Of a DNA stretch of 64,000 bases, positions 1 to 64,000 are shown piece after piece. The translations under genes were made by a program, and so were the position numbers. Source of the DNA: Podarcis erhardii. Taxonomy: Eukaryota. Each line of letters opens with the position of its first letter. The stretch's first letter is position 1. The stretch is from assembly GCA_964252035.1 (NCBI GenBank), contig OZ176207.1. One strand, written 5' to 3'. A model generated the notes under the pieces. That model had not been told where the DNA came from and did no database searches. It saw only the letters and a program-made list of their open reading frames with translations.

Positions 1-1227
1 ATGCATCACATTGTACAAGCTTCATCTGTCGTATTAGGCTTGCTTTCATTAAATCTGAACTTTTCCAGAGCTTATTTCATTAGTTTCCTGGCATCGAAGC
101 CCAAGCAGACATTCTGAAATGACAAATAAAATAATTCAGGTATTTAATGGCTTGTCACTTGTGAAAAAAGAGAGGAAATGCAGGCAGCAATGGATTTGCA
201 TGGTGGCCATTCAAAAAGAAGTCCTTCTTATTACCATAGCTTCCCACACTACGTGGAAACTAATTAAAGAACCATGGGGTTGTGGCTGAAGTGATAATAT
301 AACATGGCAGGATCCAGGCCTCTGTTTGTAAAATTCATTAAAAGCATTGTAGAGATGGACAGACGTAAATTAGTCCTGTCCTTCTCGGTTCGGTGTAACC
401 ATTTATCTGAATGGCAGTGGTGCAATTTGCATAGGGAATGTACATCCTCACCAATAAAGATAAAAATTGCAGTGTGGAACTCTTTACTTTCTTGGCTGTG
501 AAGGAAAGAACGCTTGTTCCCCACTTATAATGCATGGTAAAATGGTCCGAAATCTTTCTATTTTATTGCAATTATTCTCCCAAAATGGCACGAGGAATTT
601 CATAGTTTGCTTTTGCTCTTCTGGGGATGGGAGAGGAATTAGATGTGCAGCAAGAGAATGCCAAACTCCACTGAAAATGCATTATGCTTTTAGATGTCTG
701 CTGCCAATTTCAAATTATATCTTGTTTAGATTATAGTGAGTAAATTTGCTTGTGGAGGTAAATAATGGCTGTACTGCAGAAGAACAATTTAAGAAGGCTT
801 TAGGATCTTAGGTTTACTATCTCAAATATTATGACAAATCTGAGTGGTGATTTTGATATATAAAGGAACCCCATTGCCGCTCTTAAATACTTTTATCCTA
901 GAACAGCCATTATTTAAATTTGATCAGCCATGGATTGGGTGTGTGTGTGTACAGAGTGTATATTTGCGGCAGCAGCCAGAAATGTAAATCTATGCTTGTA
1001 GATGTAAGTGTATTTACCAGCTTTGTCTGTGTAATTAGAAAAGTGACCACTTAGGAAAATTAAATGGTTTTTTAAAAATTAATGTGTTCACCTTACACAG
1101 CAAAGTCCAAACTGGCAAATATAAAATAAGAATTGCAGCTGGGTGGAAGAGAGCCCTGCTCTTCTTAACCACTCCCCATATGAATGCATGTGGACATTGC
1201 AGGGGATGGAGGATGAATGCTTATCTA

Positions 1228-1542
1228 CAGGGCCGTCTTTAACATATGTGCTTCCGGGGTGCAAAGATCCACCCAGCACCCCCAAATTAACTTTTATTGA
1301 GCTTTTTTGGGAGGGGGAAGCCAAGTCGTTGACGAAAACTGCTTTTGTTTCCTGACTCTTTGGGAATATTTGACACTACAACGTAACAGAGCAATGGAGG
1401 ATGAGGGTGGGGGTGGGTGCTTTCGCTCTATTGCTTTTCACTGCTGACGATTGAGAGGGACCAGTATACAGTAGGTATACATTTTGCACCCCCCGGAATT
1501 CGGCGCCATGGTGCCCTGCACCCCTGGGTAAAGACGGCCCTG
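1228..1542. mobile_element. hAT-type MITE
   Basis: 14-bp TIRs CAGGGCCGTCTTTA / TAAAGACGGCCCTG; 8-bp TSD CTTATCTA / CTTACCTA (1 mismatch). Confidence 0.85.
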
Positions 1543-3749
1543 CTTACCTACACTTCCTCTTGTTGTGCTGCTTTCCCCAAGAGAGAATCGCTGTTTAGTG
1601 TTCAGTTGGAGCAGATGGCAATTCAGGTGTTCTCCAGATTGACATTTGCTCTGATTTAGAGCTAAAGGAGAGGGTTTTCCCTCAGAAAGGAACGGGACAA
1701 TGGGAAAACTCTTCAGATCCATGCTTTCTCGGCATGGGACAAGTGTGGATGAGCCCTAACTTGCATGGCCAGAGACCAATCATTGGATGGGCATACAGGG
1801 AAGAATGCACAAATCTTCCATTCTTTGCAGCTGTCCTTTGTGTGGCTTGCCTGCATGCCCATATACTGACATTGGTAGGTTAGCAGGGAAATTGTGGGGT
1901 TGGTGGAGTCTGCACATGGGCACTGCATCCCCACTCAGCTGATTCATGCTTTGATCTTTTCATTCCTTCTGTCCTCAGTAGCAATTCAGTGTTCCCTTCA
2001 ACTGGCATGTGTACCAACCCAAAGTATATTAAAGCTGAGTTGATTGAGTTTTTATGTGATGCTAGAAGACCAAGGCTGAGAAAAACCAGACGCAGAATTC
2101 TAGAATTTGAGCATTTGGTGGATAGAGTACAATTCCCAGCTCAAAGCAGGACAAAAATATAAATGGAAAGACAACGTTTGCTTTCCTGATTTTGAAGCGC
2201 TAAAAATTCAACAAAAATACAAGTTAACATTGCTTATTCATCAATGAAAACTGCTTTCCACAATGTGGTACCAACAGTCTGTTTAGTTTTAGGATGCCTT
2301 AGATAACAGCGTGTGTTTCATTGGCACAAGTCAAACCAACTCTTACTGCATGGGACCAGCCCAGTGATTGAGACTGGACAAAGATGCAACCTTTTAATTT
2401 TTGTTTGTGGGCAGTGATGCACCCACTTTACCTTTATTTGTGGGTTTGTTTATTTATTATTTTCACAGTTGTTGATTGAAAGAGGGCTACCATGAGGTTG
2501 GGCGAGTGTTAACATATTGAGGTCCAATCCACAAACAAAGGATTCATTTAAATGAATGGGAGCTGAGCAAGAGACCTTCATATGTCCTTTGTGAAGATCA
2601 CAAATATATTTGCTGCAAGATGCTACAATATTTGCATTTCTAACCAGTGATCCTAAGTTTCAGGGCCCCTGATGAAAAAATAACCATACCCTGGCCTGAG
2701 TAACCACCTACCACACAACATGAAGTCTTCATCATGTGGAGAGTTTCATATGAATGAAGGTGGTCCTTTGGTCTAAAGGTTGAAGTTCCAGAACAGTGGA
2801 GCACAGAGTATAAACAATTGTCTCTTCATTGATAACTAAAAGACTTCAACATATGCAATATGCCAATAAATTTGTTCATGCATTCTAATGGATTCTGGAA
2901 TTCCGAGCCAAGGTTGCCAACCATAGAGGGGAAATCTGGTAGCAGAATGACTTTGTGACTTTAATGGATAAAATATGAGGTTTCGGAGATGTGGAAATAT
3001 TTAATTCTTAAAATATTTACATTAAATAATAAATGAGCACCTTGATTTTCCTTTGTCAACCTGATTGCTTAAAAAGGCTACTTGTAAGTTCCATCTTGGT
3101 TAATCCAGCATATTTACATTTCCCTCCAAGCAGTTAAAGCATAGGTTTGCTCATATGAAGATCAAAGGAGAGAAGAAACTTTAAATATAAAACCCTGCGA
3201 ATATTTATTTAGTGGATTTCAGTTATAATGAAATTCAGAAGCTTAGAAGAGGTCCACACATTCTAGTAGTGGTGAGGGCTTCTCGTTTTAAGGGTTTATC
3301 CCTGCCCTTTGGAAAGGAAGAAAATGAGAAGTGTTTTTTTTAGAAATCAAACAGTTTCTTTTTAAAATGATGGGCTATACTTCCCAATCTTGCATATGTT
3401 TACTCAGAAGCAAACCTCACCAATCTGAATGGACATTACTTCTAATCATGCATGCTTTGAATTGCTATGAAATACCTGTGTAACTATTGAAAGAAAAATA
3501 GGGTAAATATATGACACTGCTCAACCTTAACTCTTGTGTACAGCTTTAAAGTTAAATTAAATTATGCCAGGAACAGATGTACAACAGAGGTGGAAGAGTT
3601 GTTGCTAGGCTACAACTTCCATCATTTCTAATCATTAACCATGCTGGCTAGAGAAGGGAGTAGGAGTCCAAGAATAACTGGAGGGCCACATTTTCCCTAC
3701 CACTGGTTTTGTTAAAAAGCCCTATTTAGATGTTATTCATGTGTAGTGC

Positions 3750-4101
3750 GGGACGCGGGTGGCGCTGTGGGTTAAACCACAGGGCCTAGGACTTGCTGAT
3801 CAGAAGGTCGGCGGTTCGATTCCCCACGACGGGGTGAGCTCCCATTACTCGGTCCCAGCTCCTGCCAACCTAGCAGTTCGGAAGCATGTCAAAGTGCAAG
3901 TAGATAAATAGGTACTGCTCCGGCAGGAAGGTAAATGGCGTTTCCGTGTGCTGCTCTGGTTCACCAGAACCGGCTTAGTCATGCTGGCTACATGACCCGG
4001 AAGCTGTACGCTGGCTCCATCGGCCAATAAAGCGAGATGAGCGCCACAACCCCAGAATCGGCCACAACTGGGCCTAATGGTCAGGGGTCCCTTTACCTTT
4101 A
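3750..4101 (+). mobile_element. Sauria SINE (Squam1 type), full length
   Basis: tRNA-like head GGGACGCGGGTGGCGCTGTGGGTTAAACC with box B GGTTCGATTCC, and an (ACCTTT)n tail. Near-identical to the copy at 30933-31287. Confidence 0.9.
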
Positions 4102-5522
4102 CATGTGTGTGGACTCTGGAGTAGGACTACACTTTCAGCCTGACTTAACATTGGTTTTATTTCTGTCTGTAAAGTATTCTCAGTGTGTGAGCGCATGTAT
4201 AGGGACTCTGCACAATTGAGTCACCTTGTAGTGCAAGTCTCCTGCTTTGCACAGAGCCCTGACACATGAGCAGCAGCTCTCATATTGAGTTTTCCTTACA
4301 GATTTCTCTGTGCAATACTCAGTTGTTCAAGGAAGCAGACGTGAGGTTGAGGGTGGTGATCCCAAGTAAACACACCATTGTCCTACATACAGGAATAGGG
4401 CTAATGTCAAACTATCAGTTTGGTGTTTAACAATTTAGTTCATTAAATATTAAGAGGCCATGGTAAATAGGAACGCTTCTGGCTTCCTTCCCCAAAGGAA
4501 TATTGTGTTGGGCTGCATGGCAACATCCTATTAACTTTTCCAATCTGATACTTAAACAAATGCATATGTTGTCGCTTGTTTGCTGTACAGCAGGGGTGGG
4601 GGATGTGTGCCCCCCCAGGTATTGCTAGACTACATTTCCCATTATCCCTGATCACTGACTATTTTGGCAGGGAGCAGCACGCCAGCAACATCTGGAAAGC
4701 CCAATGTTTCTCACCATTGAACTGGAGCTATTTGCATGCATTCCTGCAGCCTCTCTCCTATAGGTAGCCTCCATATTGCACTGTTGGTTTTGTACTGGAA
4801 TTCAAAGTACTCCAAGCACTTCATTCCTTCAGCCCAGTTTAAAAGATCTTTATGATTAAAGTATATGATCAAACCATAGCAACCGGTGCATTTGGTGTTA
4901 AGCCCGGCCTACTCTGTCATAGATGGGTTTAGGTGCATAGAAATGTCCCAAAAAATAAATAAAATACCACCACTTTTCACATCTGATTTTCAGAGGAGCC
5001 TAAAGATATTTGAAAAGACTACAGCCCCAAAACAATTGTCTAGAAGGCAATTAACTTGAAAAGTTTTTATTCTTTTTCATTCCTGTACAGAGATGAGAAA
5101 TAAAAGGAAAAGAGAAAATGAAGATAAAGTACGCAACACTTGCTTACGAGAGTAGGTGCCTGATCTATAATTTGCAATGAAATATCATGAACTCTGTCAT
5201 GCTACATAAGCGTTTAATTAGGGTAATTTAACACATTGTAACTTACCAATGGATTCACATTCAGTATGTTTCAAACAGCTGAGTTTTGGAATAATGTAGT
5301 GATTTCCTCACCACTGAAACTTCAATGGGCCTCTGCAGCTGTGGAATCTCATGAATTTGACTTGCTCACAAGCAGACAAATGATTTTCGAAGAACTTGAG
5401 AGCCACAGAAATAACAACTGCAAAGCTCTCCAGCTCTCCACCCCACCCACCCCAGCAGCAAAATGGATTAACCAGTAGGGCTCCTGTTATAAGTACTCAA
5501 TACTGATTTGTAGCTAAAATCG

Positions 5523-5730
5523 AGAGAGCGGGTGTGGTTTAGTGGTGAAAAATTGGATCAATACTAGGGAGACTCAGGTTCCATCCAATCCTCACTCAGA
5601 TATTAAGTTCACTGGGTGATTTTAGACTAGTCACTATCATTCAGTCTAGCCTACTTCACAGGGTTGTTGTGAAGACAAAATGAGGGCTGCAGAACCATTT
5701 CTTTAGCACTTTGGAGGAAGGTTGGGATAT
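5523..5730 (+). mobile_element. CORE-SINE (MIR-like), old
   Basis: tRNA-like head GTGTGGTTTAGTGG and CORE motif CTACTTCACAGGGTTGTTGTGAAGACAAAATG. Confidence 0.65.
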
Positions 5731-6124
5731 AAAGTTAGACTGGTACCAACATTCGTTATTTTCAGGTATCAGGTGAAAGTAACTCTTTTCTACTGGGCCT
5801 CTGGCTAAGTCAGAGACTGTGCTGCATCTCCAAAAAACAAAAAAACATGAAAGCAGAGATCCTTGCTTGTCTGATTAAAGCAAGAGGTTTTCTGGTTTGC
5901 CCATTGCTGTTGCTGGGTGGGGATGGTGGGGCAGGATAGGTAGGGGGCTGAATAACTTTGCAGTTGTTCTTTCTGTGGTTCTCAAGTTCCTGAAAAAGAG
6001 AACAGCATAGCTTAAGCAGCAAACACATGCTTCAGGAGTTCAAGAGCAGGACAATAATGGATGGAAGGAACAAAGGTCTCCCAACAAGTTTCCATGCCCT
6101 GCCCACCAAGCTTTTAAAGATGAG

Positions 6125-6462
6125 TGTGATGGCCTGGGATTCGGACTCCTAAGTTCCTGCAGAAGGAGTGCTCGCCTCCAGGCCAGGAGAGGCGAGTCAA
6201 CAGAGGATCAGGGACACCCTATGCCTCGGGGCAGATAAAGCCAGCCAGCCCCAGTCCCAAGTTGAGGGAGCAACATTGTTGGTGGCTAGTTCCTGCCTGA
6301 GCTCCTGACCCACCCTGGCTCCCTGCTTGCAAGCCTGTTCCTGACTTCACCGACTCCCTGCCTTGCACCCAGCTTCAGCTACTACGGACTGCCTCCACGT
6401 TGCACCTTTGACCATGGACCAGACTTGGACCTCACCTCTCGGGTAACCCACAGGACCAACGC
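6125..6462 (+). mobile_element. Possible degenerate LTR relic
   Basis: TG start and a GC-rich LTR-like body; no TSD found. Confidence 0.25.
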
Positions 6463-6883
6463 AACTTGTGAGACTTGCTCACCTTATGGAAATGTCAGGT
6501 TTTCAAATGTGTGCTCTTATGGGGTGGGCAGGCTTGCTCCCATCTGTGTAAGTGGCACCTGGTTCAAGATGACAAAACTGCACCGTCCTGTTCAGGCTCC
6601 TGTTCTGTCATTGCTGCCTCTGGTTCTGCCTGCCTAACCTTGGCTGCTCCAAATCCTCCCAAGCTTTTCCAGAGGCTCTCCATTCTGTAGGAAAGTCAGG
6701 GTCTGGGGGGAACATAAGAATGTAAGAAGAGCCTGCTGGATCAGTGCAATGGACCATCTAATCCAGGAAGAGATGGAAGTCAGGATGGAGAGCCTTGCTT
6801 TTCCAATTCAGTTTCCTACTATTCAGCCCTGCCATGTCTTCCTCCTGTGTAAGAGCCAGACAACCCAAGCCCAGCTGTAAGTG

Positions 6884-7115
6884 TTCCAGTTACAGATGGG
6901 TAGCCGTGTTGGTCTGCCATAGTCAAAACAAAATAAAAAAATTCCTTCCAGTAGCACCTTAAAGACCAACTAAGTTAGTTCTAGGTATGAGCTTTCGTGT
7001 GCATGCACACTTCTTCAGTGTATCTGAAGAAGTGTGCATGCACACGAAAGCTCATACCTAGAACTAACTTAGTTGGTCTTTAAGGTGCTACTGGAAGGAA
7101 TTTTTTTATTTTGTT
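6884..7115. mobile_element. Penelope-like element terminal repeat (pLTR) in inverted arrangement
   Basis: Perfect 92-bp inverted repeat (6927-7018 and 7024-7115) with a 5-nt spacer. Motifs GTAGCCGTGTTGGTCTG, GCACCTTAAAGACCAAC and CTGAAGAAG...CACGAAAGCTCAT are typical of reptile Penelope ends. Confidence 0.8.
7020..7057 (+). ncRNA. Minimal type I hammerhead ribozyme motif within the Penelope pLTR
   Basis: GUAU-CUGAAGA-A-GUGUGC(AU)GCACAC-GAAA-GCU-C-AUAC: stem I GUAU/AUAC, intact core boxes, 6-bp stem II, palindromic AGCU stem III. Predicted cleavage after C7053. Confidence 0.75.
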
Positions 7116-7862
7116 GTAACGGTGTTGTGAGGCTCATGTCAGGGGAAGCCAACATGATGCCTTCCAGAAGTTGTTGGACTACTGCTCCCATCAGCCTCAG
7201 CCAACCTGGTCACTTGTCAAGGATTATGGGAGCTGGAGTCCAGCAGCATTTGGATGGCACCACATTGGCTACCCCATAGTAAACAAACAGTCCTGGCAAA
7301 AATGGTGGAATGGATGGAGGATAATATATTAAAACTGTGTATTTTGAAAACTGTGTATATTTTATTGGTTTGTTTTAATTTTATATGTAATGACCTGCCC
7401 TGAGATCATTTTACGATAAAGGGCAGAATATGCATTTTAATAGCTGACTCAATACATGTAATCAATATTTGATTACATTTGACATTGTGGGTTAACTGCC
7501 CTCTTGATTATTGTTATCGAACTATAGCATTTTTAAATGCCATTCTATTGTTCTCCTCCCTGAGATAAATTTGTTAAAAAATGATTTCAACACATAAAAT
7601 ACCAGAGCGGCATGCATTTCAAGATTTGAAGTACAAAATAAAATGCAGAAAAATGCAGGAATACACTCCACAGGGAAACCCTGCGTGAATAGGATGCTGA
7701 AACACAGCATCATAGGTACTTGTCAGATGTTCAGTGAGTGGGAATTCCACAAAATAGGGGCAGCGGTTCCAAAAAAAGTTGAACTGGGAAGTCATGGAGC
7801 AGATCTCAGGGACATGTGGCAAGCTTACAAGGATGAGAGAAGGAAAAGATCAAGCCTGTCCC

Positions 7863-8889
7863 GACTTCCGGGTTGGCGCCATCGCCGAATGGCGGACTCC
7901 CTCCGAGCTCCGGAGGGAGCCTGCTCGGTAGGGGCTGGGTCCTGCCGCGCCGGCGACGCGGGGACCCTTAAAAACCATGGGCGCTAAAACCCATGGACAT
8001 GGTGACTCGGCTGGCACCTTTTGAGCCCCCCCCGACCCGCGAAGGAGCCTTTTTAAATTTGACAGAACTTTTTATCTCCTGGGAAACTGCAGAAATGGAA
8101 CATTATTTTGACTACAGAGGTTTACACACTAAAGTAGACAATAGACTTATCTATTGAAAATGGAAGGGACTTGGCATCATGTTTCGTTCCTGAATAACAG
8201 AGCCTCTGCAGCGGAATTTAGAAGCTTTTGGAATTAGAACATTTGTGCAGGAAAACAGGAAAAGAAAGAGGAGAGAGACCAACAAGAACAACAAGAATAA
8301 TAAGAATTGGACAAAGTTGGAAGTGGGAACATTTGGGAAATCCAGATTTGAAAGGTTTAAGAAATAAAATTGGAGTTTTACTCCCAAGTATATAAAAATC
8401 TGGATGGAAAAAATGGGCCTTTTTGAGATAGACTCCTTCCAAGATTGGACATTTAAAATTAAAGAAGACTGGTAAAGGACTATGGCTTAAATAAATGTGG
8501 GAACTCCAGGAAGACATCAGATGTTGATCAATACGGGAAACGCAACCAGGAAAAGGGGGAGGGATTTGGAATCCAAAGGCTGTAAAATCAAAATCATATT
8601 TTAATTTATTATATTTTAATCCATTATGTATATTAAAGGGGGGAACGCGCGGAAGGGAATAGGTTGATCTTAGGAGATGGGAAAATATTTTTAAATTGGG
8701 CTAATGATAATAAGGTTAAAATTTGGGATAATAAATTGCTGAATTTATTTGTAAGAATTGGAATACAAGAGGGGGAGGGGAGGGGAAGTCCTGGAAAGAT
8801 GTTATGGAAAATAAGATCTTAAATCTGGATGTTTTGTTTTATTATATTGTTATAATTGGAAATTCTTAATAAATATTATTAAAAAAAAA
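7863..8889 (+). mobile_element. About 1.03-kb non-coding, poly(A)-tailed L1-like retroelement
   Basis: 19-bp TSD AAAAGAT(C/A)AAGCCTGTCCC at 7844-7862 and 8890-8908; CpG-rich 5' end GACTTCCGGG; L1-like 3' UTR, AATAAA and A-tail; no long ORF. Confidence 0.8.
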
Positions 8890-11800
8890 AAAAGATAAAG
8901 CCTGTCCCCTTGCACTATTATCCTAATGACCCCCCCATCACCCATTTTCTTTTTGTCCTTTTAGGGAAAACTTGCAACCAGCTATGGGTGAGAGTGCTGT
9001 TGTTACACTCCCACCCACCCAACCAGCACACACAACTGCTTTCCATTAGTTGATTGATGAATTCACTCTCCCCTTTTGAAATGGAACTGTTTAGTTGGTG
9101 TGGAGTGTGGCTTGGATATTAAAAACTTCATTCTAAAGCATAATCTTAGGCTAATAAAGTTTAATTATCCACTGTATCTCTAAGATGTCTATCTAGGGAA
9201 TCTGACTCATATGGGTAATGTCATTGTTACAATTTTCAACTGTGGAATCCTAGCACTGCTATCATCAGGTGGGTAATTAAGAGAACGTTTAACCTACTTG
9301 AATATATACTTGTTTTTAAGGAGTCTGTAAAGTAAAGAAGCATCTATTGTGCACAGAAATGCAGACCTCCATCAGACATACTTGTAAATATAGGTGGGGG
9401 TGGAGAAACCATTGAACTCAAGTTGGTCCTATCCTGATTAACCACTGGCAAGATTGAATTATGGAATTCTGTTGTTAGTAAACAAAATGATTTTCTGTGA
9501 GGGTGGGTAGTTGGGAATCTTTAAACTTTTTCAAGAGGCATCTCAAGCTAATTGTAGGTTAGGGTAGGGCTATAATACCCTTATAGATTCTTCTCTCTTT
9601 TTTTTTAGACTCAAGATTCAAATTCAGAGCTTGTTACTAATTCCAATTATTGAGTAATAATAAGCAAGAGGGTCCCTGAGCATCTGCAGAGTGCATTTCC
9701 TTCCTGCTGAGCAAATTTGCTGCACTTTTGGGATTATAATTTCTAAGTGAGAGAGTCCAGGACTTTAGGTAGGGTGGTGGTCTTGGTGTCTCTTGTTCTA
9801 GGACATTATAAAACCCACTATCCTTCATTCATTCCCTGCTCCCCAATGCCAGCCTATAGGCTCCATGTGCATCCTCCAGCATCTTCACTATTTCATTATC
9901 CTTCAGATCCATTTTCAAGTTGTTTCCTACAATTTACTTTTGAGACTAGCAGAACATAACCAGGCTAAGGACTTCACTGAGTCCTGACTTACCTCAGGAA
10001 GAACTGAACTGGGAATTATTTCTAGACTTGCTTGGGGCTGAAAGTATCTTGTTAAGTGGAGGCAAAGCAGGTTGCCATGCTTAAAGGGACTTCCTGAAAT
10101 TGCTGCTTGGGGACACAATGGACTGTCTCTTTATCTGGCTCTGAAAATGATAGCTCAAAAGTACACTTTGTTATTCTGCCCTTCCAGTAGCATTGACGAC
10201 TAAGCAGCATCTCCTCTAGACTCTAGGTATTTTGCAGAAAAGAATTGACCACGCACTGGAAATCAAGGCTTTCACAATTAAAGTGGATTAAAGTGTTTTA
10301 TCACTCTGGTGCAGCAAATTCACTCTAAAAATGCATTGAAAAGTGTGGGGTAATCAATTGATTAATGGCAAGGCATATAACACAAGAAAGCAGAATGTAT
10401 GCTGATTGTTGTATACCCTCCCTGTAAACAAATTTGAGGTATGTTCAAGGAACAACAGATATCCTCTAACCTCCACGAAAGCACTGTGCAAGCAAATCAG
10501 AGTGAATGTTCAATAAACAGGTTGTCTGGTGGAGCCCAGGTGAAGTATTTATCCACATACATAGATGTAAATGTCACCACCTGTTAATGTCTCCATATCA
10601 AGTAGTTGTGAACTGCTTAGTTACAGAGGCCAAATTGGCAACCCTGGGTTAAATGCAATGAAGTCATCTCATATGCGCAAGGACTTCTTCTTGTGCAACA
10701 GAGCTCCCCCCCTCTCCCCATTTGCTCTCATGGGTTAGGGGGTGTGTGGAAAAATTCTCCAAAAATAGAAACCTAGCATATCAAAAAGAAAGCCTTACAC
10801 TTTGCATGCTGTGCTGGTTTCCTGTTTGCATGGAGCATTAAAAAATGTGTTGCCTCACTTCCAGTCCCATGTTATCACCTTATTCTGTTGTACTGTATCA
10901 GATTGAGGATTCAGGATTCATGCCGTCTTTCTGATGTCTTTCACTTGGATTGATTGCAAGGATTCTGAGATGCTGAAACATTTTGTTGCACTACTCAGTA
11001 CAAGACAAAGGCCACAGAAGACTCATCAAGCTCCTTAATTTGCTAGGTTTATATTTCTAGAGCAGTTTTCTGTGCCTCGAAATCCCACTGTGTGTGTGAA
11101 GCATTCAACACTGTTTGATGGATGTTTCTGCTGTGGAAGTCTCTCCGGCTTTTTATTGAAATCTGCTGATGCGTTGCTTTTGCCTCTCCTTTTTGCAGGT
11201 GGAGCAGCAGGGTATTGCCCAAGTCTCTTTTGAGACAGTGTGATTATCCTGGGCCCATAAATTGGTAGCACTCTTGCTACAGTTTCATAAGAAATCAATG
11301 GATATCATTTGCAGGAGAGATCTAATCCATGCTGGGTTGTTGATAGCAATGTTGAGCCTTCCAATCTCCTTAACATACATAATTGTCAGGGAGGAGGGGA
11401 AATAAAAGGTGACAGAAAAGAGCTTCTTGTTTTGAACGGTGACATGTGTTATTGCATAATTGGTAGACAGCATAGCTATAAATGGCTCTTTTTTGCTATT
11501 TGCCTCAGTAACTGTCAGTGCTCAATTATCCCTGTCTATACTATATTGGCTGGCTTCATAGCAATCAACAATTTCTGCTGTGGTCTGCTGTAGAAACGTA
11601 GCCTTGTTAAGCATTGCTTGAGATATTCCAAGTCCATCAAAACCTGAAAGCATTACTTTTGCAAAAGAAGATCATGTTTGTATGTGAAGCAAGCTGTTCT
11701 ACAAAAATAGGAACCACATCTCAGAAGAGCGGGTTGCAAACACTCACTGAAACGTCAGACGCCAGCCTTGTGGAGGCCTCCCACTTGCCTTTTAGATGCA

Positions 11801-12239
11801 CATATTCATACAAGCAGTTTGTAGTCCCATCAATAATAGTCAGGCGATGTACGTGCAAACATTGTGTGTCATTAGTTGTTTCTGTGAGTCTCTGGACTTA
11901 TATGATGGTACCAAACAATTAGCTCTAGTTTTAACACTGCAATGTATTTTGCAAACAGATGGAAACAGGTGTTCCTTGCCACACATTTCACAGTTGCAAC
12001 CACGCTAACATAGCTAATAGGACTACATTTTTTACAACCCTCTTATTTTCCAGGGGCACTGAGTGTGAATTGCACGCAGTTTCCTGAATGGAAGTTTGTT
12101 TTCAATAGAAGCACATCAGAGATGGCCATATGCACATTGATGTGGCTGGAGAGGGGATAGGCACAAGATATTTGTCTGGGTTTGACATGTATTTATGGGA
12201 AATGTGTCTTTTGATAATGTATTTTATATATATTTGCTA

Positions 12240-12395
12240 AGACTGGGATGGACTAAAGGAAGTACTTCTTCACATAGTTCAACTTCTGTGGTAAACTATG
12301 CAATTTGCTGTCACGAGGTGTAGAGATCATCACTCACTTGGACTGCTTTGAAAGGGGATTAGACAAATCCATGGAGGGTAAGGTTACCAAGGCTG
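12240..12395 (+). mobile_element. CR1 LINE 3' fragment, degenerate
   Basis: AGGAAGTACTTCTTCAC...TTTGAAAGGGGATTAGACAAATCCATGGAGG resembles the CR1 ORF2 C-terminus. Confidence 0.55.
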
Positions 12396-12399
12396 TGAT

Positions 12400-13560
12400 T
12401 TATTTACTTACAAAATTTCTTATGAGCCCTTCCCCATGAGGTTCCAGGGTGGGGTACATCAATATAAAATACAGTTGTAAAAACCCCAGATAAAACCAGT
12501 GAGATTATTGTGGCGATCACACAGGGTCCTTGGACGTTTGACGGTCTATTGATCCCTGTGCCACCACTGTGATTGCTTCCCCGCTGCCACCAACCCGTTT
12601 CTCTCTGGTACACACGGAGTCCAGACAGTTGTTAACGTTAAACCAAATAAGAGTTTATTTTATAAGTCTTAGCAAGTTTATGGTTTCAGATATTTTTTCT
12701 TGTCAGTTTCTTAATCTTAGGTTCTTACCAGCCTATACCTTCCTATTACCTACTACTGATTATACCAGCTGTCTATCTGACTCCTCCTAACAGATTCTCT
12801 CACTCTCTCACATCAAACTATCCCAACCCACAGACATATCCTTCCTCTCTCTTCTCTAACACTGGACTGACTTCTCCACAACACTAACTCTAATTCTAAC
12901 TCCTCCCCTTGGGTTCCCATTTGCCAATCACTTCACACTCATTTAACCCTTTCCTTATGACCCAGCATGTCACCTAGGAGGGCAAACGCCACAATTATAA
13001 ACAGCCATGTAAATCTGCCCACCCCCTGGACTTTTGAGGGTGGAAGAACTACCAAGAGAGCCCCCTCTGCCCAACTTAACATCCAAGGGGGTCGGTGGGA
13101 CTTGAGGCCTAAATCATCTGATGCTTTAAAACGCCAATGTGAGCACCTTGAATTGTGCTCAGAAACAAACTGGTAACCAGTGCAGCTGTTTTAAAACAGG
13201 GGTTATATACTAGCTCTAAAAGGAACCCAAGCCACTTATTTGGCCTCTGTGGACTAGTTGAAGTTTCTGAATCATCTTCAAGGGAAGCCACATGTAGAGG
13301 GCTTTGCAATAGCTCAATCTAGAGGTTGTCATAGTGCAGAGTACAGTGGTTGTTGGTGAACCAGCTATAGCTGGAAATAGTCTCTTCAAGGCACTAAGAC
13401 CATCTCAGTGACAGTACTGAATCCAGGACATCCGCAAGCTAGAGACCTGTTCCTTCCAGGGGAGTGCAACCCTGTAGAGAACAGGCTATCTCCTACCCAC
13501 TGGACTTGAGAACTCAGAACACACAATACCTCTGTCTCTTTAGGGTTCCACTTCACTTTA
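12400..13560 (-). mobile_element. L2 LINE 3' fragment interrupted by a solo LTR
   Basis: Degenerate L2 RT C-terminal motifs (CACCTTGAATTG, GGGCTTTGCAATAGCTCAATCTAGAGGT), also seen in the 28180-28750 copy. Confidence 0.5.
12509..12993 (-). mobile_element. Solo LTR, 485 bp
   Basis: TG...CA ends with 7-bp inverted termini TGTGGCG / CGCCACA; perfect 5-bp TSD ATTAT (12504-12508, 12994-12998); AATAAA on the minus strand near 12655. Confidence 0.85.
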
Positions 13561-16500
13561 TGCTATGATATACTCACACTGTCAGAAGATGTATGCCTCT
13601 GAATGTCAGCTGCTGCAGATCACTAGTGGAAGAGTGCTATGGAACTTGTGTTCTGTTGTGGGCATTCTCTGGTTGGCCCTGTGAGAGCGTAATGCTGCAC
13701 AGATTGGCTTTTTGTCTCCTCCTGCGGGGCTCCTTGCAGGTTCTTACAATAAAGAGGAGGGACCACGTGTGTTGTTCTGAGCTCCTTGAAGGGTGTTTGA
13801 TTTTGGAGGTAGCTTTTCTAGCACGGTTCGTTGCCTGCAGAAATGTGGAATTTGCTTTCATTTGTCAGGATGTGCAGTGCTTATTTCATCTCCGCTGCCT
13901 GTCTTTTCCCCATTGATTGTGATTGAAGCAACTGTTATGTTTAAGTACGACCAACAACAACCCTAAACTGTTCCATTAAAAGGGGGGGGGGGTCCAAAGT
14001 CTAATATAAAGTACAAATCCTAGTATATATTATAGTTCATCTTATTTTAAATATGTACAGTTTTGTGTTTCTGGATAAGTTTCAGCTCCATTAAAATGAA
14101 GCAGGTATGCTGCATAATATATAGACAAAAAAAGGTTGCTCGCAGAGCAATTGTGCAGAGAAGGAACACTGCAATCCTGAGTTTGTCTTGTCAGAAATAA
14201 AGCCCACTGTGTTTAATGGGGTATAGGATTGCAACTAATTAAATCCAATTAATTTCAATGAAGCTGAGTCACTTATGACTTGGGTATAGTGCAGCCACAT
14301 GGTGCCTGGTGGACTACATAGCAGCAATATATTTAGGGAACTGATGACTTATTGTGATAAATCTGCTTCAAACTGGGGTCCCAGTGTAACAAGAAATCTC
14401 TCCAACTATGCTGTGTTCTGGCATATTTCCCTGGGTAGAACACACCCGAGCTCCTTTTTCAATTGTATGCAGGCTATAATTCATTGGCTATCATTTTACT
14501 TCAGGAGAGAGTGCCAGTCATTTTCCTAGCTGATGGAAACTTTGAATACAGCTGACCTGGAAAGCTTGAGCAAAAGAATTTTGTCTCAGTATTAGAAAAT
14601 AAGCATAAAGAGGGGGGGGGGAGGTATTTAAATTCTGAAAGGGAAGTGACATGCTGTTGCCCACACTTGTCTGTACTTGAGTTAGCAGTAAGAAAGGACC
14701 AGGACTTCTTTGCCAGTTCTCAACAAGATGAGCAGGATGACATGAAAGTGGGGAGCCCTTCAAATATCCTGAGGGCTTTACATACACACTAGAGCTAAGG
14801 AGTTGAGCTTTTTGCAGTACTGCTACAAATCTTGTTAATAATATACCTGTAGGAAAATATGCAGTTATTAGAAATTCTATGTTTAAACCTTGCTATTTTC
14901 AGCATTCTTTGGATCTTGTTTGATAGCGGGATCCAAAATGTTGGTGTCTTGGGCCCTTTGTGTCTTGTCTATATGTTCTAGGTTCCCTGTCACATTCAGA
15001 CTAGTGGAAGTTAATATTTTATTTGGAAATATGTTCATTCTTCCTAAAATGAATATTTAATGTACTTTTTATTATGCAATAAATGAAAGGTGTAAGCCAT
15101 AATGGCATTTCTAACTGATGAGATTTATGCTAAAAGGTGACATAGTTTGGAGCGAAACTTAAGCACTGGTCTAAATTAATTTTGTGAAACAATGGTGAAG
15201 GCACTGGAACAGAATGGCAGCAATCAATAAATCTTTGTACTGTGAATGTGTTATTTTGGCTGGCTATGGCCCCTGAGCTTTCTTTCAACAGATGCTTCCC
15301 CATTTTGGTTTCTTTAAGCATCCCCTTCTTCTGCAGAGTGAGTGTATAACTGACTAATATTGTGTGTGTTTGCGGTGGCAACAATGGGGAAGCTTAGCGA
15401 AGGCAGAAGACTGGGAAGAATGGCAACTTTGCATCTTTTCATTGACTTTGTGTCTGCAGCTTAATACAATACATTATAGCACATTGAGGCTGCAGTCCTA
15501 AGCCCACTTACTTGAGAGTGAGCCACACTCAACTCAATAGGATTTACTTCTGCATAGACAGGATTGCAGTGTCAGATGCTTAACACTGATGGTAAAGGGA
15601 AACGTGACCAGCTCAGTATCACATGGCATGGAGCGTTTGGGGAATCACAGAAGGTGCTGCCGCTATTGTGTCAATGGAAGGCAAAAGGTGGGGGCAGTGG
15701 TGGACTTTGGCGTTGCACAAAGCACCACTGCAATTGTATATCCCAAGGTCCACCATTGCTGGTAGCGGCTGGTGGAGGAAAAGATCAGAGACATGCAACT
15801 TCAGCCTCCTATAGTTTATGGATGGCAAAAGCTGGAAGGCTGGTTTTTTGTTTTGTTTTTAATTGCTCTACCTACAGCTTCTGAACTGACACACTGTAAA
15901 TCAGTAAGCAGAAGAAGCTCCCTACCTGTGTGCACAGAGAGCTTGAAGTTTCAGCAGCAATTTGCTTAAAGATCTGCACAACCAGATCTTAAGTGCTCTG
16001 TACAGATATCAATCCAGTGGTAACAGCTTTTTTCTTCTATATCTATTGCTTCTACATAATCATCACCTGGGAGATAGGATGGCCATTTAAATGTATGTGG
16101 TGTTGCAATGTGAGAAGGAAGGGAAAATTGGGGGCCTAGCCTTGGTTTAAAAACTATGATGTTGGTGACAATTATGGCACTATTGCTATGCATACAAAAA
16201 CACGTAGATGTCTGGCTTAAGCCTGAGTGCTTTCTTGAGTTGCAGGGGTGTGTTAGATTAATCTGTTTAAACACAGGTCTTGGCAAAGTGTGAAAACTTC
16301 TTAAAATGCGGGGCAAAATCATTCAGTGATTAGCTCCTATGGAGATGTTTTAGTGTAGCTGCTGCTTTTATTTCTTAAAGCATATTAACCAGAAACTGCA
16401 CAATCATTTTGTTCTGTGGTGCACTTAAAATGCTGGCTGACTTAAATTAAGACATTGTGGAGTTTCTGTAATTCTAGCTTTATTGAATAGGTATTCCTAA

Positions 16501-17009
16501 GAGCCCTGGCTTATGGGAAAAAACTATTTTTATCCATCAATATATGCATGATCTTGGCGACTGCTGTGACCACACATAGCCACTACTTTTTTATATATAT
16601 AAAAAAAAGCAATGAATTGCTTAAATAATAATTGAGATATTAAAAATTTATATCATGACAAAGCTTAACAAGATCCTTCAGTGTGATGAGCAGTGCTTAA
16701 TATTAGTTAATAACTAAGTAACAGTAAACTTTGCCTGATATTCAGTGACTAACACTGGATACCCCCTATAGTCATGCTAAGAGTAGACCCATAGAAAGAA
16801 ATAGGCTTAAGTAACTGGAATCCATTGATTTTAATGGTATACTCTGAATATAATGTGAAAAATCATCCTGTGTTTGTACTAAAAGTAGAAAAGGAACAAG
16901 GTGAGATTCACTAGTAGAACTTTGTTTTTTTAAGCATGGATATGAATAGCAAAGTTTCAACAGGTGTTACCAGAGGATGGTAGGAACAGAAGGTGGGGAA
17001 TAGATGGGT

Positions 17010-17280
17010 CCATGTTTCCTGTGCTTTCATATATTCATGAATGGGAATAATGTCTCCCTCCAAAGATGGGAGGATATTTGGGCTGGGTGTCCAGAACATT
17101 GACCCCAAATATTGAAAAAAAATCCCTGCCTTTTGTTGTACCTGGAAATGTATAGAAGAGGTTGCACAAACGCATGAAATTGGAGAATGATACAGAATGC
17201 ACGAGTCCTAAACTGTGAGCACACACCTGCATGCAGAAAACTGTAATACATGTGAGTAATACATCTAATAAATGCTTTTA
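17010..17280 (+). mobile_element. Degenerate L1-like ORF2 3' relic
   Basis: Weak similarity to the L1 C-terminal region (AAAGATGGGAGGATATTTGG...CCTGGAAATGTATAGAAGAGGTTGCACAAA) followed by AATAAA. Confidence 0.3.
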
Positions 17281-18710
17281 TCATACAGTTTAACTCCCAG
17301 TGTCCCTTTTCTTGAGCATTGGCAATGATTTGTGCTCATGATGGTACTGGGGTGGTCATAAGTGATCCAACTTGTGATGCTATTTGTGCAAACAAAGGTT
17401 TTGAAGTGGCCATACTGAATCTTTTCCAATCACTCCATCTCCCATAACTTCCTGACAAAATCATGTGACCTTTCATGTTCTGGGTTTGTTTGTTTTTTGT
17501 TTTTGACTTGCTTTAGTGGTGCTGCATCCTCTCCAAGCAGCAATAATGTGGTAGCATTGCAGAACAAGTCATAATGCGAAAGAAAGCCATCACAAATGCA
17601 CTATAACTGTTCAACGACATGTTGCAGAATATGCCCGAATAAAACACCAATCTGGAGGGACGCTCAACTGCACATACTAAACAGAACCCCCTTATTCCAG
17701 TCCTTTGCCAATTTTGTCAGTTTTCCTTCACCAGCCTTCCTATACCTCCCCCTGCCACACACACTCAGTCGCTGAAATGCTAACAATAACACAAGAAATT
17801 ATAGTTGCCTGGCGAGGATTGTCCTCAAGATCACCAGTTGCACATTACTCAAGTGTATACTGGCTGACTCCTTGCCATTCTCAGGGGTAATAAAGCAACC
17901 CAAATTAAAAGCTCTACTCCATTAAATTCTGTCTTCAGATTTGCTGACATACCCTTGGATTTAGCTTTAATTGGAAACAAAATGGAATATGTTTTGTGAC
18001 CTACTGTGCTGATTTACATGAGACTATTCAATTCAATTCTGGAAACGTGTAATTTTTAAAAAAGAAAATCCATTAACAGCTGGTTCTCTGACCCCACATC
18101 TCGACTCTTGGCAATGGAAAATGCAACTCTCAAAAATTACAGTATTTGGAGAAGTCTATTATGCATTTTGTGTACCTACCAGACTCCTATTAAATTCAAA
18201 GCCATTAAATCTGCCTCCTGGAGTGGTAGGAGGGGAATGAAGCCCCCAGCCACATAAATAGTTCCAGGTTTAGCAGCTTAGAAGGGGTTTCTCTGCTCTA
18301 GTTATGTAATTATCCTATGACTCATTCTAGGTGGCACAATTTAGAATACTAAGACAAGGCAGTGATTCCCCCAAAGCCTAAGACATCCATCTCACCTTAG
18401 AAGTTACCTTTAAAATTCTCTGGCATGCCATGCAGCTTTGCCTTAAGCACGCTAAGCTATCAAATCTCTCATTTCTTGGAGACTTTGCAATCTCCTTGCT
18501 AGTAGGTGGCAAGAGGCAGGATATATTTCCTACATCAAAAGTTCCATATCTCTGTGTCCCTTGCCCTGTCGTTTGGAATCTCAAGAAGTTTCCATTTTCA
18601 TCTCTTATGTGCTGAAAAACCACCTCTCTCTCTCTCTCTCTCTCTGAAAAGGTAGCTGTGCTGGCCCCATATGCAAAATAATAATATTAAAAAATCCACA
18701 TACATCTATC

Positions 18711-18888
18711 CAGTGCTTTTTTTCTGGGGGTACGCAGGGGGGTACAAATACCCCTAAGCATTTTGTGAATCTTTGTACTTTTGTCCATTTTCTGTATTTA
18801 TTTTTCCTGATTTGAACTATAAAATGGTGATTTTCCTGAGTCAAAATGAGAGAACCCTTAAACTTTTTTTTAAAGAAAAAAAGCACTG
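18711..18888. mobile_element. hAT-type MITE, family copy 1
   Basis: TIRs CAGTGCTTTTTTTCT / AGAAAAAAAGCACTG; perfect 8-bp TSD CATCTATC. Confidence 0.9.
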
Positions 18889-19632
18889 CATCTATCCCTT
18901 TATTATGCCAACCAAGATGTCACAAAGATAGTGTACAAGAGCTTAGACTAAAATTGTCTGGAGCAATACAGCACATACAGAATGTTTAGCTACATAGCAA
19001 GTCTCATGGTCTCACTAATTTATTTGATTTGCTGGTTTTACTAATTTTTTGTAATATTTTGCGCTGTATGTATGTATTGTAATTATACAAAATATAGCTT
19101 GAGGACTGAGAAGAAAGTAAATTTGACAGAACATCCCTTCCTTGATGCTGACATTAGAGAAATATTTGAAAGTAAGTATCATGCTAAATTGCATATTTTT
19201 CTTTCTCCGCTGTGAGCTTTCTAGTGTCATCCTATGATTTTCATCACAGAGACTGTTTCCTGAAGTCTTATATATTGTATCCATTTACAGTATAACACAG
19301 AGCAATTCATGCCTGTCAAATACATATATTCTGGTGCTAATCATTCCATATTGGTTTTGCCTTTAAGCAGCTGTTTTGCCTACTTGGGTCTGTAAACTGT
19401 TCCTTGTTCTTATCACTCAGTTCTCAGCATCCCCAAATGCTTGTGACACTTGGACAACCTGTGTTCAACCAGAAATAATGTGAACCAATATGGTCCTACT
19501 GTCCTCATGCCACTTTTTTTTTTAGCTTAGACCTTTCTCAGGATGTGTTACAGTGTTACAATCAAGTGGAATTATTATTTACCTCTTATTCATGGTTTTG
19601 GAATTTCGTGTTAGCATCTGTCCATTTCTCAG

Positions 19633-20770
19633 TCTCTTATACAAAGCAGATTTCAGACCTAGAAAAAAAGGACAATATTCTGGAGGAGGAACCCGTTTTG
19701 GAAGAAACAGTGTTGGTGTTGTAAACTAAAGATGATGGCTCAATTGCAGCTGTTACCGTCTGAAGAAAATTATGGGAATGGGAAGTCTCCAAAGCTTCCA
19801 GGTGAAGGTCAATAGGCAAGGGTGGGAAATATACAATAGGCCAAAGCAAGGCCTACTTTCGATGTAGCTGTGCAAACTCAGACTGAGGAAAAGAAGATGC
19901 CATCTGTAATGGTTAATGTCAACAAAAACAACAGGGGAAAAGAGATAAAGCACAGTATGTGACGGTGACTGTTCAGCAGCAATGGGATGGAAGAGGAGAG
20001 GTTCCCTAGATGACCATACAGGTACAACAAGGACAAAATATGCTATCAGTAACAGCCAAGGTGCAACAAGAGTGGAACAAAATTGGAGAGGTATCATGTG
20101 TGTCTGTAAAATTGCAACAGCAGATTGCAGGAAGAGAGATGCCCCACCCATGTGTACATGGGAATGGTCATGAAGGAGAAATTCCTTGTGAGGATGCCCA
20201 TTGGCAACACAATAACAGGTACAAGGATGCACCTCATGAAAAACAAGACCAGCAGCAAACCCAGTGCAAGAATGGGATAATAATGGAAGAGGAGCAGGAG
20301 CAACAAGATCGGGAAGAGACAAATCTGTTGGATTCAAAGTCCCTATGGAAGAACATGAATCAATCACTGGGGAATGAGAGCTTGCAACAGCAACGTAAGT
20401 GGGACCAAAGCAGCACAGAGCAGCTAAGGGCCGAAGACCTGCTACAAAGAGAGCAAAAAGAAAGATTAGAGGTGATGGTGATGGAGAAGAAATTGCATGA
20501 TGACAGCCAAAATGCAGAACTAACAAATATGCTAAAACTTCAATCTTGTAGTATGAGAGAGGAAGACACACAAGACCCAACCACAGAGAAGCGGCAGGAA
20601 CATGAAAATGAAGATGACATTTCCTCTCATCAGCAGCAACATGGTTCAGATGAAGGAACCCAAAAGATGAAGGTAGAAGAGAAGGAACAGGAAGACAAAG
20701 AAAAAAATGTATCTAAGAAACACAGAAGGGATATGCCTATTTTGTTGCAATCCCAATAGCAAATGATCAG
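19633..20770 (+). pseudogene. AKAP7-like large Glu/Gln-rich exon ending in the YFVAIPIANDQ strand
   Basis: Acceptor tttctcAG at 19631-19632 and donor CAG|GTAAGG at 20771. Contains the 249-aa ORF 20010-20759, in-frame stops at 19722 and 20007, and a frameshift at 20736-20738. Exon start is less certain than its end. Confidence 0.75.
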
Positions 20771-23099
20771 GTAAGGCAAATTTGGCTTAATAATTGGAAT
20801 GCTGTGATGTGGATTAAAAATCATTAAGCTGTTCCTAATTAGTACTTAATTAGCTGTAACTATGGGCTCGTCCACACTTCCTTTTATGCCACATTTCTGG
20901 GCACAGGTCCAAGTAGCGGTTGTTGTTGTTTTTCATCCAGTGCTTTCCCTGGGAAACCCATGTTTTGCTGCTGAATCAGAGCAAGCAGCAATTGCAGACA
21001 AATAAAAAATAAATAAAAATGCTCGTACACAGATCTGGAAAACCCAAATGTCAGGGGGCTGCATCAGCTGCATGACTGAGTTCACTGTAGTGAATTCAGT
21101 CATGCAGCCAATACCTGTGGGATGCAGCTTTGCCAGCCCTAGACTCAGGATAAGCCCTGAGCGCAGGGCTGGCAGAGCTCCTTGCAATGCTGTCAGGTGA
21201 TGTCAGCCTATCAAAGTTGGCACACACAGAAGCGTAGGAAAGGATGTGTGGTGTGTGTGGTGTGTGTGGTCCACCCTGGGTACCATGACTGAGGGGGGGT
21301 GACAAAATGGCAGGTGAATGGGCAGCACACCTGGCACCTGGTGGCAGCAGCTCTTCTGACCCGGCAGCAGAGAGCAGCCCACCTCAGCCGTGACAAAGCA
21401 CACCTGGCCGCAGCAGCTCCATTGCTGGGTCATCAGTGAGCAGCAGCTTCCCCACCCCTCTCCTACCCTGAACTGTGGCACATGGGAGGGCACCCTCTGC
21501 CCCCCGCCCCCCTCGGGAGTGCTCCCATGCCCCCCCCTCAGGAGTGTGTCTGCCCTGGGCAGCACAGGCATATGCTTCTCCTCTGGGCACACAGGGATGG
21601 AAACAGATGAGGACATGGCTTGCCAAACCAATAAGGTTTCCCACCACTGGAGTAATCAATCAATTTAAGCAGGGCTGGGAAGCCTCAGGCCTAGGTTGGT
21701 CTGTATGTGCCCCCCCCCCAGGCTTCTTTCTCTGACTGTTGGGATGTTCCTCCTGCCACATGGGCCTTGCTTCACATACTCCTTGAGTGTTTTTGTCTGA
21801 ACTCTGATAATGCCTCTTGCTTGCCTGAATTATGGCTAGAGTAAGATGTGAGTGTGTGTAGACACTAGACTACTGTGCAAGTGTGAAATTCACATTTACT
21901 CCACTCACATTGACCTCTGGCCCTGTTGACTACAGATGTATGGCCCCCAGAAAAGGATGCATCCCTCAGGCTGAAAAAGGGTTTCCCACTCCAGAATTCA
22001 AGCCTGCAGCACTAATAATAATAAAAGGTTATGGAATATAAGGACACATGCCCTTGAACAGCATGTCTATATGCTTAACTTTTTTTTGTTGAAGAATAGA
22101 AAATATTATGGTCTGGTTTTGGTGCCCCAGAAACATAAGTGCATTTTTAAGTGAACAAAACTGAACCATACCAACTAGAATTGTAACTTCTTTTCAGTGC
22201 ATGTTTAAGCTTCTGGCCATTGGGACTTCCCTCTCCTGGTTAAATTCATTCATCTTAATCCTAAAAATGCTATTGAAGGTTCTTTCAAAAACCATAGTAT
22301 TTTTTCCTGCAGCTTTTCAGCTACGCAGATGAAACAGACTTGGAAAATGCTGAGAACAGGCCGTGCAGCTCAGCAAAAACAATGTCTTTAAAAGTGGCAA
22401 ATTTAGTCATCTGAACGGATTTATTTGCCATCACAGTTTCCCACTTGGGAAAAGGCATCAGTTTCTTCATGTAATCAGGAAGTAGCACACAATTAATTAT
22501 GGAAATGCTATTCCATTTTCCAGTCTGTTAACAATTGGCAGCTGCATAAGACCACACCAATACTTAGTTCTCTTAGTTTTGTGCCCTCAGTGAAGCTGAG
22601 GTTCAGAAATAGCACAATCAGTTTCTGCTTCCTCATAATATACTCTATATATTTAAAATTTAAGGAAAGATCATATTGAAATTCTGGGCTTCAGGCAAAG
22701 GTGAAGATGCATTCTGCATTCTCTCAAGTAGATACAACTCAAGTGGAAGTCTGAAGTTGCACATAAGAATTATGTATCAATAATGTGTTTCTTAGGGATG
22801 GTAAATCCGGGATCCCTCCCCTCCCAAAGAACTTTATTTTTTAGAGCCTAAAAAAGTTCCTTATCTCAGTCTGTTTTCATGAAGCCCAAAATGAGTTCAG
22901 TTTGATGTTAAAAATTGCTTTTGGTTTAAGAGAGATAACTTCAAATCACTGCCTAGCACCTGGAGAATGACTGAACACATCTTGAACAGGGACACTTCCC
23001 AAGTGTCTTAAGAAGCTAAATAAATTATCTCTGGGTCTAGGGTTAAAACGTTAACAAAGTGGGTGCATTATTTTTGATAAACCTCCTTTTTATCATTAG

Positions 23100-23235
23100 A
23101 TTTTAGATAAAATTGAAGATGTCGAAGAGCTGATATTCACCAAAGAGCCTGACCTCTTGAGAGCCCCAATTCCAGATCAAACGGTGCATTTATGATTACT
23201 GTAGCTCATCTGAGGACAGAATATGATGTGAGAAG
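23100..23235 (+). pseudogene. AKAP7-like exon carrying the first HxT motif (frameshifted)
   Basis: Acceptor tttttatcattAG and donor AG|GTAAGG. The exon is 136 nt; CAT TTA TG ATT at 23187-23197 shows a 1-nt loss that creates TGA at 23193. Confidence 0.85.
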
Positions 23236-23640
23236 GTAAGGGAACTTAAAACAGGGAGAGGAAATAACTTTAAATGTCGTTTTGCAATTAAATGAATGAA
23301 TGGTTTTTATTCTTAACACATTTTGTGTTGGATACCATGGTCAACGTGGGATCAAATGCCACTGTGAGGGTTGTGCTACCCCTGTCCATTTTCCAGCTTG
23401 GGTCCGCCAAGGTAGTAAGTTTATTCCCTGTGAGCAATATCCAGCTAACTAGGTTCATCTGTGTAAGATTTTCTGCTTGCACAGTGGAACCCTCCCTCTC
23501 CTCTCCTCTCCCTGTGCACACACCTCCCCTTCCCCAAATCTACTACAGAATAGATTTAGGGGGTGCCTGGGGAGAAGGAAAGGAAGAGAATTTCTGCTGT
23601 ATGAGTGGAAATCCTTCCACTGACTGAATGTGAACTGGTT

Positions 23641-23775
23641 ATGGAATCATAGAATTGTAGAATTGGAAGGACCCCAAGGGTCTTCTATTCCAACCCCCTG
23701 CAATGCAGGAATCTTTTGCCCAATGTGGGTCTCAAACCCATAACCCTGAGATTGAGTCTTGTGCCCTACCGACTG
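23641..23775 (-). mobile_element. Short tRNA-derived SINE with CR1-type tail
   Basis: Minus strand reads CAGTCGGTAGGGCACAAGACTC-AATCTCAGGGTTATGGGTTTGAGACCC (tRNA-like), then CCTTCCAATTCTACAATTCTATGATTC (CR1 tail). Confidence 0.7.
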
Positions 23776-24035
23776 GCGTTGGTGAAATAATCTTTATTGT
23801 GAGTTACTAGAAGACTATTATAAAATTGAAAGCATAACATTCCAAGTATTCAGGACATGATAACTAGTGGTCTGATCCTGTTTTGAATAATAAACCTGGC
23901 AGTACAGAGGCAACGTGAGGCAAGGCTCCAATGGTTACCTTAGACAGCTCTGTGCAAGGCACAGGCAGTGGAAGCTCCACGTGAGCTGAGCTCAGTCGCT
24001 GCTTCCGCAGCTCAGTTCATCCTCAAGATGAGTGT

Positions 24036-24756
24036 TGTAGCAGGACCCCCCCCCCAATCACTCAGTTTGTACAAACTTCACACACACTCACACTCACACA
24101 CTACATACACTACACTTCTGTTATAAATTCATAGAAAATCAACCATACATCGGATTTGCACTGTTCCACTTTTATTTTACTCCATGAAGGAAAGACTACA
24201 AAATGGGGAAGGTTTGATACAGGGCACCATAATCCCTTCATCATCCCAGCACATCCACAGGAGCCCTGCCCAGTTGCTATGCCAACCCTGGTGGTCCTAG
24301 ACAGAAGACAATCAAGATCACAAAGAACTTGCATATGGGAGTGGATTCAGCATGGACTGGAACAAAGGACAATGATCAGATCTTCCCTCAGGGGGCAGGA
24401 AACTGTGACTACCTTTTGTCTTCAGAAAATGACTCATGGGGAGGAGGAGAAGGGAACCAGCCAGGTGACAGGACACTCAGGTTACCACCACAACTCCTCC
24501 CTCAACCCCTCCTTTCTGTAATGTATGCATGATGTTTCTGGGGGTGGGTTTGACCTAGAGGATGGGAATTTCAAAAGTTTTTATAAGGTCTTGCACACCA
24601 TTTTTCTGTGTCTTTTCTCTCACCTGCAAGTGAGGGGAGCACCCTGTTGCAACAGTCAATAAAGGCCAAGCCTGTAGGCTGCTGATTTGCTCCAATTTAC
24701 TCTGGTTGGTGTCTTTACTTTTTGTCCAAGGGAGCCCTCGGAATTTTCCGGTAACA
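24036..24756 (+). mobile_element. ERV-like solo LTR, 721 bp, in an intron of the AKAP7-like gene
   Basis: TGTAG...TAACA ends; 4-bp TSD GTGT (24032-24035, 24757-24760); TATAA at 24582 and AATAAA at 24658. Confidence 0.75.
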
Positions 24757-25175
24757 GTGTTAAATAGGAGACTGTGGCTCCACTAGGGCTTCTGGGCTGA
24801 AGTGCTGTGAGGTGGAGGAAGGCAACCCAATGTCCTTGGTTCAGAGAGGTCCTGGTATAGCAGACTACTATCACACAAGTGTTTCTGATAGTTTATGCCT
24901 GAGGGCAATCCTACCCATTGGAAATAATCAATATGTCTGTTTCTGTAAATATATATATTATAAAAAATAAACTTGTGCTGCTACATGAATAACACGTCAT
25001 AAAATTAAATGGAGCTCTACAAGGTACCTTCAGAAATCTCTTAGGGTTTTATGTTGCAGAAGCTATTTTAAACAATGTCTTATTTAATATTTATGTTTAT
25101 CTTTTATATCTCAGGATTTATTTTTAGGAGTATGATTAAAGTAACTGGTTGAGCTTCAGGTTTAGAATGTATGCA

Positions 25176-25366
25176 CAGTGGTACCTCGGGTTAAGAACGT
25201 AATTTGTTCTGGAGGTCCGTTTTTAACCTGAAACTGTTCTTAACCTGAGGTACCACTTTAGCTAATGGGGCCTCCCGCTGCCTGAAGCAAAATTCTTAAC
25301 CCGAGGTACTATTTCTGGGTTAGCGGAGTCTGTAACCTGAAGCATCTGTAACCTGAGGTGCCACTT
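25176..25366. mobile_element. Tc1/mariner (Tigger-like) MITE
   Basis: TIR CAGTGGTACCTCGGGTTA with a degenerate right end; same family as 37275-37500 and 47651-47889. Confidence 0.8.
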
Positions 25367-26621
25367 TATGTTTTTGGGGTTTTAGCCTGACAGGAAATGA
25401 ATGACTAAAAACCGAAACCTATTGTGGCGCTTGCAGTATAACAGATAATGATCAATTAAATTTAATTGAATAATGGATTTGTTCTGGGGTAATAGTAAAT
25501 AAACAGTGTGTAATACAATGATGTGGTACAATTACAGTTTAATATTATACAGGAAGAAGTCCAATTTATTTTTCTAAGGCTTTTAAAGGGCCTGCTACCT
25601 TCAACACAAGCAGAGCTTTCAACACAGCAAACATTTTACTTGCCTCTTCAGTGCTTGATGCTTGGTAGCTTATCAGACCTAAGCATACTTACTTGAAAGT
25701 AAGCAAACTCGAGGACGCTTACTACAATGCCAGCATGGAAGACAACAGAGGACAGTGCAATCTGTGGATGAACCTCCAATATCTGAGGCAGGCAACTCAT
25801 AGGCCACCAAACCCAGAGGAGCTTCCCCACCTTCCTTTTGCTGCTCAGCTGCTCAGCCATAAGTTGGAAAGGAGGGCAGTATTTCATGTGCAGTTGGAGG
25901 GGGTTTTAACCTCATCCCTGCAGTGCTCCCAATCCTGTAAAGATTGATGTCCTTGTACTGCTTAGAAAACCCCCAGGAGAACAATCTCCTGCATTTTGAT
26001 GAGCAGATGGACACACAGGGATGGTCTCCATTCAAGGGAAGGGAGAAAATTTTAATGGGGAGAGGGGGAGAGAGAGCGATGCGAGGGAAGAGTTTTCCCT
26101 GCATATTTATCTCCTCATTAAAAATGTGTCACTAGCCCACCAAACAGCTGTTGGTCAGGCAGGCTCTCTCAGTTTTAATGTGGCTGACTCTGGCCACATA
26201 CTGGCTTGTGGTCTGATCCAGGCTGCTGAGGAGTTCCCCCCACATGTTGCTGCACTGGAAGAAAGAGGTGAATTATGTCAATTTCCCCTTCCGGCACCAT
26301 GCCTTCTGAAAAACTGCTCCACAATGTTATGGGATCCTCTGTAGCGGTGAAGGTTACTGAGTATGTGTGCAGAGGAAATTGGTGAGAATTGCTTCCCACC
26401 TTCCTTCAGTGGGAATCTCTGCTGGATCCTATTGTGGTCAGGGAAAAGCTTATCTAGATCCATCCCATTTTGTTCTTTTATGCTGACCTTGTGCTTTTGC
26501 AGTGAATATTTTGCATCTATGCAAGCAGACGTTCCAAAAAGCCATCTTGACCTTAGTATTTATTCCCAAAGCTGCTTGGCTGGTGATTTCCTACTTAGGA
26601 GTGTGTTTCTTTCATTTAAAG

Positions 26622-26779
26622 AGCTGTTTCTGCTCTGGAGCACAGCAAGGCCAAAGTGCAAGCTTTGTTGCAGGGAAAACACTTCAGCGTGGCATTTCAT
26701 GGGATTGGCCAGTTTAACAACCAAGTGATCTATATTAAAATGTCAGAGGATGAACAGCAAATGCTAAGCAGAATTGTGG
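26622..26779 (+). pseudogene. AKAP7-like exon (AVSALEHSKAKVQALLQGKHFSVAFHGIGQFNNQVIYIKMSEDEQQMLSRIV), still open
   Basis: Acceptor ttctttcatttaaAG and donor G|GTTAGT; 158 nt. Matches AKAP7 [26 protein letters not shown]. Confidence 0.88.
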
Positions 26780-27054
26780 GTTAGTATTTAAGCATTCACA
26801 ATTTGCATGAGAGAGATTACTATTTCAGTGAAACACTGAAATAGCATATCAACATTGAATACAATTATGGATGTTGATTACTTGAGTGTAAAAAGTAGAT
26901 TTCTCCTGCTTCGTTAAATTTCTGTTAACATATATTAAAATAGATCCTGCTTTTCTTGGGCATCGAAGTCTCTCCACTGTTGCCATTGTGTTTCAAATTC
27001 CCTCAGAACACTGTAAGCAAGTGTAAACTGATACACAAAACTTCACATATCTGC

Positions 27055-27600
27055 TAAAGGGGTGCGTAACTGACCAGGAATAGACCTTGGGGTTCTAGTG
27101 GACAACTCAGTGAAGATGTCAAGCCAGTGCGTGGCAGCCACTAAAAAAGGTGAATTCCATGATCATTAGGAAAGGGATTGAAATGCTGATCCATTAAATC
27201 TACTGCAATGCACTGCACTGCATGTGGGACTTCCCTTGAGCTTAACTTGAAGCTGCAGGTGGTGCAGAATGCTGCATCTAGGTTGGTGATTCCTCAGCAG
27301 TGGTGTTTTATGCTGTCCGTGGGACACCCCATGGACACCACAGAACACCTCTGCTGGAGAAACTGCACCAGCTGCCAATATGCTACCAAGTGCAGTTCAA
27401 GCTCTTGCTTTTAGCAGTAAAGCCCTAAACAACTTGGGACCAGGATACTGTCTTGCCCAGTATACCCCTGCCTGGCAATTGTACTTCTCATTTGGGGTAC
27501 TACTAGGAGTACCAGATACCCCCAGAGGTGCACTTAACCTATACTAAAAACCAGGCTTTTGGTGTTGCCATTCCAGCTCTCTGGAATGGATGACCAGCTG
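27055..27600 (+). mobile_element. Adjacent CR1 RT fragment (about 27055-27185) and L2 3' fragment (about 27200-27600)
   Basis: GACCTTGGGGTTCTAGTGGAC...CCAGTGCGTGGCAGC is the CR1 DLGVLVD..QCAAA motif; LKLQVVQNAASRL is an L2 RT motif. Confidence 0.6.
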
Positions 27601-27901
27601 AAGGTAACAGTTCTTGACTTGTATTCTGTACAGCCTGTAGATATGGCTGATCTTACGGTGCTGTTCAGGTATTATTCATACTAGCTCTTCACATTTTGCC
27701 TCAATAATTGCTTTAAAATAAAGGTTCCCATGTTTGCCAAGTAAGATTGCCATGGTATGTAAATAGATGAAGAAACTGTACACCATTGGAGCATATGGTG
27801 TGTTTAGTCTGCCTCCCTGTTTTGCTTAGAACTGCTGTGGAGTGCCTGTATCTGAATGTCCTGTAAACAAATGTCTTTTATTTTCATCACTTGTCTCCTA
27901 G

Positions 27902-28014
27902 AAGCTGTGGCGAACTCATTCACCAGAATGAATGTAGGCATCAGAGGCAGCAAAGATTTCAGACCCCACCTGACGATTCTGAAACTGTCCAAATCACACA
28001 CATTGAGACGCATG
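27902..28014 (+). pseudogene. AKAP7-like exon carrying the second HxT motif (PHLT, 27964-27975); donor mutated
   Basis: Acceptor ttgtctcctAG; 113 nt. The expected donor position 28015 reads ATAATT instead of GTAATT. Confidence 0.85.
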
Positions 28015-28179
28015 ATAATTAAGCAGATGGAATTATCTCCTTTTTGTGCTTTGTTTCTTTGCTCCTTTAGAACATTGAAAAATGTTATAGATCACCATGT
28101 TGCATGCAAAACAATGATATATCAAATTGTTAGGAGATTTTATCTTATTCTGGGCATCGTGAACTTCTCTCACATGACT

Positions 28180-28750
28180 TGACTTGACCTCCACCCACAA
28201 AACAGCATCGCTCCAGTCAAAGGTAAACAGAAAATTAAGACCCAGAAGCCTGGGAGAACAAAAATGTTTTTGCCTGGAGCCTAAAAGCAGATAGTGATGG
28301 TGCCAGATGTTCCTCCCTGGGGAGAGCATTCCATAAATGGGGAGCCCCTCTGGGGAGGCCTGTTCTCCTGTTGCCACCCTCCACCCTCCCCTTGGAGGAG
28401 GCCTGGAGGTCCTCATATGATGAAGGAAGGGTCTGGGTTGGTTCATGTGTGGCGGGGTATTCTTTGAGGTACTGGGGTCCAAGCTGTACAAGGCTTTATA
28501 GGTCAGAGCCAACACTTTGAATTGGGGCCAGGAGCTAATTGGAGCCAATGCAGTCATGCAAGAATTAGTGTGATTATTCAGACCATCTTGCCCTGGTCAG
28601 CAACTTGGCTGCTGAATTCTGCACCAGCTGCAGATTCTGAGGCACTCCTCAAAAGCAGTCCCACATATAACACATTGCAGTAATCTGACCTAGAGGTTAC
28701 CAGAGCCTAGATAACAGAAGTTAGACTATCCCTGTCCAGGTAGAGGCCTT
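28180..28750 (-). mobile_element. L2 LINE 3' fragment
   Basis: Minus-strand peptide QFKVLALTYKALYSLDP matches the L2 ORF2 C-terminus. Confidence 0.7.
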
Positions 28751-28829
28751 GAAAGACCTAAAGTGGCTCCCAGTATGTTTCTGAGCACAATTCAAAGTGT
28801 TGGTGCTGACCTGGAAAGCCCTAAATAGC

Positions 28830-29165
28830 CTCAGCCCAGTATACCTGAAGGAGCGTCTCCACCCCCATTGTTCAACTCAGACACTGAGTCCAGTGCCGAG
28901 GGCCTTTTGGTGGTTCCCTCACTGCAAGCAGTGAAGTTACAGGGAACCAGGCAGAGGGCCTTTTTGGTAGTGGCACCCGCCCTGTGGAACACCCTCCCAC
29001 CAGATGTTAAAGAAATAGACAACTATCTGATGTTTAGAAGACATCTGAAGGCAGCCCTGTTTAGGGATGTTTTTAATGACTGATGTTTTAATGTATTTTT
29101 AATCTTATGTTGGAAGCCGCCCAGAGTGGCTGGGGTATAAAATTATTAATTAATTAATTAATTAC
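28830..29165 (+). mobile_element. L2 LINE 3' end
   Basis: RAFLVVAPALWNTLPPDVKE..FRRHLKAALF peptide, AAGCCGCCCAGAG 3' motif and a (TTAA)n tail. Confidence 0.75.
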
Positions 29166-30932
29166 TGGGTGACCAGCCAAAACTGATGGAAGGCACTTCA
29201 TGCCCCTGAAGCCACTTGAGCCTCAAGCAACAATAATGGATCCAAAAGTACATCTAAGCTACACACCTGCACCTTCAGAGGAAGTGTAGCCCCATCTAGG
29301 GCATCTGCTACCTCAGCAAACATCATGCTACTCTGCCTGCTAGATAACCAACACCTCCACACATCCTCTCTTGGCTGATTTAATTTAACACTAGCAGAGG
29401 TATCTCTTGAGCTACAATGATCCCGGATGTTGCACTTCTAACATATATAACACCAACTGAGCATGCCATTTTAAAAATCAATATTTTTGACTTGCACGAA
29501 AGCACTTCTTCATGTAATTGCTACTACATCAATGTCTGCATTTAAAAGTAAAAATAAACAAAAGGTGTGTTAACCCTTTTTTTATATATAAAATTTGAAC
29601 ATCCATGTTGCTAATGTGGCACTAACTAAAAAGTAATAGCCACAGTGTGTGGAAGTTTGTAAGCCGCTTTGAGATTCATTTGAATGAAAAGTGGTATAGA
29701 CATACAATAAATCTAAATCAAACCAAGGTGAAGAGTTAGGCTGCTCGGAATGTCACTGCCATGTCAAAACCATGCCTCTTTGAAAAAAGATAGAAGAAGT
29801 GGTGCTGAGACAATTTATGCCTACTGACACTGCAGAACAACAATTTGATGCAGACAGAATCATGTAGAGTGAACACAGAATCACAAATGCAGAGAGTAAA
29901 CTCCTAGCATGGAAGTACCCCAGCAGGATATGACTCTTCCATGTCCCCACCTGCTTCTCAGGCAAAGTGGAGTGAGAGTGAGAAATAGGGTATTATCTCT
30001 AGTCAAGAAAAGAACTTTATATAGGCCATAGGGTAACCATTTCATGTATGTATAAACTGCAGCCTGCAAACTATTTACTCCATAGTAAATCAGTAGGATT
30101 ACTTGAGAATAAAGTGATTTGAGATTCAAAACTGCAGTTTTGCCTTTACTGCCTTTGCTTATATCAGTGGCATGGAAATGCAGCCCTGAGCTGTTTCCAC
30201 CAAAGGAGCAAAAGAGGTTCTGGGGAATGTTCAGCTGACTGCAGGATTTATGTCAGGTAGCATTCAAGGCTTCTGGGACTTTGCAGTATAAATACATGAT
30301 ATGCTGATCTAACCTTTAACTGCAGCAGGATATAGGATTTGGTTGGGTTTTATTGCTTTACAATTAAAGTAAAAATGTGGCTCTGATTAGATTAAGTTTT
30401 CCCTGCTCAAATGCTGTCTTCCTTGTTTCCTGGAATAGCTGTGTGTTTTTATGAGGTCAATATAATAAGCAGAAGGAAACAATAATGATACACTCTCAGG
30501 ACGTGAAGCGAATGCTTTAATAGTGGAAGAAAGCGTTCCCTGACCATGAGCTTCTGCCTGGCAGGTATGAAGTATTTCTTCAGATATTTGATGTCTCTCA
30601 TTCAGCTTGGAAATAGCAGAGCTTATTTATAAAGATATTTACTCTAAGGCTGAGGGTGACAATATTTCTGTTGTCTAGGGAGAAATGCAGGAGGATAGGA
30701 ATGAGTGATGTTGAGCTAATGGTGTATTTTGTTTTGTTTTGTCTTGTAAATCTCCATTAAGTAGATAATGTTGGGCACACAGCTGAAATGCACTCAGTAG
30801 CAAGGCTGATGGGAAGATAATAAATGCAAACGATACAAAGTGTTCCTCCATTGGAAGAATGACTCTGCAAAAATGTGTTTCTGAACAAAACACTCTCCTG
30901 TAAAAGGTAGACCTTATTTCTAGGACCTTTAA

Positions 30933-31287
30933 AGGTAAAGGTAAAGGGACCCCTGACCATTAGGTCCAGTCGTGACCGACTCTGGGGTTGCGGCGCTCAT
31001 CTCGCTTTATTGGCCGAGGGAGCTGGCGTACAGCTTCTGGGTCATGTAGCCAGCATGACTAAGCCGCTTCTGGTGAACCAGAGCAGCACACGGAAACACC
31101 ATTTACCTTCCCGCTGGAGCGGTACCTATTTATCTAGTTGCACTTTGATGTGCTTTCGAACTGCTAGGTTGGCAGGAGCTGAGACCAAGCAACGGGAGCT
31201 CACCCCATCGCGGGGATTCGAACCACTTACCTTCTGATCGGCAAGTTCTAGGCTCTGTGGTTTAACCCACAGCGTCACCTGCGTCCC
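30933..31287 (-). mobile_element. Sauria SINE, full length
   Basis: Reverse complement of the 3750-4101 family; 14-bp TSD TCTAGGAC(C/T)TTTAA at 30919-30932 and 31292-31305. Confidence 0.92.
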
Positions 31288-32739
31288 ATTCTCTAGGACT
31301 TTTAATGATGCCTTATTCTTTTTCCAACTTGTTCCCTCAATGTTGTGATCAAGCAGAGGCTGGGCCAAATGTTAATCCACTGCCCTGACAGCCTCTCAAA
31401 CCTCATCCACTCTGTATCTCAGGGTGGGCCATGCCTGGCTTCCGTCCTCCCCCTTTGATGAAGATAATTTCCTCGGATTCCCCTCCTAGTGTTGATATAG
31501 TAGCACTGGGGGCTATTGCAGCACCCCCGCATCAAATCAGTAGCATAAGCCATTTGCTTGCACTTTGCTGGGATCCATCCCTCATTCCTATACTTTGCCT
31601 CAGTCTATGTGTTTGAGCTCTTAGCTCCATTTCTCTGGGATACAACAAAAATGTCACAGTCTTTGTCTTAGGGTTGCACACAGACACCCTATACAAATGG
31701 GCCTGTCTCCATCTCAGCCACATGGGGGGGGGGGAGATGCAGTTAGCATGAACCTTGCTACAGAAGTGGTTATGGGGGCAGTGCAAGCAAGTCATTCCTC
31801 CTGTGCAGGTTTCCCAGTCTAAATCCTCTTCCCCAAAGCTGCTATTTGCCCAGGAGGGAGAAAACACGGTTGCAAACAACAGCTTTGGAGCTTGAGCTAT
31901 TTAAATAAACCATGTGGGAAGAAATAGCTGGACCCTCTTTCCTACGCCACTTCCTCAATCAAATGAGAAGCTCAGAGTGTTTTGTGCTTTGAAAAAAGGG
32001 ACATAAATATGTCATTCTAAGTGCTGAGCAACCTCATCACATAAATCTCAGCCCTCTATGGAATTGGAATTGTTCAAATTCTGATTCAGGACTCTCTTAT
32101 CTAATATAATGAAACACATGTCTTTGTTTGTCTGCCCTTGATTCCCTTATCCTGCCTTTATTCAGGAGGAGTCCTGCTGAGCTTAATAGACACAACATTA
32201 AGAAGTGATAATGGCCACCTTAGATATTGTAATTTTTGATGTGAAAAAATGAGTTAGAACCATGTGTCGATTTTTGCACTTCTTTCTGCTACATACAAAA
32301 ATGTTGGGAAGTGCATTTGTCCACAGTCCTTGCACAGGTGTATTGCATGTTTACTCGGGGAAAAAAAGGAAATCCTAATGATCTGTGTTTTTCCTATACA
32401 TTTTCTTACATAGAAATGCGCACTCTCTCTCTCTTTTTAAAAATAGTTGCAAGTTTTGGAGCTACATTCAGGGTTGGTGCTATCATTAGACCGACGAGGA
32501 AGCCGTCTAGGGTGCAGACTTCAAAGGGGTGCAATACTGACCTTTGAGGGGCACAATTTTATATGGATTAGTTCTGGTTATATAGTTTTGTGCTTTTGAA
32601 AATAGAAGCCAACAATTTGGGGCCTGCATGCAAGACGTTAGCCTGGCCTAGGTTGCAAAATAGCCACACCAGCACTGGCCACATTGTCAAAGCAACTTTG
32701 TTATATCAGTTGAAGTACTACTTAACCTACATTCTTAAG

Positions 32740-32915
32740 CAGTGCTTTCCCCCCCAAAAAAATTGTTTAGGGGTACTCTCATTTTGACTCAAGAAAATCA
32801 CCATTTTATAGTGCAAATCACGAAAATTAAATACAGTAAATGGACAAAAGTACAAAGATTCACAAAATGTTTAGGGGTATGCATACGCCTGCGTCCCCCC
32901 AGAAAAAAAGCACTG
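32740..32915. mobile_element. hAT-type MITE, family copy 2
   Basis: CAGTGCTTT...AAAAAAAGCACTG; TSD TTCTTAAG / TCCTTAGG; same body as 18711-18888 in the opposite orientation. Confidence 0.85.
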
Positions 32916-33249
32916 TCCTTAGGAGACCTATGCTCACCAGGGTTGAGAGACACTTTCTTCCTGTAGACTTTTTGCAGCACAATATTGATTCAGTTCATGT
33001 TCGACCAAAATGTTTGAAGTTAGGTGGTAGATGTGCTAGAGGATGTGTGGATCAGTTTGGCCAGATATGCTGTGGTGCTGCATCAAGCATCATTTTGAAG
33101 TAAATTCCCTGTTTTGATGGATGAAAAATGCACAGGAAAGGGGTACTAGAATGAAATATTTTGGTTCCTTTGCAAAGAAGCTGAATATGAGATAATAAAA
33201 GGGATATGCAGATGACTCTACAGACACAGCATTGTAGTAGCTATTCTGA

Positions 33250-33263
33250 TGCCATCTGCTGGC
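33250..33263 (-). promoter_or_regulatory. CTCF-like motif (GCCAGCAGATGGCA)
   Basis: Matches the CTCF core CCASYAGRKGGC; motif match only. Confidence 0.35.
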
Positions 33264-34013
33264 TGTACTTTCCCACCAGGTTGTACATTACATTTTCCCT
33301 GGTTATTTCTGAGCCTCACTTAAGTACTTGTTTAAATTCAGCAATTATACAGAAATGGTTGGATGTCTAGGGGTGATATCTGTGTTGTGGCATGATTAAC
33401 AAAATCAGTCCTCCTGGCAAACTGGGAATATCACCTCATTCAGCCAAGTTTAGGATATTCCACCATTCTTCAGCAGAGTTTCTTTTTCTTTGAGAAAAGC
33501 AAGTGGTTCACATAAACATAAACAAGTTTTAATAATAAACTGAGAGAAAACTGTAGCAAAATAACATGATGTCTGAGAGAAACTAAAACAGTACCCTGAG
33601 ACAAGTCTGAGGCAAGAAACAAGAAGAGGCAGTTGGTCCCTCTTAACTGACAGTTTTAACTGAACACACACTGAAGGGAGGGGCTGATTCTGGAGCAAAA
33701 TACACAAGCCCCGCCCACCAAATATCAAGCACTCTACTATTCAAATTAGACCCCAGTGTTTTTCTTACAATCTAATGGTATCATGATATCTGAACCTAAT
33801 GTCAGTTTAGTTGCACAATATTTTCCCTTCTTCCCCGCATCCCTGCGTAACCCCCCACCCCCCCAAAATCTGTTCCTGGTGGGTTCAAAGGACAACCCCT
33901 AGGAGCAGACTTGAGGAGCACATGAGAGTCTGCGGGGCGAGGGGGGAGGAAGAGGAAGATGTCCCATCACATCTGCTGGACATAGCTCTAGGATCTTCTC
34001 CCTTTGAAAAAGA

Positions 34014-34057
<44 letters not shown>
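34014..34057. repeat. (AAT)14 microsatellite
   Basis: Direct read. Confidence 0.95.
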
Positions 34058-34059
<2 letters not shown>

Positions 34060-34529
34060 TTATACACCACCCATCTGGCTGGTATTCCGTGGTAAGAGTA
34101 ATCAAGAAGTATAACAGTTAAAGGACTAAATTGTCATTGAAAAAAGATTAAGGACTCATTTGGCATCTAAAAAAAAGATTAGCATTTGATCCCCTCTAAA
34201 TTATGCACTTCTGCAAGCATTAACTGTGAGCTCTGTAAAAATGTGATCATGTAATTAAAGATTATAGAAGGCAGGCCAAGTGTGATATCAACGCCTTATT
34301 TAGACCCAATGAGCAATTGTGCACTAGAGGCTTGGCTGAATCTTTTTAGCATATGTACCAATTATGCTTAATAATTTGCCATTTTCTGTCTCTCTCACAC
34401 CCCTTTTAGCAATGTACACACTAAATAAATGGAATAAGCTGCATCAGGTAGACTTATCTAACAAAGTGATAGGGTTGCTGCTTATTCCAAATATGGGTTT
34501 TTAGTGCTACATGAAAACTGCTGAAATTA

Positions 34530-35516
34530 GAAGGAGGAGGAGGTGGAGGAGTTTGGATTTGATATCCTGCTTTATTTTATTTTATTTTTTTTTATAAAGT
34601 TTTTATTGGTTTTACAGAATACAGAAATACAAAGAGAAACAAACAAAGACAGAAAAAGAAAAAAGTAGATGTTTCAAATTTCCATATTCCCTTTATCTGG
34701 ACTTCCCCACATCTTCCAGACTCTGCATTATTTATAGTACAAACTTCAGCAATTTATTATCTTGTTTCATGACTTATTGTATCTTTCAATTTATCATGTT
34801 TCCAGATTCAAAATATTGTATTCCAATTCTTATATATCCTATTTAAAACACAATAAAACTTATTTCATTGTTCCACCTTTAGCTTTTTGTACCTTAGTTT
34901 TCATTTCATCTAATTACAATTGCTGGGGCTGGTGTTTCCTAAAAAATGCATTTTCTTAACATTCATACAACTTACAATGTTTTTGCAAATAGTCCTTGAA
35001 TTTTTTCCAGTCCTCTTTTATTACTTCTTCTCCCAAATCTCGGATTCTGCCAGTCATTTCAGCCAGTTCCATATAGTCCATCAACTGCGTCTGCCATTCC
35101 TCCAGTGTGGGTAAATCTTGTGTCTTCCAATACTTCGCAATGAGAATTCTTGCTGCTGTAGTAGCATACATAAAAAAAGTTCTGTCCTTCTTTAACACAC
35201 TCTGGTCTACAATGCCCAGAAGGAAGGCCTCCGGTTTCTTAGGTAAGGTATATCTGAATACCTTTTTTAACTCATTATCCTGCTTTATCACTACCCAAAG
35301 GAGTCTCAAAGCGGCTAACATTCTCCTTTCCCTTCCTCCCCCACAACAAACACTCTATGAGGTGAGTGGGGCTGAGAGACTTCAAAGAAGTGTGACTAGC
35401 CCAGACTTCAGAGAAGTGTGATTAGCCCAGCAGCTGCATGTAGAAGAGTGGAGACACGAATCCTGTTCACCAGATTACGAGTCTACCGCTCTTAACCACT
35501 ACACCACACTGGCTCT
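34530..35516 (-). mobile_element. tRNA-head SINE with CORE-like body and L2-like tail (Squam3-like), split by an L1 insertion
   Basis: Head AGAGCCAGTGTGGTGTAGTGGTTAAGAGC, tail AGCCGCTTTGAGACTCC...(CCT)n; the two halves rejoin across the L1 TSD. Confidence 0.75.
34576..35275 (-). mobile_element. 5'-truncated L1 (ORF2 C-terminus, 3' UTR, A-rich tail)
   Basis: Peptide ELKKVFRYTLPKKPEAFLLG...WKKFKDYLQKHCKLYEC is nearly identical to the 42170 ORF; 13-bp TSD TATCCTGCTTTAT (34563-34575, 35276-35288). Confidence 0.92.
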
Positions 35517-35882
35517 AATTAATTAGAATGATAGTCCATGTTGTCTGATAACCTGTTCCCATGGGGCATTTCTGACCAGAGTAGGGATCCCAATACTGTA
35601 TCTATATTTAGGAAGTGGACCGTACAAGGAGAAACTGAAGCAGCTCTCACTATGTCACAAAATACCCATGTCATCGTCCATCTTAAAATCTTGGATTTTG
35701 CCATTGATTTCTATGGGCAGTGTGAGCTTTCTCTCTTTCTCATATCCCTGGTGAAAATTTAAAAAATAGCTGTGACAGTATGAACCAGGAAGTGACCTTT
35801 CGAGACACAAGATGGTTCTTTCTACCCTTTATATATGCCTGTGTTTTTCTTTGTTTCAGCCACTCCATTCTATTCTTCCTCC

Positions 35883-36053
35883 CAGTGCTTTTTTTCCCCT
35901 TAAAAAAAAAGTTTAGGGGTACTCTCATTTTGACTCAAGAAAACCATTTTATAGTTCAAATCAGGAAAAATAAATACAGTAAATGGACAAAAGTACAAAG
36001 TTTCACAAAATGCTTAGGGGTACCCCTGTGTCCCCCCAGGAAAAAAAGCACTG
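35883..36053. mobile_element. hAT-type MITE, family copy 3
   Basis: Same TIRs and body as copies 1 and 2; TSD degenerate. Confidence 0.8.
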
Positions 36054-37202
36054 CTCCCACTCATCCAGTTTTCAGCCCCCCTCCCCTTTTCTGTCACTCA
36101 ACATTCATTGCCATGAGGTTATTATGGGGCTGAATCTTGTTTGTATTACATTTTATTACTTGTAAAACTTTTTACAGATGTGCCTGCCCCTTTCTCTCTC
36201 CAAATTCTATATCTCCCTGTACAGCTGTAGTAGCAGTTGAAATATTTTCATGGGAAGTTTGTTGCAGGGACATGTATTTATGCTACAGTGAAGGAATCCA
36301 TAACCCTTAAGCCCTATTGGAATTGGTTGGTATTCAGTGTGTGTCATCTCATCCTTGTTGCAGGATGGGTTGGAAGCTTTTGCAAATTCAAAGTACAATT
36401 ACCATACTCATATCATATGAAGTTCTCTAGACCTTGTTGTATTTGAGCCCATAATTAAAGAACTTGACTAGAGAACAGAAGCGTGAGAGGTGAGAAGTTA
36501 TTATGCTTTTACAATTAGAAAATGACAAAGATCACTGAACAGGAAGTCTAGACTGCAGTGACTCAATGAGAGTGTTTTTTGCATTAATATGTGGCAGAAG
36601 AGGATATTTATTAAGAGGTGTTTTACTTTGACATTTCATTTTGCACATTGTGGCTGCTGTAATATCCATCTTCCAAATTTATTCTTGGTGTTAATCAGTC
36701 ATCCAAAAGACGTAATTCTCTCTCCCCCCCCCCCACTCCAAAGAATGAGACACCTTCTACAGTACACTCCTGAGTCGTTGGTTCACTTTAATATATGTTC
36801 TTCCTGAATAAAGAGGACCATTGCGTAGTGCAAACAGCAAGATAGGATAGTGTTATTTAATGTGGAAGAATGCAGTTGTGAAACAAATGAAACTGAACAA
36901 TTGGGGGAGTGGGGGGAGCTCTGAGGGGAAAAGATCCTGCTGAAAGTGATCCAAGAATATTGTTGAAAAGTTTTGCAACATAGTTAAACAAAATTGCTAA
37001 AAAGTTTATAGAGGTAGAATAATGCATTGAGGGTTTTGCACCTGAGAAAGATAAAATAAGTTGTGGATTTTCCTTGGATGACAGTTATGTACGTACCTGT
37101 TGATTTTTCAATCTCAAATCTAGTTTGTTGATTTTAGGAAAGTCATAAGGTGTTGGGGTTCTACCAAGCTGTAGCTAGTAAAACTAGGGTCCAAACAATG
37201 GC

Positions 37203-37206
<4 letters not shown>

Positions 37207-37238
<32 letters not shown>
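37207..37238. repeat. (TG)16 microsatellite
   Basis: Direct read. Confidence 0.95.
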
Positions 37239-37241
<3 letters not shown>

Positions 37242-37274
37242 TCTTACTCAAAGGCATTGCATACAAAAGCAGTA

Positions 37275-37500
37275 CAGTGGTACCTCGGGTTACATACGCT
37301 TCAGGTTACAGACTCTGCTAACCCAGAAATAGTGCTTCAGGTTAAGAACTTTGCTTCAGGATGAGAACAGAAATTGTGCTCCGGTGGCACGGCAGCAGCA
37401 AGAGGCCCCATTAGCTAAAGTGGTGCTTTAGGTTAAGAACAGTTTCAGGTTAAGAACAGACCTCCGGAATGAATTAAGTACTTAACCCGAGGTACCACTG
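37275..37500. mobile_element. Tc1/mariner (Tigger-like) MITE, 226 bp
   Basis: Perfect 18-bp TIRs CAGTGGTACCTCGGGTTA / TAACCCGAGGTACCACTG with a TA TSD on both sides. Confidence 0.92.
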
Positions 37501-37795
37501 TATAAATGTTATCAAATCATCCTTTTCATGCCCACAGTATCAAATGTCTGGACAGAAAAAGCAAGTCATTCCTGGAAAGTGAAATGACACAACACACAAA
37601 GTAAAAAATATTGATAGCAAAAATATTGAGATTCTGTTAGCTACTTATTTGCACTATAAGAATGATCAAACACCACATTTAAAGCATTGTAGTCTTTGGG
37701 CAGCTGATTAAAAAAAACCAAAATCTGTTTCTTAAAAAAAAAAAAGGTTTCAAAAACACAGTGTGTAATACACAATGTATTTTCCAATGTTTTAG

Positions 37796-38257
37796 GGCTT
37801 TACAAAAATTCAGGAAGATCTCTATAGAAAGTATGAAGACAGTCCTTTTGGCACAGAGATCTTAAGGCAAATTGATCTCTGCGCTATGCATGAAAAGAAG
37901 CAGATTTCTGGTTATTACCACTGTGCATCTTCCATCAGTGCATGCCCAACAATTCCAGAAGACCATAAGAACAAAGAGCAGCCGGGTGATGCTCCAAAAC
38001 AGAATATTCTTGGTGTCCATTTAAAAGGCAGCATGTGTGACAATACAAGAAAAAAGCCCAGAGACGATTATCTTGCTGTTCAGAGGGATTACAAAGTAGC
38101 AGGAAATCTTGATGGAGATGCATCCACAAGGGAAGAAAATGGTATGACTAAAATAGACACCGAAACGAGAGCCAAGCATCAAACTTTCTCTGCAGACAGA
38201 GAGCTCTGTTCCAAGTCAGTACCTGAATTATTGCCAGTATTAAAGGCTAAGGATTAG
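37796..38257 (+). pseudogene. AKAP7-like terminal exon (end of the 2H domain plus unrelated C-terminal tail)
   Basis: Acceptor ttttccaatgttttAG, phase 0. Encodes GFTKIQEDLYRKYEDSPFGTEILRQIDLCAMHEKKQISGYYHCASS, then an open tail to TAG at 38255. Confidence 0.85.
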
Positions 38258-38670
38258 GAACAAGGGGGGGGGGGCACCACACAAAGATGACAGATGATGA
38301 CTTATGAAAAGTTGTGGCAAGCGAAAATGTTCCTCAGCCACAAGCCATTAATGCATCAAGGTACAAAGAGTTCCTCAACCAGAAGCAGATGCAAAATGCC
38401 ACTGCTGATGTCAATCAATGGAAAAACATTGTGGGCTGTGCAGAATTGCAGCTGGGAAAAACCACAAAGGTTAGGAGAAAACAGGAAAGGATGTTCAGAG
38501 AGTAAACCAGGGTGGGAAACATGTGATTCTCCTGATACTGGTGCTCAAGTCCAGCTCACATAATCTCTGGTGGTTTGGCCATTCCAGATGGCACTGATGG
38601 GAGTTCACCACTGCTGGTCTAAACACATGAGTAATATGCACATGATATTTAGTGCTTATCCACTTGGGGG

Positions 38671-38676
38671 AATAAA
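38671..38676 (+). terminator. Candidate polyadenylation signal of the AKAP7-like gene
   Basis: First AATAAA after the terminal exon and its decayed tail. Confidence 0.35.
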
Positions 38677-38976
38677 CATTTGAAAACTCGTCATCTTTTG
38701 TTTATAGCAATTTGCTAAAGCACCATTGTTCCTTGACTTTATTTTGAGGTTGAATTAATGGGCATTTGCTTTAAACCCCCCCCCCCAAAAAAAAACATTC
38801 ACTGTTGGGACGATCTGGTTTTTAGACTGAAGAAGGATATTCTTTATGTAAAAGTGTCAGTATGGTATTAAAGCAGGGTTATAAAGGCTAAGTCTAAAAC
38901 AGGAGTAGCAAGTTGATAATACTAGACATTAGGTATGAGCTTTACTGAAGCAGCCTTTAGAAAGGAAAACTATGGT

Positions 38977-39845
38977 TGCTTTCTTACCTCTCTCGCCCTG
39001 ACCTAGCCACTGTGATCCACGCGACGGTCACCTCCAGACTGGATTATTGTAACTCGCTCTACATGGGGCTGCCCTTGAGACTGACCCAGAAACTCCAGCG
39101 GGTGCAGAATGCTGCAGCGAGACTCCTTACGGGGTCCTCACTGGGAGAACACATTCATCAGGTGCAGTGGCGTAGCGTGGGGGGTGTAGGGGGGGCTGGC
39201 TGCACTGGGCGCAACATCTGGGGTTAGGGCAAATCCATGGGTTAGGGGGCGCAAATCCACGGGTTAGGGGGCGCAAATTACTTGCCTTGCCCCGGGTGCT
39301 GACAACCCACGCTACGCCACTGATCAGGTGCTATACCAGCTGCACTGGCTCCCGGTTGAATACAGGATCAGATTTAAGGTGCTGGTTTTAACCTTTAAAG
39401 CCCTATACGGCCTACGATCCTCTTACCTACGGGACTGCCTCTCCTGGTATGTCCCACAGAGGAATTTATGATCTGCAAACAAAAACATCTTTGAGGTCCC
39501 AGGCCACAGAGAGGTTAGGCTGGCCTCAACCAGAGCCAGGACTTTTTCGGCTGTGGCTCCGATCTGGTGGAACGCTCTGCCACAAGAGATTAGGGCCCTG
39601 TGGGACTTGACATCTTTCCACAGGGCCTGTAAGACAGAGCTGTTCCGCCAAGCCTTTGGCCAGGGCACAGCCTGACTCCCTCCTTTGGCAATCTTCACAG
39701 AACTCTACCCAATGGTTGCCATCAATTTGATTTGAAGTAATGATTTTAAAATGTTGTCTTGTTTTATTGTTGTTAGCTGCCCTGAGCCCGGCTTCGGCTG
39801 GGGAGGGTGGGTTATAAATAAAAATTTATTATTGTTGTTGTTGTT
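38977..39845 (+). mobile_element. L2 LINE 3' fragment interrupted by a MITE
   Basis: Peptide DLATVIHATVTSRLDYCNSLYMGLPLRLTQKLQRVQNAAARLLTG matches the L2 RT C-terminus; ends in a TTA/TTG tail. Confidence 0.88.
39165..39322. mobile_element. hAT-type MITE, 158 bp
   Basis: 16-bp TIRs CAGTGGCGTAGCGTGG / CCACGCTACGCCACTG; perfect 8-bp TSD ATCAGGTG. Confidence 0.92.
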
Positions 39846-40054
39846 CATTCCTGTAACCTCTATGATCTAAAAGTGTATTCATTTCATTGTTAGTGAGATA
39901 TGCGGTATTGCTATAATTTGCAATAGCTCTGTGTCAAGTCATGATGATATGCAAGCAATTCCAGTGATGTGATTTGGCAAAATTACGGTAAGTCACAGGG
40001 GCGGGGGAGCGTTCTAACTGAAACACCTTTGCCAACTGTAGTGATATAGTTTTA

Positions 40055-40068
40055 CCAGCAGATGGCAC
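40055..40068 (+). promoter_or_regulatory. CTCF-like motif (CCAGCAGATGGCAC)
   Basis: Matches CCASYAGRKGGCRS; motif match only. Confidence 0.4.
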
Positions 40069-41760
40069 AAATTGAAAATGTCTAGCAAAACAGAGTAAAA
40101 AGAAATGAAAGAGATTTACAATTTATTTGACAGGCCAAAGGGCCTTTTACTTTAAGTCCCACCAATGCAGAAATACAGAGTACCCATTGCAAGGAATACC
40201 TTTCAATAGTAGTTTTACTTCTATCATTATGAATGGAAAACGCTGGTAGTTTGGATGTTTATTTCTAGATTTTTAGGATGGCTTTTTTAGGGCCATGTCA
40301 ATGGTCAGGAACAGGCCTACATTATAGGCCAGTGGCTTCCAGATTTTCTGTTTCAAGGAGCACTTTATCTGTTGTCTGTCACAGAACATTCGTGTTGAAC
40401 CCTTGTGTGTGGCAGAAGATTCTGGAGCATTGCCAGGGTGCGCAAGCCTCGCTTCCTGGTCATCCTCATTGCCTCATCTGAACTGAAAATCCATTATATA
40501 AAAATAGCAAGTTTGCTCCTTGGGCTATGCATTGTAGGGGAAGATGGGTAGAAAAGTGTTTCCTTTGTTACTTGAAGAATCCTACATAAACTTTTAAGGA
40601 ACCATCTATTGCTCTGGAGTACAGCTGATGAAACTCGTTGCCCTCCAACTCCCATTATTCTGGAGCTGATGAGAGATGGAGTCTGGAGGGTGACAGGTCC
40701 TCTCACCCCTGCTTCAGAATAACAGCCTGTGGTTTTAATGGAATTTTACTCCCAAATTATTGATACGGGCTACTTTTCTAGATATCAAACTCATGGAGTT
40801 AAAAATTTAAAAGATGCATTAGAAACAATAACAAACATTGTCTTCACTAAGCTTTTCAAAAACTAGGTTTATAATATGGTGTTGTCTTCTCCCAAGAATC
40901 GAGTTCCATCTGTCCAAAGATATGAGCACACAATAATGAGTTCTGCTGTGCAAGTGTGTCTGTGTGCAGCTCTCCACCAAATAGATGTTGTTGCTGTTAT
41001 ATATGGCTTTTCAGTCCAAAAACCCCTTAATGTGGCAAATAGCATATTAAAACAAAAAATAATAGAAGAGTACAATAGAAGGCGATTAATCAATCAATCA
41101 GCAGATAGAATAATATAAGACAGAAAAATCACAAGGTGGGAGAGACGAAAGGAAGTGTCTCTCCTGAGCTAGAGGATTAAATGGTGTTCTCACAATTGCT
41201 TAGGGCGAGAATCTTGAACAGACAATAAAATAAAATACGGCGGTGGGGGGGGGGGTAGAGCATCCAAAACTAGAAAAAATAGGGGTACTTTCACCACCAC
41301 CCTGTTACAGTCTGGAGCAAGGAGTACTGCACTTAACAGCCTAATAGTAATAAGAATAATAAATTAAAGTAGATGAGTCAGTCAGTCTTGACAGTGATCA
41401 GCTGCTTGCCCAGACCTTGAACCCCTTGTTCGGATTCTCCCAACTGATCATCACAAGTGGCAGCACAGGTGGTTTGCCTGTTGTTGCTATTTCACTGCAG
41501 TTCTGGGATCCCCATGGAACTCCATGTGCTAGATCATGGGCACCTGGTCTGTGCAAACCCATCCACACCCATTGATGTTGGACCTCTGCTCCCATCAGCT
41601 CCAGCTAACATGACCAATGGTCAGGGATACTGGGAGTTCCCATCCAACAACAGCTGGAAAGCCATATAGGCTACCCCAGCACCACCACTGTGCTAGATGC
41701 AGCAAGTCGCCTACAGAAAGTACACCCCCCCACACACCCCTAACTGAGATATGGGAACCC

Positions 41761-43817
41761 TTTTTATTTTTTTTTATTTTTTTTTTCAAAAAAAATTTAT
41801 TAAAGATTTTATTAGTACAATAAAAGAGAAAACAGAATAAACAGAAAACAAAACAAAAAAAGAAACGGATATAAAATTAACATATTATAATAGCCATATT
41901 TTCTTCACTTTTTGGACTTCCTCACATCTCTCGCTCCTGCGTTCCAAATTTATACAACTTTAATCAGCAACTTATCACCTTATTTCCATTCTTATTCTAT
42001 AAATTTCCAATATTTTGTCCCTAACTTTGAATATTTTTATCTAAGTCTTAAATACCTAATTTTGACATGATATTTATTCAAAATTTATTTTTCTCTTAAA
42101 ATTCACTCATTCTCATATTCTTTTCAACTAACTTGATGGTGCTATGTTATTTTCAATCTCTCATCCTTCTTAGCACTCATATAATTTACAGTGTTTTTGT
42201 AAATAGTCCTTAAATTTCTTCCAATCCTCTTCCACTGCTTCCTCTCCCAGGTCTCGGATTCTGCTGGTCATTTCTGCTAGTTCCATATAGTCCATCAGTT
42301 GCATCTGCCATTCTTCCAGCGTGGGGAAATCTTGGGTTTTCCAGTGTTTGGCGACAAGTATCCTTGCTGCTGTTGTTGCATACATAAATAATGTTCGGTC
42401 CTTCTTTAACACCCTCTGGCCAACAATGCCCAAAAGGAAGGCCTCTGGTTTCTTAGGGAAGGTATACTTAAATACCTTTTTCAGCTCATTATATATCATT
42501 TCCCAGAAAGCCTTAACCCTGGGGCAAGTCCACCAGAGGTGAAAGAACGTTCCTTCAGTTTCCTTACATTTCCAACACTTATTATCAGACAGGTGATATA
42601 TTTTTGCAAGCTTGACTGGGGTCATGTACCACCTATATATCATTTTCATAATATTTTCTTTCAAGGCATTACATGCCGTGAACTTCATACCGGTGGTCCA
42701 TAGCTTTTCCCAGTCATCAAACATAATATTATACCCAATATCCTGTGCCCATTTTATCATAGCTGATTTAACCGTTTCATCCTGTGTGTTCCACCTCAAC
42801 AGCAAGTTGTACATTCTTGAGAGTAGCTTAGTCTTAGGTTCTAACAATTCTGTTTCCAACTTCGATTTTTCCACCTGGAATCCTAGCTTTTTATCCAATT
42901 TAAAAACCTCTTTAATCTGAGCATAATGTAACCAATCTCGCACTTTATCTTTTAGTTTCTCCAAACTCTGCAGCCTCCAATTGTCTCCATCTTTTTCTAG
43001 TATTTCCCAATATTTCGGCCATTTGACCTCCATATTGGGTCTTTTCAGAGCCTTAGCTTCCATAGGTGACAACCACCTTGGGGTCTTGTTTTCTAGTAAG
43101 TCTTTATATTTTATCCAGACATTAAACACTGCTTTCCTAACAATATGGTTCTTGAAAGTCTTATGAATTTTAACCTTGTCATACCACAGATATGCATGCC
43201 ATCCGAAAGCATTGTTAAATCCTTCCAAATCTAAAACATCGGTGTTTTCAAGAAGCAGCCAATCTTTCAACCAGCAGAAAGCTGCTGATTCATAATACAA
43301 CCTTAAATCTGGCAGGGCAACCCCCCCCCCCTCTTTCTTTGGCGTCAGTTAATATTTTAAACTTAATTCTGGGCTTTTTGCCCTGCCAGACAAATTTGGA
43401 GATATCTCTTTGCCACCTCCCGAAACACTCCATTTTATCCACAATCTGTAAAGTCTGAAAGAGAAACAGCATCTTTGGCAATACATTCATCTTTATAGCA
43501 GCAATTCGGCCCAGCAAGGAAAGTTTCAATCTTGACCAACTTTCTAAATCCCTTTTAATTTCTGACCAACACTTTTCATAAATATCCTTAAATAAACTCA
43601 GATTCTTTGCTGTTATGTTTACCCCTAGGTATTTTACTTTTTTAACCACATTTAACTCTGTCTCTTTCTGGAAACTTTCTGATTCTGAAGATGTCAAGTT
43701 TTTTTTTCCAATACCTTAGTTTTTTGTTTGTTTAGTTTGAATCCCGCCACCCGACCAAACTCATGAATCAATTGTAATACCCTTTTCGTACTAGATTCTG
43801 GCTCCTGTAAGGTCAAA
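41761..43817 (-). mobile_element. 5'-truncated L1, about 2.05 kb (ORF2 post-RT region and CCHC knuckle)
   Basis: ORFs 43290-43697 and 42170-43300 (CWKCKETEGTFFHLWWTC) joined by a frameshift at a C12 run; A-rich tail; TSD GAGATATGGGAACCC(TTTTT) at 41746 and 43818; TTT/AAAAA-type target. Confidence 0.95.
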
Positions 43818-44669
43818 GAGATATGGGAACCCTTTTTAAAGCATGCGCTACCCCTGCTGGATCAGGCCAAATAACTGTGAGCTGTGATGTCACAATCTGC
43901 TTAATGTGGAGAAGGTAGACTTATGAAAGGTCCCAAAATGCAGTTCTAGGATCGGGGGGTGGGGACAGACATTTTTTTTTTTTAATTTTGAAACTTCATA
44001 TCAGACATACTTTGTTAAGTGGGTCACCTTTAGCAAAAGAGCTCAATTCCACTGCAGCTGGCTGTTGTAAATCTGTTTGGTTCGTGTGTTAGGAATCCCC
44101 ATTCTGGATTCGGTCCAGATTGTGCTGTGTGTGAGTGACTCTTTTCAGGAACTATGAGGAGGAGGAAAACACATTTGCTTTTGTATTGTTACTTTGCATG
44201 TTACTTTTGTATGCTACTTTGTATTGCATTTTAACTAGCGTTGAAAGGCAATACAAAGTAATTTTCCCAGAGAAAGTGTTTCCCCAGAAAAACAGAACAA
44301 CCATTGAGAAGCAAAATCTTTAATGACTCTTCAGCTGTTTAATTACACCTCTTATTATGAATGTGACTCGATGATGTGACCTATTAACAAGCATTTTCCC
44401 AAGCAGCCATTATTTTATTAAAGCTCATTAATTAACTTTCTATAGACAGATGGCAGTGGAGCATAGCAAATACATTCTAAACATGCACCCGTTTACAATC
44501 TTTAAGAGGATTTTCTCATGTGAAATTTGCACAATGTGTTAATTTTAAGGTCCCTATATATTTGCTATGCCTTTTTTGTTGTGTGAAACAGAAAACTTAC
44601 ATTTCACCATTCAACTTGCAGTTTGCACGGTAAAAACTCACTGTGTTAATAATAATAATAATTTATTGT

Positions 44670-45362
44670 TTTATTGCGCCCCTGCCCCACTCACCTGGCT
44701 GGCGCACCACGCCCACAGGTAAGCGCCCAAGCGGGTGGCTTGGAGGGGGCGTGGTTTGCAGTTTAACTTACTGCTGTGCCAGCCATTCCGCCTCATTTAT
44801 TTCTCATGATGGTATCCGGATAGGCGATCAGGCCTTGTTCTGGGATGATGGGGTTCATCTTTCAGATCGGGGGAACAATATTTGGTTAGGTAGCATCATC
44901 AACAGTATTAGGGATTGGTTACAGCTGTGAGGGTATTGGTGGCGAGCCTCTTGGGCTCGGGTGGCGGTTAGGCATTGAAATGTGTTGATGGTGTGTGGAA
45001 GGGCTAGGTGTGGCCATCGCCTACCCCTTCAAATTTGGGTATTCCGTTAAAGGAATCCAGCGGTTGTGGATCCTGTCTGATGCCTGTGTGGTGGGGGGCC
45101 ATGGCACGACCCTCGGTGACATCAGGGGAGAGCTTATAGTTGTATTAGCATCAACAGGCTCCACCTTCTGGTGAATAAACCCCCTTTGGGCTCACCCCTC
45201 TCCGAGTGGGTGGAGTCAATCTGTCGTGGTCCAATGCCTAAGCCAATACCTTCTCACTTGCTGTAATCAATAAAGTTGTGGCCTTTTCTTGCCCATTAAC
45301 CTTATACTCTGTGTCTGTGTGTCTTCATTCCACAAAGCGGGGATCGGGTCCTCGAAACACAA
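44670..45362 (+). mobile_element. Ngaro/DIRS-like tyrosine-recombinase retrotransposon fragment with SGNH-hydrolase C-terminus
   Basis: Peptide HDGIRIGDQALFWDDGVHLSDRGNNIWL carries the DGVH block V of SGNH esterases; terminal CAATAAAGTTGTGGCC...TGTGTCTTCATT motif; locally CpG-rich. Confidence 0.6.
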
Positions 45363-47650
45363 TTTAAAGCTCCATGTCTGAGCACCCGTTTTTTCATGCT
45401 CCTATGCTTTCACAGTGAAAACCCACTCTTTAAAGCTCAATTGGAGAGAAAAAACAATCTGCAGAAAACCCAAATTGATGTTTGCTCCAATTCAGCTTCA
45501 AAGAGTGAAAGATCAGGTCAAAACACAACAAAATAAAAAATCCACATTGCATACAGAGTGTTAATGTCCAGACCCCAGCATGGAAAGAGTAGGGCAAAAG
45601 TTAAGCATGGATAAGAACTTAGTTGACCAAATTTGTGCTGATTTTGGCTTCTGCTGGATCAGGATGAGACAACTCCAGATCACCCCAACTAAATATGAAG
45701 TGTGGTCAAGCACATGAGAAATAGCACGAAAACTATGGATGGCTGATCACTGCACTTTACCATATTGCTTTATGGAAAGGCTGTTGATGTACAAAATGGA
45801 ATAACAGAAGTAATATATGTGCCATCATCACATATACTTTATATGGTAAATTCTACAAGACTGAGAGCTTCATGTAGAAAATGTGTGACATTTTGAAGCA
45901 GAGTTGAACAAACAGATGATCAGACCCCACAGTTCTTCAGCTCAGACTTGCCAAATCTACTTCTACCTTTCTCAGTTTGTGTTTATATTGCGTAATAAAC
46001 ATAGCAAACTAGAGGGAGATATTTCTATGAATAAATGAGTTGTAAAAATGGACTTTTGCTGCCAGCTTAAATATTTCTTCACTCCATTGCTTGTGTTCTT
46101 TGCAGACTTCAGGGATTTCTAATAGTGCTTTGGAATCAAAGTCTCTTTCTGACGCATCATCCTTCAACACGCTGTTGCATTCTGGCAGGTGATTAAAATA
46201 AAAGTCAGCAATATGGAATATATCTATCATGTTGTTAGTGAAATGCTCAGAAAAGATTCTTCTTTTGCTTTAAATAGCTCCCCAGTCTCCTAACACATCT
46301 TTCTCAGCCAAAACTAACAGCATTGCTAATAAATCAGGAAATGTTCTCAGGCATATAAGTTGAATTTAATTACACAACGCCCCCACCCACACCCCCAATT
46401 CCTATTGTGAATCAAATGTGCAAGGAGCCCTGATAGAGGGCTTGTACATTACAGCTGCAAGGAGATGTGGCCTGAGACATGTGCTCTTTCATCAACATAA
46501 AATTTGAGTTGGGTCATTGAATTAGCCTTTTGAATTGCATTCACTGTAGGCCAATTTACATAATAAATTGTGTAGTGAAAGAGTCACTGCAAGGTGACTT
46601 TCTCTCTCAGTATTCACATGCTCCAGTTGCAAGGTTCCATGCTGTAATGAGAAGCTAAAAAATAACTGGATATTGTGCTGGATATGGTTGATATGCCGAG
46701 GTTGGGATTAAGAGCAGGGGAGAGCAGCCCAGCTATCTGAAGATCATGTTGGTAAGTTAGTTTAGCAAGGGGTTATTAAATGGCATATTACTGGAATAAA
46801 CTACGGCACATTTCCTCCACAACACTAAGCCATAACTTTTCATCTAGCCACTTGTGAAGAAAAATATATTGGTACCACCATAAATATTTACGCTCCCTTC
46901 CTGAACTTTGGTGCTGACTTGTTGCCCTGGCCATGCTGCTGCAGCAGTATTTGCCACATCAATGTGTTTGCACTGCCGTTCTCAGTTTTGGGTCATCAAG
47001 CTTTGATCCTTGAGCAATTTATTTCATGCCATGGCAAGTAGAACTGGAAGCGACCAGATGGCCATTACAGCCTATTGCTTCCTGCTGCGGCACAGAACCA
47101 TCTGCCCACCAGCACCCCGTAGGCCCATCAGGGCAATGTCGACATGCAGAGAGCAGGTGCATAAAAGAAAAGTCCCTCCAGAGCAAATTGCCTGTGGAAG
47201 TCTGAAAATTCAACTTTCCTAAAGATGTTGGTTCTTATTCTAATGAATATGAACTCTAATTTTGTCTCTTAAAATAAAACATCTTTTTCGTTTCAGGGAT
47301 AAAGCTGTAGCATAATCTGTCTTTAAGATATAAATGCCTCAGCCTCACTTCCTTGCTATTGTCTGTCTGTCTGTCACTATACTGAGTCATTTTGTCCTGT
47401 TTAGTGTCCAGGGACAGATAATGAATTAACATAAGGTAGAGGTTTTTGAAGAATATGAGTCACTCTCATTTGCCAGCATTTGTGACCTGTGTTATGCCTA
47501 AAATGGAGTGTAGAAGGAGGGGGGAAAGACAGTTTACTCAGAATTATCAATTTGTTTCCTCCCGAACACTAAGCTGTATCTGCAGAAGTAAGGGTTCGTT
47601 GAGGGAAGAACTGATGAGGCTAGTGGTGGGGTGGGCAAAAGAAGCCACTA

Positions 47651-47889
47651 CAGGGGTACCTCAGGTTACAAACGCTTCAGGTTACAAACACTTCGGTTAC
47701 AAACTCCGCTAACCCTGAAGTAGTACTTTGGGTTGAGAACTTTGCCCCAGAATGAGAACAGAAATGCGCGCTGGTGGTGCGGTGGGAGTGGGAGGCCCCA
47801 TTAGCGAAAGCGCTTCTCAGGTTAAGAATGGTTTCGGGTTAAGAACGGAGCTCCGGAATGAATTAAGTTCGTAACCCGAGGTACCACTG
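47651..47889. mobile_element. Tc1/mariner (Tigger-like) MITE, 239 bp
   Basis: TIRs CAGGGGTACCTCAGGTTA / TAACCCGAGGTACCACTG; TA TSD. Confidence 0.88.
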
Positions 47890-50800
47890 TATTACCACAG
47901 TTTTGAATGATGCCATTTTTATTTTGTTCGGCTGCTTCTCCTGGAGCTATTGGCAAATAGCCCCTGTCTTTGCTTTTTCTCTCACCCTTAACACTTGACT
48001 TACTGAGCCATTGCTAGTTGCTACTGCTTTGCAGGACTTCAGAAGAATTTTACTTTGTCACTAATTAGCTGCTGTTGACTGAGGGTTTGTCTTCCTTGTC
48101 TTCCCTTTTGCCTCTTTGAACTTCATCAGATGTGAGGGAGTTGGAGGAGTGGGTGTTTTGTTGTGTTTTTCAGAGATATCCCCCCGCACTTCGCCCCCTT
48201 CCCCCAAATCTGGCCAAATAAACATATTTTGAGTTTTCCCTTCTGACTGGCAAGGAGTCTTGGGTGAGAGCATGGTCTTGCTTTTTAGCAACTGATGCTG
48301 TTCTAGGGCTAGTACAATGTGCATGCTTGGTACCTGCCCCTTTGCCCAACCTGCAAAAACGACTGGGCCAGTTCTGTCACTAGGAAGAGTAAAGCAGTCG
48401 CCTTAGGCAGTGAACACTGGGGAGTGGGGGTGGGAATGTGGCAAGGTGTTGGAGGATAGCACTGTGTGTACTATGAAGACTACTATGCCTCTGTAAATTA
48501 GCCTGCTTCCCTCAGGTGTGGTAGAGGATATTGTCCTGTCACTAATGTTGAATGCAAGATACTCAGTTGCCAGTCTGGTTGACTTTTGTAGACTGGGGGG
48601 AAGGTTGCCATCTTGTCCTTAACCTCAGGCAGCAAAATTTATTGGGTTGGTCCTGGAAACTGTAAATAAACAGTTGTGATTACAGAGGACAGCATGAGTC
48701 TCCATTTCTCTTCACTAATAAGACACAGGTTGTCTTTGGGACTAGGCTCTGCTCAGAGAAATGGACAGCAAAATGAAACTGTATGATGAATACACACGAC
48801 AGGAATGGCTGTTGCAGGGTCCCAAGGGATGTCAGCACTGTGGTGATTGCTGGCTACATGATAAGATGAATTAGTAAGACCCAGAAGAAGATGATATGGT
48901 GGTTCTCTAGAGCATCCCATGCTTTTTAGTCTCTCCTAAAGCATTAACAAAGCAAGAACTAACACCCAAGGGATATGTTAAAATTGTACAGATGCCTGAA
49001 TTGAAAAACTGTATAAGAGGAAGACTATCAGTGCATAATAGTCCCATTGTGTTCCTTGGGATTGAATCCCACCTAAATTTCTATAGGATTGCAATCTAAT
49101 GCTCCAATCATCCATTCCTTTTGTCTTGCTTATTTTTATAGTTCTAAACCTTCTTGCAGAGATTTGCCCCTGAAATAACTGAGCAGCCAAGCCCTTGGGC
49201 CGGGCTCATAGTTTGCTGATGCCATTTTCGTCCCTGCCACCCTCTTGCCCACTCAGATTATGGAAGCTGCAGCAGCAGGGCAATCTCAGTGGAGGCATCT
49301 CAGAGAAATGTGCTTAAGAGTGCCATTAATGAAGCACTAGGGGATAAGGCTATCAGTGAGTGCTAGTCAGGATGCCTATGTTCTACCCCAACTGCTTGAG
49401 GCAGCATGACTCTGAATACCAGTTGCTAAAAGTCACAAATGGGGAGAATGTTGTTTTATTCATGCTCTGCTTGCAGGCTTCCCCATGGTCATCAGGTTGG
49501 CCACTGTGAGAATAGATGGGCCTTTGGCTTGATCCAGCTAGGCTCTTCTTATGTTACCGATGTTTGACAGGGAGAATGCAAGCTGTTAACTCATCCATCT
49601 AAACACAGGCTATCAATATATGGAGGGAAAGGATGGATCCATTAGAAAAAAGCAATCCTTATCAGAATTCAAACTACCATGTACATACAGTTTGTGATTA
49701 TTGCTTACAGTTTCATAGTAGATGCATAATTCATTCAAATTGACTCTTATCCTGAACTACGGACCTGGGTGTACCGGTAAGCAGTAGTCTTCAAGAAGCC
49801 CTCCTTTCTCCTACAAACCAGATGTTCAGTAGTACAGGTGGTGGAAATGGATGCCTTCACAGACTGGAGTATAATGTATGTACTGCTGTGGTGCTCCTGG
49901 ATATCTGCATCTAGACCAGAACCACAACCTGGCTGAGTGCAGATTCCTGATGCTTCTCGGGTGCAATCCCATATGAATGGGCTGGTAGTATGAGATCATC
50001 AGCTTGTGCCAAAATAGTTGGCTTTGTGTTGACTAATTCTGTAACATTTTTCTAATTTCATACCACTTTGTAACTATATTGCACCACACCTACTAATTAC
50101 TCATCCTGTTGTGATGATACTGGTTGACTCACAATGACAGTACACCACTGTGTTGTGCCACACTGCAACAACAAGCGTTTATCCGTTGGCATTGACTTGT
50201 AGGAGAACTTAGCTGTTTACATGGAAATAAATTTCACTGAGAACTGTGTTGATGTGCAGATGAGCAGCTTACTTAGTGGTCAGTCTACATTGGGAAAGGG
50301 GCTTTCCTTGGAGCAGCATCTCAAAAAGAAACTTTAACATACAATTTCTGAGATTAAGTATTTATTTGAAATGAACTGATTACCAAGGGGCAGTTCTTAG
50401 GTTACAGTCACCATGTGGAAGCTGTTAGGAATGCTTCAGCAAAAATATAGCTCTGCGGGACCAACACAGCATGTGGAAGCAATGGATCATGTTGATCACC
50501 CACATATTATTGGTTAACACAAGAACTGCATATTCTTGGTTGTTCTTGGGGCTGGCACAGAAAATCTATCCATAATCAGAGCAAGCTGTTTTACATATTA
50601 CTGCTGCCTATGGAGCTAACCCATTCATAATTGTTCCCTGTGGTTTCAAGGCATAAGCCTGCCCTAAATCTCAGTTCTTTCAGATTTTTTAAAAATGAAA
50701 GGGGGTGGACCAACACTGATAGTTGACGTCTCAAATTAACATTTAGTATTTCCACTCCCCAGAATTTCAAAAAAGGTGTTTTTTTTATTTGCACATTATT

Positions 50801-53068
50801 GCTCATACGATTTATGTTAACGGGCAAAACGAAAACCCAAGCCCTACCCTGTTTTAAATCCCATTTAAAATGTCAGAATACTAACTTCAAATGTAGTTTA
50901 CTGTCCAATCCATAATCAAATAGGCACCAGATAGACAGATTTAATCAAGTTATAGTTTGATATGGACTGGTATAGGCTGGCACCACATTATCTAAGCATA
51001 GTGAATGCATAAACTTTGATAGAACCTACTTCCAAGTACATATCCATAGCTTCAAAACACAGATATACATAATTCATGAATACTGTGGTTTGGGCTATTC
51101 TCTGGTTGTACACATGATGTGCCATCCTCTCCTGTCTGCCTCAGCACCATCTAATAAACCCCACCTAAGGCTGAATTCATGCATGTATATTCATCACTTT
51201 GTGACTGCAACATTAAGGAATGTCTTGCATGCATGAAACAGCCACCAATGAATAAATGTCAAAGGAGGGTGGATATACCTATGGAAATCAGGGCTAAGTA
51301 CCATATCCAAAATACTGGCATTTTACCTTGTTAGTATCACTTTACCTTCTTTGGTGTCACTTTGCTAATATTTCTTGAAACACAGGCCAGCTGGTACCGG
51401 CTGCATCAGAATGCTTGTTAGGACAACTTCTCAGGTGTTCTACTTTGTCTTTGTAAATGGATGTGAGATGAAACTGATACTAAAAGCATCTCATAATTGC
51501 TAAAACATGTTAAAAGTTAACCTGGCAATCTTACCCTGTCCCTCACAAATTATTTAGACTTCAATCTCTTTCATTTCAGTAGGACATTTCCAAATTGTGC
51601 ACCTAGTACCAGGATACAAGGCTACAATTCTAAGCGCAAGTATTTATTAAAGTTACGCATTTTTAACTTTTGTAATCCTACGCACACTGTCCTAGGAGGA
51701 AGGCCTACCCAACACAATGCAACTAAAGGCCAGACTAGATTTGATGTTAATTGTGTGAATGCAGTCAAAGTGCATAAAATAATAACAATAACAATAATAG
51801 TGTAAACAGCAGCTGGGGATAGCACTGATATGCATCAGGTCCACAGTGGGTGAAGACACTGTCTTGATGCAACTGAGGAGGATTTTAGGATGACAGGAAG
51901 GGAAGGGTTAACCTCTCCCCAGCCACTGAACAACCCATGCACCAGGGAGGGTGTGTGTGGCTTCTGTTTGTTTATTTTTAAGTGAATTCATTACATGCAT
52001 GCAATTAACATCATGTCTAGTTTGGTGCTTCCTCCTGAATCACCATAGATGGAATTGTGTTGTAACTTAATTTATTTCAAAAGTGTTATACACATGGTTC
52101 ACTGTCTCTTTCCTTGAAAACAATGGAATTTAAGTGCTTTATTTTGCCTTTATGATCTATCCACCTGCAGAAGACTTTTAAGTTTTAAATTAGTTAACTC
52201 AACCACATTTTTTCTGCTTCATTTAAGAAAGTTTCTACCATTGTTCTCATTAATTCAACACTCACCCACCCACACCCCTACCTATTCCCCTGCCTTTTTG
52301 TCTTTAAAAATAATAATTCAAAGTCCTACACTGAAAACAAGGCTTAGTTCATTAATAAGAATTTAGTCAGAAATGAAACATTAGCTAAATCTACTTTCTC
52401 ATTGTAAATATATTTTATTTAAATTAAAAATGCTTATTAATGCTATTGATTCATACATGTGCAATAATACTTCATAAAGTAATATTACTTGAATTTAGGA
52501 ATGTAGAATTGCAGCTTGCTGGCCATAGGGCATCTCCAATCTTTCCTCAGCCGACACTTTTACAAAAATTAAAGCTGTTTCCCACCTCCCACCTTTGCCA
52601 TAGTACTTCGCCATTCTAACCAAACATTAAAAGGAAGGAAAGGAGACAGATTCCGACTTGAAAGTCACCTCTATCAGAAGCTAGGACAAGAGTGTGCCGT
52701 TAAGTGCCATGGCAAAAGCCAAGAGAGATGAAGAGAGAATGAAAGGGCGCAACTGGAATTTAAAAAAATCAGTAAAGTGCCACAATTATTGTAATGTTCT
52801 ATTCCTTTGATCCAAAGAATTTACTCAGCTGTCAATGTGCAATACAATTTGGCTTGCAATGGAATATAGTTGCACAACTGAACAGAACAAACTCCTGTTA
52901 GATGGTGGTGGTGTTTTTCTTCCTTTCTTTCCTGAATACATCTACAGGAATTTATTGATGCCATTCCACAAGAACATTCCTCAAGCTCTTTGGATGTTGA
53001 CCAGTTCCTAGATCCACAAGGGGGCAGAAGGATCACGGGTGCTTGCCTCCATTTCATTTTGCTCCGAT

Positions 53069-54766
<1,698 letters not shown>

Positions 54767-54802
54767 CTACCCTGGGCACTGTTCCCTACAGATACTCCGG
54801 CT

Positions 54803-54835
54803 CCTACAGGAAAACGGGGAATAGAAACAAAAAAA
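54803..54835 (-). other. TMEM200C: Splice acceptor of the TMEM200C coding exon (exon starts at 54803, 43 nt before the ATG)
   Basis: Minus strand reads ttttttgtttctattccccgttttcctgtAG|GAGCC. A second AG at 54786-54787 is a possible alternative acceptor. Confidence 0.75.
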
Positions 54836-57800
54836 GATTGTGAGAGCCTGGGGAAGATCCAGATTGCAAAGCCGCCCACACGGCATAGTCCCTTTAAGAC
54901 TGCAAATTACATTTCACATTCATTTATTAAATCTGCTCAGTCACTAGTGACTAATCACTCTGACACAAGGACGTGTGTGCGAGACGGAGGCAGGTCTACA
55001 ACAGCCCGCCAATTGCTGTTAACGCTAACCACAAAAATAGCCACTTAGACGCAACCCACTTGCCAAACTGACTACTTGGCCTTAATGTCGCTATCTGTGC
55101 ATTTGCTGAACAGTAGCAGGGCACTTAATTTGCAGAGCATAAATTAATAAAAGGTTGATTAAGGCCCTGTATGCATTTGCAAACAAAAGAAAAGGGGAGA
55201 AAAGATGAGAGGGAGTTGTTGAGCTAGTGAAAGGGAATCTCTTCTTGCTGACAGCAAAGCTGGCAAAGCAGCCTTAACTGAATTCCACATGATGTTTTAG
55301 AGCAGTGCTGTATGGATCGGGTGCAAACTGTTGTTTGGGGACATAGGGAGACAGTGTGCTCTTGCTAGGGTTGTATTTGCTTTGAAAGAACAAGTGCGCC
55401 ATCTGGGGGTGCTTTCGAACCTGCCATTGTCTTTGGGTGTGCAGATGAGAATCTTTTCTCAGCTTTGACTGATTTACCAGTTACATCCATATCTAGAGAA
55501 AGCAAATCTACCCTTGGTTACACATGCCTTAGTTACATCCAAACATGACTATTATAATGTTTTGTAAGTGGGTCTCCCTTTAAAGATCCTTCAGAAACTG
55601 CAGCTGATGCTAAATGTGTTCATGACGATGCTGGCCACTGCTCAGTGACCAGAACAGAGGATGCCAATTTTTGTACAAGCTGCACTGGCTGCCTATCTGT
55701 TTTTGATCCCAATTTTTAGTGCTGTTATCGACTTTTAAAGGTTGCTAACAGCCCAGTGCCTGAACAATTGCCTTCACTCACACTGAACTGCCCATGCCCT
55801 TCAATGAGCTCCAGAAACCCTGCTCTCAGGTCTGCCGCCACTGGCCATATGCTTGGCAGGTGTCAGGTGCAGGGTCTTTTCAGTGGTGGCTCAGCAACTG
55901 TGGAATTCTTTCCCTGGGGACATCTGGCAAACCCCTTCTTTTCTCACTATTAGGTAGCTAGACAAGACATTTGCTTTTGGAGTTTATTTAGTTTTTCTTG
56001 CCTTTATTGGTTGGGTGCTGCTGCTATTGTTTAGCACCAGTTTTGTGATTAATGTATTACTGTTAAATTAACTTGCTCAGGTTATTTGCTTTTTATGTGT
56101 TAAACACAGGTTTGAATGCATGCATGTGGAAAAAGCAGTCTATGAACAACCAAAATATATAACTATACTTAACTACAAAATATATGACATCTTATACACA
56201 CACACTAACCTGAGGTAAGTCCCCTTGAATTCAACGGGGCTTACCTCTCAGCAGATACATATAGGACCACACTGTTAATAAAGAGTCTACCCTAGAACTC
56301 TGTTTCCCCACTATGCCACACATGGCATGCTCTTAACTAGCTTTCACTTAATCTCCACCCTGGCAAGAATCCAACTCCATAGCATGCCAGTGCGAATGTT
56401 CCTTCATTTTGTCCTGCACAAAATGTTTGCTGATGGTCCTTCCCTCTTCCCCCAACTTCTGCTCAACTACTATAAAGGTAGAAGGTAGCCCCAATATCCC
56501 ATACCCTGTCTGTCAGCTGGGGTGAGTTTTAATTTGACTTCACTCTAGAGAGCAGGCTTTCATTTGTCCTCTGCTGTCATAGAAGTATTGCCTTGGGCAA
56601 GTAGACCTAAAACTTATCCCTGGTCACCTGACCCAATAATACCCCCTGCCTTTGCTTTCTCAGTAGGTGAAGTTCAGAGAATCAAAGGTGCTGTACACCT
56701 TCACAAACACTCTCAAGATCTGTTGTGCTGAACAACTGGGTGGTGGCCGCACACGGGGCGGGGATGCAGCTGGAACAAAAACTGGGAACCTGTGGCCCTC
56801 CAGATCTTGCTGAACTACAATGCTCATTGTTGGCTGTGCTGACTGGAGCTGAAGATGGAAGGAATCCAACATCATCTGAAAGGCTAGAGAGTTCCCATTC
56901 TAGAGCCAAAGTTTATTTTAGTGGTTGTGTGTTTGTTTTCATCCTGGACCTGCAGGTTTGTAGAAGCCCTCCAAACTCCTGCAGATTTACTGCCATTGGC
57001 TCTGCGTGAATCAATACAAAACGTGTTAGCATCTATATTTCATGAACTGAGAAACTGGGATGGATTCAACACAAAGAGGTCCGTGGTTCAGCAGGGATTT
57101 TGGTTTCTTCTTTAACACACAGGTGGGCAATATGTGCCGTCACACAGTCCCAGCCTCATTTTATGTAGCCTCCAACACCTTCTCAAGCTGTCCCGTTTTC
57201 TACCCCATCAGAGTCACATCCTTCCTGTTCATTTCCTCCTTGTTTGTTCTGGGTTCTCCAATTGCTCCTATCCCCCATTTCCTCTGTAGTTTCAGAGCAT
57301 GAAATGCCAAGTATTTTATTTGATAAGAACAAATTGATACTTCATGACTGTTAATCTCCACACCAATCCCTCCTCATTTCTGATGTAGACTAAAAATTAG
57401 GCTGCAGGCTGGCTCCACCCTACAAATAATAGGGTGTCCTTATAAATATGCAAATATTTCATTGGAAGGTTGTACTCTAAGTAATTCCCAAACTTCACTT
57501 GTGAGCTTTTGCCTATTTCGCCTCTCTCCTAAATCTAGTCAGGACTACTGAAGCCAAAAGAACAGGTCTAAGAATAATGGGCCAGCCTGAGGGTGCACCC
57601 ATTTATTTGTACACATGGAAATCAGGAGTAGGCACAAAATCCTGATTTCCTTCTACCATCCTGCATTCCCTGACCATGTTAACACGGGCTTAACCATCTA
57701 CTCCAGATGCACACTCATAGAGCCAGGTGGAAGAAAGCACTCACTCTAGAATGGAGCTTTTGTCCTTGTTTTGCAGACTGTACTTTCCTGAATGAATACC

Positions 57801-60299
57801 CTGTGGGTAAAGTGTGGGAGGTTTGTCAAAAATGAATGCATCAGCTGATTATGAAAGGGTTAGGTTGAACTACATTATAAAGAGAATCCAAAACAAAACC
57901 TTACACTGATCTACCAATAGTAGTTTACAGAGAGCACTCGGTTATGCTTTAAAGTTCCTTATACAGCACTTTCTTGCCTCTTAAGATAAAATAATAAGGA
58001 AATGCATCCCATCTTGGTTAAGGGTAGGAAAGGAAGCCTGATGTGGCCTTAATCACACCACAAGTGACTGTTTGGCTTTCATAATCTGTACTGTTTCATT
58101 ATGAATGTGGAGGCTCCTGTTTTGTTATAGGAGTCACTAAGCTGTTTATGAGCCTCAGGGCATCTTCTTTGAATGAGGCCAAAAGGTTACATTACACAAG
58201 GGACTTAGGTATGGTGATCTACCATGCAAAAGAAAAATGCATTTCCAGTAGAAAACGTTGGAAACGATACTAGAAAGGCAAGTTGAATTGTTTTATTTAG
58301 GTCACTGGGCATGCATGTATTTATTGCACTGAAAAGACTGTGTGCTTTTATAAAACTAGAATGTGAAATTTAGCTGTCAATGTACAAAGGAAATAACCAA
58401 ATTCTAGCATCGTTAGAAATGTTTCTTTGAAGCAACTCCTTCTGAATCTATTTTGTTTTACTACCTAGACAAATCCTCCTTTATGCTTAAGGTGTGAGGA
58501 TATCCTCTGGACATCTGCCTGATTGGAATCATGTATGATGTTCAAGGTAACTGGTTATGTAACACCAGTGAATTTTCAGCCCATCAATGTGAGAATGTGA
58601 TGGAAACAGAAAGATTCTGTGCTAAACCTGATTTAAAATGAGATGGAGCACTACTTTGAATCACCAGGGGGAACAAATCATGTTATTGTGTTAACAAAGT
58701 AGCCTGAAATAATTTGCAAGGTTTTTATTTACATGAAATCAGGGTTCATAGTCTGAGCATTCAAATAATGAAGCAACACCTGTGTATTCAACAGGACAGT
58801 CTGAAAATACTAAAGAATTCCTTACTTTCCCCAGAATGTCCAAAATAGATTATAAGAACGATAAAAGCAATCAGTTCAACATGCTGCCTAAAGTTAAATC
58901 CTTTGCCTTGAAATCTGGTTAAGTCAGCATCCTAGATAATCTTATTTCCTTCATCAGCTAAACCTCCCCATTTCCCAAATATCCCCAGATTCAGCAATTT
59001 TCTGATTCATTTCAACTCCATGCATTTTCTAACAAAAACATTCCTAGTCCTTACAATGCACCTTAAAGTAATTAAACAGCCAGTTTAACCTTCCCTCCTC
59101 TTCTCTGGTGTGATTTGACTATTATAGAGTGTAGATTGATGGGGGGGAGGGGAGATACTTCATTAATAGGGCTTGATTAAATCTCCATGTGTACATGCTT
59201 CAGCTTCTGATGCAATGAAAAAAAATCACCATACAGTACTATGACAAAGATCCGCATTAACTTAGCTGGGGAAACACATACTAAATGATGTTTGCAAAAC
59301 AGTATTAGAAGAGCATAACAGAATGAGTCCTGCAATTGGGTTTCCTAAAAAGAAAGCTTCTGTTAGTAATTATTATGCTATGGAGAAACAGCCCAAATTC
59401 TGGAAGAATTCAGGACTTAGAGAACACTCAGATATATAGCCCAATGTGATCTATACCAGCTAATAGTTCCATTAACCAAATTCGAGATCATCTCTATTTC
59501 CCAGGCTTTCAGCTGTATTTCAAGTCTATAAGACTGATGAACATCTTGAGATAAATAAGCGAGTTACGCCACTTGCTCTGCTATTCTCTCTGGCATACAC
59601 TCCATTTGGGTAAATAACCCTGACCTGCACAAATTAGCTGCTCGCCCTTGGGAAAGAGTTAGCTGCTTGCAGCGAGAGTTTAAACATTATTGCGTCCCTG
59701 GGAGGGTGGGCTGCCTCAGGGACAGAGGCTAATGAAACATTTGTGGTTGACATACCTGGGGCTTTGTTGTCCTACATCGTGTCATTAGCAAAGTTGCCAG
59801 TCCCTACGGGGGGGAGAGAGAGTTTTCGAGCGACGCTGTTGACAATCTCTGCATGAGGGGCAGCCAGCCTGGCTGCGGATCGGAGGGCTAAAAAAGCTGG
59901 CAGCGAAAAAGAAGCTTGCACCGGAGAGTCAGCGAATAAGAGCAGCCCACCCTTTCAACTTTCCAGATTTAAAACTCACTCCTGGAGCAAATCCATCCAA
60001 GGTGCTTTCAGCCTGAAAGGGGGTCACCTGCGCGGCTGCGCCCATTTGTGAGACCATTTTAGCCGGGCACCTCATTTCATAACCTTCAAAGCGCCAGGCT
60101 CTCTCTCTCTCTCTCAGTGTCCCTCCCCACCCCCACCCCACTTTTCAGGAAGGGGATGAAATCACAAAGTGATGTTCCTGGATCTCCACAAAGACAGGAT
60201 GGTGCAGAGAAGGGACCGAGAGAGATCTTGGCGGAGCCCCATTTCTACAGCCCAGCCTTTTGGGGAGAAAGGAGGAGGACGAGGTGGGGGTGCTGCTGC

Positions 60300-61270
60300 T
60301 GAGGATCCCCGGGTGAGTTTACGGTTCAAAATGGCAGCATTTTGTAAGCGGGGAAGCTCCATCTCTTTTCTCTTACCGGGGAGAATCGCGGGGCGTGGGA
60401 GCCGCAGGCAAGTTCCTCGGAGCCCAGAGAGAAACCATGGAGAAACTTTGCAGCAGGGCGAGTGGACACCTCGGACGGAAAGCGAAGCAACCCCCCGGAG
60501 CCCCCCCTCCGACGCCGACGCCCCTTCGGGCTCATGGGTACAGATCCCGGTTAGAAGAGGAGCCGCGATTGTATGGCTATGGGCAGCCGCCGGGGATCCA
60601 CGGAAGCCAGCGGCCGCGGCACCGAGCAGTTCCTGCGGCCAAGTGCGCCTCCCGCTCCCTCCGGCATCCTGCCCGGCTTCCGACGGGGGTCGCCCTGCGC
60701 TCGCTCCGCGACGCTGCTCCGGGCGCCGCTTCTTGTTGTGGTTGCTGCCGCCGCCGCCGCCGCCGCCGCGGGAAGCCGCTCGCCTCTCCTGCCCGACGGA
60801 GCTGCTGCTGCTGCTGCTGCTGCTGCCACCGGCGCTGATTCGACGCTGCCGCTGCCGCCGCCGCTGCCGGCCGGACTCGCTGCTGTTGCTAGGAAACCGG
60901 AGCCATGACACAGGGAAATTGCGGCAGGATGGCAATGATCTCCTCGTCGCTGCTCGAGGAGGGACCAGACCCTCGCCGCCTCCCCCGCCTCCTCCTCCTC
61001 CTCCTCCTCCCACGTGTCCTAGTTGCCGCCGCCCCCCCGCCCATGACCCCCGGTTGCGAGGAAAGGGGCTGAGCGGCGGGGAGAGAAGGGAAGGGGACCC
61101 GCTCGCTGGCCTCCCAAGAGCCGTCGAGGGGACGGGGGGGGGCGAGGGGGAGGCACTTCTCTCAACTCAGCCCGCCCCCATCCCACCCACTCGCCTGGAT
61201 CTACGACCACCAACCAGTTTGGGGATCTCTTGTCTGTCGCCTGCAAGCTTACGTCGATTTCTTCCTTTGC
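60300..61270 (-). promoter_or_regulatory. TMEM200C: CpG island: probable TMEM200C promoter and non-coding first exon (candidate donor CCG|GTAAGA at 60377/60376)
   Basis: Abrupt GC- and CpG-rich block in an AT-rich background, about 5.5 kb upstream of the coding exon. Contains (GCC)7, (GCT)8 and (CCT)7 tracts and a consensus minus-strand donor. Confidence 0.7.
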
Positions 61271-61991
61271 ACCCCGCTTCATTTGCCCAGCCCACCTCGA
61301 CACCCCACCCCACCCAACACACACCTGCTTCTTGGGTTGCAGTGTTCAAGCAGGTTATTCAGGAATAGTTTCATTGGAGTAGGTGTTTCTGCTGCTCCAA
61401 AGTAGATTTGTTGTGACTTACAGTCTGGAAATGATATTCTTATTCTTATTATTAAGAAGTTGGGTTTCACTTTAATGCTGCATGGTCTTTTTGTGCATTG
61501 CTCTTTTTGTTGTTGTTAACATTTTTGTTCTGTGAGCCACGCTGAAGATGTTTGGGAGAGGGCAGGCTGTAAACGTTGAAAATAGTCTTCTTACGTGACT
61601 GTGCTTTCTTTATGAATGTGTTTTATGAATAGATACATATTAGTCTTACTATAGTTTTCTTCAAGAACATGTGTTGTTTTTATTCAAAAAATAAACAAAC
61701 CATTTTGGGTTAAACCTTTGTAAAAGAAAGCTGAAAAGCTTGACATCAAGTACACACAATCTTTCTCACACACCATAGTCGTACATTTTGTACGGCCTAT
61801 TTTAGGTTGTAAAAACAATAGAAGCTTGTGGAGAGAGAAAGTATTTTAAGGTACAACAAGACTGTTTTTCTGCAACCTAAATTGTTACAAACTGTGGGGC
61901 TTGGGTGTGGTGGTGTGTGTGTGTGTGTGTGTTTGTGTGTAAGAGATGCGCTCTCTCTCACACACTTTCTTCTGCAAAAAATTAAGTGCCT

Positions 61992-62146
61992 TGTGACACC
62001 TTAAGGGCTTATCAGAAATTTGTTACAGCATGTGCTTTCATGGGATAGAGTCCGCTTCATGAAATGCATGAAGTTATCTGATGAAAAGGGCCCTGGTCCA
62101 TGAAATCTTATGCCACAATACATTTGTGTTAGTCTTCAAGGATTCT
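61992..62146. mobile_element. Old Penelope-like inverted pLTR relic with two decayed hammerhead cores
   Basis: CTGATGAAAAGGGCCCTGGTCCATGAAATCTTATGCC...GTTAGTCTTCAAGG on +, and a diverged mirror copy GCTTTCATGGGATAGAGTCCGCTTCAT on -. Confidence 0.55.
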
Positions 62147-64000
62147 CAAGACACTGCTTTTTGTTTTTTGCAAGTAACTAACATTGCTATCTCTCTGTTA
62201 ATTTGGGGTGAAAACCTAAACACACGTATTATTAAGTAATCCCCATTGAATATAGTGGGACATACATTTAGGTAAACATGTAGTTCACCTGGTTCACGGG
62301 CCTGGTGACTGACCAGTTCAAAAAATAAATAAAATTTGAAATCAGTGTGATTTCTCTCTCTCAAATCTTGCACGTTGTTAAAAAGTCAAGGGAACACTTC
62401 GGCAAGTATTACTTGGTTTTGAAAAGGGCTCCAGACTTTTAGAGAAATTTGATTATCTTGTGTCTTTCTTCACTTTTCAACCTTTAGGGGATGGCCATCT
62501 CTCCTTTAAAAACTCAAATTATCTGCCTTGTGCTGTGTGAAACCCTGTCTGATGTTATCACTTTTCTTTCTGATAAGCAGAGCATTATGACCAGTTTATC
62601 AGGGAAAGAGTGCAAACAGCCCTGCCTCCCATTTGCACTGCTCTCCAAAGAACACTTTCAATTCCTTGGGCAGTAAGTAGCCATTACCAGATATGATAAC
62701 AAACCTCGCAGAGAAGGCTAAAGGACCATGGGTTTCCTGCACCTGCTACAGACAATGTTGAAATTAAAAGACAGGCTGGCATTGCTGTTATCTACTGGAT
62801 GCAAGGTGTGTGCATTGGATTTTCCCGAGGGGAAAAAATTCTGATTGAATCCCAGCAGCAGCCGTGTATCAATGGCAGGGGGTGAAATGCGGGAGAAACT
62901 CTGAAAAGGTAAGGGATAAGAAAACAGCAGCTGAAGGGACGGTGAAGGCACTTGCTATAAATACTGTGTCTAAGGGCCCCAAGGCTTCCTTGAAGGTAGG
63001 GGAAATGAACTTGGCATAGTATGTAATGAATTTTAATATTTTTAACTATTGTGTTGATTTTTGTGCACAGGCATGGTCCTCACAATAAATGGATTTGATT
63101 TGAACTTAGGCAGATAAGGAGGAAAACAAATAAGGTAGCTGTGTGATTGTTCTGTATAATACAGTTGTATTCAGAATATGTAAATTCCCACAAAGTATAC
63201 TACAACATATCTAAGAGAATATCAAGCTAAGATACTGCAATAAAACCCTTTCATTTTATAGCAGTTGGGGAGCAGTGGAGAGCTCTATTCTTTCCTATCC
63301 CCCAAAAACTTGCAGATTAGTATTTTATCAGGCTTTTAGCTAACCAGCATTTGTGCATTGGAAAATTGTAGCTGTAGTCGTATTGATGATCCCTTCTGCA
63401 ATGGCTAGAGGATTTATCAAATAAGATATGGTATTAACAGTGAGGCTATTGGCTGAACTAGCACGGTGAAAACTGGCTAATGACAAACCCTGCTCTGAAC
63501 ATTCTTTAAAAAAATTGTCCTCCTTACCACCAAAAATAACTGCAGTTTTATTAGTGTAACCACATCTTTGCATCTGAATGATTGTATATTCTGCATGGTT
63601 TGATGGCATAGGATAGTTCGTGTGGAAAAAAAATTGACAGACTGAGGCCTAACTCTAGACAATCTGCCTGTAAAGCAAGGTGATCCATACTATTATTTTG
63701 AAGGATGGGCTTTCTGAAAATGGGAGCGCGGTAGCATCTAGCCTTTTGTAAAGCTGGAGACATTCTGGCCCCTAATCAAACAGCTTTTCCTTTCCCTGTT
63801 CTGCTTAGTGCCTTGTGAAGCTTGCTTCTAAGTATGCTGTGCCAATTCAATCCCAGGTGCCTGTAGATAAGGGCATATTAGAACTATGGAACTCAACAAT
63901 GGGTGGAAGAACTGAAAAATGAGTTTAAATGTGACTTTCCTTTTTATATATATTTAGGCTGCACTCTTGCACACACTCACTTGGTGGAAAGTCCCACTGA

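Follow-up and report, generated by a model that had tools for sequence, protein, structure and literature searches.

Which gene do the broken coding exons of this window (the whole stretch of DNA analyzed, 64,000 nt from Podarcis erhardii) belong to, and did that gene die in place, when, and leaving what behind? We observe that positions 19099-38257 (+) very probably hold, in conserved synteny, the orthologue of a vertebrate AKAP7-like gene that has yet to be named, and that it is dead in this lacertid. Our verdict is a unitary pseudogene that died within Lacertidae, with the strict sense of that term, that of no second copy, tested indirectly.

Identity of the locus

The locus is an AKAP7-like paralogue, and AKAP7 proper is ruled out. 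The exons of the window match the structures of AKAP18delta (PDB 2VFK) and AKAP7gamma (5JJ2), the E values of single exons ranging from 4e-07 to 2e-12, and they belong to the family by profile, with PF10469 (AKAP7_NLS) scoring 26.9 bits on exon 4 and 33.9 bits on exon 6 (curated cut-off, 24.4 bits). Compared with Rhineura the exons are 65 to 83% identical, while the alignments to human and rat AKAP7 are visibly weaker. A phmmer search with the terminal exon as query returned full-length orthologues from Hemicordylus, Rhineura, Sceloporus, Crocodylus, Lagopus, echidna, marsupials, and a caecilian. A word search with the Rhineura protein P0064 returned 90 family members, of which all 90 carry PF10469 only and none carries PF10470, the RI/RII-binding helix. 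A fuzzy six-frame search of the window also found no RII-binding helix, the pattern being approximate and the outcome a lead only. In a tree of the orthologues of the window gene, from which the window's own broken sequence was left out, these orthologues form a clade apart from dog, bat, possum, and gecko AKAP7 (99% SH-aLRT). It is on these two grounds, the missing helix and the separate clade, that AKAP7 proper was rejected.

Orthologues are annotated as intact in Rhineura, Pogona, Lerista, snakes, geckos, turtles, crocodilians, birds, monotremes, marsupials, amphibians, and sharks, and their proteins share one layout, in which an N-terminal region rich in Gln and Glu is followed by a short basic stretch and a stand-alone 2H phosphoesterase domain with two HxT motifs. 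The intact Rhineura domain aligns end to end with human AKAP7gamma (5JJ2) over 198 residues (E = 1e-52), and the alignment keeps the two HxT motifs and the C-terminal GYYHC in register.

The window gene has six exons, and its introns measure 0.5 to 9.8 kb (Table 1). Consensus sequence is found at the acceptors and at four of five donors (A/GTAAGT at the upstream exon, the slash marking the splice junction), so that the intron-exon structure is kept and the locus is no processed copy. Exon 2 codes for the N-terminal region rich in Gln and Glu and for the 11 residues that open the 2H domain (YFVAIPIANDQ), its reading now split across three frames. The terminal exon supplies the final 50 residues of the domain, followed by a tail of 103 residues without an RII-binding helix. 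The TAG at 38255 that closes this exon was considered as a lesion and rejected, the Lerista protein ending at the same KAKD.

Table 1. Exons, lesions, and synteny anchor of the AKAP7-like locus (window coordinates)
Feature	Position	Strand	Support
Upstream coding exon, long 5' isoform (LRTEKKVNLTEHPFLDADIREIFE)	19099..19171	+	tblastn vs Crocodylus P0006 residues 34-57
Large exon 2	19633..20770	+	tblastn with Rhineura P0064 and Hemicordylus P0002; nucleotide alignment
Two frame changes in optional 5' extension: +2 nt at 19641-2, -1 nt in A-run 19663-9	19641..19669	+	nucleotide alignment
Conserved internal ATG, homologous to annotated Rhineura protein start	19735..19737	+	tblastn, nucleotide alignment
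Nonsense TAG, orthologue CAA (Gln)	19813..19815	+	nucleotide alignment
Nonsense TAG, orthologue CAG (Gln)	19837..19839	+	nucleotide alignment
1-nt deletion, frameshift; Rhineura CACATGCAA, window AATGT-CAA	19919..19920	+	nucleotide alignment
Nonsense TAG in ancestral frame; Rhineura GAG (Glu)	20007..20009	+	tblastn, nucleotide alignment
4-nt deletion, frameshift just 5' of 2H domain; MPNYF to MP.YF	20736..20738	+	orthologue alignment
Exon 3, site of first HxT motif	23100..23235	+	tblastn, orthologue alignment
Exon 4, open, 83% identical to Rhineura	26622..26779	+	tblastn, Pfam
Exon 5, open, second HxT intact (PHLTILKLSK)	27902..28014	+	tblastn
Destroyed exon-5 donor, AT for GT	28015..28016	+	orthologue alignment; P. 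lilfordi assembly
Terminal exon, open to TAG 38255, 65% identical to Rhineura	37796..38257	+	PDB/Pfam matches
TMEM200C, intact single-exon coding sequence, convergent neighbour, synteny anchor	53072..54760	-	homology search

Disabling lesions

Against intact orthologues (tblastn and nucleotide alignments, three orthologues), we observe seven disabling lesions downstream of the conserved ATG, translation from which ends after 26 codons. The lesions are at least seven in number and independent of one another. Everything that the sequence-only reading had named is present in the letters at its coordinates, and the alignments bear it out for the stop at 20007 and for its unspecified stops or frame changes within 19750-19930, which resolve into two TAG codons (19813 and 19837) and the 1-nt loss at 19919/19920. 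The 4-nt loss that it had deduced at 20736-20738 from an ancestral MPNYF agrees with the alignment of Rhineura, Pogona, and Lerista, which have GCCTAACTATTT or equivalents where the window has GCCTATTT (GATATGCC/TATTTT, the slash here marking the deletion).

At 23193, where a 1-nt loss had been said to turn H-L-T into H-L-stop, the window reads CAT TTA TGA against CAT CTT ACT ATT (H-L-T-I) in the orthologues. The net loss is indeed 1 nt, accompanied by extra substitutions; the Thr of the first HxT motif is destroyed and replaced by TGA, and the exon 3 residues that follow, ITVAHLRTEYDVR, run on in the -1 frame. The AT reported at the 28015 donor also stands, the window having ATG/ATAATT and the three orthologues AAG/GTAATT or AAG/GTGATT, and the exons at 26622 and 37796 are, as described, both open and conserved (Table 1). 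With the first HxT reading H-L-TGA and only the second (PHLT) intact, the two motifs of a 2H phosphoesterase are not found in one frame. No reading of the locus yields a protein with both catalytic motifs, and what remains is the relic of a 2H phosphoesterase family member rather than a working enzyme.

One further stop had been proposed, an in-frame TAA at 19722. The triplet is present, but it is no nonsense substitution: it lies one base off the ancestral frame (Cys-Cys-Lys-Leu-Lys), and it is in frame only with the splice phase of exon 1 because of the two frame changes at 19641-2 and 19663-9. The coding status of this 5' extension in the lacertoid ancestor is uncertain, since Rhineura closes the same extension with an in-frame TGA.

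Residual function

Might the locus still do something less than its ancestor did? Every splice site but the exon-5 donor is still consensus, an ORF of 249 codons survives at 20010-20759, and the annotation of P. lilfordi calls the terminal-exon ORF a 123-aa protein, so that a reduced function could be imagined for a Gln/Glu-rich protein lacking the 2H domain (from the ATG at 20010), for a short terminal-exon product, or for a regulatory or noncoding transcript. We consider this very improbable, if less so than the alternatives discussed below. The 249-codon frame is open because of the T-poor composition of exon 2 (209 T in 1,138 nt), and the opposite strand carries an even longer ORF of 275 codons. 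The terminal-exon ORF alone amounts to the last third of the fold, without an HxT motif, and its changes relative to P. lilfordi number 5 nonsynonymous to 2 synonymous. The sole run labeled "RNA?" matched on intronic repeats alone.

Synteny and unitary status

The AKAP7-like locus and TMEM200C lie tail to tail, 14.8 kb apart in the window and 22 kb apart in Rhineura, where LOC133370213 and TMEM200C are likewise convergent and neither has a called gene within 10 kb on its facing side (all but about 2.2 kb of the gap was inspected). The two genes are found on one contig in Hemicordylus, Varanus, Sceloporus, Lagopus, and Colinus, where their locus tags are neighbors, and in P. lilfordi the accessions run consecutively (CAI5779714 and CAI5779715). 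Since introns, exon phases, and the TMEM200C neighbor are all kept, the locus is an orthologue decayed in place, neither a processed nor a duplicated copy.

The loss would not be unitary if this were a decayed duplicate and an intact AKAP7-like gene sat elsewhere in the lacertid genome. We give this even less credence than a reduced function, as the dead copy still sits where the ancestral gene did, in the convergent arrangement with TMEM200C that Rhineura also has, and keeps all its introns. Moreover, TMEM200C proteins are present in the database for four RefSeq-annotated lacertids (Lacerta agilis, Zootoca vivipara, P. muralis, and P. raffonei) and for P. lilfordi, all without an AKAP7-like protein of the clade; in the protein databases, the 123-aa terminal-exon ORF of P. 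lilfordi is the one lacertid AKAP7-like entry.

Read and assembly support

Logan contigs of run X1, which bears the same species label, share 0.92 of words, and over 18976-21299 they show one substitution (20395 G>A) and no gap. Over 21834-23661 they show no substitution and one missing letter, which is unable to restore a 1-nt loss. The six lesions between 19813 and 23193 all lie on stretches that these contigs reproduce; this check covered the lesions up to 23193, and the donor lesion at 28015 recurs in the genome of P. lilfordi, which was assembled separately. In X18 (organism I, about 3% diverged) we observe deletions only, with no inserted letters, across 20028-20984 and 22184-23652. Organism B (X4) shows 5 and 4 gap letters at places outside the listed rows; that it shares the losses at 20736 and 23193 would follow from organism I, which is more distant and brackets it.

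That the frameshifts are long-read indel errors in a truly intact gene is scarcely credible and the least probable of the alternatives. In its favor, two frame changes lie at short homopolymers, either within or next to them (CC at 20736, the A7 run at 19663-9), and X1 possibly shares its sample with the assembly. Against it, substitutions account for four lesions (the donor and the three TAG codons), which upholds the earlier argument that indel error is insufficient as a cause, and the 20736 lesion is a 4-nt loss and no homopolymer slip. The X1 contigs are built from reads and differ at 20395, hence are no copy of the window; the dead donor recurs in P. lilfordi; and neither frameshift shows inserted letters in organism I.

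Selection and timing of loss

With respect to timing, the dead donor also reads ATG/ATAATT in the P. lilfordi assembly. The loss predates the species, because this lesion is common to P. lilfordi and the frameshifts lack inserted letters at about 3% divergence. Between the window and P. lilfordi, exons 4 to 6 differ by 9 nonsynonymous changes in 575 sites and 2 synonymous ones in 151, giving an omega of 1.18 from small numbers. At an omega of 0.2, a binomial estimate gives a probability of about 0.01 for at least 9 nonsynonymous changes of 11. Divergence between the two is 1.5% in the exons and 1.7% in the intergenic region, and the exons are neutral-looking since the P. lilfordi split.

For the 2H domain over the whole lacertid branch, omega is 0.35 to 0.44, compared with 0.17 to 0.23 between intact species. 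The lacertid and Rhineura branches do not differ significantly in omega (bootstrap intervals of 0.25-0.84 and 0.08-0.77). Because the whole-branch value is only 0.35 to 0.44 and evolution looks neutral since the P. lilfordi split, the gene would have died late on the lacertid branch. This is in line with the suggestion of a fairly recent, lineage-specific death. We infer that inactivation took place inside Lacertidae, after the amphisbaenian split, at a depth of about 0.02 to 0.05 neutral substitutions per site, which would put it near or somewhat after the divergence of Podarcis, Lacerta, and Zootoca. The proposed course is that an ancestrally intact AKAP7-like gene was inactivated within Lacertidae and then decayed neutrally in place.

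Comparison with known systems

The long isoforms of AKAP7/AKAP18 (gamma and delta; PDB 2VFK, 5JJ2; PF10469) share the fold family and the exon-encoded motifs of the window gene, and a short basic stretch, KKHRRD, stands before the 2H domain, where AKAP7 has its nuclear localization signal (NLS). Unlike AKAP7, the AKAP7-like clade is separate and ancient, lacks the RII-binding domain, and has a long Gln/Glu-rich, repeat-like N terminus. It also differs in adjoining TMEM200C; human AKAP7 lies in the TMEM200A/EPB41L2 region of 6q23.

Compared with the annotated intact orthologues LOC133370213 (Rhineura), LOC128323107 (Hemicordylus), LOC110079420 (Pogona), and LOC109313944 (Crocodylus), the window gene has the same five-exon core, with 61 to 83% identity per exon, the tail sequence, and the convergent TMEM200C, but differs in its three stops, three frameshifts, and dead donor. 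A classical unitary pseudogene is a single-copy gene lost in place, such as GULO in primates. Introns and synteny are kept here as in such cases, with several lesions, relaxed omega, and intact orthologues in sister lineages; unlike those cases, the lost gene has no assigned function, so that no phenotype is tied to its loss.

The name AKAP7-like was given by Johnson et al. (2012) to proteins with the AKAP7 NLS Pfam domain only, and they regarded such genes in invertebrates, Ciona, and algae as AKAP7 precursors (PMC3508976). The window family fits this definition, having a 2H domain without an RI/RII-binding domain; that study describes no vertebrate AKAP7-like paralogue alongside AKAP7.

The AKAP7 domain of mouse has 2',5'-phosphodiesterase activity on 2-5A (PMC4161237), which would be the best functional analogy for the AKAP7-like enzyme. 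The intact enzyme probably acts like the central domain of AKAP7, in nucleotide binding and as a 2',5'-phosphodiesterase.

Meaning of the loss

The loss itself is a clean, fairly ordinary lineage-specific gene loss, well documented and unsurprising. Its value is as a pointer to an unstudied, widely conserved AKAP7 paralogue with a 2H domain and no kinase anchor. At least one reptile family appears to do without the gene, as placental mammals possibly do; the phmmer and word-search matches included no eutherian member. RNA viruses have repeatedly captured the 2H phosphoesterase domain, blunting OAS-RNase L (PMC10835031). A doubtful, speculative reading is that the AKAP7-like gene is a second vertebrate 2',5'-phosphodiesterase, retained in lineages from sharks to marsupials and restraining OAS-RNase L or another 2',5'- or cyclic-phosphate RNA pathway, with its separate losses in Lacertidae and, apparently, placentals marking convergent rewiring; if so, the pseudogene of these lizards would serve as a natural knockout in which to study that pathway. 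Lacertids provide a natural null for enzyme assays in birds, reptiles, and marsupials, and annotators have firm grounds against forcing a coding model onto the window locus.

Gene identity and family

The window is vertebrate DNA with zero N throughout, and the piecewise translations of six exons within 19099-38257 (+) match the central 2H phosphoesterase domain of AKAP7/AKAP18. The exons were searched singly, with codon counts taken per exon and then summed; no joined spliced model was used, and none entered the tree. Exon 4 (26623-26778) matches PDB 5JJ2 and 2VFK at E values of 4e-07 to 1e-06 and exon 6 (37796-37945) matches the same structures at E ~2e-12, each exon alone passing the cut-off of Pfam AKAP7_NLS (PF10469). 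In the terminal exon, another 103 codons are open up to TAG 38255. A fuzzy search of the window for the RII-binding helix of AKAP7, which serves as a lead only, gave no match.

With the terminal exon as query, phmmer returned a 123-amino-acid "hypothetical protein" of Podarcis lilfordi (96% identity) as well as full-length proteins of 500 to 930 amino acids, aligned through the lineage-specific tail, from Hemicordylus, Rhineura, Sceloporus, Crocodylus, Lagopus, echidna, bilby, wallaby, and caecilian, most of them labelled "uncharacterized protein LOC..." or "AKAP7-like." The Rhineura orthologue (P0064, 576 amino acids), used as query in a word search, retrieved 90 members, all with PF10469 (90/90) and none with an RII-binding domain (0/90), from squamates (agamid, skink, cordylid, python, rattlesnake, gecko, and monitor) and from turtles, crocodilians, many birds, monotremes, marsupials, frogs, a salamander, caecilians, and sharks. 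When 27 intact proteins were placed in a quick maximum-likelihood tree, the AKAP7-like clade separated from AKAP7 proper (dog, bat, possum, gecko, bichir, and lamprey) at 99% SH-aLRT, and the Rhineura domain aligns with human AKAP7gamma over 198 residues (E 1e-52), with MHLT against FHIT and PHLT against PHLT. Taken together, family-wide PF10469 without an RII-binding domain, the tree split, and the domain alignment identify the window locus, as judged by homology, as an AKAP7-like paralogue of the stand-alone 2H phosphoesterase type, without the kinase anchor.

The central domain of AKAP7 binds AMP and acts as a 2',5'-phosphodiesterase (PMC4161237). By analogy, the intact gene most likely encoded a 2H enzyme, nuclear or cytoplasmic, that would work like this domain. 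We found no description of a TMEM200C-linked vertebrate AKAP7-like paralogue in the literature consulted; "AKAP7-like" genes have been reported in invertebrates (PMC3508976), and a hypothetical "AKAP7-like ancestor" has been proposed for viral phosphodiesterases (PMC10835031). The protein match lists hold TMEM200C-linked members from sharks, gar, amphibians, sauropsids, monotremes, and marsupials. No such member from placental mammals appears in the phmmer or word-search match lists, an absence, noticed in these lists only, that hints at another loss, independent of the first, in Eutheria. The locus adds one example to a known kind of gene loss, and its modest significance is raised a little by the unstudied family and the apparent placental absence.

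Disabling lesions

Lesions were called by tblastn of three orthologues and by nucleotide alignment to genomic exons of Rhineura, Pogona, and Lerista, giving seven downstream of the conserved ATG (19735).

Lesions in the AKAP7-like locus downstream of the conserved start codon
Lesion	Position	Strand	Orthologue state or basis
Nonsense TAG	19813	+	CAA in orthologue
Nonsense TAG	19837	+	CAG in orthologue
1-nt loss	between 19919 and 19920	+	alignment to orthologues
Nonsense TAG	20007	+	GAG in orthologue
4-nt loss, GCCTAACTATTT to GCCTATTT (MPNYF)	20736-8	+	alignment to orthologues
Net 1-nt loss plus substitutions, CAT CTT ACT ATT to CAT TTA TGA TT	first HxT, Thr to stop	+	alignment to orthologues
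Donor AAG/GTAATT to ATG/ATAATT	exon-5 donor, 28015	+	alignment to orthologues

All splice sites other than the exon-5 donor are consensus. A cryptic donor GT at ~28046, read by eye downstream, would lengthen exon 5 by 31 nt and put it out of frame with exon 6. The surviving open reading frame, which runs for 249 codons from ATG 20010, is a by-product of T-poor composition; a frame of 275 codons is open on the opposite strand. The stop at 38255, with the G-run behind it, was rejected as an additional lesion because Lerista terminates at the same KAKD.

Two frame changes fall in the optional 5' extension, which comprises exon 19099-19171 and the first part of exon 2: 2 nucleotides are added at 19641-2, and 1 is missing from the A-run at 19663-9. 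Because Rhineura closes its own extension of exon 2 (DFRPRKRRKIFWRRNQFWEKKG; L002:9885-10000, the Rhineura locus) with a TGA that stands in frame immediately ahead of the annotated ATG, these frame changes were not counted as coding lesions; the long N-terminal isoform of Hemicordylus and Crocodylus therefore seems to be lost or untranslated in the amphisbaenian Rhineura too. The TAA at 19722, previously listed as an in-frame stop, does stand in the exon-1 frame by way of the extension's frame changes, but as a nonsense substitution it was rejected, since it lies outside the ancestral frame and there straddles Cys-Lys.

The N-terminal region (19850-20160) consists, in the window and in three orthologous proteins (P0064, P0006 of Crocodylus, and P0016), of degenerate units of ~16 residues of the type V-T-V-Q-V-Q-Q...G-E-V-P, which are kept at the protein level from crocodile and grouse through to lizards. 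Tandem Repeats Finder detected no DNA-level repeat in exon 2, and the VTVQVQQ-like periodicity exists at the protein level only.

The multiple lesions described in the sequence-only reading were confirmed by the three orthologues, the nucleotide alignments, and the reads, and the 4-nt loss that it had deduced from MPNYF is matched exactly by the orthologue alignment. A product with both catalytic motifs is impossible from this lizard locus, which is a pseudogene and most likely a unitary one, as had been proposed, with two refinements: the gene is the paralogue and not AKAP7, and the loss is common to Podarcis-level relatives.

Reads and a second assembly

Logan contigs of four sequencing runs were compared with window positions 18900-24899, a stretch that ends before the donor at 28015. 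In X1, which bears the same species label, one contig reproduces 18976-21299 without gaps and differs by one substitution (20395), and a second reproduces 21834-23661 with zero substitutions but is short of one letter, a difference that cannot make good the 1-nt loss. X18 (organism I, whose word share indicates ~3% divergence) spans 20028-20984 and 22184-23652 and shows only deletions there; neither frameshift (20736-8 and the first HxT) is mended by an insertion. X4 (organism B, ~1.2% diverged) covers the whole stretch in contigs that carry 5 and 4 gap letters, and its substitutions, among the 26/29 listed, leave the stop codons untouched. In a separate assembly of P. lilfordi, the locus fetched via the 123-amino-acid frame (L001) covers window 26146-51146 and has the identical ATG/ATAATT. 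Given the contigs of these three runs and the P. lilfordi donor, assembly error is excluded for practical purposes.

Organism I also lacks exactly 48 nt (19980-20027), corresponding to one N-terminal unit and holding TAG 20007. At 20395 the window and organism B have G, and the X1 contig and organism I have A; either the site is heterozygous or the assembly consensus is wrong here. X19 (organism F, marked "RNA?") matches only intronic repeats, at 23646-24899. High-copy intronic repeats lie at 23500-24900 and 21300-21900, with word depth of up to ~7e5 in the DNA runs, and such repeats are the sole parts found in this putative RNA run.

Synteny with TMEM200C

A 563-codon single-exon frame at 53072-54760 (-) is an intact TMEM200C (DUF2371), 96% identical to that of Lacerta agilis (24 differences), with 7 differences from P. 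lilfordi, 8 to 9 from P. muralis, 12 from P. raffonei, and 17 from Zootoca. Five differences are common to all three Podarcis species, which puts the window species either close outside this group or deep inside it. The pseudogene and TMEM200C are convergent, with 14.8 kb between them, and the Rhineura pair is convergent with 22 kb between; on the facing sides in Rhineura, no other gene is called within 10 kb of either, the two flanks covering all but ~2.2 kb of the interval. The two genes also sit together on a contig in Hemicordylus, Varanus, Sceloporus, Lagopus, and others; Colinus has them under adjacent locus tags and P. lilfordi under consecutive accessions. Human TMEM200C lies beside EPB41L3 on 18p11, and human AKAP7 is found on 6q23 close to TMEM200A and EPB41L2; on these positions, the pair of AKAP7-type genes would be ohnologues.

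Timing of the loss

Between the window and P. lilfordi, exons 4 to 6 differ by 9 nonsynonymous and 2 synonymous substitutions (omega 1.18; binomial P of at least 9/11 nonsynonymous at omega 0.2, ~0.01 by our own calculation), and divergence is 1.5% in these exons and 1.7% in neighbouring intergenic DNA. Both lineages thus appear to have drifted neutrally since their split. Along the entire branch that leads from the lacertid-Rhineura split, the 2H domain has an omega, estimated from three taxa, of only 0.35 to 0.44 (17 synonymous and 29 nonsynonymous, by parsimony), against 0.17 to 0.23 between intact species. Treated as a mixture, this branch is ~20 to 30% neutral; the equivalent depth of ~0.05 substitutions per site carries a very wide interval. 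Seven lesions in ~1.74 kb, at ~0.2 disabling events per neutral substitution (our own estimate from an indel/substitution ratio of 0.12 to 0.23), give ~0.02 (Poisson range, 0.008 to 0.04).

Per-lineage neutral depth is 0.008 to P. lilfordi and 0.025 to 0.028 to Lacerta and Zootoca. The death predates the split between the window species and P. lilfordi and, on these estimates, probably lies near, or somewhat after, the Podarcis/Lacerta/Zootoca divergence. The protein collection includes TMEM200C from L. agilis, Z. vivipara, P. muralis, P. raffonei, and P. lilfordi, but two protein libraries contain no lacertid member of the AKAP7-like clade save the 123-amino-acid terminal-exon frame of P. lilfordi, which supports a family-level loss. 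For L. agilis and Z. vivipara, the sequence comprised TMEM200C with 10-kb flanks, reaching window-equivalent ~41.05 kb, ~2 to 3 kb short of the terminal exon.

Other features of the window

Four stretches (28888-29298, 34575-36084, 38985-39830, and 41766-43818) are present in the window and absent from the P. lilfordi assembly, and are probably recent insertions in the former or deletions in the latter. A 376-codon frame at 42170-43300 (-) has no Pfam match. The G+C-rich block (0.55) at 60160-61370 has long open frames in either orientation, without a Pfam match; upstream of TMEM200C as it is, it probably represents a CpG island or the region of a 5' exon.
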